This document shows, piece after piece, positions 1 to 53,989 of a stretch of DNA of 53,989 nucleotides. Each line of letters begins with the position of its first letter. Positions within the stretch are counted from its first letter, which is position 1. Both the position numbers and the translations under genes were made by a program. The DNA comes from Halodesulfurarchaeum sp. (GTDB lineage Archaea > Halobacteriota > Halobacteria > Halobacteriales > Halobacteriaceae): NCBI GenBank assembly GCA_042216015.1, contig JBDGUI010000042.1, positions 1 to 53,989 of the forward strand. Reading direction: 5' to 3'. The notes beneath the pieces are model-generated. The model ran no database searches. It saw only the letters and a list, made by a program, of their open reading frames with translations, and was not told the origin of the DNA.

Positions 1-218
1 TGTGCCATGATCCAACCCGAATCTAACGCTATGAGACGAATTCTATCCCATCCCCCTCCGTGTTGGCTACTATCTGGATGGGTGTACAATCAAGCGCTGA
101 GGAATAAAAGGTCTATAGCCAGCAGTGGGATGAGATCATATCATTCATCAAACCAATTTCCAATTCGGTTGCAATCGCTATTTTACACTCCCAGACCACA
201 AAACAAGAAACCTGTCTC

Positions 219-1184
219 CTATAGACCAAGCGTCGGAATATGCGCCAAGTAGGCTTGGCGAAGTTCCTCCCTGTCGATGTGATCATAGATATCGATCGCA
301 TCACCGCGTGTATCTCCCCGAAGTTCCTTGATAAATTCTCGTTTCATCCCCGACTTTCGAAGGTGAGTCGTGAACCAGTGCCTGAAGCAATGTGGTGTGA
401 ATCTCTTCTGCAAATCATCCGCGTCTGGATCGTGCAGCCCGACTTTCTCTGCGTGTTTCGTCACCGCCCGATAGATGCTGTTCCGCTGAAGGCGAGTCCC
501 GTGCTGATTCGTGAATAGGGCGTCAGTTTCGATATCGTTATCGTTGGATCGCGCGTCCATCCATCGCCGAAGTGCCTGGGCACACTCACCATCGAAGAAA
601 ACCAGACGGTTACTCCGCTTTGGCTTGTCTTTCAGCTTGATTGACTGCTCGTTCCAATCGATGTCATCCACGTCGATCGTCACCAGCTCCCCCCGCCGAA
701 TGCCGGTTTTTGCCAGCGTCAACACCAGCGCGCGATCGCGGGGATCGAGAATCGAATGCACGAGTGAGGACATCTCCTCGATGCTGATGAGTTGGCGTTT
801 GGAATTCGCCGTCGGTCGCCTGTTATCCATATAGCGATCGCGAAACGCTGGGACCGGATTCTCCTCGATGTATCCTTCCCATTCGAGATATTTGAAGCAG
901 GAATTGAGCGCGGAGAAATAGGTGTTGAGCGTGCTCGGTGCGAGGCCGGTCGTCCCGTCGCGGGCTTTTCGATCGTTCTTGAGATGCGCGAGAAAGCCCT
1001 TGAGGTCATGGCGATCCACGTCGAGGAGATCACCGTCGAGCCACCCGATGAAGTACTTGAGATCCGAGCGGTAGGTCACGCGAGTCTTCTCCGTTAGGCC
1101 CTGAACTTCCGCATCGAGAAGGAACTCGTCGAGTAAATCGGCGTCCGATTTGGAATCACCGCTCACCGCGGTTGCTTCGCTCAT
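219..1184 (-). CDS. Tyrosine recombinase/integrase
   Basis: N-terminal SAM-like core-binding region (STLNTYFSALNSCFKYL), TGIRRGEL, HCFRHWFTT and a C-terminal Tyr (IYDH). The ATG at 1184 overlaps the upstream stop (ATGA). Confidence 0.92.
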   Translation of the reverse strand: MSEATAVSGDSKSDADLLDEFLLDAEVQGLTEKTRVTYRSDLKYFIGWLDGDLLDVDRHDLKGFLAHLKNDRKARDGTTGLAPSTLNTYFSALNSCFKYLEWEGYIEENPVPAFRDRYMDNRRPTANSKRQLISIEEMSSLVHSILDPRDRALVLTLAKTGIRRGELVTIDVDDIDWNEQSIKLKDKPKRSNRLVFFDGECAQALRRWMDARSNDNDIETDALFTNQHGTRLQRNSIYRAVTKHAEKVGLHDPDADDLQKRFTPHCFRHWFTTHLRKSGMKREFIKELRGDTRGDAIDIYDHIDREELRQAYLAHIPTLGL

Positions 1185-1699
1185 CCTTCCCACACCCATC
1201 CCTTGGGCGTACTCCTGACGAGGCCGTAGTCCTCGAGTTGCTTCAGCTGGGTGTCGATGCCCTTGACCAGCTCCGTTTCACTTGGATCGACATCCAACCG
1301 TCGCAGGAGTTCGTCACCGTCGATTCGATCGGCCCGCTGGAGTTCCTCGATAAGTTCCTGATCGTACTTGCGCCTGCCCTCGAATTCCTCGTCCAGAAAC
1401 GGCTGCGTTCGAAGTTGTTTCAACTCGGATTCGAGTTTCTCGATGACGATCTCCTTCTGCTTGACATCCTTCTGAAGGTCCTTCACTTCCGCTTCGAGTT
1501 CCTGTATCTGTTTGCTCTCTTCGCCAAGTTCGGTGAAGTCAGGTCCACCCTGCTCGATGGCGTACTCGACACACTGCTGGACGAACTTGGAGAGTGACTC
1601 GCCAGCTTCTTCGGCGTGCTCCGCCCAGCGTTTCTTCCGATCGATCGAGTCGACGTAGACATCGACGCGTCGATCCTTGATGGTGTCCGTCTTGCCCAT
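1181..1699 (-). CDS. Integrase-associated protein: ribbon-helix-helix-like N-terminus, coiled coil, probable winged-helix C-terminus
   Basis: RRVDVYVD...W.EHAEEAGESLSKFVQQCVE is RHH-like, followed by a heptad-rich segment. Translationally coupled to the integrase. Confidence 0.7.
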   Translation of the reverse strand: MGKTDTIKDRRVDVYVDSIDRKKRWAEHAEEAGESLSKFVQQCVEYAIEQGGPDFTELGEESKQIQELEAEVKDLQKDVKQKEIVIEKLESELKQLRTQPFLDEEFEGRRKYDQELIEELQRADRIDGDELLRRLDVDPSETELVKGIDTQLKQLEDYGLVRSTPKGWVWEG

Positions 1700-1745
1700 A
1701 CTACGACTATGCAGGACACCCACATAGATTTACGGGTAAAAACAG

Positions 1746-1816
1746 TGCGCCGGCCGGGATTCGAACCCGGGCCATGAGCTTGGAAGGCTCAGGTCCTGCC
1801 GCTAGACCACCGGCGC
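1746..1816 (-). tRNA. tRNA-Gly (anticodon TCC)
   Basis: Reverse complement GCGCCGG...TGAGC-CT-TCC-AA-GCTCA...GGTTCGAATCC...CCGGCGCA folds as a cloverleaf; CCA is not encoded. Confidence 0.97.
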
Positions 1817-1852
1817 TCGGCCGGGGCTATGTGACCCCCGGATAAGAAGCTT

Positions 1853-2515
1853 TCATCTCGGACTGACCCGGGCGTAACAATTGCCCGCCGACACCCAGGC
1901 CGTCTGCCAACCGAGGTGGCTTGCCTCAAGGTCGGACTTGAACTCACCCGGATCGTAGATGTGATAGAACCTTCCGACGGTCTCCCCGTCGGGCAACGTC
2001 CAATCGACGGTCGTATCGAACCCACTCGTTCGGTCGAACCGCTCGTCTGTCGTACACCAGCTACTGAGAAGGGCGGTGCCATCCGGACCGAGCACGCGTG
2101 CCAACTCGTTGAGACTCTCGATCCGAGCAGCCCGACTGCGAAGATGGTGGATCGTCGCGATGTAGAGTCCCACGTCGACGCTGTCGGTGACTATCGGGAG
2201 CGAGGTGGCGGTCCCCGTGACGAAATCGGCCGGAAATGCCCCAACCGATTCACCGACCGCCAGTCCGGTGGCCCGGTTCACGGCCGCCTCGAGCAGCGTC
2301 CGACTCAGGTCGACGCCCACTGGACGGTCGACGACGGCCGCGAGCGCCTCGGTATGTCTCCCATTCCCGCAGCCAACGTCGAGTCCCACCGTCCCCTCCA
2401 CGGTTTCGAGAAATTCTGTGACGTCTTCCCATGGATACTGCCTGGTTTGAGAGAAGTGGTCCCCGATGCGGTCGTAGACCCGGCGAATCGATGGGAGGTC
2501 GGATTCGTCCGTCAT
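1853..2515 (-). CDS. trm9: Class I SAM methyltransferase, Trm9/ALKBH8-like (tRNA U34 carboxymethyl methyltransferase)
   Basis: VYDRIGDHFSQTRQYPW, LDVGCGNGR, IATIHHL, ELARVL and RFYHIY match the Trm9/ALKBH8 pattern. Same position downstream of pilB/pilC as I recall for Haloferax Trm9. Confidence 0.8.
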   Translation of the reverse strand: MTDESDLPSIRRVYDRIGDHFSQTRQYPWEDVTEFLETVEGTVGLDVGCGNGRHTEALAAVVDRPVGVDLSRTLLEAAVNRATGLAVGESVGAFPADFVTGTATSLPIVTDSVDVGLYIATIHHLRSRAARIESLNELARVLGPDGTALLSSWCTTDERFDRTSGFDTTVDWTLPDGETVGRFYHIYDPGEFKSDLEASHLGWQTAWVSAGNCYARVSPR

Positions 2516-4593
2516 CCGAAGATGAGAAAGACGGCGTAGGCAATCGCGAGCATGGCCGTGGCGTGCTTGGCGCCACTCGCGAGTTTTCCATCGCTCATCT
2601 GTCCCGCGACGAATCCCGAGACGTATCCCTGAACGATGCCGGCGTGGAAGAAGACCAGGCTGTAGGCCTCCTTTTTCGCCTCGGTGAGCTCGCCGAAACC
2701 CCCGCCGATACCGATCCCTGCGCCCGGGACCGCCCCGCCATCGACGCCGAGGTCGGTCGGGATGCTTGGAATGAACACCTGATCGAGGGCCAGGACGATC
2801 CCGAGGAACACGAAAAACGCGACGTAGATGACGACCACGTAGGTCAAAAGCTCGTTGCGGCGGTCCCGTTCGAGTCGTCGGGCGGATTTTGCCTCATCGG
2901 CGGCGATGCGCAGCACCGGTCCGATGTCGTTGGTGGCCCCCATCGCGTTCGTGGTCAGGGTGGTGACCCGGGTGATGGACGGGGTCCGGACGCGCTGTTC
3001 GAAGCGGCTGAGGGCGGCCTCCATGTGGGCCCCCAGCTGGATGTCGGCCCAGGTACGACGCATCTCCGTCGTGAGGGCCCCGATGTCCGAGTGGGCCACC
3101 CGACCGAAGCTCTCGATCATCGACATGCCGGCCTCGTTGGTCGCTGCAAAGCGCTCGAGGAAGTCGGGGATCGCCGCCTCGATCTGTTTGACCCGTCGAT
3201 GGCCGGCTTCATACGTGACTGCATAGGTGCCGGTGACGAACAGGGCGACGTGAATCATCGGATCGTCCAGTGACGCCGGCTCGAGTGCCCCACTCGCGAT
3301 CGACGGCAGCCAGGCGAGGAGCAGATAGACGATCCCGAGGGGGACCGTGACCGCCAGAATGGCACTCGGTCGCTCGCTCAGAAGTCGACCCGGCTCCTGG
3401 AGCCCGGTGCGAAGGGGACGCAACCGTCGAGCAATCGAGAGCCGGTATCGGTTCTTTGTCGCCGCCGTGCTCGGGTCACGAGTCCGATCGCCGGATCCAC
3501 TCGACGAGAGTCCGGGGAAGGGTTCGACCGTGGACTCCCCGTCCTGAACCTCCTCCGGTTTGGCGACGTCTTCGGTGATGGTGTCGAGATAGACGATGAA
3601 CCCGATGTTCGACAGCCCGAGGAGGACGTAGACGAGAATCTGAAGGAAAGCCAGTGTCCCCCCCAGGAGCAGACCCACGACCACCAGAATCGTGATGAGA
3701 AAGAGCATGCCCGCGACGAAGACGGTCACGTAGGCCTCCGCGAGCGCACCGAGTAGCTCGATAAACCGTTCCTGCTGGGCGCTCTCCTCGTCCTGAAAGT
3801 ACTCGTACTGGTCGCTCAGGAAGTCACTCAACGAACCGCCACTCCGGAGCACGCTCGCGAGGTTCTCAGCGAACTCCTCCAGTTTGTCGTTTGGCGTTCG
3901 ATCGCTCGTCCGTTCGATGCCAGTCACGAGGTCGGCACCGAGGAGATCGACGTCCTTCATCGTCACCTCGAACTCGCGAGCGGTTTCCTCGTACACGGCG
4001 GTATGGCTGGCGAGCGTCCCCAACACCTTCGAAAACGGCATCCCGCTGCGTGAGAGCGCGAAGAGAAAGGCCACGTTTCGCTTGAGGGTGGAGTCGATTC
4101 GCCGCGAGCGCTCACTCGCCACGTACTTCGGGAGGTACCAGCGGAACTGGTAGATAGCATATGCGCCCACCGCCCCGATCGTCGCACTGCTCATGAGCAG
4201 CAGGACGAACAGACCCAGAATCCCCATCTCGGCCGGCTCGTTTCGGAGAAAGCCCAACAGCCACGGGAATTTGTCGAGAACGCCCGCTGCGACGAGGGCC
4301 TGTCTGAAGGCGAGAAAGACGTACACCCCCGCCACGCTCCCCGCGAGCGCCCCGATGGTGGCATAGAGGAACGTCTTTGCCGCGTACACCCGGAACGTGT
4401 CGGTTCGGTGGGCCCCCGCGAGAGTTTCGACCTGTCTCACGTTGGTCGAGCGACGCTCCGAGACGTACGAGCCGAAGATCGCGAGGGAGATTCGGGAGAC
4501 GATCCGATTGACCCGGCTCGACACGCCGGCGAGCGCGATCACCGACAGGAGAAACACCACGAGACCGAGCGGGAGCAATTCGAGCACCGACAT
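2512..4593 (-). CDS. pilC: Type IV pilus membrane platform protein (two T2SSF/TadC domains)
   Basis: Multi-TM protein with two T2SSF-like repeats (ALSRSGM..., AATNEAGM...), coupled to the ATPase gene. Confidence 0.9.
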   Translation of the reverse strand: MSVLELLPLGLVVFLLSVIALAGVSSRVNRIVSRISLAIFGSYVSERRSTNVRQVETLAGAHRTDTFRVYAAKTFLYATIGALAGSVAGVYVFLAFRQALVAAGVLDKFPWLLGFLRNEPAEMGILGLFVLLLMSSATIGAVGAYAIYQFRWYLPKYVASERSRRIDSTLKRNVAFLFALSRSGMPFSKVLGTLASHTAVYEETAREFEVTMKDVDLLGADLVTGIERTSDRTPNDKLEEFAENLASVLRSGGSLSDFLSDQYEYFQDEESAQQERFIELLGALAEAYVTVFVAGMLFLITILVVVGLLLGGTLAFLQILVYVLLGLSNIGFIVYLDTITEDVAKPEEVQDGESTVEPFPGLSSSGSGDRTRDPSTAATKNRYRLSIARRLRPLRTGLQEPGRLLSERPSAILAVTVPLGIVYLLLAWLPSIASGALEPASLDDPMIHVALFVTGTYAVTYEAGHRRVKQIEAAIPDFLERFAATNEAGMSMIESFGRVAHSDIGALTTEMRRTWADIQLGAHMEAALSRFEQRVRTPSITRVTTLTTNAMGATNDIGPVLRIAADEAKSARRLERDRRNELLTYVVVIYVAFFVFLGIVLALDQVFIPSIPTDLGVDGGAVPGAGIGIGGGFGELTEAKKEAYSLVFFHAGIVQGYVSGFVAGQMSDGKLASGAKHATAMLAIAYAVFLIFG

Positions 4594-6281
4594 CACCCGG
4601 CAGGCTCGCTACCGACGGGACCATCTGACACGTCCGTCCCCTGGACTGAGTCCCCCAGCGTTCCGCCGATCCGGGCCATGACGGCGTCCTTGTCGGCGTA
4701 GTAGTCGTTGATGAGCGCGGTGAATCGACGATAGTCCCGGACGTCGTGTTCCAGGAGATATTGCAGGACCGCTTTCCGGTTCCGGAACTCCCGCAGGAGT
4801 TCGGAGCGAGTCCAGCCACGGTCCTCCCTGATCTCCTCGAGGACGATGCTGTCGAACTGGTCGAAGGAGTCGGTCTCCGGGTCGTACTCGAAGGCCATGG
4901 AGTAATCGAGGTCGCCGGTTCGCTGGTCGATGCCCTCGATCTCGGCGATCGTCCGGGTCCGCCGAACCCGCTCGTCCCCCACGTACGTCAGGGTTTGAAC
5001 CGAGAGCACGTCGAGGGACTGGATCATCGCCCGCGGGACGTTGATCGGCTCGTTCTCCAGCCGGTTGATGACCGTCTGGACGCTGTCAGCGTGCATCGTC
5101 GAGAAGGTCGTATGGCCCGTGTTCATGGCCTGAAAGAGCGTCATCGCCTCGCGGCCGCGCACCTCCCCGACGATGATGTATTCCGGGCGATGGCGCAACG
5201 AAGACCGGAGCAAGTCGTACATCGAGATGTCCTCACCCTCACCGAGGCTTTCCCGGGTGATCGAGGAGAGCCAGTTATCGTGATAGAGGGTGAGTTCGCG
5301 GGTATCCTCGATGGTGACGACCTTCGCATTGGGAGGGACGAACATCGAGACGGCGTTCATCGAGGTGGTCTTCCCCGAAGCCGTCCCCCCGGCGAAAATG
5401 AGCGACTTGTTGCTCTCGATGGCGAGCCAGAGGTAGGCCATCTGGTCGAGGCTGAACGTGTCCAGATCGACCAGTGCGGCCGGCGTGAACGGCTCCTCTG
5501 CGTACTTCCTGATCGTAAACGCCGATCCCCGAGGGGTCACCTCGCGACCGAGGGCAAGTTCGCCACGACTGCCGTCGGGGAGTGTCGCGTCCGTCACCGG
5601 ATCGCCGATCGAAATATGCTGACCGGAGCCCTGGGCGAGCTTGATCACGAAGTCATCGAGTTCCTCCTCTGGAAACGAGCGGTTCGACTGGATGTCCGTG
5701 TACTGGTCGTGATAGACGTAAATCGGGAGGTCATAGCCGTCACAGGAGATGTCCTCGATGTGCGGGTCTCGCATGAGGGGGTCGAGTCTGTCGTAGCCCT
5801 CGAAGGCGCGATAGAGGTAGTAGAACAGGCGATAAACGGTATTTTCGTCCACCTCGACGCCGTACTGTCCGAGCAATTCGAGGAGATGTTCGGTGATCAC
5901 GGCCTCCGCGTCGTCCGGGTCGTACTCGGCCCGGAAGATCAGGGACTCGCGCGTGTCGGTGAAGATCTGGTCGAGAAGTTCGTGCTGGACGGCCGTGAGA
6001 TCGGGCTCGACGACGAGATAGCGGTACTCGTTCTGTTCGGGATTGTGGGCGATCGTCACGAAGGCAAAGGGGGCGTTTACCCAGTAGCGCTCGACCTCCT
6101 CGTAGCCCTCGAGTCCCGAAAAGCGGGCGAGTGGGCCGTGTTTCGCCGGGTCGTACGGCTCCAGATCGATGGTCGAGCCCGTGATGACCTCCGCGATTCG
6201 GGACAGTCGCCACCGGATCGCGGAGAGCGTCGAGTCGAACTCCGGAAGAAGATCACCGTCCCCCGCTGGATTCTCGGACAT
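4593..6281 (-). CDS. pilB: Type IV pilus assembly ATPase (VirB11/TadA family; PilB3-like)
   Basis: Walker A GGTASGKTT, IEDTREL, LRHRPEYIIVGEVRG, His box TGHTTFSTMHA. Confidence 0.93.
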   Translation of the reverse strand: MSENPAGDGDLLPEFDSTLSAIRWRLSRIAEVITGSTIDLEPYDPAKHGPLARFSGLEGYEEVERYWVNAPFAFVTIAHNPEQNEYRYLVVEPDLTAVQHELLDQIFTDTRESLIFRAEYDPDDAEAVITEHLLELLGQYGVEVDENTVYRLFYYLYRAFEGYDRLDPLMRDPHIEDISCDGYDLPIYVYHDQYTDIQSNRSFPEEELDDFVIKLAQGSGQHISIGDPVTDATLPDGSRGELALGREVTPRGSAFTIRKYAEEPFTPAALVDLDTFSLDQMAYLWLAIESNKSLIFAGGTASGKTTSMNAVSMFVPPNAKVVTIEDTRELTLYHDNWLSSITRESLGEGEDISMYDLLRSSLRHRPEYIIVGEVRGREAMTLFQAMNTGHTTFSTMHADSVQTVINRLENEPINVPRAMIQSLDVLSVQTLTYVGDERVRRTRTIAEIEGIDQRTGDLDYSMAFEYDPETDSFDQFDSIVLEEIREDRGWTRSELLREFRNRKAVLQYLLEHDVRDYRRFTALINDYYADKDAVMARIGGTLGDSVQGTDVSDGPVGSEPAG

Positions 6282-6364
6282 CGATCTCTACGCACACAGA
6301 TGGCGGCGCCCTGCTTAAAACCCCTCACACTATTCCGCCCGCCGGGCAACCTATGCCCGGCAGC

Positions 6365-6427
6365 CCGAAACGACGGGTGGATCTTCGGACCGAAACGACG
6401 GATGGATCTTCGGGCCGAAACGACGGG
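6365..6427 (+). repeat. 25-bp tandem repeat, about 2.5 copies
   Basis: CCGAAACGACGG(G/A)TGGATCTTCGG(A/G) at 6365 and 6390, with a partial copy at 6415. Confidence 0.9.
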
Positions 6428-6554
6428 CTGAATGACAATCCGTTCAGGGGGACATCACGTCTGGAGCTAGCCGAACCGGTAGATCCGTTCGCGACATCTC
6501 CGGGGGAATGCGAACGTTTAGGTCCCGACAGGACGATTTCTTTGCGTGCACTGG

Positions 6555-6767
6555 ATGATAGCGGAGGTTCCATGGGGGAACCTGTGGCGCACCGGGGTCA
6601 CGACCATGCTCTTTACCCTGATACTCGGAGTGCCAATTGCACTTCTCACCCGAGTCGACAGCGGCACCACCGCGGTCCTTTTCCAGCAACTCCTCGTTCT
6701 CGTCTCGTTCGTCCTCGCCTCGCTCGTCGTCTGGTCGGAGACCGTCCCCTGGATCGGCGACTCATGA
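6555..6767 (+). CDS. Small hypothetical membrane protein (2 TM)
   Basis: Two clear hydrophobic segments in an otherwise empty intergenic space; no family recognised. Confidence 0.4.
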   Translation: MIAEVPWGNLWRTGVTTMLFTLILGVPIALLTRVDSGTTAVLFQQLLVLVSFVLASLVVWSETVPWIGDS

Positions 6768-6952
6768 GGGCGGGTTTCAGTGAACGATTTCGGGCGCCTG
6801 TAGCCGCATCGACTTGTTTCCACCGGCGAGGAGATGGCCTTCCCTTTTCTCCCACGGAGATATCGCGTCCATTTTTCACTTTCGTGGCGTCACGTTCGGT
6901 TCCCACCTCGAAGGCCGTCACGTTCATTTTTCGCGAACTCGAAAATCAATTC

Positions 6953-7420
6953 ATGCGGCGGCAGGATTTCAGCCTGTCCACGCGTCACGTCGAGCGGGCG
7001 TCGGGAGCCGAAACTTCCCCACTCCCGACCCTTCGACTCCAGTACGACGGGCCGAGTGCCGACCTCAGGGACGGCCTCGAGGGTGGTGATGGGACCGCGC
7101 TCGAGGAATCCGACGTCGACGTGTCGCTGCGGCTCATGGACGAACTCGACGAAGTGGACCGGGGTGTCCTCGCGGTTTCGGACCGCCTGACTGGCGATTA
7201 CGTCTGTGAATGCAACGTGGAAACGGGACGCCTCCTCGAATTCCTCGAGGCGACGAAACGGCGGGCGTCCGCCGTCGACGGGCCACCGAAGTACCGGATC
7301 CAGTTCGTCGCCGAGTCGACGCCGCTTCGCACCTTCGAGATGGATACGTTTCTGGTCTACGCCGCATCCGGTGAACTTCGCGAATCCGAGAGCCTGCTCC
7401 CGAACGGCGTGCAGTTGTGA
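6953..7420 (+). CDS. Conserved haloarchaeal protein (DUF5793-like)
   Basis: Acidic 155-aa ORF starting MRRQDF, with GVLAVSDRLTGDY and a C-terminal SLLPNGVQL, typical of this family. Confidence 0.7.
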   Translation: MRRQDFSLSTRHVERASGAETSPLPTLRLQYDGPSADLRDGLEGGDGTALEESDVDVSLRLMDELDEVDRGVLAVSDRLTGDYVCECNVETGRLLEFLEATKRRASAVDGPPKYRIQFVAESTPLRTFEMDTFLVYAASGELRESESLLPNGVQL

Positions 7421-7505
7421 CGGTCGGCGTGGACCGTCCGTGACCGCGCCGAACTGGTGAGGGGGTTTCGATACGCTATACTACCTCCGGTGGCTATTCC
7501 GGGGT

Positions 7506-8906
7506 ATGGATCTCTTTGGAACGGCCGGAATCCGCGGGGACGTCGCGGAGGAAGTGACCCCCGAACTCGCGCTTCGAGTCGGACAGGCCGTGGCCGAACC
7601 GGACCGAGCATTCGCGGTCGGACGGGACGGAAGGGTCACCGGGGGAACACTCAGGGACGCGCTCGCTGCCGGCCTGGAGAGCGCCGGGGCAACCGTTCAC
7701 GACGTGGGGATGGTCCCCACCCCGGCGCTGGCATTCGCCTCGCGGGGTCGCTACGGGGTTCAGGTGACGGCCTCGCACAACCCGCCCGAGGACAACGGTA
7801 TCAAGCTCTTCGTCGACGGCTCCGAGTTCGACCGCGAGGCCGAATTGACCGTCGCAGATCGCATCGCGGGAGGAGAGTCACCGGCACCGTGGGACCAGTG
7901 GGGGGAGACCGAGTCCGAATCGGTGCTCGAGGACTACCGCGAGGGGATCGTCTCGTACCTTCGTGGCCGGACGCTCCCGGACACCCACCCGGCTGGACCC
8001 GGTCGATCGCTCGAGAGCTCAGAACCACTGCGGGGACTCACGATCGCGATCGACTGCGGAAACGGGATGGGGAGTCTCGGAACGCCCCAGGTGCTCGATC
8101 GTCTCGGGGCCGACGTCGTATCGGTGAACGGGAACGTCGACGGACGATTTCCGGGCAGACCGAGCAAGCCCACCCCGGAGACCCTCGCCGAATTCAGGGC
8201 ATTCCTCGCGGATCATCGAGCGGACTTCGGGATCGCCCATGACGGCGACGCGGACCGGGTCGTGTTGGTGGACAGCGACGGCGAGGTCGTCCACGAGGAC
8301 ACCGTCGTGGCCATTCTCGCCGAATATTACGTGCGTACGGCCACCGTCGAGAGGCCGGTCGTCGTCACGACGCCGAACGCGTCCGGACGAATCGACCAGC
8401 GCGTGGAGGCCGCCGGGGGCACCGTCGAGCGGGTTCGACTCGGCGCGCTCCACGAGGGGATCGCGGCGGTCACGTTGGAATCCGGGACCGTCGTCTTTGC
8501 CGCAGAGCCCTGGAAACACATCCATCCGAGATTCGGGCTGTGGATCGATGGCATCGCGAGTGCGGGACTGCTCTCCGTGCTCGTGGCCACGGCAACGGGC
8601 CTGGACGAACTCCGGGAGCCAGTTTCGGAGCGCCCGTACCGGAAGGTGAGTGTTCCCTGTGCGGAGGAAAACAAGGCACTCGTGATGGACCGGCTCTCCA
8701 CCGTGCTCCCCGAAATCTTCCCCGCGGCAACGCTCTCGACCGAGTACGGGGTGAGACTGTCGTTCGAAGACGGAGCCTGGGTGCTCGTCCGTCCGAGCGG
8801 TACCGAGCCGTACGTGCGGCTGTACGCCGAGAGCGAATCCGTCGATGAACTGGTGGACACGATCCGGGAGGCAATCGATGACGCGATCGAGACGATTCAG
8901 GAGTAA
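7506..8906 (+). CDS. Alpha-D-phosphohexomutase family protein (possible phosphopentomutase)
   Basis: LFGTAGIRG, catalytic TASHNP, metal loop HDGDADR and VRPSGTEP. Sits at the head of a nucleoside salvage cluster. Confidence 0.88.
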   Translation: MDLFGTAGIRGDVAEEVTPELALRVGQAVAEPDRAFAVGRDGRVTGGTLRDALAAGLESAGATVHDVGMVPTPALAFASRGRYGVQVTASHNPPEDNGIKLFVDGSEFDREAELTVADRIAGGESPAPWDQWGETESESVLEDYREGIVSYLRGRTLPDTHPAGPGRSLESSEPLRGLTIAIDCGNGMGSLGTPQVLDRLGADVVSVNGNVDGRFPGRPSKPTPETLAEFRAFLADHRADFGIAHDGDADRVVLVDSDGEVVHEDTVVAILAEYYVRTATVERPVVVTTPNASGRIDQRVEAAGGTVERVRLGALHEGIAAVTLESGTVVFAAEPWKHIHPRFGLWIDGIASAGLLSVLVATATGLDELREPVSERPYRKVSVPCAEENKALVMDRLSTVLPEIFPAATLSTEYGVRLSFEDGAWVLVRPSGTEPYVRLYAESESVDELVDTIREAIDDAIETIQE

Positions 8907-8984
8907 TAGCACCGAGGCACGATTCCAATTCCAAACAATTATTCGACGCATTTATTGTAGCAACCCCACCTCTTACAGGCAGGC

Positions 8985-10106
8985 ATGTCCGGCCTTGACC
9001 GACGACGATTTCTCAAACTGACGGGTGGCATTGGCGTGGGAACGCTCACCGGATTGGCGGGCTGTTCCAGTTCCGGGGAACCCCAGGGGACCACGACACA
9101 AACGACGACCGGGGATATCCAACTCGAACCGACCGGCGATTCGATCGCTGTCGGCATGGTGTACGCCCTTGGCGGCCTCGGGGACAATTCGTTCAACGAC
9201 ATGGCGAACCGGGGCGTAAAGCAGGCCGAAACGGAACTCGGCATCTCCTATCAGAACGCCGAGCCCTCGAATCCGGGGGACTTCTCGACGTTTCAGCGAA
9301 AGTTCGCGACGTCGACCAGCCCCGATTACGACCTCATCAGCACAATCGGGTTCGCACAGACCAGTGCGCTCTCGAAGACGGCACCGAACTTCCCGAAACA
9401 GCGGTTCATGCTAGTCGACAGCGTCCTCTCAGAGCCGAACGTCGCGAGCTACGTCTTCCGGGAGCAAGAGGGGTCATTCCAGGTCGGGATGCTCGCCGGG
9501 CTCCTGACGAGCCAGTCCTTCAGTGCGGGTGCCGGCGAGACGAATCCCGACCAGAAGGTCGTCGGCTTCGTGGGCGGCAAGGAGACACCGCTCATCAAGA
9601 AGTTCGAGGCGGGGTACAAGGCGGGCGTGAAACACGTCGACTCCGCAGTGACGGTTCGGACCGCCTATGCTGGCTCCTGGAGTGATCCCGGGAAGGGGCA
9701 GTCCGTTGCCACCTCGATGTACGGCGAGGGTGCTGACATCGTCTACCATGCAGCGGGCGGGACCGGCGTCGGGGTGTTCCGCGCCGCCCAGAACGTGGGA
9801 CGGTACGGGATCGGGGTCGATGCCCCGCAGTCCGAGTCACTGCCGAAATTTGCGGACGTCATCCTCGCCAGCATGGTCAAACGCGTGGACACGGCAGTCT
9901 TCCGCTCCATCAAGAACGTCGTCGAGGGATCCTTCAGAGGGGGAGACATCATCGCCCTCGGACTTGAGGAGGAGGGTGTCTCGATCAATTACGGGGCTGA
10001 GCTGGGTGATGACATTCCGCAGTCCATCAAGGATCGGATCGCGACCGCGACCGAGCAGATCATCGCGGGCGACATCACGGTCCCGGAGAAGCCAGAGAAC
10101 GTCTAG
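8985..10106 (+). CDS. BMP-family nucleoside ABC transporter substrate-binding Tat lipoprotein
   Basis: DRRRFLK Tat motif, LAGC lipobox, GGLGDNSFND, IGVD, SMVKRVD. Confidence 0.92.
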   Translation: MSGLDRRRFLKLTGGIGVGTLTGLAGCSSSGEPQGTTTQTTTGDIQLEPTGDSIAVGMVYALGGLGDNSFNDMANRGVKQAETELGISYQNAEPSNPGDFSTFQRKFATSTSPDYDLISTIGFAQTSALSKTAPNFPKQRFMLVDSVLSEPNVASYVFREQEGSFQVGMLAGLLTSQSFSAGAGETNPDQKVVGFVGGKETPLIKKFEAGYKAGVKHVDSAVTVRTAYAGSWSDPGKGQSVATSMYGEGADIVYHAAGGTGVGVFRAAQNVGRYGIGVDAPQSESLPKFADVILASMVKRVDTAVFRSIKNVVEGSFRGGDIIALGLEEEGVSINYGAELGDDIPQSIKDRIATATEQIIAGDITVPEKPENV

Positions 10107-10144
10107 ATCGTTCCCCACGCGGTGGCCATCGACCGTTCGATATA

Positions 10145-11740
10145 ATGACACAGGTAGAACGTGACGCGGTCGGCCCCGATCGGGAGCCGACGGTACGATT
10201 CGAAAATGTGACGAAGCGTTTCCCGGGAGTGCTCGCGAACGATCGGATCAGCTTCGCGGTCGAGAGCGGAACGGTCCATGCGCTCCTCGGCGAGAATGGC
10301 GCCGGGAAGACGACTCTGATGAAGATCCTGTACGGACTCTACACGCAGGACGAGGGGACCGTCTCCGTTCGGGGCCAGCCCTCGAAGATCGAAAGCCCCC
10401 GCGATGCCATCGACGCAGGGATCGGCATGATCCACCAGCACTTCAAGCTAATCGATCCCTTCACCGTGGCCGAGAACATCACTCTCGGATTCGCACCGAC
10501 CAGAGCAGGAGGTATTCACTTCGACCGGACGGAGGCACGCGAGGACGTCGAGCGAATCTCCGACCGATACGGCCTCAACGTCGATCCCGACGCGACCGTG
10601 GCGGACATCTCGGTGGGCGAACAACAGCGCGTCGAAATTCTCAAGTCACTGTACCGGGGCGCGGAAATTCTGATACTCGACGAGCCGACCGCCGTCTTGA
10701 CCCCTCAGGAAATCGAGGAACTGTTCGAGGTCGTCGAGGAGCTCCGGGAGAAGGGCAAGACGATCATCTTCATCACTCACAAGCTCGGCGAGGCCATGCG
10801 GATGGCCGACAGCATCACGGTCCTGCAGGATGGGAAGAACATTGGAACGGTCGACTCGGACGCGGTTAGCGAGCCGGAACTCGCCGAGATGATGGTCGGT
10901 CGGGAAGTCCTCATGGAGCGGACGAAACGACCCCAGGAGCCCGGCGATCGCGTCCTCTCCGTCTCGGAGCTTGCCGTCGAGGACCGGAGCGGGGCCGAGA
11001 TCGTCAAGGACGTCTCCTTTGCCGTCCGTGAGGGCGAGATCTTCGGGATCGCCGGGGTGGATGGGAACGGACAGTCCCAACTCATCGAGGCGATCACTGG
11101 GCTTCGCGACCCCGCCGCGGGTGACGTCAACCTCGGGGGTGAGGATATCACCGAGGAAAGTCGCCGGGAACACGTCCACCGGGGGATGGCCTACGTTCCC
11201 GAAGACCGCCAGAAGCGCGGGCTCGTCATGGACTTCGACCTGACCGAAAACACGCTCCTGGGAGTCCAACACACCGAGACGTTTGCAGCCGCGAGGGGGA
11301 TCGACTGGGAGCGGACGCGGGATCGGACCCACGAGATCGTCGAGGAGTACGACGTTCGCACGCCGAATATCAAAACGACGGCGGAATCGCTCTCGGGCGG
11401 CAATCAACAGAAATTCGTCGTCGGGCGCGAACTTTTCCGGGGCCCAGAGATGGTGGTCGCCTCCCACCCGACGCGCGGCGTGGACGTCGGGAGCATCGAG
11501 TTCATCCACGATCGCCTGCTCTCTCTGCGGTCCGACGAGACGGCGGTTCTCCTCGTCTCCTCGAAGCTCGACGAGATTCTCGACCTCGCCGACCGCGTCG
11601 CCGTGATGTACGAGGGCGAATTCGTCGACGTCGTCGATCCGGACACGGTGACCGAGGAGCAACTGGGGCTCCTGATGGGGGGAGAGCGACCGGACAGAGA
11701 CTACGAGACCGACCGAGCCATGGAGGTGGGGCGATCGTGA
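10145..11740 (+). CDS. Nucleoside/sugar ABC transporter ATPase (two NBDs)
   Basis: LLGENGAGKTT, ILDEPTAVL, LSGGNQQK, PTRGVDVG. Confidence 0.95.
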   Translation: MTQVERDAVGPDREPTVRFENVTKRFPGVLANDRISFAVESGTVHALLGENGAGKTTLMKILYGLYTQDEGTVSVRGQPSKIESPRDAIDAGIGMIHQHFKLIDPFTVAENITLGFAPTRAGGIHFDRTEAREDVERISDRYGLNVDPDATVADISVGEQQRVEILKSLYRGAEILILDEPTAVLTPQEIEELFEVVEELREKGKTIIFITHKLGEAMRMADSITVLQDGKNIGTVDSDAVSEPELAEMMVGREVLMERTKRPQEPGDRVLSVSELAVEDRSGAEIVKDVSFAVREGEIFGIAGVDGNGQSQLIEAITGLRDPAAGDVNLGGEDITEESRREHVHRGMAYVPEDRQKRGLVMDFDLTENTLLGVQHTETFAAARGIDWERTRDRTHEIVEEYDVRTPNIKTTAESLSGGNQQKFVVGRELFRGPEMVVASHPTRGVDVGSIEFIHDRLLSLRSDETAVLLVSSKLDEILDLADRVAVMYEGEFVDVVDPDTVTEEQLGLLMGGERPDRDYETDRAMEVGRS

Positions 11741-12969
11741 GCGATCGGAGACTCCCCGATCGGGTGCAATCCTTTCTCGCATTCTTCACGGAGAACTCCG
11801 CTGCCGAGCGCTTTCTCATCAGCGTCGCCTCCCTCATCGCGGCGGTGATCGTCGGGAGCGTCGTGGTCCTCCTCTCGGGCTGGGTGAAGACGTGCTCGAA
11901 TCCGGCCTTCACGGTCCCCGGCCTGGGTGGGTTCTGCTACGATCCGATCGAACTCTTCCAGGTCCTCCTGAACGGGGCCTTCGGAAATCCACTGGCGCTC
12001 AACTCGCCGCGACTCTTTACCGAGGGGTGGACGCTGCTCAACTTCTCGACGGCGATCACGCTGAAGGAGACGACACTCCTGATCTTCACGGGGCTCGCCG
12101 TGGCAATCTCATTCCGCGCGGGACTGTTCAACATCGGCGTGCAGGGACAGCTCGTCCTCGGCGGCCTCGCCGGGGCGCTCGCCGTTCTCTGGACTGCACC
12201 GTTTCTTCCCCCGACGTTTCTCGGCTCGACGTTCGCGGTGGGCATCGGCGTGGCAGTCTCGGCCCTCGCCGGCGGCATCTATGGGGCGATCCCTGGAGCA
12301 CTCAAGGCCTATGCAGACGCGAACGAGGTAATCACGACGATCATGTTGAACTTCGTCGCGACGGGGGTGGCGTTCTTCCTCGTCTCTGCGTACTTCAAGG
12401 ATCCAGCGAGCCAGAGCATCGAGACCAGGGCACTCCCCACGTTCGCCTCGCTGCCCACCGTACTCTTTCGAGAGGGAGCCCCGTTCTCGATCGTCGCCCT
12501 GCTGCTCGCGATCGGACTGGTCGGAGCGGTCTACTACGTGCTCCAGCACACTGCCTTCGGGTACGACCTGCGGGTGAGCGGTCTGCAACCCCTGGCGGCC
12601 GAATACGGGGGGGTCAACGCAAAGCGTATGATCACCTCGACGATGACCGCCTCCGGGGCGCTCGCAGGGATCGGGGGAATGCTCTGGGTGATGATGGTGC
12701 TCGGCCGCTGGCGCGTCTCCGTCCCGGCACTCGGCTTCGACGGGATCACCGTCTCGATCCTCGCAGGCAACCAGCCCCTCGCCGTGATCCCGGCCGCGTT
12801 CCTGTTCGGTGTCCTCAAGAGCGGCGGACTCTCGATCCAGTTCCAGATGGGTGTGCCGCCCGAACTCATCGGGGTGATCCGGGGGTTCATCATCCTGTTC
12901 GTCGCGATGCCGGAGTTCTTCCGAATGCTTGGAGGGTATCTCGACGTCTCGGGGGGTGAGTCCCCGTGA
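11737..12969 (+). CDS. Nucleoside ABC transporter permease
   Basis: FRAGLFNIGVQGQ, NEVITTIMLNF, GFDGITV; GTGA overlap with the ATPase. Confidence 0.92.
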   Translation: MSDRRLPDRVQSFLAFFTENSAAERFLISVASLIAAVIVGSVVVLLSGWVKTCSNPAFTVPGLGGFCYDPIELFQVLLNGAFGNPLALNSPRLFTEGWTLLNFSTAITLKETTLLIFTGLAVAISFRAGLFNIGVQGQLVLGGLAGALAVLWTAPFLPPTFLGSTFAVGIGVAVSALAGGIYGAIPGALKAYADANEVITTIMLNFVATGVAFFLVSAYFKDPASQSIETRALPTFASLPTVLFREGAPFSIVALLLAIGLVGAVYYVLQHTAFGYDLRVSGLQPLAAEYGGVNAKRMITSTMTASGALAGIGGMLWVMMVLGRWRVSVPALGFDGITVSILAGNQPLAVIPAAFLFGVLKSGGLSIQFQMGVPPELIGVIRGFIILFVAMPEFFRMLGGYLDVSGGESP

Positions 12970-14054
12970 GTTCATTTCGAGACGCAATCCCCCGGTGGCG
13001 GCGTCGGAGCGCGCTGTTTACGGCCGCCTTTTTCGCGTTCGTCTTTGCCGCGATCGTCTTTCGGACGCTGTTCCCGGAGACGACGGCCGGAACTGTCCTG
13101 TCCATCTTCGACGTCGGGTTCGTAGAACAGACGCTCGTCGCCGCGGTGCCGATCGTCCTCGCGGCACTTGGGGGAATCTTCGCAGAGAAGAGCGGCGTCA
13201 TCAACATCGGCCTCGAGGGACTGCTCATCGTCAGCGCGTTCCTGAGTATCGCCATCGTCGAGGCGATTGCAGGCAGCGGAACCGCCACCCAGACGACCGT
13301 CTGGATCGGCGTGCTGGGGGCCGTCATCGGGAGTACCCTGTTCGCCTGGCTGTTCGCGGTCGTCACGATCGATTTCAAGGCCGATCAGATCATCGCCGGC
13401 CTGGCGGTCTGGTTCATCGCACTCGGTCTTGGCCCCTATGCCAGCGTCATCATCTGGGGCCGAAAAAACAGCCCGCCGGTGACGACCGTCGACCAGTTGA
13501 CGATTCCCCTGCTCTCGAAGATCCCGGTCGTCGGTCCGATATTCTTCGACACGAACCCCTTCGTGCCGTTGATGGTGCTCGCCGTGGTCGGAACCTGGTA
13601 CGTCCTCAAGCACACGCCATTCGGGCTCTGGGTCAAGGCAAGTGGAGAGAATCCAGCGGCCCTCGACACTGCCGGTGTCGACGTCCGCCGCGTCCGATAC
13701 GTTGCGGTGCTGCTCTCGGGGGCGCTCTCCGGACTCGGCGGGGCGGGACTCGCGATCGGTCGGGTGGGACAATTCATCGGTGGCGGAGCCACGATGGTGA
13801 ACGGACGCGGCTGGATCGCGATCACGACCTACCTCTTCGGGAACTACAACCCCCTTGGCACGTTTGGAGCCGGACTGCTATTTGCAAGTCTGACCGCCCT
13901 ACAGATCCGCCTTCAGCAGGTCGCTGCAATCGAGGTGCCGAGTTCACTGATTCGGATCGTTCCCTACGTGACGGTGATCATCGTGCTGGCGCTGGTCGGT
14001 CACACGCGTATCCCGGAGGCCGCCGGGGAGCACTACGAATCCGGCGAGGAGTGA
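12966..14054 (+). CDS. Nucleoside ABC transporter permease
   Basis: EKSGVINIGLEG, GENPAALDTAG, GRGWIAI. Confidence 0.92.
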   Translation: MSSFRDAIPRWRRRSALFTAAFFAFVFAAIVFRTLFPETTAGTVLSIFDVGFVEQTLVAAVPIVLAALGGIFAEKSGVINIGLEGLLIVSAFLSIAIVEAIAGSGTATQTTVWIGVLGAVIGSTLFAWLFAVVTIDFKADQIIAGLAVWFIALGLGPYASVIIWGRKNSPPVTTVDQLTIPLLSKIPVVGPIFFDTNPFVPLMVLAVVGTWYVLKHTPFGLWVKASGENPAALDTAGVDVRRVRYVAVLLSGALSGLGGAGLAIGRVGQFIGGGATMVNGRGWIAITTYLFGNYNPLGTFGAGLLFASLTALQIRLQQVAAIEVPSSLIRIVPYVTVIIVLALVGHTRIPEAAGEHYESGEE

Positions 14055-14083
14055 TTTTTCACCCCGGCGCCCGTCGACACGCC

Positions 14084-14488
14084 ATGGACGAACTCATGGC
14101 GAGCGCCAGGGAGGCCGTCTCCCGCGCGATCGTGCCTTACTCGGAGTATCCGGTCGGCGCGGCCATCGAAACGGCCGACGGATCGGTCTACACGGGGGCG
14201 AACATCGAGATCGCGAACTACTCGAATAGCCTGCACGCAGAGGAGGTCGCCCTCGCCCGGGCCGTGATGGCGGGCCACACCGACTTCACGCGCATTGCCG
14301 TCGCCTCCGCGGCCGAAGACGGCATCACGCCCTGTGGCATGTGCCGGCAGACGCTTTCCGAATTCGCCGATGCAGGGTTCGAGGTGCTCGTGGACCACCC
14401 GGACGGACCCGAATCACACCGACTGAGTGACCTCCTGCCCCATGCGTTCACCGGCGACCAGATAACAGCGCATACGAATCGACGATAG
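14084..14488 (+). CDS. cdd: Cytidine deaminase
   Basis: PYSEYPVGAA, GANIE, Zn motifs HAEE and PCGMCRQ. Confidence 0.93.
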   Translation: MDELMASAREAVSRAIVPYSEYPVGAAIETADGSVYTGANIEIANYSNSLHAEEVALARAVMAGHTDFTRIAVASAAEDGITPCGMCRQTLSEFADAGFEVLVDHPDGPESHRLSDLLPHAFTGDQITAHTNRR

Positions 14489-14538
14489 GGCGGCCAAACG
14501 GGCCAAGGGTTTTGCCGCCCCTCCGCCTTGAGGGAACC

Positions 14539-15363
14539 ATGACTGGAACCAGCGAGGATCCGAACGACGAGGTCCAGTACCACATCGGGGTCGGGCCCGA
14601 GGATCTCGCCTCGGCAGTGCTCCTCCCAGGGAATCCCGATCGTATCGACACGATCACCGACTACTGGGACGAGGCTGCGGAGCGAGGATTCCACCGGGAA
14701 TACCGTACCGTCACGGGGCGTGTCGGCGAGACGGAAATTTCGGTCACCTCGACCGGAATCGGTTCCCCGGGAGCGGCGATCGCGGTGGAGGAACTCGCTC
14801 GGGCCGGTGCCGAGACCTTCATCAGGGTCGGATCGACAGGCGCCATCCAGCCCGAGATGGACGTCGGCGACCTGGTCATCACGTCCGGGGCGGTCAGACA
14901 GGAGGGCACGAGTGACGAGTACGTCCGCGAGGACTACCCCGCCGTGGCCGACCGGGAGGTCACCGGGGCGCTCATCGCGGCCGCCGAGCGACTGGATCAG
15001 GACTACCACGTCGGGGTCACGATGAGCGCGGACAGCTTCTATGCCGGCCAGGGCCGAGCGGGATTCGAGGGGTTCGAAGCCGCCGGGAGCGACACGCTCG
15101 TCGACGAACTCAGGGAGGCAAACGTGAAGAACATCGAGATGGAGGCGAGCGCGATTCTCACGCTGGGATCGATCTACGGGCTGCGCAGTGGGGCGATCTG
15201 TTCGGTCTATGCCAACCGGGAGACCGGTGAATTCCGCAGGGAGGGCGACGACAGGGCCGCTGAGACAGCAACCCTGGCAGTCGAGTTGCTCGCAAAGATG
15301 GATCGAAAGAAAGCCGAGGCTGGCGTCGACCACTGGCATCCCGGGCTCTCGCTCGCGGATTGA
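14539..15363 (+). CDS. udp: Uridine/nucleoside phosphorylase
   Basis: LLPGNPDR, STGIGSP, IRVGSTGA, NIEMEAS. Confidence 0.9.
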   Translation: MTGTSEDPNDEVQYHIGVGPEDLASAVLLPGNPDRIDTITDYWDEAAERGFHREYRTVTGRVGETEISVTSTGIGSPGAAIAVEELARAGAETFIRVGSTGAIQPEMDVGDLVITSGAVRQEGTSDEYVREDYPAVADREVTGALIAAAERLDQDYHVGVTMSADSFYAGQGRAGFEGFEAAGSDTLVDELREANVKNIEMEASAILTLGSIYGLRSGAICSVYANRETGEFRREGDDRAAETATLAVELLAKMDRKKAEAGVDHWHPGLSLAD

Positions 15364-15451
15364 GCGGCAGATCCCTTTCGTCCCCCTTCGTGGGTGACTG
15401 AGACGAGGGGATGACGGCGAACCTATATGCGGGGCGGTCCTCGGATCGGTC

Positions 15452-16585
15452 ATGCCTTCGAAGCGAGCGATGGAGACGACGCCCTTCGCGGCGATGGACG
15501 TCCTCGAGAAGGCCGAACAACTGGACGACGTCGTCGACCTCTCGGTCGGTGAACCCGACTTCGAGCCGCCGGCCGTGGCAACCGAGGCGGCCATCGACTC
15601 GCTTGCCGGAGGGAGCGTGAACTACACGAACGCGCGCGGCAAGACGAGTCTCAGGGAGGCGATCTCGGCGTACTACGACCGCGAGTACGGGGTGAGCGTG
15701 CCGATCGAGCGGATCCACGTCACCCCGGGATCGTCACCGGCCATGTTGATGGTGATGCTCGACGTGGTCGATCCGGGCGGCGAGGTCGTGCTCACCGATC
15801 CCTATTACGCGCCGTATCCGAACTTCGTCAGGCAGGCCGAGGGAACGGTCAGGACTGTCGACCTCGAGCCCGCAAACGGGTTTCAACCCGACCTCGCGAC
15901 GTTCGACGCCGCGGTCGGGCACGACGCGGCAGGCCTGTTGATCAACTCGCCGGCGAACCCGACCGGCACCGTCATGGACGCGGATGCAATCGAGGGGCTC
16001 GCGTCGCTGGCCCGTCGAACCGACACGCGACTGATCGCCGACGAGATCTATCACGGGCTCGACTTCGATGCGGAGGCCCACTCCGTCCTCGAGTACACAG
16101 ACGAGGCATTCGTCCTCGATGGGGTCTCGAAGCGCTATGGAATGACCGGCTGGCGGCTGGGCTGGATCGTCTCGCCACCGGGGGAGACGGAGGCGTTGAA
16201 TCGACTCGTCCAGAACTTCCTGATCTGTGCGCCGAACCACGTCCAGGACGGTGCGGAGGTGGCCATCAGGGAGGGAGACGGGCTGGCCGAAATCCGCTCG
16301 GTGTACCGGGAGCGCCGGGATCTGTTGCTCGAGGGGGTTCGCGAACTCGGCCTCGATCTGGGCTATGTGCCCGCCGGGGCGTACTACCTCCTGCTCGACG
16401 TGAGCGATCTCCACGGAGACGCCTTCGAGGTCGCCGACCGCCTGCTCGAGGAGGCGGGTGTCGCCCTGACCCCCGGGCCGGATTTCGGAGCACAGACCGA
16501 GGACATGCTACGGGCGTCCTTTGCGGCCAGCACGACCGACATCGAGGAGGCGATCGCTCGATTGAGATCGACTCTGCGGGTCTGA
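15452..16585 (+). CDS. aspB: PLP-dependent class I/II (aspartate) aminotransferase
   Basis: VGEPDF, NSPANPTG, DEIYH, SKRYGMTGWRLG; convergent with lrpA1 as in Halobacterium. Confidence 0.85.
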   Translation: MPSKRAMETTPFAAMDVLEKAEQLDDVVDLSVGEPDFEPPAVATEAAIDSLAGGSVNYTNARGKTSLREAISAYYDREYGVSVPIERIHVTPGSSPAMLMVMLDVVDPGGEVVLTDPYYAPYPNFVRQAEGTVRTVDLEPANGFQPDLATFDAAVGHDAAGLLINSPANPTGTVMDADAIEGLASLARRTDTRLIADEIYHGLDFDAEAHSVLEYTDEAFVLDGVSKRYGMTGWRLGWIVSPPGETEALNRLVQNFLICAPNHVQDGAEVAIREGDGLAEIRSVYRERRDLLLEGVRELGLDLGYVPAGAYYLLLDVSDLHGDAFEVADRLLEEAGVALTPGPDFGAQTEDMLRASFAASTTDIEEAIARLRSTLRV

Positions 16586-16609
16586 GTTCGATCCCCAACC
16601 CCGCTCACG

Positions 16610-17038
16610 CTATTTCAGCCGCTCCTGGAGAAACGTCGGATGGGCCTCCTCCATCCCCTCGATCGGCATCACCGACTCCTGGATGATGCCGGCGAGGGCG
16701 TCCCCATCCTCGGCTCGCATCTCGGCCATCAGCATGTGGTCGCCGCTCGAGCTGTAGAGGGTCCGGACCGATTCGAGGGCCTTCAATTCCTCGATGGCAT
16801 CGACGTAGCACTCGCTTTTGACCTCGAACCCGACGAGGGCGATCGACGTGGAGGACCGTTTCTTCGGATCGACCTCCGCCGTGTACCCGACAATGACACC
16901 CTCCTCCTCGAGCTGGGAGACGTACTTCCGAACCGTCGGCTTCGAGACGCCCACCCGGTCGGCGATCTCGCCGTAGGAGGCTTTCGCGTCCGCCTCGAGA
17001 ACCGCGAGAATGCGGTCCCTGATCGACTCCTCGTTCAC
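16610..17038 (-). CDS. lrpA1: Lrp/AsnC family regulator LrpA1
   Basis: HTH (EIADRVGVSKPTVRKY...LEEEGVI) plus RAM domain (SSGDHMLM). GTG start at 17038 chosen. Confidence 0.88.
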   Translation of the reverse strand: MNEESIRDRILAVLEADAKASYGEIADRVGVSKPTVRKYVSQLEEEGVIVGYTAEVDPKKRSSTSIALVGFEVKSECYVDAIEELKALESVRTLYSSSGDHMLMAEMRAEDGDALAGIIQESVMPIEGMEEAHPTFLQERLK

Positions 17039-17140
17039 GAAGATTCCTTTGGGACCCCGGAAAAAATACCTTCCGAATCTGAAAACTGTTGTCGAATCTC
17101 GAAAACTGTCCGGAATCAATCCCGATCGGCGGTCAGGAGC

Positions 17141-17245
17141 GTCTCACGACGATCCGACCTGCCGCTCGAAAATCAGAAGTGCCGGTCAGCAATCAAGAGT
17201 CTCACGACGATCCGACGTGCCTTTCGAGGATCAGGTGTGCCGGTC
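17141..17245 (+). repeat. Degenerate direct duplication (47-bp units, 58-bp period)
   Basis: 17141-17187 and 17199-17245 match at 40/47 positions, including an exact GTCTCACGACGATCCGAC. Confidence 0.85.
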
Positions 17246-18166
17246 GAGTCGGTCGTAGGACCGCTCCCACTCGTACTCCTCGTCGAAGTACCGCTCGACG
17301 ACGGGTTCCTCGGGCATCTCCTCGCGCATCTGCTTTTCCTCCTGGTAGGTCCGCCGGTCCTCCTCGACGTAGTACCGCCCGGTCAAGACTTTTCCCTCGT
17401 AGAGTTGGGTTTCGGTCTCGTGCATCATCTCGGCCGCTTCTCGGCGGTCAGTGACGTCGAAGTCGTAGTCATCGGACTCCTGAACATCGATGTAGGGCAC
17501 GTACTCGCCGCCGTCCTTGTTCCAGGTCGGACACTGTGTGAGGAAGTCTACGTGGGCGAACCCATCGTGCTCGATCGCCTCGGCGAGGATCTCTCGGGCC
17601 TGGTTGGGGTTCGTCGCTGCGGTCCGGGCGATGTACGAGGCTCCAGCCGAAAGGGCGAGTGACAGCGGTCGAACCGGGTCCTTCGCAACCCCCTTGAGCT
17701 GGGTCTTCGAGACGTGGCCTTTCGGGCTGGTCGGGGCGGACTGGCCCTTCGTGAGCCCGAAGACCTCGTTGTTGAACACGATGTAGGTCATGTCGTGGTT
17801 CTCGCGGGCAGTGTGGGTGAAGTGGTTCCCGCCGATGCCGTAGCCGTCACCATCGCCACCCGCGGCGATGACCTCGAGGTCCTGATTGACCATCTTCGCC
17901 GCGCGACCGAGGGGGAGCGTGCGGCCGTGAATCGCGTGGAACCCGTAGCTGTCGAAGTAGCTGTTGAGCTTGCCCGAACAGCCGATACCGGTCACCACGA
18001 GCACCTCCTCCGGGTCCCGGCCGACATCGGCCATCGCACCTTTGAGCGAGCGCAGGACCGAGAAGTCACCACACCCCGGACACCACGTGGGCTGGGGCTC
18101 CGCCTCGAGAGTGTAGTCGTCGTCAGTCATCTCCTCGCCGCTGCCGATGGCGCTGAATTCGGTCAT
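17231..18166 (-). CDS. porB: 2-oxoacid (pyruvate):ferredoxin oxidoreductase beta subunit
   Basis: WCPGCGD, GIGCS, TPP motif GGDGD...NN, TKGQ. Confidence 0.9.
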   Translation of the reverse strand: MTEFSAIGSGEEMTDDDYTLEAEPQPTWCPGCGDFSVLRSLKGAMADVGRDPEEVLVVTGIGCSGKLNSYFDSYGFHAIHGRTLPLGRAAKMVNQDLEVIAAGGDGDGYGIGGNHFTHTARENHDMTYIVFNNEVFGLTKGQSAPTSPKGHVSKTQLKGVAKDPVRPLSLALSAGASYIARTAATNPNQAREILAEAIEHDGFAHVDFLTQCPTWNKDGGEYVPYIDVQESDDYDFDVTDRREAAEMMHETETQLYEGKVLTGRYYVEEDRRTYQEEKQMREEMPEEPVVERYFDEEYEWERSYDRLDRHT

Positions 18167-20061
18167 GCTCGATCACCTGCGGGGGGCCGAAGGTCGGTTT
18201 CAGCCGAGGTCGCCCGGGCCTCGCCGTTCCGGACGATCTCCACGGCCTCGATCAGTTCGGCCGGCTCGATCGGATCGCCGTTGTACTTCAAGAAGCTGCC
18301 CAGGACATCGCCGTAGTCCCCGAAAACCTGCTGGATGACGCCCTTGAACTGCGCGGTGGCGTTCATCTCGACGACCAGCACGTCAGAGACGCCCTCGAGG
18401 AAGGAGGCGATCTCCTCGGTGCGGAGCGGGGCCATCTGACTCACCGCGAGGGATTTGATCGAGACGCCCTCCTCGGTCAGGCGACGGACTGCCTCCTCGA
18501 CGACACCCTTCTGTGAGCCCCACGTGAGCAGGGCCAGGTCCGCGTCCTCGTCCCCAGTGAACGTGTCCTGGGACGGCCGTTCGGCGAGATCGTCCTTCAC
18601 GACCTGAACCTTGTTCACGCGCCGATTGACCTGCTTGATCCGGTTCTTTGTGTCCTCTGCGATCTGCCCGTTGGGCCAGTGCTCGTTGCCGGTCGCGAGG
18701 AATCGTCCACCACGCTGGCCTGGCAGCGAGCGGGGATTCACGTCGGCCTCGGTTTGGGTACTGAAGCGCTCGTAGCGCCCGCCGACGTCGTGGGGCAGAT
18801 CGGCCAGTTCTTCCTCGGTCGCGACCGAGCCCAGATCGGGATTGGGCTCCTGGTCGAGGAAGCTCCGGGGCACGTTCCGGAATTCGCCGGTGAGCTGATC
18901 GTCGTAGAGGACGATCGCCGGGAGCTGGTACTCGTAGGCGAGTTCGAATGCCAGACGGGTCTGTTCGTAGCTCTCCCTGATGTTTCCGGGCGCGAAGACG
19001 ACTCTGGAGGCGTCGCCTTGACTCGTGGACAGGACGAACTCGAGGTCTGCCTGCTCGGTTTTCGTGGGCATTCCAGTCGAGGGGCCGGCCCGCTGGGCCT
19101 CGACCAGCACGAGCGGCGTCTCGGTCATCTCCGCGAGCCCGATCGACTCGGACATCAGGGAGAAGCCACCCCCAGATGAACCGGACATGGCTTTGGCCCC
19201 GGCGTGACTGGCCCCGATGGCCATCATCGAGGCGGCGATCTCGTCCTCGACCTGTTCGGCGACCCCGCCCATGTCCTCGAGTTCCCGGGACATGATGGTG
19301 AACACGTCCGTCCAGGGAGTCATCGGGTACCCCGAAACGAATCGGCAGCCCTCGTCGATCGCGCCGTAGGAGATGCCATGACTGCCCGAGAGGAGCACCT
19401 GTTCCTCCTCGTGCTCGTGCTCGGGAATCCGAAGGTCGTGAGTCCGGTCGATCTCCTCGGAGACCAACTCGTGAGCGTCCGAAAGGACCTCGAGGTTCGC
19501 GTCCAGAATGTCCCCGCCCATTGCTTCGCTCATCAGTTCCTGAATCGGATCGAGCGGCATGTCGAGGAGGGCAGCGGTCGCGCCGACGCCGGCGGTGTTG
19601 CGCATGACGTCCCGGCCGTGTTCAGTGGCGATCGACCGGAGGTCGAGCGGATAGACGTGCCAGTCGTTCTCGGCGGCGCGCTCCTCGAGGCCGTCGATCT
19701 CCTCGGGATCGAGCACGCCCGTATCGTAGACGATGACCCCGCCCTCGTTGAGGTCTTCGAGGTTCTCGTAGAGCGGTTTTTTCTTCTCGTCGCCGTAGAC
19801 GGCTCCCTCCGAGGGGTTTCGGGCGAAACTGTCACCCAGTGCGAGCAGGAAGTTGAAGCCGTCGCCACGCGAGGTGACCGGACTCTCGCTGGCCCGTACC
19901 TCGACGTAGGTGTGTCCGCCACGGATACGGGACGGGTAGTGTCGATGCGTGTAGACGTGTAACCCGTACCGCATCAGCGCCTTGGTGAAGTTCTGGCTCG
20001 TGGAGTCGATTCCGTCGCCGGAACCGCCCGCGATTCGCCAGATGAGTTCGTCCTGAGTCAT
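18163..20061 (-). CDS. porA: 2-oxoacid (pyruvate):ferredoxin oxidoreductase alpha subunit
   Basis: SRIRGGH, GYPMTP, EDEIAA, SSGGGFSLM, QRAGPSTGMPTK. Confidence 0.9.
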   Translation of the reverse strand: MTQDELIWRIAGGSGDGIDSTSQNFTKALMRYGLHVYTHRHYPSRIRGGHTYVEVRASESPVTSRGDGFNFLLALGDSFARNPSEGAVYGDEKKKPLYENLEDLNEGGVIVYDTGVLDPEEIDGLEERAAENDWHVYPLDLRSIATEHGRDVMRNTAGVGATAALLDMPLDPIQELMSEAMGGDILDANLEVLSDAHELVSEEIDRTHDLRIPEHEHEEEQVLLSGSHGISYGAIDEGCRFVSGYPMTPWTDVFTIMSRELEDMGGVAEQVEDEIAASMMAIGASHAGAKAMSGSSGGGFSLMSESIGLAEMTETPLVLVEAQRAGPSTGMPTKTEQADLEFVLSTSQGDASRVVFAPGNIRESYEQTRLAFELAYEYQLPAIVLYDDQLTGEFRNVPRSFLDQEPNPDLGSVATEEELADLPHDVGGRYERFSTQTEADVNPRSLPGQRGGRFLATGNEHWPNGQIAEDTKNRIKQVNRRVNKVQVVKDDLAERPSQDTFTGDEDADLALLTWGSQKGVVEEAVRRLTEEGVSIKSLAVSQMAPLRTEEIASFLEGVSDVLVVEMNATAQFKGVIQQVFGDYGDVLGSFLKYNGDPIEPAELIEAVEIVRNGEARATSAETDLRPPAGDRA

Positions 20062-20267
20062 AGTGACATCGGCCCGAGAGGACCGTTGGGGGTCCTTGGG
20101 CGAGCGGCAACTAAACGGTTTGCCTTCGGTCGGACGTGATTAATCGTTAAAATTCGGCAGGTATCGGCCCGGTGTGTCCGATTTGGGGAGAGCAAAATCG
20201 GATCGTTCGATCCCGAAATTGGATTTGCCAACACCGAGAATTGGAACTCGATCCGACCGATCGGTAG

Positions 20268-21344
20268 CTACTGCGCCAGGTTGCGGCGATTGAGGATGCC
20301 GACCATGTCCGCCGCCGTTCTCACGATTCCCTCGAATGACTCGGTGGCGTCGCCGTCATCGGCCATCACGATCGGTGCTCCCTCGTCTCCACCGCTTCGA
20401 ATCGCCGGATCGAGCGGGATCGAGCCGAGGAAGGGCATGTCCTTTTCCTCGGCGAAGCGCTCCCCGCCGCCGGAGCCGAAGATATCGTGTTCCGACCCGC
20501 AGTCCGGACAGACGAACGTACTCATGTTTTCCACGATCCCCAGCACCGGGGTATCGTGTTCGGCGAACATCTGGAGGCCCCGACGGGCGTCCTCGAGGGC
20601 CACGTCCTGTGGGGTCGTCACGATCACCGAGCCGGTGATCGGAATCGACTGGAGAAGCGTGAGTTGCGTGTCTCCCGTCCCGGGCGGAAGATCGATGACG
20701 AGGTAGTCGATGTCTCCCCACTGGACGTCATCGACGAGCTGGGTGAGGGTGTTGTGGACCATCGCGCCCCGCCAGATGACGGGGTCGTCCTCGCCGAGCA
20801 TCAGGCCGATGCTCATGACGCCCATACCGTGGGCTTCGACGGGCACGATCTTCTCGTCGCTCGTGGCCCGGGGCTGTTCGTCCACCCCGAGCATTCGCGG
20901 CACGTTCGGACCGTACATGTCGGCGTCGAAGATCGCGACCTCCGCCCCCAGATCGGCGAGCCCGGCCGCGAGGTTCACGGAGACGGTGCTCTTCCCCACG
21001 CCACCCTTCCCGGAGGCGACGGCGATGACGTTCGAGACCCCCGGGAGCGGCTCGGTCGAGGACTCGGTGTCGGGTCCGACGTTCTCGACGCCGATTCCCG
21101 CCGCCGTGGATTCTGCAGCGCCCGACTCGAGGGTGACCGAAAGCCCCTCACGCTCCAGGGCCTCCCGGACTTCGGCCCGGATTTTCTCCTCCGTGGGCGA
21201 GCCCATGGCCTCGAGGGCCAGTTCGACCGTGACGGTCTCACCGTCCAGGTCGATTTCGGAGACCAGGTTCTCTGAAACGATGTCTGTGCCGAGGTCGGGG
21301 TCCTCGATCCCCGACAGAATCTCCCGAACGCCGGCTTCCTGCAT
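20268..21344 (-). CDS. mrp: Mrp/ApbC (NBP35) Fe-S cluster carrier ATPase
   Basis: N-terminal DUF59-like region, ASGKGGVGKST, DLPPGTGD, ENMS..CPDC. Confidence 0.92.
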   Translation of the reverse strand: MQEAGVREILSGIEDPDLGTDIVSENLVSEIDLDGETVTVELALEAMGSPTEEKIRAEVREALEREGLSVTLESGAAESTAAGIGVENVGPDTESSTEPLPGVSNVIAVASGKGGVGKSTVSVNLAAGLADLGAEVAIFDADMYGPNVPRMLGVDEQPRATSDEKIVPVEAHGMGVMSIGLMLGEDDPVIWRGAMVHNTLTQLVDDVQWGDIDYLVIDLPPGTGDTQLTLLQSIPITGSVIVTTPQDVALEDARRGLQMFAEHDTPVLGIVENMSTFVCPDCGSEHDIFGSGGGERFAEEKDMPFLGSIPLDPAIRSGGDEGAPIVMADDGDATESFEGIVRTAADMVGILNRRNLAQ

Positions 21345-21559
21345 ACCCCGGCGTAGGCCGTGAACCGTGAATAAGGGTTGTGTTTGCCAGGAATTTCCTG
21401 CAAACAGTCCTGCACCGTCGATGAGATTTTCCCCATCGATGTCACGGCTGGGACGGAATCGTGCCTTCCAGCGTCGATCCGCCTGGACGTAACCGATAGC
21501 AGTTACGTGGCGCCCAATTCACCATCGCAGTTAAGGCAATTCGGAAAGGACTGTGACAC

Positions 21560-22597
21560 ATGCTCGAAGACGATTTCGGTCGGGAGGTCTCCCAGGTCCG
21601 GATCTCCTTGACCGATCGTTGCAATTTCGACTGTGTCTACTGTCACAATGAGGGGCTTGGAGATACGCGGGGACCGATGGACCCCCAGGAAAACGAGATG
21701 ACCGCCGACGAGGTGATCCGCTTCCTGGAGGTGGTGGCGAAGTTCGGCATCGAGAAGGTCAAATTCACCGGCGGGGAGCCGATGCTTCGCGAGGACCTCG
21801 AGGAGATCATCGAACGGGTTCCCGAGGGAATGACCCCCTCGCTGACGACCAACGGGACCTTTCTGCCAGACCGGGCCGAGGACCTGAAAGCTGCCGGACT
21901 CGAGCGGGTCAACGTCTCCCAGGACGCCCTCGACGCGGAGGCGTTCAAGGAGATCACGAAGAGCGGGGCCTACGAGCGCGTGCTCGAAGGGGTCAGGGCC
22001 GCAGTCGACGCGGGTCTGACGCCGGTCAAGCTCAATATGGTCGTCTTCGAGCGGACGGCCCACCACGTCGAGGACATGGTCGACTTCGTCGGGGAGAACG
22101 ACGGGTTGCGGCTCCAGCTCATCGAGTTCATGCCCGAGCTGGTCAACAAGCCTGAATGGGCAATCGACATCGACCGGGTGCACGACTGGCTCTCCGAGCG
22201 AGCCGATCGGGTCGAGGTCAGGGAGATGCACCACCGGAATCGCTACTGGGTCGACGGCGGCATGGTCGAGATCGTCGACCCAGTCGAGAACCGCGAGTTC
22301 TGCGAGAACTGCCATCGCGTGCGGGTGACCCCGGACGGCCGGCTCAAGGGCTGTCTCAACCGGACGGATGACCTTCGCTCGATGGGCGAAATGAACCGCG
22401 AGGAGATCGAGGCCACGTTCAGGGAGACGGTCGCGAACCGCGTTCCCTACTACGGCGCGTACATGGTGAAAGACGAAGACGGCGAGTGGGTCGAAAACGA
22501 GGCCTACGCGAATTCGGCGACCGATGCCGAGAAGACAACCGACCCGGAGACGACCGAGATCCCGATTTCCGCCCCGGTTCCCGCAGAGGACGACTGA
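21560..22597 (+). CDS. moaA: GTP 3',8-cyclase (molybdopterin biosynthesis)
   Basis: [22 protein letters not shown]-terminal [18 protein letters not shown]. Confidence 0.95.
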
Positions 22598-22655
22598 AAA
22601 TCGGGTCGGGCATGCCCACTGTCCGGCGAACGAGGAGACCACTCATCGCCCCTTC

Positions 22656-24446
22656 CTACGTGGAAAGCGGCAACCGGAGTTCGAACACCGTTCCGGTCGG
22701 TTCGTTGTCTCGGACGACGACTGACCCGCCATACCGGTTCAGGAGCGTCCGCACGAGATACAGTCCCAGCCCGGTTCCCTCGCTCTCGATCCCGGTCCGT
22801 CCCTGCTCGAAGATCCGCTCGCGGTCGGCCTCGGGAATGCCGGGGCCGTTGTCGGCGATTTCGACGACCGCCTCGTTCCCATCCAGTTCGGCAGCGACCA
22901 CCACCTCGGGGCTCGAGCGATCGTTGTGCTGGATCGCGTTCGTGAGCAGGTTTCGAAAGACCGATCCCAGCATGTCGTCCGCCCGGACGTCGACGTCGGG
23001 GATCGATCCCACCTCGAGTTCGATGTCGCGGTGACTCGTGCGGACGTCCTCGACCTGGCGCTGCAGGCTCCCCTCGAGACCGACTGGGACCGGATCGACG
23101 TCCGTCTGGAGCATGACCTCGGTGACCTCCCTGGCCGACTCGGTCATCTCGACGGCATTGTGCGTCGCCTCGAGGGCCCTCTCGAGGTGCCCATCTCCCG
23201 GACCGTCGTCCGTGAGAGCCATCCGGAGATATGAGCGCACCAGTTGCAGGTCGTTCCGGATGTCGTGTCGGACCACCTGATTGAGAATTTCTAGGTTGTC
23301 CCGCTGTGTTTCGAGTGTTCGCTCGTATTCCTTGAGCTCGGTGACGTCCTGGGCGACGGCGACGTACTTGCGGACCGCCCCATCCTCGCCGGTGATCGGT
23401 GAGACCGTCTGGTGGAGGACGAGTCTGCCGCCATCAGCCCGCTCGTCGACCATCTCCGTCTCGATGGTCTCCCCCGACTTGATCGTCTCCCAGAAGGCCT
23501 CGTAGAACTCCTCCCCGTAGGTCCCTGACTGGAGGACCCGGGGAGTCTCACCGAGGACTGCGGCCTCGTCGTATCCGGTCACGGCTTCGAAAGCGGGATT
23601 GACGTATTCGATCCGGCCATCCGGGTCGGTGATGTACACCGCGTGGGCGGTCTGCTCGACCGCCTTCCTGAACTGCTGTAACTCGAGTTCCTTTTCCCGG
23701 CGCTTCATGATGTCGATCACGTACCCGAAGAGCTGTTCATCCCCGGTCACGGGATCGGAGATGGTGCGCGTGTGCTCCAGTACCCATCGATACTCCCCCT
23801 CCCGGGTTTCGACCCGGTACGGATCGTGGCCCAGCCGGTCGAGATTCCCATTCGTGTACTTCCGGGCTTCGGTGCGGAGGTGGGCCAGGTCCGCCTGATG
23901 GACCAACTCGGCGTAATTGCGCTCAGATTCGAGTTCCTCGGGCGAATAGCCAAGGACGTCCTCGACGTTCTCGGAGACGAACTCGATCGGCCAGTCGGGA
24001 TCGGTCCCCCAGCGGAAGATGACCGCCGGTCCCTGGACGAAGGCCTGACGCTCGGCAGTCAGGTTCCGGTCGGCACGGGCCCGACTGACGGCGCGGTCGA
24101 CCCGGTCCGCAAGGGATTCGGGTTCGATCGAGTCCGCCGGCACGTACTCGGTCACGCCCTCCCGAGTGGCCTCGGCGGCAATCGCCTCCGAACCAGCCGA
24201 CACGACGAGAAAGTAGGGAAGCGACGGCCATTCCTCACGAACCCGTGAGAGCAGTTCGATCCCGCCACCCGCGTCGAGTCGATGGGTGGCAACGACGCAG
24301 TCGATCGCCTGTTCGGAGAGGGCCTCGACGGCCGTCTCCGGTTCGGTCCCACGAACGACCTCGACCGACGCGAGAGCCTCCTGGAGGGCGCCGATCGGAT
24401 CGGTCTCGGAGTCCGACACTGCCAGGACCCGAATCGGACGACTCAT
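22656..24446 (-). CDS. Receiver-like/PAS/PAS sensor histidine kinase
   Basis: Degenerate REC domain, two PAS domains, H-box RHDIRNDL, N-box NLLTNAIQH, DNGPGI, GTGLGL. Confidence 0.9.
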   Translation of the reverse strand: MSRPIRVLAVSDSETDPIGALQEALASVEVVRGTEPETAVEALSEQAIDCVVATHRLDAGGGIELLSRVREEWPSLPYFLVVSAGSEAIAAEATREGVTEYVPADSIEPESLADRVDRAVSRARADRNLTAERQAFVQGPAVIFRWGTDPDWPIEFVSENVEDVLGYSPEELESERNYAELVHQADLAHLRTEARKYTNGNLDRLGHDPYRVETREGEYRWVLEHTRTISDPVTGDEQLFGYVIDIMKRREKELELQQFRKAVEQTAHAVYITDPDGRIEYVNPAFEAVTGYDEAAVLGETPRVLQSGTYGEEFYEAFWETIKSGETIETEMVDERADGGRLVLHQTVSPITGEDGAVRKYVAVAQDVTELKEYERTLETQRDNLEILNQVVRHDIRNDLQLVRSYLRMALTDDGPGDGHLERALEATHNAVEMTESAREVTEVMLQTDVDPVPVGLEGSLQRQVEDVRTSHRDIELEVGSIPDVDVRADDMLGSVFRNLLTNAIQHNDRSSPEVVVAAELDGNEAVVEIADNGPGIPEADRERIFEQGRTGIESEGTGLGLYLVRTLLNRYGGSVVVRDNEPTGTVFELRLPLST

Positions 24447-24539
24447 CGGTCGGGAATAGCCGCGAGATCGGTGATGAACCTGTGGGCCACGTTCGAGCCG
24501 CGGGGCAACACCCCGAGAAGTGGACATCGAATTGGGTCG

Positions 24540-24592
24540 TTCTCGTGCCTGAAGTGTGTCGGTACTTCTCGTGCCTGAAATGTGTCGGTACT
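24540..24592 (+). repeat. 26-bp tandem duplication
   Basis: TTCTCGTGCCTGAA(G/A)TGTGTCGGTAC twice, with one mismatch. Confidence 0.9.
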
Positions 24593-24763
24593 CGACCGTG
24601 GTCGGGCGGGCCCAGGAACGCGTCGCAGACGATTCGAACGAAAGAGCCGGCTCCGTCGGCGGTCGTTCCGAGGGACTTAAGTGCCGGAGGCAGATAACTC
24701 AGTTTGCAGGTACTGTAGGGGTGTACGCCCCGAGTCCACACGGGCGAAGATACGAAACCGCGC

Positions 24764-24846
24764 GTCGTGGTAGCCTAGCCTGGTCAAGGCGCAGGGTTGC
24801 TAACTCTGTGGCGTAAGCCTCCGGGGTTCAAATCCCCGCCACGACG
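24764..24846 (+). tRNA. tRNA-Ser (anticodon GCT)
   Basis: GTCGTGG/CCACGAC acceptor stem, CAGGG-TT-GCT-AA-CTCTG, long variable arm, GGTTCAAATCC. Confidence 0.96.
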
Positions 24847-24862
24847 CTTTCGACACCAAACT

Positions 24863-25366
24863 ATGAGCACGGAAGACACAGAGGAGGCGGACGAGGACAT
24901 TCGATACTTCGTCCGCATCGGACAGACCGACCTCGACGGGACGAAGTCCGTCGAGCGTGCCCTCACCGAAATGAAAGGCATCGGACGACGGGCGGCACGA
25001 GTCATCGCCGAGGCGGCCGACGTCGATCGGACGGCCACGTTCGGTGCCCTCGACGACGACACGATCGATTCCGTCGTCGAGGCCGTCGAGGACTTCGACA
25101 GTCACGTCCCCGACTGGCTCACCAACCGTCAGAACGACTTCTACACCGGCGACAGCAGCCATCTCACTGGCGCTGACGTCGAGCTCACGCGCGACGAGGA
25201 CATCAACCGGATGCGCATGATCCGGTCCTATCGCGGGGTGCGCCACGAGCGCGGCCAGAAGGTCCGCGGCCAGCGCACGAAGTCCACCGGCCGGACGGAG
25301 GGCACGATCGGCGTGAACGTCGAGGAGATTCGGGAAGAACAGGCAGAAGAGGAGGCGGGTGAATAA
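24863..25366 (+). CDS. rps13: 30S ribosomal protein S13
   Basis: [23 protein letters not shown]. Confidence 0.97.
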
Positions 25367-25878
25367 TGGCGCTTCCAGGAGAGAACACCAAGTTCTACGA
25401 GACGCCGAATCACCCCTATCAGGGCGAGCGGATCGCCGAGGAGGGCGATCTGGTCGGCCGCTACGGGCTGAAGAACAAGGAGGAGGTCTGGCGCGCCCAG
25501 TCCGAACTCCGCAACTACCGCCGGGAGGCCCGACGACTCCTCGGCCGCAGCGAGGAGGAGTCGAGTGAAGAGTTCATTCAACGGCTCCGTCGCATCGGCG
25601 TCCTCGACGCCGACGAGGCCCTCGACGACGTCCTGTCACTCGACGTGACCGACGTTCTCGAGCGCCGGCTTCAGACGGTGGTCTACCGCAAGGGACTGGC
25701 CAACACCGTCTCCCAGGCCCGCCAGTTCGTCAACCATGGCCACATCACGATCGACGGGCGGCGTGTCACCACGCCGTCCTACACGGTCGAGGTGGACGAG
25801 GAGGACGCCATTTCGTTCGACGAGGAAAGCGCACTCGCGGACGAACTCCACCCCGAACGCGCATCCGCACAGGAGTGA
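25366..25878 (+). CDS. rps4: 30S ribosomal protein S4
   Basis: [33 protein letters not shown]. Confidence 0.97.
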
Positions 25879-25884
25879 TCATAC

Positions 25885-26271
25885 ATGGCAACTGAGGATT
25901 CCACGTGGGGTATCGCTCACATCCACGCCTCGTTCAACAACACGATCATGACCATCACCGACCAGACCGGGGCCGAGACCCTGGCGAAGTCGAGCGGTGG
26001 CGCGGTCGTGAAGCAGAACCGAGACGAGGCATCGCCGTACGCGGCCATGCAGATGGCCGAGCAGATCGCCGAGAACGTGATGGAGCAAGGCATCGAAGGC
26101 GTCCACGTCCGAGTTCGTGGACCCGGCGGCAACCAACAGCAGAACCCCGGCCCCGGAGCCCAGGCCGCCATCCGGGCCCTCGCACGAGCGGGACTCGAGA
26201 TCGGGCGGATCGAGGACGTCACCCCGATCCCCCACGACGGCACCCGGGCGCCAAAGAACGCGGGCTTCTAA
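25885..26271 (+). CDS. rps11: 30S ribosomal protein S11
   Basis: [28 protein letters not shown]. Confidence 0.97.
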
Positions 26272-26272
26272 C

Positions 26273-27019
26273 ATGACAGATACCTTCGAGGTCGCGTTCA
26301 TCGAGTCCGCCGATCGGGAAGCGGAGTTCCTGGTCAGGGGGCTCACCCCGGACCTGGCAAACGGCATCAGGCGGGCCATCCTGGCCGACGTGCCCACCCT
26401 CTCGATCGATACGGTCCGGTTCGTCGAGAACTCCAGTGTGATGTTCGACGAACAGATCGCCCTGCGGCTGGGCCTGATCCCGCTTTCCACGCCCGAGGGC
26501 GAATTCGAGGAGGGCGACGTCGTCACGTTGGCCCTCGACGTCGAGGGACCCGACACGGCGTACTCCGGCGACCTCGTGTCCGCTGACCCGATGGTCGAAC
26601 CCGCCGAGACGGAGATTCCGATCATCGACCTCAAGGAGGGCCAGCGACTCGAGATCGAGGCCGACGCCGTTCTCGGGACCGGTCGCGACCACGCCAAACA
26701 CCAGGGCGGAGTCGCCGTCGGCTATCGCCACCTTCAGCAGGTCGAGACACTCGGCAAGGCGGACGAGTACGGCTCCGAGGAGCGCGAGATCGTTCGCGGA
26801 GTGATCGAGGAGGACGGCGAACTGATTCCGGCCGAAGCATTCGACAACGACCTCCGGAACCGCTATCCGGACACGGAGGTCGCCGTCCACGACGTCGAGA
26901 ACGCCTTCGTCTTCCACGTCGAGTCGGACGGCTCGATGCCCGTGACCGAGCTGGTCACCCGGGCAATCGGGTCGCTTCACGACCGCGCTGACGAACTGGA
27001 AGCCGCCGTTTCACTGTAA
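26273..27019 (+). CDS. rpoD: RNA polymerase subunit D (Rpo3)
   Basis: [39 protein letters not shown]. Confidence 0.96.
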
Positions 27020-27142
27020 CGATGAACCAGTCCACCCCTTCAACCGCGACGGTCGACCCGACCCCGGGAGCGACCGCGTCGCGCCCGACCGAAACGGGTT
27101 TGAAGGGGCGGACCAAACCACGTATCGCGAGCGAAACCACGT

Positions 27143-27227
27143 GCAGGGGTAGCCGAGTCAGGCCAAAGGCGCAGCGTTCAGGGCGCTGTCCCGTAGGGGT
27201 TCGCAGGTTCAAATCCTGCTCCCTGCA
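27143..27227 (+). tRNA. tRNA-Leu (anticodon CAG)
   Basis: GCAGGGG/TCCCTGC acceptor stem, CAGCG-TT-CAG-GG-CGCTG, variable arm, GGTTCAAATCC. Confidence 0.96.
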
Positions 27228-27251
27228 CTCACCACACTTTTCCACACCGTA

Positions 27252-27605
27252 ATGAGCAAGACAAGTCCGAGACTCAGCGATCTCGTCGCCGAATGCAAGT
27301 CCGTGGCCCGGGAAACGGGCGCGGACGTCTGGCGGGACGTGGCCGGTCGGCTCGAGAAGCCGCGCCGGTCCCACGCCGAGGTCAACCTGAGTCGAATCGA
27401 ACGGTACGCACGCGAGGACGAGACGGTCGTCGTCCCGGGCAAGGTGCTCGGGTCAGGCGCACTGCGGAAGTCGGTCACCGTCGCGGCGGTCGACTTCTCC
27501 TCCTCTGCGCGCTCAAAGATCGAGCACGCGGAGGGTGAAGTCCTCGAACTCGAACAGGCACTCGAACAACATCCGGAGGGGGCAGAGATGCGGGTGATCG
27601 CATGA
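27252..27605 (+). CDS. rpl18e: 50S ribosomal protein L18e
   Basis: [21 protein letters not shown]. Confidence 0.96.
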
Positions 27606-28039
27606 GTCTCGCCGAATTCGACGCCGACCTGGTCGTCGACGCCCGGGACTGTGTGCTCGGCCGCGTCGCGACCCAGGTGGCAGAGCGGGCCCTCGATGGC
27701 GACCGCGTCGCGGTCGTCAACGCCGAGGAGAGCGTCATCACGGGTCGCCGCGAGGACATCCTCTCGAAGTTCGAGGATCGCGCCGAGCTCGGATCGGACC
27801 GCGGGCCCGCCTACCCGCGCCGGCCCGACCGGATCTTCAAGCGCAGCGTGCGCGGCATGGTCCCCTTCAAGAAGGAGGCCGGCCGCGAGGCGCTCTCGAA
27901 CGTCCGCATCTACGTGGGCAACCCCCACGAGAAGGACGCCACGGTCCTCGAGGACACCTCGATCGATCGCCTCTCGACCACCCGCTTTGTCACTCTCGGT
28001 GAAGTGGCAGCACACCTCGGAGCGAACGTCACATGGTAA
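27602..28039 (+). CDS. rpl13: 50S ribosomal protein L13
   Basis: [29 protein letters not shown]. Confidence 0.96.
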
Positions 28040-28431
28040 CAAACACGAGCGGCAAGAAGAAAACGGCCATCGCCCGGGCGACCGTGAGCGATGGGGAGGG
28101 TCGTGTGCGAATCAACTCGACGCCGATCGAACTCGTCGAGCCCGAAATGGCCCGGCTCAAGATGCTCGAGCCGTTCCGGATCGCCGAGGAACAGCTGCGC
28201 GAGGACGTCGACATCGACGTGACCGTGGAGGGCGGCGGCTTTGCCGGCCAGGCCGATGCCGTCCGGACGGCCATCTCCCGCGGCCTGGTCCAGTTCTACG
28301 GCGACGCCGAACTCCGGGACGCGTTCATGGAGTTCGACCGCACGCTGCTGGTCAACGACGTCCGGCAGCCCGAACCCAAGAAGTGGGGCGGCCCGGGGGC
28401 ACGGGCGCGCTACCAGAAGTCCTACAGGTGA
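28033..28431 (+). CDS. rps9: 30S ribosomal protein S9
   Basis: [29 protein letters not shown]. Confidence 0.97.
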
Positions 28432-28438
28432 TCCAGTC

Positions 28439-28639
28439 ATGATGGTCCCAGTCCGCTGTTTCACGTGCGGCAACACGGTGGGCGAATACTGGGAGGAGTA
28501 CCAGACCCGCGCGGCCACGTTGGACGGCGACGAGGACCCCGAAGCTGTGCTCGATGACCTGGGCGTCGAACGACACTGCTGTCGTCGGATGCTCGTCTCC
28601 CACGAGGATCTGGTCGACGTCGTCTCGCCCTACCAGTAA
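28439..28639 (+). CDS. rpoN: RNA polymerase subunit N (Rpo10)
   Basis: [11 protein letters not shown]...[15 protein letters not shown]. Confidence 0.97.
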
Positions 28640-28640
28640 C

Positions 28641-28823
28641 ATGTCCAGTCAAGAACACTACAACCGGTACGAGAAGGCCCGGATCCTCGGCGCGCGGGCG
28701 CTGCAAATCTCATTTGGCGCCCCGGTGCTGATCGACACCGATCAGTCAGAGCCGATCCTCATCGCGGCCGAGGAGTACGACGCGTCGGTCCTTCCGTTCA
28801 CGGTCCGACGGGAGCGGACATGA
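28641..28823 (+). CDS. rpoK: RNA polymerase subunit K (Rpo6)
   Basis: [20 protein letters not shown]. Confidence 0.96.
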
Positions 28824-30019
28824 CGCTGATCGAAAGCGTCTCCCTGCGTCCGATTCTCGACTCGCGTGGCAACCGGACGGTCGAGGCCGAGGTGCGAACG
28901 GTCTCGGGCGGATTCGGTCGAGCGGCCGCGCCGAGTGGCGCCTCTACTGGCGAGCACGAGGCCATCGAGCGGCCCGTCGAGGAGGCTATCGCCGCGGCTC
29001 GGGAACACGCCGTTCCCCGACTCGAGGAGAATGCCTACGCGGGCGACCAGCGCGAGGTCGACCAACTGCTCCACGCCGCGGACGGCACCAACGACTTCAG
29101 CCAGATCGGCGCGAACAGCGCCGTCGCCATCAGCATGGCCGCTGCGAAGGCCGCAGCCGACGTGCTCGGGGCGCCGCTGTACCAGCACCTCGGTGGCGCG
29201 TTTCGCGGCCGGTCCTTCCCGATTCCACTCGGGAACGTGATCGGCGGCGGCGAGCACGCCGCCGAGGCGACGGCGATCCAGGAGTTCCTCGCGGCGCCGG
29301 TGGGGGCCCCGAGTGTTCGCAAGGCGGTCTTCGCGAACGCCACGGTCCACCAGACGGTTGGCGAGTTGCTCGAGGAGCGCGGCTACGCCCCGGCGAAGGG
29401 CGACGAGGGCGCGTGGGCGCCCGCCATCACCGAGGGAGAGGCCTTCGAGGTGATGGCCGAGGCAACCGGGCAGGTGGCAGAATCGGTCGGCTTCGAGATC
29501 GGCTTCGGCCTCGACGTGGCGGCCGCCGAACTCTACGAAGACGGCGTGTACCACTACGGGGAGGAAACGAAATCCACCGACGAGCAGATCGAGTACGTCG
29601 ACGAGATGGTCGACGAATACGATCTGGTCTACGTCGAGGATCCCCTCGACGAGAACGACTTCGAGGGCTTCGCCCGCCTCACCGAACGGGTCGGGTCCCG
29701 GACGCTGATCTGCGGGGACGACCTGTTCGTGACCAACACCGACCGCATCGAGACGGGGATCGAGCAGGGCGCGGCAAACAGCGTCCTGATCAAGCCGAAC
29801 CAGATTGGCACCCTCAGCGACACGGTCGACGCCATCGAACTCGCCCAGCGGTCCGGCTACGACCCGGTCGTCTCCCACCGATCGGGAGAGACCGAGGACA
29901 CCACCATCGCACACCTCGCCGTGGCGACCGACGCCCCGTTCATCAAGACCGGGACCGTCGGCGGCGAGCGAACCGCCAAACTCAACGAACTCATCCGAAT
30001 CGGCGACGGTACATCATGA
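28820..30019 (+). CDS. eno: Enolase
   Basis: [36 protein letters not shown]. Confidence 0.96.
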
Positions 30020-30717
30020 GCGAACGCGAGACAACAAACGAGACGACCCTCGAGGCCGACGGCGAGCCCGCAGACGGGGACGCGGCGGCCGACGAGGAGG
30101 AGGCACAGACCGAGGACGTCATGGCGGCGTCGGACCCGGACCTGCTGATCCCCGTCGAGGAATACCTCGGCGCGGGGGTCCACATCGGGACCCAGCAGAA
30201 GACCAAGGACATGGAGCGGTTCATCCACCGCGTCCGGACCGACGGGCTGTACGTCCTCGACGTGAGCAAGACCGACGAGCGCATCCGCACCGCCGCGGAC
30301 TTCCTCGACAACTACGACCCCGAGCAGGTCCTCGTGACCTCCTCGCGACAGTACGGCCGATATCCGGCAGAGAAGTTCGCCGAGGCCGTGGGCGCTCGCG
30401 CCCGGACGGGCCGGTTCATCCCGGGGACGCTGACCAACCCTCAATACGAGGGCTACATCGAACCCGACGCGCTGGTTGTCACGGATCCGATCGGTGACGC
30501 CCAGGCCGTCAAGGAAGCGATCACCGTGGGCATCCCGGTCATCGCCATGTGCGACTCGAACAACGCGACCAGCAACGTCGACCTCGTCATCCCGACGAAC
30601 AACAAGGGCCGACGGGCCCTCTCGGTCGTCTACTGGTTGCTCGGCAACGAGGTGCTCGACCGACGTGGCGCCGAACCCGCCTACTCGCTCGAGGACTTCG
30701 AGGAGAGCGAGATCTAA
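30016..30717 (+). CDS. rps2: 30S ribosomal protein S2
   Basis: [29 protein letters not shown]. Confidence 0.96.
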
Positions 30718-30780
30718 GCCGGTTGGACACCTTCTGGGACGTACTCAAGCGTTTTTTAGCCTGGGGCTCGGAGACGCGGT

Positions 30781-31767
30781 ATGGCAACCTCGAGCGCCCC
30801 CGGTAAGGTCTATCTCTTCGGGGAGCACGCAGTCGTCTACGGCGAACCCGCAGTTCCCTGTGCGATCGAGCGACGGGCAACGGTCACCGTCGAGGAGCGA
30901 TCCGACGGCCGACTCCGGGTGAGCGCCCAGGATCTCAGCCTCGACGGCTTCACCGTCGAGTACGACGGGTCGACCGAGGGCACTCCGGAGGTGGACGTGA
31001 CGGAGGATCTCGTCCGGGCCGCGATGGGTTACGTTGACGGGGCAATCGACCAGGCCCGGGACGCGGCCGGCGCGCCTGACGCAGGGTTCGACGTGACAAT
31101 CGAGAGTGAGATCCCACTGGGTGCGGGGCTGGGTTCCTCGGCGGCCGTGGTGGTGGCGACGATCGATGCCGCCTCGCGGGCCCTCGGGGAATCACTCGAC
31201 CGCGAGAAGATCGCCGATCGGGCCTACCGCGTCGAACACCAGGTGCAGGACGGACAGGCCTCCCGAGCGGACACCTTTTGCTCGGCGAAGGGCGGCGCGG
31301 TGCTGGTCGAGGGTGAGGACTGCAAGCAGATCGAAGCCCCCGAACTCCCCTTCGTGATCGGGTACGACGGCGGGGCCGGAGATACCGGGGCACTCGTTTC
31401 CGGAGTCCGCTCGCTACGGGAGGAGTATCCCTTCGCGGCGAACACGGTCGAGTCGATCGGCGATTTGGTCGAGCGGGGTCTCGACGTGCTCGACGAGGAG
31501 GACCTCGATGAACTCGGGCGACTGATGAACTTCAATCACGGCCTGCTCGACGCACTTGGGGTCTCCGCCCGCTCCCTCGACGCGATGGTCTGGGCCGCCC
31601 GGGAAGCCGGGGCCACCGGAGCAAAGCTCACTGGAGCCGGTGGCGGCGGCTGCATCGTCGCCCTCGACGAAACTGACGCCACGAAGACGGCCCTCGAATA
31701 TTCGCCGGCCTGTGATGCGGCCTTCAGGGCGGAACTGGACACCGAGGGGGTTCGACGCGAGCCATGA
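30781..31767 (+). CDS. mvk: Mevalonate kinase
   Basis: APGKVYLFGEHAVVYG, PLGAGLGSSAA, KLTGAGGGG. Confidence 0.94.
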   Translation: MATSSAPGKVYLFGEHAVVYGEPAVPCAIERRATVTVEERSDGRLRVSAQDLSLDGFTVEYDGSTEGTPEVDVTEDLVRAAMGYVDGAIDQARDAAGAPDAGFDVTIESEIPLGAGLGSSAAVVVATIDAASRALGESLDREKIADRAYRVEHQVQDGQASRADTFCSAKGGAVLVEGEDCKQIEAPELPFVIGYDGGAGDTGALVSGVRSLREEYPFAANTVESIGDLVERGLDVLDEEDLDELGRLMNFNHGLLDALGVSARSLDAMVWAAREAGATGAKLTGAGGGGCIVALDETDATKTALEYSPACDAAFRAELDTEGVRREP

Positions 31768-32564
31768 CCGCCGACACCGAACAGGCGACTCACCCGGGCG
31801 GGTCCACACCGAAGCCGCCGGTCGTTCTCAAACTTGGCGGGAGCGTCATCACCGAGAAGGGAGCGCCCGAGACGGTCGATGAGGAGGGATTAGCCGCCGC
31901 AGCCGAGGCGATCGGGACCGCCGACGTCGAGCGACTCGTCATCGTCCACGGCGGCGGGTCCTTCGGCCATCCGGCCGCCGAAGCGGCGGGGGCCTCGATC
32001 GATTCGGGGACAAACGACGTCCGGGCGATCCGCGAGATCCACGACGCGATGGGTCGGCTACATGGGACCGTGCTCGATTCACTCCAGTCCGAGGGTGTGA
32101 GGGCGGTCCCGGTGAGGCCGCTTTCGGCCGGCTACCGGATGGATTCGGGCGCCGTTCACCTCCAGACCGATCAACTCTCGGCGATGCTCGCGGAGGGGTT
32201 CGTTCCCGTGCTTCACGGGGACGTCTTCACGACCGAGGGTGCCGGGGCGACCATCGTGAGCGGGGACGAACTGGTCGTCTCGATCGGGAGAGATCTGGAC
32301 GCCGAGGCGATCGGACTCTGTACGACCGTTTCGGGGGTACTCTCCAGTTCCGGGGCTGTCATCCCCGAGATAACCGATTTCGAGGCCGTCAGCGACGTGC
32401 TCGGTGGCAGCGACGCCACGGACGTGACCGGTGGGATGGCCGGCAAAGTCCGGGCACTCCTCGAACTCGAGGCCACGGCCCAAATATTCGACCTGGAAGG
32501 GTTGGCCGCGTTTCTGGCCGGTGAGGCCCCGGGGACGCGAATCGACGGGCGAAATCGGCAGTGA
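31764..32564 (+). CDS. ipk: Isopentenyl phosphate kinase
   Basis: LKLGGSVITEK, VHGGGSFGH, DVTGGMAGK; follows mvk. Confidence 0.9.
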   Translation: MTADTEQATHPGGSTPKPPVVLKLGGSVITEKGAPETVDEEGLAAAAEAIGTADVERLVIVHGGGSFGHPAAEAAGASIDSGTNDVRAIREIHDAMGRLHGTVLDSLQSEGVRAVPVRPLSAGYRMDSGAVHLQTDQLSAMLAEGFVPVLHGDVFTTEGAGATIVSGDELVVSIGRDLDAEAIGLCTTVSGVLSSSGAVIPEITDFEAVSDVLGGSDATDVTGGMAGKVRALLELEATAQIFDLEGLAAFLAGEAPGTRIDGRNRQ

Positions 32565-32775
32565 ACCGGCCGCGATCCTCGGGAAAATTCATGGCCGAGC
32601 GGCGGGACCGGGACGGCGGCACAATCAGGTGGTTTATAGGAGAAGAGTGACATAGCACACATATCACAGTCGATCGGGATCGCCAGGGTCGACGGCTGCA
32701 AGACGCCGGGGTCGTGGCGGTCTGACCGGGTGTTTCAGTACTGAGCGGGCCCGTTAGGGCTTTCAGTGATCAACA

Positions 32776-34122
32776 ATGGAAATCGAAATTGCGACAATCG
32801 GCGGCTACGAGGAAGTCGGACGGCAGATGACGGCAGTTCGGGCCGGCGAGGATGTGGTCATCTTCGACATGGGGCTCAACCTGTCGAAGGTCCTCATCCA
32901 CGACAACGTCGAGACCGAACGGATGCACAGCCTGGACCTCATCGACATGGGGGCCATCCCGGACGACCGGGTGATGTCGGAACTCGAAGGTGACGTGAAG
33001 GCCATCGTGCCCACACACGGCCACCTCGACCACATCGGGGCCATCTCGAAGCTAGCCCACCGGTACAACGCACCGGTCGTGGCGTCTCCGTACACCATCG
33101 AACTGGTCAAGGGCCAGATCGAGGGCGAGGAGAAGTTCGGCGTCGACAACGAACTCGTGAAGATGGAGGGCGGGGAGTCGATGGAGATCGGCAACGGGCT
33201 CGAACTCGAGTTCGTCCACATCACCCACTCGATCATCGACGCGATCAATCCGGTTCTGCACACCCCCGAGGGGGCCATCGTCTACGGCCTCGACAAGCGC
33301 CTGGACCACGATCCCGTTCTCGAGGATCCGATCGATATGCAACGATTCCGCGAGATCGGCCGGGAGGGCGAGGGCGTCCTCTGTTACATCGAGGACACCA
33401 CGAACGCCCAGAAGAAGGGACGGACACCGAGTGAATCACTCGCGCGTCACAAGCTCAAAGACGCCCTGACCTCGATGGAGGACTACGACGGCGGGATCGT
33501 CGCGACGACGTTCTCCAGTCACATCTCGCGAGTCAGCAGCCTCGTCGAGTTCGCAAAGGAGATCGGTCGACAGCCGATCCTCCTCGGGCGCTCGATGGAA
33601 CACTACTCCGGGGCGGCAGAACGGATGGGCTACGTCGACTTCCCCGACGACCTCGGGATGTTCGGCCACCGGAAGAGCGTCGACCGTGCGTTCAAGCGAA
33701 TCATGAACGAGGGCAAGGATCGCTTCCTGCCCGTCGTCACCGGCCACCAGGGCGAGCCTCGGGCGATGCTCACCCGGATGGCCCGCGGCGAGACGCCCTA
33801 CGAACTCGAGAACGGCGATAAGGTGATCTTCTCGGCACGGGTCATTCCCGAGCCGACGAACGAGGGCCAGCGCTACCAGGCCGAGAAGCTCCTCGGCATG
33901 CAGGGGGCCCGCATCTACGACGAGATCCACGTCTCGGGCCACCTCAACCAGGAGGGGCACTATCAGATGTTACAGGCCCTGAATCCACAGCACGTCATCC
34001 CGGCCCACCAGGAAATGGAGGGGTATGCGCCGTACGTGAACCTGGCCGAGTCGGAGGGCTACCGCGTGGGACGTGACCTCCACATCAGCCGCAACGGCAA
34101 CCGAATCCAACTCGTCGAGTGA
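32776..34122 (+). CDS. rnj: Ribonuclease J (beta-CASP)
   Basis: [29 protein letters not shown]. Confidence 0.93.
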
Positions 34123-34123
34123 C

Positions 34124-35176
34124 ATGAAACCCGAGGTGCGGCGGGCAACCGTCGAGGAGGCCATTGCGAGCCGGCGGGAGATCGTCAACAAGCACATCGA
34201 CACCTACCTCCCGGTCGCGGATCCGGAGCGGCTCTACGAGGCGTCCCGCCACCTGCTCGAGGCCGGCGGCAAGCGGCTCCGTCCGACGATCCTGCTGGTC
34301 GCGGGGGAGGCTGTCACCGGAACAGTGCCGGGGACACAGTGCTACCAGGAGTTCCCGACGACGGTGACCGGCGAGGACCCCATCGACCTTCTTGCCGCGG
34401 CGGTGAGCGTCGAGGTCATCCAGTCCTTCACGCTGATCCACGACGACATCATGGACGACGACCAGATGCGTCGCGGGTCACCGGCCGTTCACGTGGCCTT
34501 CGATGCGGATACCGCGATCCTCGCCGGCGACACGCTCTACTCGAAGGCATTCGAGATCATGCTCGAGAGCGGGGCCCCCGCCGACCGGGGTCTCGAGGCC
34601 CTCGACCGGCTGGCCTCGACCTGCACCCGCATCTGTGAGGGACAGTCCCTCGACGTGGACTTCGAGACGCGGGAGACCGTGAGCACGGAGGAGTACCTCG
34701 ACATGATCGACCGCAAGACCGCCGTGCTCTACGCCGCGTCCGCCTCGATTCCGGCGATCCTGCTTGGCACAGAAGAGACGACCGTCGATGCCCTCTCGGC
34801 GTACGGTCGTTCGATCGGGCAGGCCTTCCAGATCTACGACGACGTCCTCGATCTGACGACCCCGAGTGAAACACTCGGAAAGACGCGGGGAAGTGACCTG
34901 ATCGAGGGGAAGCGGACGGTCATCACCCAGCACGCGAGAGCGCAGGGCGTCGACGTGGACGACCTGATCGAGGGGTCCGAACCGGATGCCGTGACGGACG
35001 CCGAGATCGATGCGGCCGTTCGCACGCTGGAGGACAGCGGATCGATCGCCTACGCGAAGAATCTCGCCTCGGATCTCGTCGAAGATGGCATCGACGAACT
35101 CGACGCACTGCCGGAGAACGAGGCGCGGGAACGGCTCGGGCAGATCGGGACGTACCTCATCGAGCGCTCGTACTGA
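34124..35176 (+). CDS. idsA: Polyprenyl (geranylgeranyl/geranylfarnesyl) diphosphate synthase
   Basis: GGKRLRP, FTLIHDDIMD..RRG, FQIYDDVLD. Confidence 0.92.
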   Translation: MKPEVRRATVEEAIASRREIVNKHIDTYLPVADPERLYEASRHLLEAGGKRLRPTILLVAGEAVTGTVPGTQCYQEFPTTVTGEDPIDLLAAAVSVEVIQSFTLIHDDIMDDDQMRRGSPAVHVAFDADTAILAGDTLYSKAFEIMLESGAPADRGLEALDRLASTCTRICEGQSLDVDFETRETVSTEEYLDMIDRKTAVLYAASASIPAILLGTEETTVDALSAYGRSIGQAFQIYDDVLDLTTPSETLGKTRGSDLIEGKRTVITQHARAQGVDVDDLIEGSEPDAVTDAEIDAAVRTLEDSGSIAYAKNLASDLVEDGIDELDALPENEARERLGQIGTYLIERSY

Positions 35177-35248
35177 TCCCACGCCAATCGAGGGAACCGA
35201 CGGGGCAAATCCCAACCACTTTGCTTGCCCGCCGAGTCCCCATCCATA

Positions 35249-37003
35249 ATGGACGACGAGCTTCGGGAGCGGATCGAACGGGAGATCGAAAAACACGCCC
35301 TTCATAACGCGCTCAAACACGAGAGCGACGCCCAGATCGGGGCGATCATGGGGCCGCTGATGGGAGAGAACCCCGACTTTCGCGAACACGGGGACGAGAT
35401 CCCAGCGCTTGGCGGCCCGATCGTCGCCAGGGTGAACGAACTCGACCGGGGAGCAAAGCGGGAGCGCCTCGCCGAACTCGATCCAGAGGCAATCGAGGAA
35501 CTCGAGGCCGAGGACGAGGCGGACGAGCATGCACTGCCGGAGCTGCCGAAGGCCGAACACGGCGCGGTCCGGATGCGAGTCGCTCCAAATCCGAACGGCC
35601 CCTGGCACCTGGGACACGCCCGCATGCCCGCCGTCATCGGGACCTACAAGGACCGATACGACGGCTCGTTCATCTGTCGGTTCGACGACACGGATCCGGA
35701 GACCAAGCGGCCCGATCTGGAGGCCTACGACCAGATCCTCTCGGACATCGAGTACCTGGGATTCGAACCGGACGAGGTGATTCGGGCGAGCGACCGGCTC
35801 GAGACCTATTACGAACACGCCCGCGAGCTCATCGAGATGGGCGGAGCGTACACGTGCTCATGTGCGGGCGAGACCTTCTCGGACCTGAAAAACGCGGGGG
35901 AACCCTGCGAACACCGGGACAAAGATCCAGCGACGGTGGCAGCGGAGTTCGAGCGGATGGTCGAGGGCGGGTACGACCCGGGCGAGATGGTCCTCCGCGT
36001 GAAAACCGACATCGAGCACCCGAATCCGGCGCTCAGGGACTGGGTCGCCTTCCGGATGATCGACACGCCCCATCCACGCGAGGCCGCACGCGAATATCGC
36101 TGCTGGCCCATGCTCGATTTCCAGTCGGGGATCGACGATCACCTCACCGGGATCACTCACATCATCCGGGGGATCGACCTCCAGGATTCGGCAAAGCGCC
36201 AGCGCTTCGTCTATGACTACTTCGACTGGACCTATCCCGAGGTGATCCACTGGGGTCACGTCCAGGTCGAGGATTACGACGTCGCCATGAGCACGTCGAG
36301 GATCAAGGAGCGGATCGAGGCGGGCGATCTCGACGGGTGGGACGATCCCCGTGCCCCGACCATCAAGAGCGTCCGGCGGCGGGGAATCCGCGGCGAGGCG
36401 CTCGTCTCAGCGATGGTCGACCTGGGTACTTCCACGAGCAACGTCGACCTCTCGATGAGCACCGTCTACGCCCGGAACCGGGAGTTGATCGACGACGGGA
36501 CGGATCGCCGCTTTCTGGTTCGGGAGTCGATCGACCCGTACCCGGAGGCCAAGCCAAAGCCGGTCGAGGCGGTCACCCTTTCGATCGAGGGCGGCCCCGA
36601 GATTGCGAAACCGCCGGTGCATCCCGATCACGAGGAACGAGGATTGCGGGAAATTCCCGTCGGAGACGAGGTTATGCTGGAGGCCGACGACGTGCCAGCC
36701 GAGGGCGAGCGAGTCTGGCTCAAGGGGTTCGGCGCCGTTCGATTGGAGGGCAGGCGGTTCGTGGCGACCCGCGACGACCTCCGCGTTGTCACCGAGGGCG
36801 ACGTGCCGGTGGTTCATTGGGTGCCGGCAGCGGAGTCTGTCCCGGTCAGGATGCACACGATGAACGGGGTCGTGATCGGTCGGGCCGAGCCCGGGCTCGA
36901 AACGGAAGAGGAGGACACCGTGGTCCAGTTCGAGCGGATCGGGTTCGCCAGGATCGATGGGCGGGAGGGCGATGAGACGGCCGCGTACTTCACGCACCCG
37001 TGA
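35249..37003 (+). CDS. gltX: Glutamate-tRNA ligase
   Basis: RVAPNPNGPWHLGH, RFDDTDP, MSTS, QFERIGFARID. Confidence 0.96.
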   Translation: MDDELRERIEREIEKHALHNALKHESDAQIGAIMGPLMGENPDFREHGDEIPALGGPIVARVNELDRGAKRERLAELDPEAIEELEAEDEADEHALPELPKAEHGAVRMRVAPNPNGPWHLGHARMPAVIGTYKDRYDGSFICRFDDTDPETKRPDLEAYDQILSDIEYLGFEPDEVIRASDRLETYYEHARELIEMGGAYTCSCAGETFSDLKNAGEPCEHRDKDPATVAAEFERMVEGGYDPGEMVLRVKTDIEHPNPALRDWVAFRMIDTPHPREAAREYRCWPMLDFQSGIDDHLTGITHIIRGIDLQDSAKRQRFVYDYFDWTYPEVIHWGHVQVEDYDVAMSTSRIKERIEAGDLDGWDDPRAPTIKSVRRRGIRGEALVSAMVDLGTSTSNVDLSMSTVYARNRELIDDGTDRRFLVRESIDPYPEAKPKPVEAVTLSIEGGPEIAKPPVHPDHEERGLREIPVGDEVMLEADDVPAEGERVWLKGFGAVRLEGRRFVATRDDLRVVTEGDVPVVHWVPAAESVPVRMHTMNGVVIGRAEPGLETEEEDTVVQFERIGFARIDGREGDETAAYFTHP

Positions 37004-37098
37004 TTTTCCCGTTTTCTGCCGAGGTACCCCGATTTGGTCCTGTCGCGCCTATTCAGAAACGAATGGGAATCTTGTGATGAATATGAACAATGAGTTCT

Positions 37099-38487
37099 TC
37101 AGTGGCCATGATCGGGATCGTGGCTTGCGATCACACCTCGGTCCGAAAACTGCCCCGGTTCTTGTTCGAATCTTTGCTTGCAAGTATTCGAACAGAAGTG
37201 ATAGGTGATCCCTTCATGAGTGGCGCTCGGGCCGTCATCGTCGGTCCGCATGCCACACACTGGATCTCGATACTGCCCAGGTGCGCCGAGTCCCCGCCGA
37301 TAGACGTACAGCAGAAATCCGGAGAGGGCAAAGGCAATGAGATTGAGATAGAACGTGTAGTTGAGTTCGAAGTAGGTCTGTTCGGTCGCCGTCTCTCCAC
37401 CGGTCAGGTCGGGGACGATTCCGAGCGCATCGAACAGTACCTCCATGAGAAACCCAGTGAACGCCATCGTCACGAAGAAGACGCCGAGGATGTACAGCAT
37501 CACCGTCCCGCCGTAGTATTTCCGGTAAACATTCAGCACCGGGATGGTGATGAGGTCAGCGTAGACGAACGCGATGACGCCGGCGAAGCTAATGCCTCCA
37601 CCCCAGAGCGCGACGGCGAAGGGGACGTTGCCCATACTGCCGACGAAGCTGATGACGGCAATTGCAACGCCCATAATCGCGTTTTCGGCGGTTACCAGGA
37701 GGCCGTCACCCTGGATGAAAAGGGTGTTCCACACCCACTGCGGGACGAAGACGATGACGAATCCGGAGATGAGGAAACCCGCGACGATATCCTTCCAGAT
37801 CATCGACCACTCCTTGCGGTACTGATTGGCGATCTTGTACCAGCCACCCCAGGATTGCAACTCGTCTCGCCAGTCACCACTGCTCGCCGTTTGCTGGCGA
37901 TACGTCTCCATACAGCCTTCCGAACAGAACTTCACCGTCTCTCCGCCGTCGGTCGTGAGGCTGTACTCGTCTTTTCCCTCCATGCCACAGGTGGGATCTT
38001 CGGTGACGCCCGATTTCCGGTCGCGCTCGTTGATCGTTTCTCGAACCTGGCTGAAGAGGTTCTCGGGGAGCGTCAGGTGGACGATGACCGACATCACTAT
38101 GATAAGGATGAGGCCACCGAGCAGTTCCGCGACGAGGAATTCCCACCCCAGGAGGATGAGAATCATCAATCCGAGTTCGACGATGAGGTTCGTCGAAGCG
38201 AACATGAACGCCATGAAATTCACCGCGTGAGCGCCCTTCTTGAATAGCCCCTTCCCAATGGCGACGGCGCCGAAACTGCAACCACTGCTCGCGGCACCGA
38301 ATACAGTCGCCTTGACAAGACCACTCAAATCGCCATCGCCGAGTACCCGTGCCATTCGCTCCTTCGAGACGTACACCTGCACGAGACTCGTGATCGTGAG
38401 TCCCATGATGATCGCCCATGCCGCCGTCCAAAGGAATCCAACCCCGATGCGAAGGGACTCGATGATGCTTTCGACGATCGCCTCCAT
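37099..38487 (-). CDS. Permease (DUF318/ArsP-like) with two YHS/TRASH metal-binding domains
   Basis: GAASSGCSF, FASTNL, FVGSMGNVP; DPTCGM...FCSEGC and DPVCGM...FCSNTC; His-rich tail SHDPDHGH. Confidence 0.85.
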   Translation of the reverse strand: MEAIVESIIESLRIGVGFLWTAAWAIIMGLTITSLVQVYVSKERMARVLGDGDLSGLVKATVFGAASSGCSFGAVAIGKGLFKKGAHAVNFMAFMFASTNLIVELGLMILILLGWEFLVAELLGGLILIIVMSVIVHLTLPENLFSQVRETINERDRKSGVTEDPTCGMEGKDEYSLTTDGGETVKFCSEGCMETYRQQTASSGDWRDELQSWGGWYKIANQYRKEWSMIWKDIVAGFLISGFVIVFVPQWVWNTLFIQGDGLLVTAENAIMGVAIAVISFVGSMGNVPFAVALWGGGISFAGVIAFVYADLITIPVLNVYRKYYGGTVMLYILGVFFVTMAFTGFLMEVLFDALGIVPDLTGGETATEQTYFELNYTFYLNLIAFALSGFLLYVYRRGLGAPGQYRDPVCGMRTDDDGPSATHEGITYHFCSNTCKQRFEQEPGQFSDRGVIASHDPDHGH

Positions 38488-39200
38488 AGTCGTATCTTCT
38501 GAGGTATCATCTATTGCAGTTTTCCTTCGGGAGCATACGCTTTCACTGAGCCCGATAAACGGAACTGTAAGTATGTGGCCCCACATAGGTAGGAACCTTA
38601 GGGAGTTTCGACGAGATTCCACTCTTCTCTGCCGCTGTTCCGCGATTTCTGTGATGACCGACCTCCGCAGCACTTAGCTCCTGATGGGAAGGTATCGGTC
38701 GCATGTATCATCACTCCACTGCGGTAATGGGAGAATTGGGAAACATGCGAATTAGTGTGGTATGAACGGTCACGACAGTGAAAAACGGTGAGAGGGCATC
38801 ATACACGCTCTCGAACGTTTTGGTGAACCAGTTCACACCCTGGCAGGTAACCCTCAAGCGGTCATACGGTGAGCCGTGACACGAGATATAGACTGGAGCA
38901 ACCCCAGAAGTTTCGGCAAGCGGTCTGCAATCGTGCAAAAACAAATCCAAACTACGGAACCCGATACAACAATCGAATCCAAGGGACAAACCACACTCGA
39001 CCCTTCGATAGTGAAGAGACAGGTGATTAAAGCACAATACAGTAATCCACGTAAGGACATGAAACACAGACTCATTGCCTCCGAACCGAAAATATCGGAA
39101 CGCCACCAGTGGGTACTGACTCAAAGGAATCAATCGAAGAATAGTACGCCGCAAAATCACTATCCAATAGTCCCATCCCCCAGCGAGGAGGTCCGATAAT

Positions 39201-39623
39201 ATGGATAAATTCGGCAAACAGGCCGGTGTGGTCGCCCTCTTGCTCGGAGGCCTCGCAGTGATTGCACCCACATTCCTGTCCGGAACGACACGCCTGGGCG
39301 GCTATGGCGGAACGATGGGAGGGTACGGCGGAATGGGCGGGTACGGTGGCATGATGGGCGGGTACGGTGGCATGATGGGTGGACTTGGAGGCATGGGAGG
39401 ATACGGGATAGGCGGAACAATCTTCGGAATCGTCGGTCAACTCGGCTTCCTGTTGTTGCTCGTCGGCGGTGGGTACCTGTTGTATCGTGCTCTCGCCGAC
39501 GGCAAGAATACAACCATTCTCAACTCCTCCGATACCGCAATGGAGGAACTCCGCATCGCATACGCCCGGGGAGAAATATCCGAAGAAGAATTCGAGAAAC
39601 GACACAATCACCTTCAACAATAA
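39201..39623 (+). CDS. SHOCT-domain membrane protein with Gly/Met/Tyr-rich repeats
   Basis: Two TM segments flanking GGYGG(M)M repeats; C-terminal AMEELRIAYARGEISEEEFEKR. Confidence 0.85.
   Translation: MDKFGKQAGVVALLLGGLAVIAPTFLSGTTRLGGYGGTMGGYGGMGGYGGMMGGYGGMMGGLGGMGGYGIGGTIFGIVGQLGFLLLLVGGGYLLYRALADGKNTTILNSSDTAMEELRIAYARGEISEEEFEKRHNHLQQ
39333..39379 (+). repeat. Coding 21-bp tandem repeat (MGGYGGM)
   Basis: ATGGGCGGGTACGGTGGCATG twice, exactly, with degenerate copies upstream. Confidence 0.85.
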
Positions 39624-39625
39624 AA

Positions 39626-40249
39626 ATGAGAGAAAAGAATGAATCGACCACCCGTCGGAAGTTCTTAGCTGGGACGGCCGGAGTTGCACTCACAGGATTG
39701 GCTGGCTGTACCACGGGGGTGCTCCCCGGAGATAGGGATGGAGCCAATAGAACACTGTATATCGGTTCGTATCACTGGGGCTTCATCCTCCTCGATGAAA
39801 CCGGAACGGAACGAGACCAAGTCACACTCGATAAAGGATCCACTGTGGAGATCGTCGGATTCGGTGTCGAAGCCCACGAAGCAGTGGAATCACTCCCGGC
39901 CCCAATTCAAGAAGGATTACCCAGCCACGAAAAATTGGAATCCAGAAACGAAGAGCGGATTCCAGCGCCAAGTGGGGAGTATCTCCACGATGCCCTCGAA
40001 GTTGCCGAATCGGCATATCCGGATCACAGCCTCATGATCGTTCCAGCAGGGTGGGAGCAGAGAGGCGGTGGAATGATGAACGGCGGCATGATGGGCAGCC
40101 AGGGAGTGCTTCTTTCCCAAGAGGCCACTGAGCCAGATGTTCAAAAGGTAACTGCAGACCAGAGTGGCGCCTTTTCGATCGATTGTGGGACGTACTGTGG
40201 CTACGGGCATCAATACATGTACAGAACGGGAGCGATCATCGTCGAATGA
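39626..40249 (+). CDS. Tat lipoprotein with cupredoxin/CuA-type copper motif
   Basis: TRRKFL, LAGC lipobox, upstream His (YPDHSL) and CGTYCGYGHQYM, which is C-x3-C-x3-H-x2-M. Confidence 0.8.
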   Translation: MREKNESTTRRKFLAGTAGVALTGLAGCTTGVLPGDRDGANRTLYIGSYHWGFILLDETGTERDQVTLDKGSTVEIVGFGVEAHEAVESLPAPIQEGLPSHEKLESRNEERIPAPSGEYLHDALEVAESAYPDHSLMIVPAGWEQRGGGMMNGGMMGSQGVLLSQEATEPDVQKVTADQSGAFSIDCGTYCGYGHQYMYRTGAIIVE

Positions 40250-40752
40250 TGCGATTTGGCCGGTCACTAACTGGGCTCTTGGGGTTCGCCTTTGCGACGA
40301 TTCTCGTCTTCTGGTTTGCCCTGACTGGCAGCAGGTCTGCGGGAGTGATTATTAATCCGGGTGGCGTAGTCGGGAGCAATACTGCCGTACTGCTTGGCAT
40401 TTTGTTACTTGTGGCAAGTGGATTCTGGCTGGGTGCGAAGCGATTGAGCGATCGTTTCACCAGCGCTACATCCGGTGTGAAAATCGGCAACGAAGAAGAG
40501 ACGCTAGAAGCACTCAAACGTCGGTATGTGGCCGGCGAAATCGATGAGGCTGAATTCGAACGTCAGTTGGAGACGTTGTTCGAGAATGAATCGGTTGAAG
40601 CGGCCAAACGGCGCGTCGAAAATACCTCGACTACCCCAGAGAGCCCCCAAGAATCACAAACTGCACCTCCGGTGGAAGGTGGATCGACACCGGCCACTAT
40701 CCACCAGCGACGAGGAAGGAACACACGATCGGGACATGGTCGTTGCAAATAA
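40246..40752 (+). CDS. SHOCT-domain membrane protein
   Basis: Two TM segments then LEALKRRYVAGEIDEAEFERQLE; ATGA overlap with the previous gene. Confidence 0.8.
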   Translation: MMRFGRSLTGLLGFAFATILVFWFALTGSRSAGVIINPGGVVGSNTAVLLGILLLVASGFWLGAKRLSDRFTSATSGVKIGNEEETLEALKRRYVAGEIDEAEFERQLETLFENESVEAAKRRVENTSTTPESPQESQTAPPVEGGSTPATIHQRRGRNTRSGHGRCK

Positions 40753-40792
40753 CGAATCGGACATGAACAAACGAAATGACGACACGATACCC

Positions 40793-41206
40793 ATGACGTA
40801 TACCATAACAACAAGTATCGAAGCACCAGTTGAAGAGGTCATCTCTGAAACGACGAAACTCCTCAAGTCCGAAGGGTTCGGAGTCCTTGCGGACATCGAC
40901 GTTCAAGCCACGTTCGAGCAAAATATCGATGAAGAGATTGACCAGTACCGTATTTTGGGAGCCTGTAATCCTTCCTTGGCGCACGAGGGAATTACCGCTG
41001 AATCTGATCTGGGGGCACTTTTGCCATGTAACGTGGCGATCTACGAGGACGAAAATGACGACGTCGTCGTGAGTGCCGGTCATCCGAACCAACTCCTTGA
41101 AATCACCGAAAATCCAGCTCTAAACCCAATTGCAGATGATGTAAAATCACGTTTCGAACGGGTATTCGAGGAATTAGAAGCTCAATTCGTCGATGGAGGT
41201 ACCTAA
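40793..41206 (+). CDS. DUF302 domain protein
   Basis: LKSEGFGVLADIDVQ, YRILGACNP, LGALLPCNV. Alternative start at 40763. Confidence 0.85.
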   Translation: MTYTITTSIEAPVEEVISETTKLLKSEGFGVLADIDVQATFEQNIDEEIDQYRILGACNPSLAHEGITAESDLGALLPCNVAIYEDENDDVVVSAGHPNQLLEITENPALNPIADDVKSRFERVFEELEAQFVDGGT

Positions 41207-41208
41207 CG

Positions 41209-41517
41209 ATGAGCGAATCGGGGCAACTCAATTCCACGAAGATACTCGTCTTACTTATCGGAGGAATACTCCTGATTCCACTCGTTTCGATGGGCGGTGG
41301 ATTCATGGGCGCGGGAGGGATGATGGGGGGAGGGATGTTTCTATGGCCGATCCTTTTCCTCGGTGTTATTGCTTGGCATTTCTATCGTTCCCGAACCCGA
41401 ACCGGATCAGGCTCACAAAAAACGGCGTTGACGGAACTTCGTGAGCGATACGCCCGTGGAGATATTTCCGAGGAGGAATTTGAGAAACGGAGAGAAACGC
41501 TTCAGTTGCGAGATTGA
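41209..41517 (+). CDS. SHOCT-domain membrane protein with Gly/Met-rich loop
   Basis: MGGGFMGAGGMMGGGM between two TMs; ALTELRERYARGDISEEEFEKRR. Confidence 0.85.
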   Translation: MSESGQLNSTKILVLLIGGILLIPLVSMGGGFMGAGGMMGGGMFLWPILFLGVIAWHFYRSRTRTGSGSQKTALTELRERYARGDISEEEFEKRRETLQLRD

Positions 41518-41688
41518 CGGCCTTCCCGCAGTCCGCGAGATAAATAATCCAAGAGATCATTCCACAATATGAACGATATTCTCCCCACCCCAGTGAAAAG
41601 TAGACCCATATGGCGTAAACACATCAGAGATTAGAGACGCCTCTCTGATCGGATGATGCAAAAGTGTACGGCGCTCTATCTATATTGA

Positions 41689-42104
41689 ATGCCCGCTATG
41701 GTCGTTGTCGGTCACGGTTCCCAGCAATCTCAATTTCGTAGCCGAAACCTTATCGAACACTGTAACCGATTGCAATCTTCTATTGACGGTCTGGAGATAC
41801 AGGGAGCTTACTTGAAGCTGGATCCGAAGTTGCAAACAGCATTTCAATCGCTCGAAAGTGACTGTGTGTACATAGTTCCGGCATTACTTTCAGACGGGTA
41901 TTTCACCAACAAAGTCATTCCAGAGAGAGTCGATGCTGTGGTTGCCTCCGTTCCTGAACGAGATTGGAAAGTAACCTTTGGGTCCCTCATTGGGACCCAC
42001 AAAGGAATGGCCGAGGTGATTTATAATCAAGTTGAGTCCGCAATCGATTCAACTGATCTCGATGATATTGGATTGGCCGTTGTGGGCCACGGTTCACAAA
42101 GGAG
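41689..42104 (+). pseudogene. CbiX/SirB-like chelatase, truncated by IS insertion
   Basis: VVVGHGS, VPALLSDGYFT and a second VVGHGS repeat that is cut immediately by the IS terminal repeat. Confidence 0.72.
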
Positions 42105-43038
42105 GGGTGTGTTTAGAGGCTTGAAATCATGGGTTTCAGAGCCTGATCGCGGCTTCAATATTTTTCACGGCAGCTTTGAGCACGATTTCACGGAACTGAC
42201 CGAACCAGGTTCTCGCCCGAATCGTGTCGTCGAAGCGACGACGTAACGACGCAAAAACTGACTCGACGACCGATCGACGATGGTAGGTTTCGTCGTCGAT
42301 CCGAGCGTTGTGAGCTGCGTCGAGCGAGGAAAATTCACGATGCTTAATTACCGGTCTCACGCCTTCTTCCCGCAGATATCGGCGGAATTTATCCCAGTCA
42401 TATCCTTTGTCTGCAGTGATCGTTTCGACTCGGTGTAAATTTCGTTTCAACACCTGCCAGCCGATCTGCGTATCATGCGGTTGTGTCATCGAACAATGTA
42501 TATCTAGTATCAGACTGGTCGAACAATCAATCAAGGCTGTCGTCTTCACCGATCTAAAGGTGTAATTCGTCCGATTTGCGTAGTACTGGCTGGCAGCGAC
42601 CCGATCGAAGCCGGTTGCGTCGATTGCCTGGATCTCGCCGGTTTCCTGGAGCTGAGCAGATAACCGAAGCATCACCCGCCAGATCCGCATTTCTAGGTCC
42701 TGCTTACGCGTACACACGGTGGTGAAATCGGGGAGTTCAGCCACAGACAAGTCGAATTTCCCAACAATCCCCGGCATCTCGGACAAGACATCCATGAGCC
42801 GTCGATATGGATGCCCGAGGTACTCGCGAAGGCCGTGCAGTCCCACGATTACCCAGTCGGCGTAGCCGCCTTCACCCTTCTGAACCGGTGCTTCGTCGCC
42901 GTCACCGACGGCTTTTTTGGCAAGTGACACAACTTTGCTCGTGAAGCGGGAGAGTTTCGAAGGCACACTCGACTTTTTCCGCTTCACCTTCTAGTAATCC
43001 CGACATTTAGGCAATATTACTAGCGTCTAAACACGCCC
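42105..43038 (-). mobile_element. IS5-family (ISH1-group-like) insertion sequence, 934 bp
   Basis: 17-bp imperfect terminal inverted repeats GGGTGTGTTTAGAGGCT (42105-42121) and AGCGTCTAAACACGCCC (43022-43038), 15/17 match, enclosing a DDE transposase. Confidence 0.88.
42136..42987 (-). CDS. IS5-family DDE transposase
   Basis: PDFTT, AIDATGF, TADKGYD, YHRRSVVESVFASLRR. The start may be the GTG at 42966. Confidence 0.92.
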   Translation of the reverse strand: MKRKKSSVPSKLSRFTSKVVSLAKKAVGDGDEAPVQKGEGGYADWVIVGLHGLREYLGHPYRRLMDVLSEMPGIVGKFDLSVAELPDFTTVCTRKQDLEMRIWRVMLRLSAQLQETGEIQAIDATGFDRVAASQYYANRTNYTFRSVKTTALIDCSTSLILDIHCSMTQPHDTQIGWQVLKRNLHRVETITADKGYDWDKFRRYLREEGVRPVIKHREFSSLDAAHNARIDDETYHRRSVVESVFASLRRRFDDTIRARTWFGQFREIVLKAAVKNIEAAIRL

Positions 43039-43314
43039 AAGAACTTGGGACACGGCAAAGGAATTGGGTCACAGATATCTCACCTCACCTGATTAGCAAC
43101 CAAAAACTTCGCTCAACCTCTACATTGAATCCACCGAGTTTCTGCGGCCAACGAGCCGGTTTTTTGGAAACTGTCTCGTTCAAATCGATGTTGGACGACC
43201 GTTGTGGCTTGGTTCGATCAATTCCTCAAAAACGTCGTCCAAACTGCTATCTCATCTTCATATTTGTCGGTACCCACTCGGTGGCTCGAGGGCCCGTGAT
43301 TCTCCCAGATATAT

Positions 43315-45612
43315 CTAGCGGGTTGATCCGTCCGTTTCAAAGCGATCTCGAAACATTCGAGTCGGTGCTGGGCCGTATGCCTCGACCAGCAGTTGGAGCG
43401 TCCTGCCGAGAGCCCGGATCGCCGCGGTTCTCGAGACGAACCCGAGTTCCGCAGCGACGCGGTCCCACGATTGTCCCTGGAGCAGGCCGCGAATGAGGAG
43501 TCGGGCTTCCGTATCCGAGAGTTCCGCTCCCCCGTCGATCAGGCCGTAAAGGGCCAACGTTCGGAACGGTTCGGGGTCGACGCTGTACAGGCCAGGACCG
43601 AACGCCGCTCCGACGATAACACGCCACCTGTGTGCTGAAAAGGACACCGCCGGAGGATGGGTGCTCGCCTCGAGGACGGCGCGGATGACAGCCGGGTCGA
43701 CGTCCGCGAGTGAATCCCGGAGAACGCCCTCGATTCTGGTTCCGAACCAGTTCCCGTGAGCCTTGACGAGTGATTCACCCCATTCGGAGGCGGATTTCAG
43801 CATCAGCACTGAGTGTTCGCCGCTTCGCTCGTTACGGCTGGTCGAGAGGTGCACGGATTCGTAACCGTTTGCCTCCCAGAAGGAGACGAGTTCCGGGGTC
43901 GCGCCGAAGCCCGTCCCGAGCCAGTCTACGACCGGACCGAATTCGTCCTCGACGCGGGAGAGCAGGTGGCTTCCCACCCCACGGGATCGAACCGCGTGGT
44001 GGGTGGCGATCCGAACGATCCGGATGCCCACGGATTTTCCGGCCCCCTCGTCGCGGAGCTGGCTCATCAACACATCCGGGAGCATGTTCCCCCGGATCCG
44101 CTCTCCTACATACACCCGCTCGCGAATATCCGGCGGAAGCCCACCCTCGCGGGCGACCAGGGCGACGGCGACGACGTGACCGTCCCGGAGGAGCGCCCGA
44201 ACCGCGAGGTTCGAGCCATCGAGGAGTCTGGCGAGATCGTCCGGTTCGGTCCGGTAATGGGCCGTCACGAGCAGGCCGAACACCTCCCGGAGGAGCTGTT
44301 CGTTCCGGCGAAGCATTGCTGGATCGAGACGCCGATACGTGACGGACTCGGGCCATGCGTCCTCGATGACGGAGCCCGGAACGGGTCCGGCCCCGAGAAA
44401 CAGTGCCCGAGTGGCCCAGACCTCGACAGGATCGCCGGCCGCATAGCGAATCGGTTCGGTGAGCGAAACGTCGAACACCTCGTGACGGGCCGCCTCGAGA
44501 CTGGGACGAAAGCGGACCGCAAACCCCCGGCCCGACCCCTCATAGCCGTGGACCGTCGTGGTGTAGACGACTCGCGGGACCGAGAGCGTCGTTTCGAGAA
44601 TCGACACCGGCAGGGCAGCGGCCTCCTCTACGAACAGCACGGCCGCCGATTCCAGCCGTTCTCCCCGGTCCGTCGGGCTCACGAACTCGATCTCGCCGCC
44701 ACTCTCGGCCTCGATCCTGGAAGTGGGCGAGCCCGCCGTGGACCGAATGCCGTCGAGAGTGGGCAGCACTTCCAGGATCCGTTCGAAAAACGCCATCGCT
44801 GCCCGAGAACTCGGTCCGGTGACCAGGACCGACTCGCCGTTCGAGAGGAACCAGGCGGCGAGGAGGCCAGCGACGCTCGATTTACCCCGCCCCCTGTCGG
44901 CCTCGAGGACGGCAGCAGTCGGTCCCGTCGAGAGCGATGTGAGTTCCGCAAGCGCATCGGCCTGATCCTGGGTGAGACACGCTTCGATGAGGGGCGCTGG
45001 GACGGGGTCGGCCCCGGTGGGTCGCTCGATCGTCGGTGGTTCCAGCCGCGGGGCCTGCCCGGTTAGTCCGGTCCGGGGAACGCTCCCGTCATCGAGATCG
45101 ACGATGGCGATTCCCCGATGAACCGAGAGCGTTTCGACGAGTCGATCGCGAAAGTGACCGGTAACGTCCGCTATGGTATCAGGCGGCACCAACAGCGTCT
45201 CGTCGAACCCGTCGCGTCGTTCGGCCCAATCATCGAGCGGCGGCGTCAACAGGATCAGCAAGCCACCGCCGTCGACTGCTCCCACGACCGTTCCGAGATT
45301 GTTCGGCCGGCAGGCCTCCCGGCAATCGAGGACGACGGCCGTCCGCGTGGTTCCGAGCAGCTCACCCGTTCGGTCCGAAGCGAGGTGTTCGCAGGGAAGC
45401 CCCGACGGCGGGCCGACCACAGTCGTTTGATCGAAAACCGACTCCGGAGCCAATTCCGGACCCGCTGCTTCGAGAGCTGACCGGGCCGCCTCGGAGTGCC
45501 CCGATTCCCCGGCGAGGACGAGCAGTCGGCGCTCGTCGTGCCTGACAGCCTCCCGGGCGAGGTCGCCGACCCACTCCCAGTCCATCGACGGGAGTTGTGT
45601 GCGCCGGGACAT
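43315..45612 (-). CDS. tmcA: tRNA(Met) cytidine acetyltransferase
   Basis: GAVDGGGL, ADRGRGKS, TTTVHGYEGSGRGF, AHYRTEPDDL, IVRIATH GNAT domain. Confidence 0.94.
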   Translation of the reverse strand: MSRRTQLPSMDWEWVGDLAREAVRHDERRLLVLAGESGHSEAARSALEAAGPELAPESVFDQTTVVGPPSGLPCEHLASDRTGELLGTTRTAVVLDCREACRPNNLGTVVGAVDGGGLLILLTPPLDDWAERRDGFDETLLVPPDTIADVTGHFRDRLVETLSVHRGIAIVDLDDGSVPRTGLTGQAPRLEPPTIERPTGADPVPAPLIEACLTQDQADALAELTSLSTGPTAAVLEADRGRGKSSVAGLLAAWFLSNGESVLVTGPSSRAAMAFFERILEVLPTLDGIRSTAGSPTSRIEAESGGEIEFVSPTDRGERLESAAVLFVEEAAALPVSILETTLSVPRVVYTTTVHGYEGSGRGFAVRFRPSLEAARHEVFDVSLTEPIRYAAGDPVEVWATRALFLGAGPVPGSVIEDAWPESVTYRRLDPAMLRRNEQLLREVFGLLVTAHYRTEPDDLARLLDGSNLAVRALLRDGHVVAVALVAREGGLPPDIRERVYVGERIRGNMLPDVLMSQLRDEGAGKSVGIRIVRIATHHAVRSRGVGSHLLSRVEDEFGPVVDWLGTGFGATPELVSFWEANGYESVHLSTSRNERSGEHSVLMLKSASEWGESLVKAHGNWFGTRIEGVLRDSLADVDPAVIRAVLEASTHPPAVSFSAHRWRVIVGAAFGPGLYSVDPEPFRTLALYGLIDGGAELSDTEARLLIRGLLQGQSWDRVAAELGFVSRTAAIRALGRTLQLLVEAYGPAPTRMFRDRFETDGSTR

Positions 45613-45670
45613 GGGCGTTTCCCTCGTGCCTTCCGATTCCGCTCGTGGGCCCTCCCCCGTTTGGACACGC

Positions 45671-45785
45671 TTTTAAGCACGGGGTGCCGACTCAGGAATA
45701 CACCTCGCAGGGGTCGATGATGCTCCCAGCCCCAGGATCGAACGGCGGGGGAGCGAAAGCCCCTCTGTGAGAATGGTGATCCACT
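45671..45785 (+). promoter_or_regulatory. TATA box and structured 5' leader of rpl7ae (kink-turn-like)
   Basis: TTTTAAG at 45671; GCTCCC/GGGAGC and GGGGT/GCCCC helices around a CGATGAT/GAAA internal loop; GGTGA SD-like motif at 45775. Confidence 0.55.
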
Positions 45786-46148
45786 ATGCCAGTATACGTA
45801 GACTACGACGTTCCAGCCGACCTCCAGGATCGGGCCCTCGAGGCTCTCGAGGTCGCCCGAGACACCGGACGTATCAAGAAGGGGACAAACGAGACGACCA
45901 AGGCCGTCGAACGCGGCAACGCCTCGCTCGTCTTCGTCGCGGAGGACGTCTCCCCCGAGGAGATCGTCATGCACCTCCCCGAACTCGCCGACGAGAAGGG
46001 GATCTCGTGTGTCTTCGTCGACACACAGGACGACATCGGCCACGCCTGCGGCCTCGAAGTCGGGAGCGCGGCAGCCGCCATCGTCGACGACGGTGACGCC
46101 GAGGCCGACGTCGAGGACATCGCGACCAAAATCGAGGACCTGCGATAG
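45786..46148 (+). CDS. rpl7ae: 50S ribosomal protein L7Ae
   Basis: [29 protein letters not shown]. Confidence 0.97.
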
Positions 46149-46150
46149 CG

Positions 46151-46375
46151 ATGAGCGCTGAGGAATCGACTGAGGGCTCGACACCCGCCGAGGTCATCGA
46201 GATCGTCGGGAAAACCGGCATGCACGGCGAGGCCATGCAGGTGAAGTGTCGAATCAAGGAAGGGTCGAACCAGGGGCGCATCATCACGCGCAACGCCCTC
46301 GGTCCCGTCAGGGTCGGGGACGTCTTGCAGCTCCGCGAGACGGCCCGCGAGGCCGACTCCATCGGTGGTCAATGA
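46151..46375 (+). CDS. rps28e: 30S ribosomal protein S28e
   Basis: [24 protein letters not shown]. Confidence 0.96.
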
Positions 46376-46554
46376 TGCCACAGACACGCACCTGTGATTA
46401 TTGCGGTGACGAAATCGATCAGGGAACCGGCACGATGTACGTCAAGAAGAACGGCGAGACGACGTACTTCTGCTCCTCGAAGTGCGAGAAAAACGCCGGA
46501 CTCGGTCGCGAATCTCGCGACGTTGAGTGGGCCGGGCAGCGCGAGGACGAATGA
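46372..46554 (+). CDS. rpl24e: 50S ribosomal protein L24e
   Basis: CDYCG..I..GTG.MYV....[10 protein letters not shown]. Confidence 0.95.
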
Positions 46555-47006
46555 CGGAGCGAACCTTCGTCATGGTCAAGCCGGATGGCGTCCAGCGAGG
46601 ACTCATCGGGGAGATCGTCTCGCGGTTCGAGGAGCGCGGGCTGAAACTGGTCGGCGCGAAACTGATGCAGATCGATCAGGAACTCGCCGAACAGCATTAC
46701 GCCGAACACGAGGACAAGCCCTTCTTCGAAGCCCTCACGGGTTTCATCACCTCGGGCCCCGTTCTCGCGATGGTATGGGAGGGACAAGACGCGATCGCCC
46801 AGGTCCGGACGATGATGGGTGCGACGGATCCGGCCGAAGCTGCCCCGGGCACTATTCGCGGTGACTTCGGGCTGGACCTCGGTCGGAACGTCATTCACGG
46901 GTCGGACACCGAGCCCGGGTCCGCCGAGCGAGAGATCGACCTGTTCTTCGAGGCGGACGAACTCGAGGACTACGATCGCATCGACGAGGCTTGGCTCTAC
47001 GAGTAG
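46551..47006 (+). CDS. ndk: Nucleoside diphosphate kinase
   Basis: [31 protein letters not shown]. Confidence 0.97.
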
Positions 47007-47054
47007 GCAAATTTCAGTGAAAGGCGGTTTTCCGGGGCGGACGAACGACCAGCT

Positions 47055-47566
47055 ATGGAGTTCGAGGTCGGAAAGGGAGGCATCGCCGAACAGTTCGCGG
47101 GCTGTCTCGTGAACGCGGCGAGAACGAGTATGGGATCCGGCGTGGCCGGGGCGCTCCGTCGTGGGGAAAGGGGCCCGATCAACGAGGCCGCAATGGAGCA
47201 AGGGCCGATCGAAATCGGCGAGGTGGCTGTCACCGACGCGTTCGAACTCGATGCCGAGGACGTCATTCACGCCGCCGCGATACCTCACTTCGGTGACGGC
47301 ACGGCGAGGGCGAGAGCATCGAGCAGGCAACGAAAAACGCACTCGAAACCGCCGACGAACTGGGCTGTGAGTCGATGATGATCCCGGCTCTCGGGTGTGG
47401 GGTCGCCGGGTTCCCCCTCGAGAAGGGGGCCGAAATTATCGGGGAAACCATAGCCGAATTCGAGGCGGAAACGCTCGAGGAGGTGGTGTTCATCGCCTAC
47501 TCCAACGGGGAGTACGAAGCCGTCGAGCGCGTGACCGAACCGTACCGACACGAGGGGGTCGGTTGA
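47055..47566 (+). pseudogene. Macro domain (ADP-ribose-binding) protein, frameshifted
   Basis: LVNAA..MGSGVAGAL and VIHAA lie in one frame. ESIEQATKNALETADELGCESMMIPALGCGVAGF continues in the -1 frame from about 47312. Confidence 0.8.
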
Positions 47567-47727
47567 ACCCACACCCCTGGCTCGGCCGAACCCTTCACCG
47601 GTCTGGCACCGAACGAAACCCAGCAGCCGCCAAAGAAGAGAACCGTGTCAAGGGAATGGGCGATTTTTGCCCCTAGCAATGTTTAGGGTCGTGGGGTTCC
47701 TATACACAACCATCGATCGAGGCCACC

Positions 47728-48333
47728 ATGTCACAGAGCACTAACCAAACGCCTCGGTCCCTGGAACTCGGCCTGTCCGTCAGGCCGACACAGGAGTGTC
47801 CCGTACGAATGCTCGCACCCAACGTATCAGAAGTCCGTCATCACCCCCACGAGAGGGGGCTCCAGTGTGAAATCCTACTCGCGGGCCAGGATTCGGATTT
47901 TCCCCGGCGGTATCACACCTTCAATGACGGTAAGGCCCCCTGTCCGGCGACAATCTTTAGAGAATACGACACCGTACCGAATGTCAAACGCGTCGAGGAT
48001 GATTCGCTCTTGATCGTCACTCACCCACCGTCCCGTGAAGCCGTTCAGAAGCTATTGAGCGATCTCGAGACCGTCTCCGATCGAGTCGAGATCAAGTGGA
48101 TCTCCGATTCAGCCGAGACGAGGACGACCTCGGAGCGAACCGTCGATCTCGAGATCTTGACCGAAAAACAGCGGGAGGCCATCGAACTGGCCGTCGAATC
48201 GGGGTATTACGACCAGCCACGAGCGACGACAATATCCGAACTGGCAGAGGCCTGCAATATTAGCCAGTCGGCCATGTCACAGCGGCTTCACACGGCCGAG
48301 CGGAAATTGCTCCAGAGAATTCTCTCTCAGTAA
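47728..48333 (+). CDS. Bat/DmsR-type (HTH_10) transcriptional activator
   Basis: C-terminal LTEKQREAIELAVESGYYDQPRATTISELA..ISQSAMSQRLHTAERKL; N-terminal Cys residues (ECP, QCE, PCP). Confidence 0.85.
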   Translation: MSQSTNQTPRSLELGLSVRPTQECPVRMLAPNVSEVRHHPHERGLQCEILLAGQDSDFPRRYHTFNDGKAPCPATIFREYDTVPNVKRVEDDSLLIVTHPPSREAVQKLLSDLETVSDRVEIKWISDSAETRTTSERTVDLEILTEKQREAIELAVESGYYDQPRATTISELAEACNISQSAMSQRLHTAERKLLQRILSQ

Positions 48334-48473
48334 CCCAAGACTCGTCTCTCAACAACCACGGCTCGCTTCTCAGTAAACCTTCGGTAGGTCCGTAGCGGGG
48401 TCCAATTATTGGGAGTGAAGCTCGGTCTTCTGTAGACAGTGAGCGATCGAGTGAATCTGCTGGCTTAAAAACT

Positions 48474-48504
48474 ACCGTTGTGTATAAGAAATGCATCTAA
48501 CGGT
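48474..48504 (+). promoter_or_regulatory. Putative promoter/operator of the oxidoreductase operon
   Basis: TATAAG at 48483, bracketed by the inverted repeat ACCGTT (48474) / AACGGT (48499). Confidence 0.45.
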
Positions 48505-48527
48505 GTTTCCGCTCCATTTCTAGGTGC

Positions 48528-49259
48528 ATGGACGAGCGTCATGGCAACGACCGACCCGAGCCGGCAGTGCCGGACGGCGGGACCTCGCGGCGGAACTTCC
48601 TGAAAGGGGCCGCCGTCGGGGCCGGCGTCGTCGGGACAGGGGGCACAGCGGGCGTGCTCGCATTGAACAACGAGGATACGGGCCAGTCGGCGAAGGCGAT
48701 CCCGGCCTCGGAAGGGTATCTGCTCGTCGACCCGGCGAAGTGTACCGGGTGTACGAGTTGCATGATCGCCTGTTCGACGGCCCACGAGGGGAAGGCGAGC
48801 CAGTCACTGGCGAGAATCCAGATCACCCAGAATCCCTTCGAAGGCTTCCCGGAAGATATCAGTCAGGAGCAGTGTCGACAGTGTACCTATCCGGCGTGTG
48901 TGGAGGCCTGCCCGACGGGCGCACTCGAGGCCGACGAGGAGAACGGCAACGTCCGAATGGTCGACGAGAACAAATGTGTCGGCTGTCAGCGCTGTCTGGC
49001 GGCCTGCCCGTATACGCCCCACCGGAACACCTGGAACCACGAGAAGCAGTACGCACAGAAGTGTGATCTCTGTGCGGAGACGCCCCACTGGGATCAAGAA
49101 GGCGGCCCGGACGGCTCACAGGCCTGTGTCGAGGTCTGCCCGGTCGGGGCGATCCAGTTCACGGATGAAATCCCGACTCAGGTCGGGAACGAGGGATACC
49201 AGGTGGATCTCCGAAGCGAACAGTGGGAGCAACTCGGCCTCTACGGAGGTGAGATCTGA
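48528..49259 (+). CDS. Tat-signal 4x[4Fe-4S] electron-transfer subunit (DmsB/YdhY-like)
   Basis: SRRNFLKG twin-Arg motif; 16 Cys in four groups (CTGCTSCMIAC, CRQC..PACVEACP, CVGCQRCLAACP, KCDLC..ACVEVCP). Confidence 0.9.
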   Translation: MDERHGNDRPEPAVPDGGTSRRNFLKGAAVGAGVVGTGGTAGVLALNNEDTGQSAKAIPASEGYLLVDPAKCTGCTSCMIACSTAHEGKASQSLARIQITQNPFEGFPEDISQEQCRQCTYPACVEACPTGALEADEENGNVRMVDENKCVGCQRCLAACPYTPHRNTWNHEKQYAQKCDLCAETPHWDQEGGPDGSQACVEVCPVGAIQFTDEIPTQVGNEGYQVDLRSEQWEQLGLYGGEI

Positions 49260-51316
49260 TGAACGGACACATGGGGAAGATCCTTCGATTGGACCTGACG
49301 AATCGAACGAGTTCGACGATCGACACGAGCGAGTACGAGGAGTGGGTCGGTGGACACGGAATGGGCTCGGCCATCTTCTTCGACCTCGTCGATGACAAGA
49401 CGGTGGACGCGTTCTCGGCAGAGAACGTCATCACGATGATGACCTCGCCGCTTGCCGGGACGTTGGCTCCAGCTGCGGCGGGGCGTACCGAAGTGCAGGG
49501 AATTAGCCCCCAACCCTACCCGACAGAGTGGTTCAGTCGGAGTAATTTCGGCGGACGGTTCGCGGGAATGTTGAAATATGCCGGCTATGACGGGATCGTC
49601 ATCGAGGGGAAAGCCGACAAACCAGTGTGGGTCAACGTTGTCGACGATGAAGTCACCTTCGAATCCGCCGATTCGCTTTGGGGAATGAGTACGTGGGAAA
49701 CCCAATCAGAGATATGGAACGAGGTCGATCACGGTGACGGCTGGCAGCACCTGGATTCAGGTCGTGACACGGGCCAAACGACCCAGCCACCAGCCATCGC
49801 GACAATCGGTCGGGCGGGAGAGACACAAACCAGAATTGGCGCGATTATACACGACGCGGGTAACGGTGCCGGGAATGCTGGATTCGGTTCGGTCTGGGGC
49901 TTCAAGAATCTCAAGGCCGTTAGCGTCCTCGGGACTGGCAGTATCGAGATGGCCGATCCATCCAAATTGATCGAAGATCGAATCTGGTCGGAAACAAACT
50001 ACGGATATGACCTCGAGGAACCACCGACCCCATCAAACTACTCGTTCCCGGGTGCTCCGGGAAGCGGTGCCAGTTCCATCGTCACAGAACCGAGCCGGGC
50101 CACCGGGTGCATGGGCTGTCACAAGAATTGTAGAAAACGCACAGCCAGTACGAGAGGGAATGAAAGTACGTGTGTCGACGTACTTTGGTACGATGCCCAT
50201 GACAAGGCCGTTCATGGAGAATATACCATCGAAACCGCAAAAGCAGCTGATCTCGCCCAAAAGTTCGGTATCAACACCTACAGTCTCGAAGCAGGCCTGC
50301 TCTATTTAAAAGACCTGCACAAAAAAGGGGTCCTTGGACCTGACGCTGAAGTGAAGGCCGACCTTCCGTGGGAGGAATTCGGCGAGGCATCGTTCCCCGC
50401 AGAATTAATTCGAAAAATTATCGAACGGGAGGGAATCGGGGCCGATATAGCCGAAGGATTCGCCAGAGCTGCTGAAAAGTGGGGACGGCTTGAAGAAGAT
50501 TTGGCCTCCGGAATTCTCCCGCTTCAATATTGGGGATACCCACAACACTACGACGCCCGCACCGAGGTCGAATGGGGATACGGAAGTATCCTTGGAGAGC
50601 GTGATATTAACGAGCACGACTTCAATTGGGTGGTGTACTGGCAGCCGAGTATCGCAAAGCTCACGGGCACAGATCCGATAATTAGCGCGGAAGATCTTGC
50701 AGGCCTTATCAAAGAGAAGACCACCCCATACAACGTCGTGCCGGATTATAGCGATGAGGGTATCTATTCGGAAAACATGGCCCAGTTGGTGGCCTGGCAT
50801 CGGCATTACACTCGCTTCTGGAAACAGTCGGTGCTCTACTGTGACTGGGCCTACGCCGACTTCGTGAATCCTTACGGAGAGGGAATGTCCGGACTTACTC
50901 CGGAAGGCGAGCCAAAATTCTTCAACGACGTGACGGGGATGGACCTTACCTTTGAAGAGGGGATCGAAAAGGGACGAAAGATCTGGAACCTTGATCGGGC
51001 CATCTGGACGCTGCAAGGGCGCCACCGAGATCAGGAGGAATTGTCAGAATATACCTACGACATAGGAGCTACTCCAGGGTACACGACGTACGAAGTCCCA
51101 TACTGGGTTCCGGTTAAAGAAAACGGAACTTGGGAGTTCAAAAACGTTTCCGGGCGAACACTGGACAAACAGAAGTTCAATGACTGGAAGTCGAAATTCT
51201 ACGAGTTCGAAAATTGGGACACGGAGACAGGACGGCCCACCCGTTCGGCGCTAGAAGATCTCGGGCTCGGAAACGTTGCAGACGAACTCGACGCTGCAAA
51301 CAAACTTCCGAGGTGA
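49259..51316 (+). CDS. aor: Aldehyde:ferredoxin oxidoreductase-family W/Mo-pterin enzyme (YdhV-like)
   Basis: GKILRLDLT, SNFGGRFAGMLKYAGYDGIVIEGKA, IGRAGE, G.KNLKAV, Fe-S motif CMGCHKNC plus distal Cys, G.PTRSALEDLGL. No signal peptide. Confidence 0.9.
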   Translation: MNGHMGKILRLDLTNRTSSTIDTSEYEEWVGGHGMGSAIFFDLVDDKTVDAFSAENVITMMTSPLAGTLAPAAAGRTEVQGISPQPYPTEWFSRSNFGGRFAGMLKYAGYDGIVIEGKADKPVWVNVVDDEVTFESADSLWGMSTWETQSEIWNEVDHGDGWQHLDSGRDTGQTTQPPAIATIGRAGETQTRIGAIIHDAGNGAGNAGFGSVWGFKNLKAVSVLGTGSIEMADPSKLIEDRIWSETNYGYDLEEPPTPSNYSFPGAPGSGASSIVTEPSRATGCMGCHKNCRKRTASTRGNESTCVDVLWYDAHDKAVHGEYTIETAKAADLAQKFGINTYSLEAGLLYLKDLHKKGVLGPDAEVKADLPWEEFGEASFPAELIRKIIEREGIGADIAEGFARAAEKWGRLEEDLASGILPLQYWGYPQHYDARTEVEWGYGSILGERDINEHDFNWVVYWQPSIAKLTGTDPIISAEDLAGLIKEKTTPYNVVPDYSDEGIYSENMAQLVAWHRHYTRFWKQSVLYCDWAYADFVNPYGEGMSGLTPEGEPKFFNDVTGMDLTFEEGIEKGRKIWNLDRAIWTLQGRHRDQEELSEYTYDIGATPGYTTYEVPYWVPVKENGTWEFKNVSGRTLDKQKFNDWKSKFYEFENWDTETGRPTRSALEDLGLGNVADELDAANKLPR

Positions 51317-51321
51317 TAATC

Positions 51322-51693
51322 ATGCGACTCACACAACCAGAGGAAGCGGTGAAATCCGCGCTCACTGAGGAGGTAGAGTACGAAGAGCACTTCATCGGGC
51401 ACAAAGCCCATGCGATGGCGGGAAGTTCCAAGATGCGACTCTACTCGCTCGAAGAAGTCCTGAACTTCATCCACGTTGATGATAGGGAGAAACTTCTCGA
51501 AACGGGGTCTGGCGGGACCATTGGATATGTCGATTTCGGCGAACTTGCGGATTGGACCAAAAACGTGCTCGGGGACGATGAGTTAGCTTCCGCCATCATT
51601 GAAACAGCATCGGACGGCGATAATTACAAAGAACAGGCCGAGGCGGTTTCGAGTCTCATCAACGAGCGACTGGAACAGGCTCGGGAGGACTAA
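51322..51693 (+). CDS. Small acidic hypothetical protein within the AOR operon
   Basis: 123-aa ORF with 5-bp and 4-bp gaps to its neighbours and an AGGTGA SD-like site upstream; DFGELADWTKNVLGDDELA segment. Confidence 0.75.
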   Translation: MRLTQPEEAVKSALTEEVEYEEHFIGHKAHAMAGSSKMRLYSLEEVLNFIHVDDREKLLETGSGGTIGYVDFGELADWTKNVLGDDELASAIIETASDGDNYKEQAEAVSSLINERLEQARED

Positions 51694-51697
51694 AATA

Positions 51698-52585
51698 ATG
51701 CGCTGGAAACGACCCTTGATCACTCTCGGTTTGCTCGTCACCTTCGTCGGCGGGTATCTGTTCGCCGAGAAAGCAGCAGAGCTGTATCTCTGGCAAGCCT
51801 TTGAATCCGGATCGTACATCTACGACGTGCTGTTCGAAACGCTGACCTGGGTCCTTCCCGCAACTATCGCGGGAGGACTGTTCTTCGGCGCGATCCACGC
51901 CGCCTACTCGGATCCCGAACCCACCATCCGAGAGGGTCTCGTCCGTCGCCACGAGGCTTTCGGGGCCTTCTTCGAGCACTGGGCGGCCACCGTTGGAATG
52001 CTTTTTCTCATCGGCTCTGGAGTCTTGCTGGGCTTCCTCTTCGTGCCCCGATTTGTCAGCACGACAGAAACAGTGGGCCTAACGATCAACGTTCACTGGG
52101 CAGGAGCGGCCATTCTCTTGTTCGCAGCATCTTACCACCTCGGTGGCCTCATCATGGGAGACCATCGTGAAATCCTGCCAAAATCAGGCGACCTCAAAAA
52201 CGCTGTCAGAAACGTGGCAAGCTATCTCCGACTGGGCAACGAACCAGAGGCGGAGAAGTACCTCCCGATTCAGCGGGTGAGTTACCTGATCTGGGCAGGG
52301 TTGATCGCCGTCGTCGCGATAACGGGGCTCGTGAAAGCTGCTGACTACCCCTGGGAGGTTGGTGGGGGGTTGATGTCGGCGATGACATATTTGCACGATA
52401 TCTTTGCCCTGTTCACCATTCTGTTTCTGGTTGCACACGTCGGAGCTGTCCTCATGCCGTCGCACCTCCAGCAGCTCCGGTCCCAGATCACTGGATGGAT
52501 ACCAATAGAATACGTTCGGTCCCACCACTCACGATGGCTCCCAGAACAGACTGGATCTAATAAGTCAAAGAGTGGAGGCGATTGA
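51698..52585 (+). CDS. Di-heme cytochrome b membrane anchor (FdnI/YdhU-like)
   Basis: Four His in TM helices (FEHW, NVHW, YLHD, VAHV), KY.P.QR, ITGW...HH..W; two extra N-terminal TMs. Confidence 0.87.
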   Translation: MRWKRPLITLGLLVTFVGGYLFAEKAAELYLWQAFESGSYIYDVLFETLTWVLPATIAGGLFFGAIHAAYSDPEPTIREGLVRRHEAFGAFFEHWAATVGMLFLIGSGVLLGFLFVPRFVSTTETVGLTINVHWAGAAILLFAASYHLGGLIMGDHREILPKSGDLKNAVRNVASYLRLGNEPEAEKYLPIQRVSYLIWAGLIAVVAITGLVKAADYPWEVGGGLMSAMTYLHDIFALFTILFLVAHVGAVLMPSHLQQLRSQITGWIPIEYVRSHHSRWLPEQTGSNKSKSGGD

Positions 52586-52595
52586 TAAAAACCAC

Positions 52596-53921
52596 ATGCA
52601 ATCGGTACTTCTCGTCAACGCCCCGGTCGGTGAAACCTCGGCAGGTAGCCATGCAGCCCTCCACCCGCCGCTCGGTCTCGGGTATATCGGAGCCGTCCTT
52701 CGAGAGCGCGGCCACACTGTTTCAGCGCGTGACCTGAACGTGACCGGAATGAGTGGGGCTGTCGTCGAACGGGCGGTCAAACGAAGCGACGCGGATGTCC
52801 TCGGCATCTCGGCCCACACGGAAACCTATCCAAACGCGCTCGAAATCGCTCGCACAGCCACTGACGTGAACCCGGACCTGACTGTCTTGCTGGGCGGTCC
52901 CCACGCCAGCGTGAACGACGCGGAAGCAGCCACAGTCGAGGCAATTGACTACGTCGTCCGGGGTGAAGGAGAACTGACCACGGCTGAGCTGGTCAAGACG
53001 ATCACTGAACGGAGCGATCCAGAAGCAGTCGACGGGATCACGTTCGAGCGGGACGGCCAACTGATCCAAACACCCGACCGACCGTATATTCAAGATCCGA
53101 CCGAACTCCCGTTTCCAGCCCGTGATCTGTTCCCGCTAGAACTGTACCAACATCCGGGTAACATGCTCTTCTCAAGAGGGGGATGTCCGTTTCAGTGCCA
53201 TTTCTGTGCGGTCAACAACATCTGGGGCGATGGAATGCGCCGATACAGAGCAGTTGAGGACGTTCTCGAGGAAGTGAAGTTACTCGTCGATAAATATGGG
53301 TTCAAGCAGATCAACTTCGCGGACGACACGTTTACCCTTCGACGAGACAGGACAGAAGCGCTACTCGCAGAACTTCGGGACCTCGATACGCGGCACTCCT
53401 GGAATTTCACATGCTCGACGCGAGTAGATCTGGTCGACGGAGATCTCTTGGAGACCCTCGCCAAAGCGGGGTGTTCCGGAATTCAGTTCGGGGTCGAGGC
53501 GGGCTCCCAAAAGATCCTCGATTCGATCGGGAAGAAAATCTCGCTGACAGAAGCCAGGGATGCAATCGAAGCCGCTGTCGACCTCGACATGGACGTCCTG
53601 GCTTCCTTCATGTTTCCACATCCTGACGATACGGAAACGACGATACGCCAGCAGGCTGCCTTCATGCGAGATATCAAAGACACTGGGGCCGCGATTTCAC
53701 TGGCCTTCACCACCCCGTATCCGGGAACAGTGTACGACGAATACGTGAAAAACGGCGATATCGAAGTGAGAGCCGATAGCTATGACGAATACGACGCCAA
53801 GCACCTTATAATAGACACGAAGAACCTCTCCTTCCAAGAGGTAGAACGGCTGAGGGACGAAGTCATCGAAAAAAGTGGGCTCAAGAAACGTACGTCCACG
53901 ACGACAGCGACTGGGCCCTGA
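52596..53921 (+). CDS. Cobalamin-dependent radical SAM protein
   Basis: B12-binding domain (PPLGLGYIGA, LGIS, LGGPHA, GEGE) plus SRGGCPFQCHFC, FADDTF, GVEAGS, PYPGT. Confidence 0.92.
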   Translation: MQSVLLVNAPVGETSAGSHAALHPPLGLGYIGAVLRERGHTVSARDLNVTGMSGAVVERAVKRSDADVLGISAHTETYPNALEIARTATDVNPDLTVLLGGPHASVNDAEAATVEAIDYVVRGEGELTTAELVKTITERSDPEAVDGITFERDGQLIQTPDRPYIQDPTELPFPARDLFPLELYQHPGNMLFSRGGCPFQCHFCAVNNIWGDGMRRYRAVEDVLEEVKLLVDKYGFKQINFADDTFTLRRDRTEALLAELRDLDTRHSWNFTCSTRVDLVDGDLLETLAKAGCSGIQFGVEAGSQKILDSIGKKISLTEARDAIEAAVDLDMDVLASFMFPHPDDTETTIRQQAAFMRDIKDTGAAISLAFTTPYPGTVYDEYVKNGDIEVRADSYDEYDAKHLIIDTKNLSFQEVERLRDEVIEKSGLKKRTSTTTATGP

Positions 53922-53989
53922 TTAGGTCCACTTCAGCACCAACAACCGCTCGAACGGAAACGACTCCTCCCTGACCGTCTCGACTTCGA

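Follow-up and report, generated by a model that had tools for sequence, protein, structure and literature searches.

Here we describe five genes, tightly packed on the forward strand of a 53,989-nucleotide stretch of DNA from a sulfur-respiring haloarchaeon, Halodesulfurarchaeum (the window), at positions 48528-53921, which we believe with moderate confidence to encode a single outward-facing, membrane-anchored oxidoreductase carrying a molybdenum- or tungsten-bis-pyranopterin cofactor, of the kind represented by E. coli YdhV and the Class V WOR enzymes. The architecture is read from sequence, and every step of the mechanism proposed below draws on what is known of the protein families concerned. 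The locus had been presented in a first-pass annotation as a candidate new respiratory system, but the combination of a Tat-dependent iron-sulfur protein, an AOR-like subunit and a membrane subunit is that of the published Class V WOR/YdhYVWXUT type. The same annotation had described five same-strand genes with a 1-bp overlap or gaps of 4-10 bp, and the open reading frame coordinates match this (Table 1): G1 and G2 share one base, and gaps of 5, 4 and 10 bp separate G2 from G3, G3 from G4 and G4 from G5, respectively. G5 was taken to start at an ATG (52596), an alternative GTG upstream at 52572 giving a 14 bp overlap with G4. The regulator gene G0 lies 194 bp upstream of G1, and 68 bp remain between the end of G5 and the end of the window. 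Homologues in dozens of unrelated genomes have these partners beside them, and the annotation of H. formicicum HTSR1 shows all six genes in an identical order (HTSR_0750-0755, its counterpart of G2 sharing 78% identity with the window protein), so the arrangement is not due to chance.

Table 1. Genes of the cluster and the regulator gene upstream of it, with positions in the window.
Gene	Positions	Strand	Assignment
G0	47728..48333	+	HTH_10 (bacterio-opsin-activator type) transcription regulator
G1	48528..49259	+	Predicted Tat-signal 4x[4Fe-4S] electron-transfer subunit, WorS / YdhX-YdhY / FdnH-NrfC type
G2	49259..51316	+	AOR/WOR-family catalytic subunit, YdhV type, without signal peptide
G3	51322..51693	+	123-aa acidic accessory protein, family specific to the enzyme lineage of G2
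G4	51698..52585	+	Predicted six-helix di-haem cytochrome b; FdnI/HyaC/PhsC core with two extra N-terminal helices; putative quinone-pool link
G5	52596..53921	+	Predicted class-B (cobalamin-domain) radical SAM enzyme

Pfam recognises in G1 a TAT_signal at residues 19-38, with the motif SRRNFLK, followed by Fer4 dicluster domains, and the protein has 16 cysteines in four groups, in agreement with its original description as a Tat-dependent 4x[4Fe-4S] protein. It is 32% identical to YdhX and 30% to YdhY, and no NCBIfam equivalog reaches its cut-off. The catalytic subunit G2 contains AFOR_N (2.4e-52) and AFOR_C (7e-35), both over the Pfam cut-off; AFOR_N begins at residue 6, leaving no room for a signal peptide, so that here too the initial description, of an AOR-family subunit lacking one, stands. 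Among the cluster proteins the twin-arginine motif is found on G1 only, and it is kept in 56 of 58 G1 homologues, the remaining two being cut by contig ends. This pattern is consistent with the Tat hitch-hiking route that had been suggested for export: G2, together with its pterin cofactor and a single [4Fe-4S] cluster, would fold in the cytoplasm, bind G1, and cross the membrane by means of the Tat signal of its partner.

The exported pair would then dock onto G4, a PF01292 (Ni_hydr_CYTB) protein (1.6e-14; 54.5 bits against a Pfam cut-off of 30.1) with a positively charged N-terminus and six hydrophobic segments, a topology taken from hydropathy alone. Four of its 11 histidines occupy positions that resemble what we take to be the haem-ligand pattern of FdnI, and these are conserved across 17 aligned sequences (H94, H233 and H247 invariant, H133 at least 90% conserved), distributed over three predicted helices, with H233 and H247 lying 14 residues apart on one of them, as anticipated for a four-His cytochrome b serving as an FdnI-type anchor. 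Electrons could thus be relayed between the active site, the [4Fe-4S] cluster of G2, the four clusters of G1, an outer haem (H133/H233), an inner haem (H94/H247) and the (methyl)menaquinone pool, H. formicicum HTSR1 being reported to use (methyl)menaquinone. Formate dehydrogenase-N (FdnGHI) and the group 1 [NiFe] hydrogenases likewise export their catalytic subunit by Tat hitch-hiking and likewise have a 4x[4Fe-4S] subunit and a di-haem cytochrome b with four ligand histidines, two of them 14 residues apart on its last helix. They differ from the present system in that its catalytic subunit belongs to the AOR superfamily rather than being of the DMSO reductase or NiFe type, G1 has no C-terminal membrane helix, G4 has six helices and not four, and every equivalog cut-off is missed.

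The closest known relatives of the whole assembly are found elsewhere. The 2026 WOR classification defines Class V by a small iron-sulfur subunit with a Tat signal together with at least one further membrane-associated subunit, for which the window offers the TAT_signal of G1 and the Ni_hydr_CYTB domain of G4. E. coli YdhYVWXUT and Class V (clade 41, including CsWOR41 of C. somerae) have the same signal-peptide-less AOR-family subunit, a Tat-signal poly-ferredoxin, a PF01292 membrane cytochrome b, a small gene directly after the catalytic gene, and a cysteine at the position of YdhV Cys336, the equivalent of which in G2 is C305 according to both BLAST and hhalign. The likeness to ydh had previously been called loose, but hhalign aligns G2 with YdhV over its full length (probability 100, E 2.6e-55, 625 columns), BLAST does so at E 5e-46, and the YdhV model NF007354 is the best in NCBIfam at 226 bits, below its equivalog cut-off, with the runner-up at 18 bits. 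The differences are nevertheless substantial. The cluster has one iron-sulfur protein rather than two and no YdhT; G2 is only 25-28% identical to YdhV and forms a separate, long-stemmed lineage; G4 shows scarcely any similarity to YdhU (E 0.002) and carries two additional helices; and the protein that follows the catalytic gene, G3, is not of the YdhW type. A B12-radical SAM partner is present here, whereas the main text of the 2026 paper never uses the term 'radical SAM', and the hosts here are archaeal, whereas the Class V sections and three supplements of that paper name no archaeon. According to the same paper no Class V enzyme in any organism has an assigned activity, and the statement that no characterised haloarchaeal example is known accordingly holds.

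Placing the catalytic subunit in an AOR/WOR phylogeny, as had been proposed, groups it with YdhV and CsWOR41L and not with the classical AORs, from which these are separated with an SH-aLRT of 99. The stems are long (1.07 for the separate stem of the G2 family, and 1.2), and the tree took in only three clade-41 sequences and four classical AORs. With four outgroups only, the sister placement to YdhV is weak, and it is as a weakly placed, long-stemmed deep sister lineage of YdhV that G2 is provisionally regarded here.

The cysteines of G2 are informative as to its chemistry. It has just five, C284, C287, C291, C305 and C528. The first three (CxxCxxxC) and the distal C528 form the [4Fe-4S] motif, which in a PDB profile search, where the family matches AOR, FOR, WOR5 and BamB, aligns with C288/C291/C295 of PfAOR. 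Across a 20-sequence alignment C284, C287, C305 (20/20) and C528 never vary, and the conservation of C291 is 90% or higher. The pairing of C305 with YdhV Cys336 is given by BLAST and hhalign, while a 20-sequence MAFFT alignment sets the gap differently. According to a 2025 review, Cys336 ligates the metal in YdhV, and the YdhV and BamB clades are non-aldehyde enzymes without the second-shell residues of AOR (Thr243, Glu313, Tyr427 and His448 in PfAOR numbering), whereas the aldehyde-oxidising clades have no cysteine ligand to the metal. The Thr243 segment of PfAOR is an insert to which nothing in the G2 family profile corresponds, the alignments differ in setting L309 or D307 of G2 opposite Glu313, and they end at PfAOR residue 424, leaving the Tyr427/His448 region unaligned. 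The active site of G2 would accordingly seem to be of the Cys-ligated YdhV/BamB kind, and its substrate is probably not a simple aldehyde. BamB, an AOR-family protein with a cysteine metal ligand and without the aldehyde-type second shell, offers a parallel to what we propose for G2. It differs in being cytoplasmic and in having partners, BamC-I, that are absent from the cluster, and in the G2 profile search it scores below the classical AORs (157 vs 194 bits), its Cys322 region lying outside the alignments.

These observations bear on the proposal of the first-pass annotation that the enzyme is an aldehyde:menaquinone oxidoreductase converting external aldehydes to acids. G2 does have the AOR-family fold, all characterised members of the family except BamB use aldehydes or related carbonyl or sulfonate compounds (2025 review), a low-potential donor would suit an FdnI-like anchor, and D307, where it aligns with Glu313, may preserve an acid-base residue. 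However, an invariant cysteine of the metal-ligand type that aldehyde clades lack, together with a Thr243 segment that has no match in the family profile and a Tyr427/His448 region that does not align, argues against a plain aldehyde oxidoreductase, and the only Class V subunit to have been purified, CsWOR41L of C. somerae, was inactive on 46 aldehydes, albeit in preparations that lacked the small subunit. We therefore consider the aldehyde reading improbable, the least favoured of those discussed here.

As to the direction of electron flow in the YdhV-type complex that we favour, we lean, weakly, towards transfer from donor to quinone, in a redox loop like that of formate dehydrogenase-N. Counted for this direction, and against a quinol-oxidising enzyme, are the relationships of G4, whose top-scoring named relatives in NCBIfam are the formate dehydrogenase gamma subunit (33 bits, cut-off 115.85) and hydrogenase cytochrome b (30.8 bits, cut-off 121.5), ahead of the thiosulfate reductase subunit PhsC (NF011582, 21.7 bits, cut-off 204). 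Also counted is the presence of the cluster in the methyl-reducing methanogen Methanohalarchaeum (locus L003), in which an extra electron-input module fits more easily than an extra terminal reductase. The opposite arrangement, to which we assign a smaller but appreciable probability, is that of a terminal reductase passing electrons from (methyl)menaquinol through the cytochrome b to an external acceptor, possibly a sulfur oxyanion or related compound. PhsC belongs to the same cytochrome family as G4 and runs in the quinol-oxidising direction, and tandem arrays of enzyme paralogues in Coriobacteriia and Bacillota (three copies at L032; two each at L008, L010, L014 and L056) resemble terminal reductase families, which counts against donor-to-quinone transfer. 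The E. coli counterpart, moreover, is termed a 'predicted Ydh reductase' and listed as FNR-regulated.

Expression in H. formicicum HTSR1 provides a single clue, and it points to thiosulfate respiration. In its published proteome the AOR HTSR_0753 has counts of 0/15/0, and the cytochrome b HTSR_0751 of 0/2/0, for growth on sulfur, thiosulfate and DMSO, respectively, all of these being single counts; the homologues of G1, G3 and G5 went undetected. The link to anaerobic respiration made at the outset is thereby upheld, as it is by the host being a Halodesulfurarchaeum, and the pattern would suit a terminal reductase. However, thiosulfate reduction in HTSR1 has already been assigned to the CISM enzyme HTSR_0625-0630, which is absent from a strain unable to use thiosulfate, and sulfite does not serve as an acceptor but builds up in equimolar amount. 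That G0 belongs to a regulator family that includes DmsR also counts towards a terminal reductase. Its HTH_10 domain (2.4e-19) supports the presence of a regulator upstream, as does HTSR_0755, annotated 'bacterio-opsin activator HTH', at the equivalent position in H. formicicum; its specific likeness to DmsR is less secure, DmsR_N scoring a marginal 27.8 bits against a Pfam cut-off of 27 and spanning only profile positions 75-139 of 143. From its position, G0 is a possible activator of the cluster.

The G2 lineage is widespread in anaerobic bacteria and present in a few archaea. A gene-neighbourhood survey, also proposed earlier, found the partners to recur beside homologues. Among the near relatives (44 copies with at least 53% identity, counting only those in which the partner could be assessed), G1 adjoins the enzyme gene in 38/39, G4 in 27/28 and G5 in 32/43, and G3 lies directly downstream of the catalytic gene in 43/44. 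Across the whole family (85 copies with at least 45% identity) all four partners are found beside 19 copies, 17 of them among the 44, including those at the archaeal loci L003 and L041.

G3 is acidic, with 28 D+E to 11 K+R in 123 aa, as originally noted. It matches no Pfam or NCBIfam family; W78, D85, L88 and R116 are invariant in an alignment of 44 sequences. The AF2 model is confident (pLDDT 93) and no fold in the PDB matches it at E<=0.001, suggesting a new fold. Identity with YdhW was ruled out (BLAST E 4.7), profile comparison with YdhW and its C. somerae counterpart giving an hhalign probability of 1.5%. DUF5752 (PF19027) was likewise rejected, with 0 Pfam hits for the window protein and weak hits in 3/44 members (best E 0.021); the suggested connection with this family stems solely from an Atlas feature/structure lead. 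G3 may be a third subunit or an assembly or export factor, specific to this lineage and accompanying the enzyme in its Tat-linked form.

G5 combines B12-binding (6.9e-23) and Radical_SAM (1.1e-24) domains, both above the Pfam cut-off, with an invariant CxxxCxxC motif (C197/C201/C204), bearing out the call of a B12-radical SAM gene; we predict that it is a class-B radical SAM enzyme that binds cobalamin. All NCBIfam equivalogs, among them HpnJ, BchE, ApyD and the MCR Gln methylase, fall far under their cut-offs, the best at 160-162 bits against 481-750. The folds nearest to its AF2 model (pLDDT 88) are those of AprD4, a diol dehydratase and the top match, CysS, MgmA and TsrM, with further matches to TokK and OxsB. 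The MCR glutamine C-methylase MgmA resembles G5 in length and in its B12-like and radical SAM two-domain architecture, but TIGR04014 gives only 114.7 bits against a cut-off of 360, and the small-molecule enzymes AprD4, CysS, TsrM, TokK and OxsB match as closely. We suggest that G5, acting in the cytoplasm, could mature the enzyme, using radical chemistry to methylate or rearrange the catalytic subunit, the cofactor or G3.

It is unlikely, in our view, that the radical SAM gene (possibly along with G3) is a bystander that works in some other pathway and contributes nothing to the oxidoreductase. The gene stands at the end of the cluster, its relatives carry generic names only, the H. formicicum proteome contains the AOR and not the G5 homologue, and G5 is absent locally in 11/43 near relatives, so that it may be dispensable or unrelated, and beside 32/35 more distant ones. 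Set against this, a G5-type gene accompanies the enzyme in Actinomycetota, Bacillota, Bacteroidota and three archaeal lineages while the gene order varies; among loci in which the cytochrome b could be assessed, none with the radical SAM gene lacks it; and the multi-copy enzyme arrays at L032, L008 and L041 end with one or two radical SAM genes. While the Class V layout itself has already been described, these recurrent radical SAM and small-protein partners, together with the link to thiosulfate, are the new points to emerge for this family.

The five-gene layout and the domain assignments made in the first-pass annotation proved right in every particular when compared with ORF coordinates, Pfam matches, cysteine counts and the acidity of the small protein. 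The cluster is real, and we hold it very probable that it has the architecture described. The iron-sulfur subunit (G1) has 16 cysteines arranged as four groups, and the radical SAM gene (G5) ends 68 bp before the end of the window. An NCBIfam equivalog cut-off was reached by none of the six proteins G0 to G5.

Features of the window and of homologous loci in other genomes (L-prefixed handles)
Feature	Position	Strand	Description
Tyrosine recombinase/phage integrase gene	219-1199		Adjoins a 550-bp stretch of lower G+C
Stretch ahead of the cluster	37001-47700		G+C also lowered (0.575); also encodes DUF302 and SHOCT proteins; mosaic in appearance and possibly acquired
ArsP_1 permease with YHS/TRASH tail	37099-38673		In the low-G+C stretch
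CbiX-like gene	41689-42246		In the low-G+C stretch
DDE transposase	42136-42987		In the stretch preceding the cluster
G0, regulator	47728-48333	+	HTH_10; DmsR_N match marginal and partial (Pfam); ends 194 bp before G1
Intergenic region	48334-48527		Search for a repeat or operator: none convincing
AT-rich stretch	48463-48500		TTAAAAA and TATAAG, 30-60 nt 5' of the G1 start codon (by eye only); possible archaeal TATA box for the cluster
G1, iron-sulfur subunit	48528-49259	+	TAT signal (SRRNFLK) and 4Fe-4S dicluster domains (Pfam)
G2, catalytic subunit	49259-51316	+	AFOR_N from residue 6, AFOR_C (Pfam); one base in common with G1
G3, small protein	51322-51693	+	No Pfam match; 5-bp gap after G2
G4, cytochrome b	51698-52585	+	Ni_hydr_CYTB (Pfam); 4-bp gap after G3
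G5, radical SAM enzyme	52596-53921	+	B12-binding and Radical_SAM (Pfam); 10-bp gap after G4
Second FeS and AOR-like pair, Candidatus Methanohalarchaeum thermophilum	L003:18224-20955		Distant; 29% identity to G2
Tandem array	L032:711-13800		Complete cytochrome-FeS-AOR-small-protein units
ORF family f5	L035:6828-8168		446 aa; opposite strand, just upstream of cytochrome b
Multihaem cytochrome c	L068:12333-13571		Cytochrome_C7/c3 matches; follows the FeS-AOR pair
CsWOR41 region, Cetobacterium somerae	L081:8112-12621		Plasmid record; CsWOR41 catalytic gene, then 174-aa YdhW-like hypothetical protein (34% identity to YdhW)

The best NCBIfam model for the catalytic subunit is that of E. coli YdhV (226 bits, with the next family at 18 bits), and the two proteins align over their full length at 25% identity (E 5e-46). 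When 20 family members were compared, profile against profile, with YdhV from E. coli and Proteus and with CsWOR41L of C. somerae, the alignment likewise ran full length (625 columns, probability 100, E 2.6e-55). G2 has five cysteines: C284, C287, C291 and C528 are [4Fe-4S] ligands, and C305 is paired with YdhV Cys336 in both the pairwise and the profile-profile alignments. C305 is invariant in a 20-sequence alignment. A caveat to the pairing is that a gap in the MAFFT alignment (20 sequences) puts C305 and Cys336 in different columns. In a 2025 review, YdhV Cys336 is described as an extra metal ligand common to BamB (Cys322), the YdhV and BamB clades as being without the AOR second-shell residues Thr243, Glu313, Tyr427 and His448, and a protein ligand as absent from every characterised aldehyde-oxidising clade. 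The PfAOR segment containing Thr243 is an insertion relative to our family profile, the Glu313 position falls on L309 or D307 of G2 depending on the alignment, and the PfAOR alignments stop at PfAOR residue 424. The alignments with BamB stop short of its Cys322 region. By sequence G2 is classed as a YdhV-type enzyme and not a classical AOR, and its active site is likely to be of the YdhV type. The first-pass annotation had read the enzyme as an aldehyde oxidoreductase; that assignment is unsupported, since C305 pairs with YdhV Cys336 and the related CsWOR41L, which as a recombinant protein prefers W, was reported in PMC13328260 to be inactive on 46 aldehydes.

Phylogeny places the catalytic subunit beside the YdhV group and apart from the classical AORs. 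A scan of 185,579 species genomes, one per species, gave 199 confirmed relatives of the enzyme, and 79 loci were kept. The quick maximum-likelihood tree comprised 77 sequences, namely 67 from these loci, the window protein, two named haloarchaeal proteins, three YdhV/CsWOR41L sequences and four classical AORs (plasmid records); loci without a full-length match, locus L002 and a fragmented Natranaerobius plasmid record were left out. The 70-sequence family has a stem of 1.07 with support of 100, and adjoins the YdhV group (stem 1.2), separate from all four classical AORs (support 99). That the lineage is the sister of YdhV is only weakly indicated, because the outgroups are so few. It is frequent among anaerobic Actinomycetota, Bacillota, Chloroflexota and Desulfobacterota, and a small number of archaea have it too. 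In the tree the window protein clusters with those of H. formicicum (97), Halalkaliarchaeum (97) and Methanohalarchaeum (100), and this four-member archaeal group is nested in a clade (99) otherwise drawn from Actinomycetota, Bacillota and Chloroflexota, a pattern that would fit inter-domain transfer.

The earlier proposal of a new respiratory system does not hold in that form: the layout is of the published Class V/YdhV kind, which is known but without an assigned function, and the window cluster is a variant of it. According to the 2026 classification (PMC13328260), Class V makes up more than one tenth of the AOR/WOR family with no member assigned a reaction, and its activity and physiological role are stated as not known. 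The class is defined there by a small FeS subunit that bears either a Tat signal or a transmembrane domain, together with further membrane subunits; it is placed solely in clade 41, YdhV included, and the genera listed are all bacterial. Archaea, Halobacteria, Halodesulfurarchaeum, Halalkaliarchaeum, Methanohalarchaeum, Thioalkalivibrio and Aneurinibacillus are absent from three of its supplementary files, the large membership table not being one of them, and its main text nowhere uses the terms ‘radical SAM’, ‘Haloferax’ and ‘haloarchaea’. The E. coli complex had already been termed a predicted periplasmic ‘Ydh reductase’ in a 2014 survey. Compared with E. coli ydhYVWXUT, G1 is 32% identical to YdhX and 30% to YdhY, whereas YdhU is scarcely similar to G4 (E 0.002) and YdhW does not match G3 (E 4.7), for which reason a YdhW homologue was rejected as the identity of G3. 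The Cetobacterium somerae locus continues with fdhD, tatA, tatC and moeA, and so has its own complete set for export and maturation, in which it differs from the window. Our literature search found nothing on this cluster, including any AOR clustered with a B12-binding radical SAM gene, and no paper on aldehyde ferredoxin oxidoreductase in Methanonatronarchaeia.

Partner genes recur around close relatives of the enzyme. Searching all loci with the window proteins (tblastn) gave 85 family copies at at least 45% identity, and 88 AOR-like copies overall. Among the 44 copies at 53% identity or more, the FeS protein was a neighbour in 38 of 39 assessable cases, the small protein in 43/44, the cytochrome b in 27/28 and the radical SAM enzyme in 32/43; the corresponding fractions among the 41 copies at 45-52% were 26/38, 14/37, 9/28 and 3/35. 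All four partners lie alongside 19 copies, in varying gene order (FeS-AOR-small-rSAM-cytochrome in Methanohalarchaeum). Wherever the radical SAM gene was present and the cytochrome assessable, the cytochrome was present too, but the converse fails in 14 copies. The small protein tracks the FeS subunit (both present in 49 cases, FeS subunit alone in 14, small protein alone in 2, neither in 7). An RR motif was found in 56 of 58 G1 homologues, the other two being cut by contig ends. None of the four partners accompanies an Acidobacteriota/Desulfobacteraceae subclade of 11 members (L044, L051-L054, L057, L059, L062, L077, L078 and L080), whose enzyme is presumably cytoplasmic.

Variants of the module were also seen. 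A multihaem cytochrome c gene replaces cytochrome b in some proteobacterial and related loci; the ORF family concerned is found in L068 and L072 (four ORFs overall), and such loci, from some Desulfobacterales, Thermoanaerobaculales and gammaproteobacteria, have no cytochrome b and carry neither the small protein nor the radical SAM gene. Tandem enzyme arrays of 2-3 copies are common. Five loci (L008, L010, L014, L032 and L056) carry 2-3 complete units in tandem, ending in one radical SAM gene, or two in L008, which suggests substrate diversification with a shared helper. The second pair in Methanohalarchaeum lies about 7 kb downstream of its five-gene module, and neither a small-protein gene nor one for cytochrome b or a radical SAM enzyme adjoins it. 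ORF family f5 occurs at 16 loci, L035 and 15 others from Coriobacteriia/Actinomycetota; it has no Pfam match and is either a divergent regulator or an artefact, read from the antisense strand when ORFs were called crudely in high-GC DNA.

Hydropathy of the cytochrome b (G4) indicates six helices, and the N-terminus carries positive charge. Across 17 aligned sequences H94, H233 and H247, the last two spaced by 14 residues, show no variation, and H133 reaches at least 90% conservation. H133 and H233 are predicted to lie near the outer face and H94 and H247 near the inner face, an arrangement that would carry electrons across the membrane and that we take to be the FdnI pattern with two additional N-terminal helices. 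Such cytochromes reduce quinone in formate dehydrogenase-N and hydrogenases and oxidise quinol in thiosulfate reductase, and because they work both ways G4 does not fix the direction of electron flow. We give donor-to-quinone transfer roughly even, at best slightly favourable, chances.

The small protein (G3) is acidic (28 D+E against 11 K+R) and has no signal peptide. Its family numbers 455 representative clusters in a profile search at E<=0.001, and the best 150 of these 455 matches consist almost entirely of stand-alone proteins, 109-236 aa long; W78, D85, L88 and R116 are invariant. The AlphaFold model has a pLDDT of 93, and searching it against PDB folds gave no match at E<=0.001. DUF5752 was also considered and not adopted, the lead coming from the ESM Atlas alone, with a weak Pfam match in 3 of 44 members. 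G3 may serve as a third subunit, or else as a chaperone for Tat export or assembly. In G5 the CxxxCxxC motif is invariant across 30 sequences and a B12-type domain is also present. NCBIfam cut-offs ruled out its being the equivalog of any named enzyme, and its relatives bear generic names only. Its model (pLDDT 88) matches AprD4, CysS, MgmA, TsrM, TokK and OxsB with similar scores (TM 0.65-0.76); its chemistry cannot be read from the fold, because class-B radical SAM enzymes of several chemistries score alike. MgmA is the MCR glutamine methylase, and on the strength of this type of precedent and the recurrent linkage we tentatively suggest that G5 might be a maturase, a possibility we rate somewhat below even.

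Outside the cluster the window is typical chromosomal DNA of a haloarchaeon, with genes for ribosomal proteins, RpoD, mevalonate kinase, RNase J and GluRS, the GluRS being 86-88% identical to that of Halodesulfurarchaeum sp. MAGs and 82% to that of H. formicicum. The cluster is lower in G+C (0.563, against 0.638 for positions 1-37000) and in GC3 (0.61-0.78, against 0.75-0.86 for six housekeeping genes). G2 is 78% identical to its H. formicicum counterpart, and because this is near housekeeping divergence the genus has probably had the cluster for a long time. HTSR_0753 of strain HTSR1 would be the G2 orthologue by annotated synteny and this match. In the portion available of the Halodesulfurarchaeum genome paper the cluster is not discussed, and ‘aldehyde’, ‘radical SAM’ and ‘cytochrome b’ each have no occurrence in the main text. 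Its Table S11 gives proteome counts, as single figures, for cells respiring sulfur, thiosulfate and DMSO; in that order, within a set syntenic with the window cluster, the AOR HTSR_0753 scored 0/15/0 and HTSR_0751 (‘formate dehydrogenase gamma’) 0/2/0, and HTSR_0750 (radical SAM), HTSR_0752 (hypothetical) and HTSR_0754 (4Fe-4S) each 0/0/0. The two other AOR genes of HTSR1 have unrelated neighbours and different expression patterns. The same paper credits thiosulfate reduction to a CISM enzyme, reports sulfide and sulfite as equimolar products, sulfite as not an acceptor and no disproportionation, and identifies the quinone as (methyl)menaquinone.

The most likely product of the cluster is a Cys-ligated Mo/W-pterin oxidoreductase, exported and wired to the membrane, with electrons passing between it and the menaquinone pool. 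We think it unlikely that the lineage is a distinct respiratory module whose Tat-exported, Cys-ligated Mo/W-pterin enzyme depends for its maturation on both the radical SAM enzyme and the new-fold small protein, with electrons passing from or to a sulfur compound that arises in thiosulfate respiration; were this so, the kind of maturation would be one undescribed for any pterin enzyme, and the reaction an unrecognised energy-conserving one for Halodesulfurarchaeum, Methanonatronarchaeia and many uncultured anaerobes. What is new, on present searches, is the recurrent cobalamin-type radical SAM partner of the enzyme, a small protein of confident fold without a solved counterpart, and a cultured relative of the host in which cluster proteins were detected in thiosulfate-respiring cells only. 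With these three handles together, the function of YdhV-type enzymes can be put to a direct test in a simple organism whose respiratory menu is defined.

Follow-up and report, generated by a model that had tools for sequence, protein, structure and literature searches.

A predicted class B radical SAM enzyme encoded beside one clade of Tat-exported AOR-family oxidoreductases

The stretch of DNA analysed in this study (hereafter the window; 53,989 nt) is the whole of contig C10 of a Halodesulfurarchaeum sp. assembly (1.68 Mb, 51 contigs, 86.6% complete), and toward its 3' end it carries six plus-strand genes in the order regulator, Tat FeS subunit, AOR-family subunit, 123-aa protein, cytochrome b, and radical SAM protein (hereafter rSAM). 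The first gene (47728..48333, +) encodes an HTH_10 regulator (Pfam HTH_10, E 2.4e-19) with a weak DmsR_N-like N-terminal domain (E 3.1e-6; 27.8 bits against a cut-off of 27), which likely controls the operon and is also kept upstream of it in the loci L005, L006, and L027. It is followed by the gene for a poly-[4Fe-4S] subunit of the WorS/YdhX-like type (48528..49259, +; Pfam Fer4_7 and Fer4_11), which is 87% identical to its counterparts in L005 and L006 and bears a Pfam TAT_signal at residues 19-38 (E 5.9e-5), and by that for the AOR/WOR-family catalytic subunit of the Cys-ligated type (49259..51316, +; Pfam AFOR_N, E 2.4e-52; AFOR_C, E 7.1e-35). Beyond the gene for the conserved 123-aa protein (51322..51693, +) lies that for a membrane cytochrome b of the Ni_hydr_CYTB/FdnI type (51698..52585, +; Pfam PF01292, E 1.8e-14), presumed to be the quinone-linked anchor, whose ATG at 51698 is consistent with a 295-aa ORF in L005.

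Little space separates these genes: those for the FeS and AOR subunits overlap, and the gaps that follow measure 5, 4, and 10 nt, the last of which separates the cytochrome b stop at 52585 from the rSAM start, exactly as a preliminary description of this DNA had it. From about position 49500 on, where the AOR, small-protein, cytochrome b, and rSAM genes lie, the GC content was 0.53-0.59; it rose up to 0.63 in the FeS gene region and was 0.63-0.67 in the housekeeping genes just upstream (43500-47500). Likewise, GC3 stood at about 0.8-0.85 in typical genes of the window, against 0.78 in the FeS gene and 0.62-0.67 in the genes for the regulator, AOR, cytochrome b, and rSAM. This pattern is compatible with acquisition of an island to which the rSAM gene belongs.

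The 123-aa protein, which shares the motifs LxxPS, GDxELA, and RLxQC with its relatives, gave no hit in Pfam or NCBIfam, and no signal peptide was seen on it. Homologs located between the AOR gene and the rSAM or cytochrome b gene amounted to 23 ORF hits, that of the window included. Its structure was modelled at a pLDDT of 92.6, and Foldseek returned no PDB match for the model at E <= 0.001. The uncharacterised protein OrfY was considered as a relative and rejected, as its best VIA-align Z score of 6.8 lay within the range of chance; Atlas suggests DUF5752 for this protein, which we take as a lead only.

The rSAM gene (52596..53921, +) lies in an ORF spanning 52572-53921 on the plus strand, and the ATG at 52596, which agrees with the N-termini of its homologs in the alignment, yields a protein of 441 aa. 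Pfam identified a B12-binding domain (PF02310) at residues 21-132 (E 6.9e-23; 81.2 bits against a cut-off of 32.1) and a Radical_SAM domain (PF04055) at residues 196-351 (E 1.1e-24). The latter contains the motif C197-x3-C201-x2-C204 (CPFQCHFC), which was invariant in all 24 aligned homologs, so that both domains are intact, as had been claimed, and the CxxxCxxC signature for the SAM-binding [4Fe-4S] cluster places the protein in the radical SAM superfamily. Its N-terminal Rossmann-like B12-binding domain would assign it to class B, and its predicted fold appears akin to those of TsrM, TokK, CysS, and OxsB. The protein has no signal peptide, and the genome of the window encodes both CobS and CbiB.

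An AlphaFold model of rSAM, built from the 24-sequence alignment, reached a mean pLDDT of 87.4. In a Foldseek search with this model the best matches were AprD4 (E 1.8e-21, TM 0.76) and MgmA (PDB 9ccb; E 5.8e-21), followed by CysS, TsrM, TokK, and OxsB; by the model, the nearest solved folds would thus be those of AprD4, MgmA, CysS, and TsrM. A sequence profile run against solved structures likewise put AprD4 at the top (E 3.6e-36), with MgmA at E 6.2e-26. AprD4 is a radical SAM 1,2-diol dehydratase of similar length (PDB 6fd2; TMq 0.76) whose substrate is an aminoglycoside, and rSAM scored only 102.5 bits against the cut-off of 500 of the corresponding NCBIfam model NF033070. According to the relevant part of a B12-rSAM review, AprD4 binds no cobalamin (PMC12931638). 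Since this closest solved relative lacks cobalamin despite a related domain, cobalamin binding by rSAM cannot be assumed from the fold, and we infer both cobalamin binding and methyl transfer as its probable properties.

The affinity to AprD4 also brings up a reading in which rSAM is a pathway enzyme that transforms the substrate or product of the oxidoreductase, either by an AprD4-like radical dehydration yielding a carbonyl compound for the AOR to oxidise or reduce, or by methylation. AprD4 being the best solved match by both the profile and Foldseek speaks for it; the profile match, however, spans only the radical SAM half of the protein (positions 163-418), and the N-terminal domain scores, at 81 bits, well over the Pfam B12-binding cut-off of 32. 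We consider this reading unlikely, albeit deserving serious attention, and return to it below with the evidence from gene neighborhoods and protein localization.

MgmA, the MJ0865-type glutamine C-methyltransferase of methyl-coenzyme M reductase (MCR), is likewise a compact two-domain class B enzyme of about 420-450 aa and acts on a residue of a large metalloenzyme, as our working model proposes for rSAM. The two differ in that their folds align at only about 20% identity, that the MJ_0865/MgmA model TIGR04014 gave rSAM 114.7 bits against a cut-off of 360, and that the genomic partner here is of the AOR family instead of MCR. More generally, all 24 NCBIfam families listed for rSAM remained below their cut-offs, the best being HpnJ with 162 bits against 577.6, followed by BchE (160.8 against 481) and ApyD (160.5 against 750). 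Thus none of the named equivalogs HpnJ, BchE, ApyD, MJ_0865/MgmA, HpnR, PhpK, and AprD4 reached its curated cut-off. The partial matches to HpnJ, BchE, and ApyD extend over nearly the full length of rSAM at about 160 bits, and by these scores the rSAM family is separate from the three; we know of none of them encoded beside AOR genes. In a library clustered at 50% identity, a handful of representatives scored above about 480 bits, among 23,681 with E <= 1e-30 to rSAM, so that, judged by sequence, the family is tight and well set apart from the bulk of class B enzymes. The search of longer proteins found no fused forms of this family, its four distant hits (31-35% identity) being fused to unrelated domains; family members of 504-533 aa were considered as fusions and rejected, as their extra length consists of low-complexity inserts.

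The preliminary description had further held that rSAM closes the operon and that no start codon follows in the remaining 68 bp. Indeed, no ATG, GTG, or TTG is present there on the plus strand, and the minus strand (53922..53989, -) encodes the 3' end of a convergent gene, the translation of which (ending …FPFERLLVLKWT before the stop) matches the C-terminus of an NPPY-motif methyltransferase in L005 (11833-12435, -; Pfam Methyltransf_11 and MTS). Beyond position 53989, the remaining part of this gene was located at the terminus of another contig of this assembly, C22 (G000:C22:24550-25128). In two genomes of the same genus, G011 and G002, rSAM is likewise followed by the convergent methyltransferase gene and then by genes for a KsgA-type rRNA dimethylase and a DUF655 protein. 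Because the genes that follow are convergent housekeeping genes, rSAM closes the operon and opens no downstream locus, and the methyltransferase gene at the end of the window is outside the operon.

To what extent rSAM and AOR genes travel together was examined in relatives from near and far. G011 and G002 carry the full operon in the same gene order, with rSAM proteins 90% and 53% identical, respectively, to that of the window. Pattern scans derived from the 24-homolog alignment picked up 20 loci in species genomes and 74 in metagenomes, comprising 73 full-length rSAM copies, or 68 after the exact duplicates L039, L041, L077, L095, and L025 were removed. In a FastTree phylogeny of these 68 relatives, a clade of 62 rows (support 99) contained all of the AOR-linked copies. 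An AOR-family gene was located within 3 kb in 43 of the 48 rows of this clade that could be judged, a count that takes in near-duplicate contigs, so that the rows are not independent. The AOR gene was on the same strand in 36 rows and on the opposite strand in seven; three further rows adjoin xanthine dehydrogenase (XDH)-family genes, two have no AOR gene, and the flanks of the other 14 were too short to judge. In both AOR-less rows, 1.5 kb or more of upstream sequence is free of an AOR gene; one of them, L036, retains only 45 bp downstream, the side on which its closest relatives have theirs. The six outgroup rows forming the sister clade (36-38% identity) have no AOR gene; in two, a PqqD-like peptide-recognition protein is encoded ahead of the radical SAM gene.

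Hosts of the AOR-linked loci include Dehalococcoidales, Coriobacteriia, Acidobacteria, Chloroflexota, Rokubacteria, and uncultured archaea. Sulfur-respiring haloarchaea, Dehalococcoidales, and Coriobacteriia, all noted for unusual anaerobic respirations, are among the organisms that have the pairing. As for other neighbors, pairs of a sensor kinase and a response regulator lie upstream in Dehalococcoidales loci.

Whole-genome profiles drew the same picture. Of 61 genomes from the order to which the organism of the window belongs, three (G000, G002, and G011) gave an rSAM hit (E <= 1e-30), and the same three plus G040 an AOR hit (E <= 1e-40). A second set comprised 81 genomes from the order around G061, each at least 80% complete; four of them had rSAM (E <= 1e-120), and exactly those four had a partner-type AOR (>= 540 bits), a fifth genome giving only a weak AOR match of 369 bits. 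In AOR-rich genomes of the latter set, the AOR search scored only 14 candidates per genome and may have missed some copies. The co-occurrence of rSAM with this AOR clade, which the preliminary description had put forward as a check, was thus upheld both by the linked rows and by the two genome sets, in which rSAM occurs only in genomes having an AOR of the clade. Within G061, three rSAM copies each adjoin an AOR of their own, and a fourth high-scoring AOR (C2:702546) has no neighboring rSAM. In G040, the regulator, FeS, AOR, small-protein, and cytochrome b genes are present at 47-49% identity to those of the window, and no rSAM was detected anywhere in this 98% complete genome at E <= 1e-30; an AT-rich stretch without long ORFs follows its cytochrome b operon. 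The AOR of G040 is nested in the tree inside the rSAM-linked archaeal AOR subclade. Since G040 keeps the operon without rSAM, the oxidoreductase can persist in its absence, and rSAM is dispensable at least there.

These neighborhoods bear on whether rSAM might be a chance neighbor or part of a separate locus of RiPP type. The PqqD-like proteins preceding two of the six rows of the neighboring subfamily, as in RiPP systems, and the presence of the ApyD RiPP model among the three best partial NCBIfam hits (160.5 bits; cut-off 750) would lend it some credit. Such a locus is characterized by an adjacent PqqD-like protein or precursor gene; neither a PqqD gene nor a precursor-like ORF was seen in the operon of the window, PqqD neighbors being confined to the outgroup at 36-38% identity. 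In addition, of 48 judgeable rows, 43 link rSAM to an AOR, and these come from several phyla; rSAM starts only 10 nt from the cytochrome b gene, and what lies downstream is convergent housekeeping sequence. A chance neighbor or RiPP locus, to which we assign only a very slight probability, is therefore essentially excluded, largely by synteny.

Another reading would have rSAM methylate the membrane quinone, or a similar carrier served by the cytochrome b anchor, and thereby tune its potential. The gene immediately preceding rSAM indeed encodes cytochrome b, both in the window and at several other loci. Moreover, U32-family genes adjoin rSAM in some lineages (L007, L029, L083, L078, and L080), and members of this family include O2-independent ring hydroxylases of quinone biosynthesis. 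Many linked loci, however, run FeS-AOR-rSAM without any cytochrome b (e.g., L012, L014, L015, L016, L048, L049, and L055); rSAM tracks the AOR clade instead of cytochrome b; and the radical SAM enzymes known to C-methylate menaquinone belong to class C instead of class B. We thus regard modification of a quinone as improbable.

One subclade of rSAM (L018, with two copies, and L061) is located beside XDH-family genes instead of AOR genes. In L018, the gene just upstream of rSAM encodes a GcvH-like protein with a Tat-lipoprotein signal. Because rSAM here adjoins XDH-family genes, a target unique to the AOR polypeptide becomes less likely, and the subclade speaks more for a target common to pterin enzymes, or for a class of substrates that they share, than for a residue specific to the AOR.

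Across domains of life, identity was 44-53% among rSAM proteins against 29-48% among their AOR partners. Maximum-likelihood trees grouped the rSAM of the window with bacterial copies (support 95-97) and its AOR with archaeal ones. Replacement of the rSAM gene is not claimed from this, as an all-archaeal rSAM clade remains compatible with the data in the AU test (p 0.19).

The AORs adjoining rSAM were found to constitute one clade of 34 rows (support 86; a 29-row core at 100), apart from a clade holding E. coli YdhV together with the more distant second AORs of some loci. The AOR of the window combines AFOR_N and AFOR_C with the four [4Fe-4S] cysteines C284, C287, C291, and C528, of which C284, C287, and C528 were invariant in the AOR alignment, and thus belongs to the AOR/WOR family. 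A further residue, C305, aligns with C322 of BamB in the profile-to-PDB alignment and with C336 of YdhV in a MAFFT alignment, and a Cys occupied this position in all 28 partner-clade sequences. According to a tungsten-enzyme review (PMC12096430), the metal of BamB and of YdhV is coordinated by this Cys, which other AOR/WOR enzymes do not have. By its aligned residues, the AOR of the window accordingly falls in the Cys-ligated AOR/WOR group, the ligand role being taken from that review. The partner clade is further distinguished by the LQGRHRD motif around residue 587, which is specific to it. Most of its members also carry an acidic residue at the second position past the Cys (C-[VI]-[DE]), a position that aligns with Glu313 of the P. 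furiosus enzyme; the YdhV clade lacks this residue.

A twin-arginine motif was detected by regular expression in 24 of 35 distinct FeS N-termini, a search that misses motifs inside the aligned part, such as that of the window's FeS subunit, for which the Pfam TAT_signal was hit instead. With a WorS-like subunit bearing a Tat signal and with a membrane cytochrome b, the operon of the window shows the features of a Class V WOR system. In the sections on Class V of the WOR classification paper, these enzymes are described as Tat-dependent and membrane-associated, making up more than 10% of the family, with none having an assigned activity or physiological role, and the YdhV clade is given as WorL clade 41 of a 92-clade scheme (PMC13328260). 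The partner here resembles YdhV, the Class V WORs (PMC13328260), and BamB in its Tat FeS subunit, membrane cytochrome b, and metal-ligating-type Cys, and differs from YdhV in sharing only 25% identity with it, in belonging to a separate clade, and in having the C-[VI]-[DE] acidic residue; the E. coli ydh operon also has no rSAM. Hence the label AOR given in the preliminary description holds for the family (AFOR_N/AFOR_C) and fails for the classical cytoplasmic aldehyde:ferredoxin oxidoreductase, since the partner has both the metal-ligating-type Cys and a Tat signal on its FeS subunit.

These features together suggest a route for the enzyme and a place for rSAM in it. Because the FeS subunit has a Tat signal, the AOR-FeS module would be folded and loaded with cofactor in the cytoplasm, then exported via Tat, and, in the archaeon of the window, would dock on cytochrome b. 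Having no signal peptide and needing SAM and a reductant, rSAM must act in the cytoplasm. Since rSAM is cytoplasmic and its partner would be assembled there before export, we read rSAM as a pre-export maturation enzyme for the exported oxidoreductase or its pterin, a reading to which we give about an even chance. Before export it would introduce a radical-mediated change on the catalytic subunit or the metallopterin, the likeliest being methylation of a carbon by a cobalamin-dependent mechanism. Taken singly, the polypeptide of the catalytic subunit is a possible though doubtful target, and the metallopterin cofactor of the oxidoreductase a rather unlikely one. Anaerobic sulfatase-maturating enzymes offer a precedent, in that a cytoplasmic radical SAM enzyme is encoded beside an exported enzyme, which is modified before export. 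The parallel is one of function by analogy only, as these maturases differ in belonging to the SPASM subfamily, in having no B12 domain, and in their chemistry and target.

Localization also weighs on the reading in which rSAM acts on a small molecule of the pathway. With the partner exported via Tat and rSAM cytoplasmic, the two steps would take place on opposite sides of the membrane, which would part rSAM from the oxidoreductase. In addition, most radical SAM reactions use up SAM stoichiometrically, a cost that would be heavy for an energy-yielding pathway. In its favor, the separate rSAM copies lying with separate AOR paralogs in G061 also fit substrate-specific modules, the kinase/regulator pairs upstream in Dehalococcoidales loci suggest substrate induction, and the linkage to the unrelated pterin families AOR and XDH could mean a common substrate class.

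As for maturation of the oxidoreductase, it is favored by the presence of the enzyme-modifying MgmA among the compact solved relatives and by a sister clade found partly in peptide-directed contexts. That rSAM is a dedicated accessory is further argued by the tight packing of the operon, the shared gene order, the linkage throughout the 62-row clade, the genome profiles, and the triple pairing in G061, as well as by the single partner AOR clade, the Tat FeS partners, and the presence of CobS and CbiB in the genome. Against maturation we count the operon of G040 without rSAM, the fourth AOR of G061 without an adjoining rSAM, the rSAM subclade beside XDH-family genes, the fact that the best solved match, AprD4, is a small-molecule enzyme without cobalamin, and the better conservation of rSAM than of its AOR partners.

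A literature search joining AOR, YdhV, or tungsten with radical SAM, B12, or cobalamin found no description of the rSAM-AOR pairing. In the main text of the WOR classification paper (PMC13328260), the words "radical" and "cobalamin" are absent; its methods exclude SAM-like neighbors, and its neighborhood tables could hold the pairing unremarked. The parts of the tungsten-enzyme review (PMC12096430) and of the B12-rSAM review (PMC12931638) drawn on here do not mention it, and "radical SAM", "AOR", and "cobalamin" are absent from the main text of the Halodesulfurarchaeum genome paper.

That the pairing recurs in archaea and bacteria only distantly related to one another suggests that these enzymes receive a helper step not yet described, in which a class B-type radical SAM protein would serve a single clade of exported, Cys-ligated W or Mo enzymes of the AOR/WOR family as a dedicated accessory. 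Plausibly, though somewhat short of an even chance, the rSAM family is the first dedicated radical SAM maturase of a pyranopterin enzyme beyond the general MoaA step, which would place a methyl group or another radical modification at the active site or metallopterin of a third, undescribed clade of Cys-ligated, Tat-exported AORs, a step that their respiratory reaction would require. The rSAM partner provides a concrete handle on one Class V-type clade without an assigned activity, and it predicts a modification detectable by mass spectrometry. Dependence on rSAM may also explain the difficulty of producing such enzymes in active form in foreign hosts, and with this pairing, class B radical SAM chemistry directed at enzymes, so far known from methyl-coenzyme M reductase, would reach pterin enzymes as well.

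The AOR and cytochrome b genes of the operon enclose a gene for a conserved 123-aa protein (window 51322-51693), which among its relatives sits between the AOR gene and that of either cytochrome b or the B12-binding-domain radical SAM protein (rSAM). The family comprised 23 ORF hits, the window's own included. The structure model of this protein was confident (pLDDT 92.6), no clear relative of the model was found among solved structures, and the Atlas offered DUF5752 as a weak pointer. Possible roles for it are those of a chaperone in export or assembly, or of an rSAM adaptor.

The rSAM gene itself was found in altered, duplicated and missing states. In L019, a locus from a single-cell archaeal genome, a tandem rSAM pair (8623-9948 and 10001-11290; 36% and 43% identity to the window's rSAM) stands after a single FeS-AOR-small protein-cytochrome b set, and one of the two copies contains an in-frame TAA. 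The rSAM match was broken into two pieces in different frames in L020 and L063, whose records share one layout and match almost identically in the rSAM region; the split reflects a frameshift or else a misassembly. In a related haloarchaeon (L027, G040:C1:2183000-2201000), the operon is present without rSAM, and its place is taken by an AT-rich stretch of 1.7 kb with no long ORFs (11495-13192), followed by genes for a coiled-coil protein and then an XPB-type helicase; rSAM looks to have been lost here through insertion or deletion.

Other neighbors were seen among the rSAM relatives. The subclade of L018 (two copies) and L061 adjoins genes for a xanthine-dehydrogenase-family Mo-enzyme and an FAD subunit together with a 354-388 aa protein; in L018, the neighbors of rSAM also include a gene for a GcvH-like protein bearing a Tat-lipoprotein signal. 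Peptidase_U32-family genes, forming two unrelated groups, repeatedly adjoin rSAM or a second AOR type at six loci, namely L007:7358-8833, L029:537-1784, L083:5864-6961, L078:1891-2988, L080:1655-2749, and L009:15421-16641, the last without a Pfam hit of its own and assigned by ~50% BLAST identity to other members. In the nearest outgroup subfamily (L092, L095, L099 and also L025; 36% identity), a PqqD-like protein precedes the rSAM relative, as in RiPP systems.

Within the source genome, a MoaA-type gene with Radical_SAM and Mob_synth_C domains (window 21560-22597) precedes the operon by 26 kb, which means that the general pterin radical SAM step is encoded outside it. Two further AOR-family genes (C13:11776-12444 and C8:36478-37053), one of them within an open frame of 1089 aa, both fall outside the clade of AORs adjoining rSAM. 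Since a single methyltransferase gene is divided between window 53922-53989 (-) and G000:C22:24550-25128, the window's contig (C10) abuts contig C22, the latter in reversed orientation.

The window also carries genes for an integrase (219-1199) and a DDE transposase (42136-42987). The operon (47700-53921) showed a GC content of 0.53-0.59 over most of its length and a GC3 of about 0.62-0.67 (0.78 in the FeS gene), both below those of neighboring housekeeping genes, which suggests that it was acquired horizontally.
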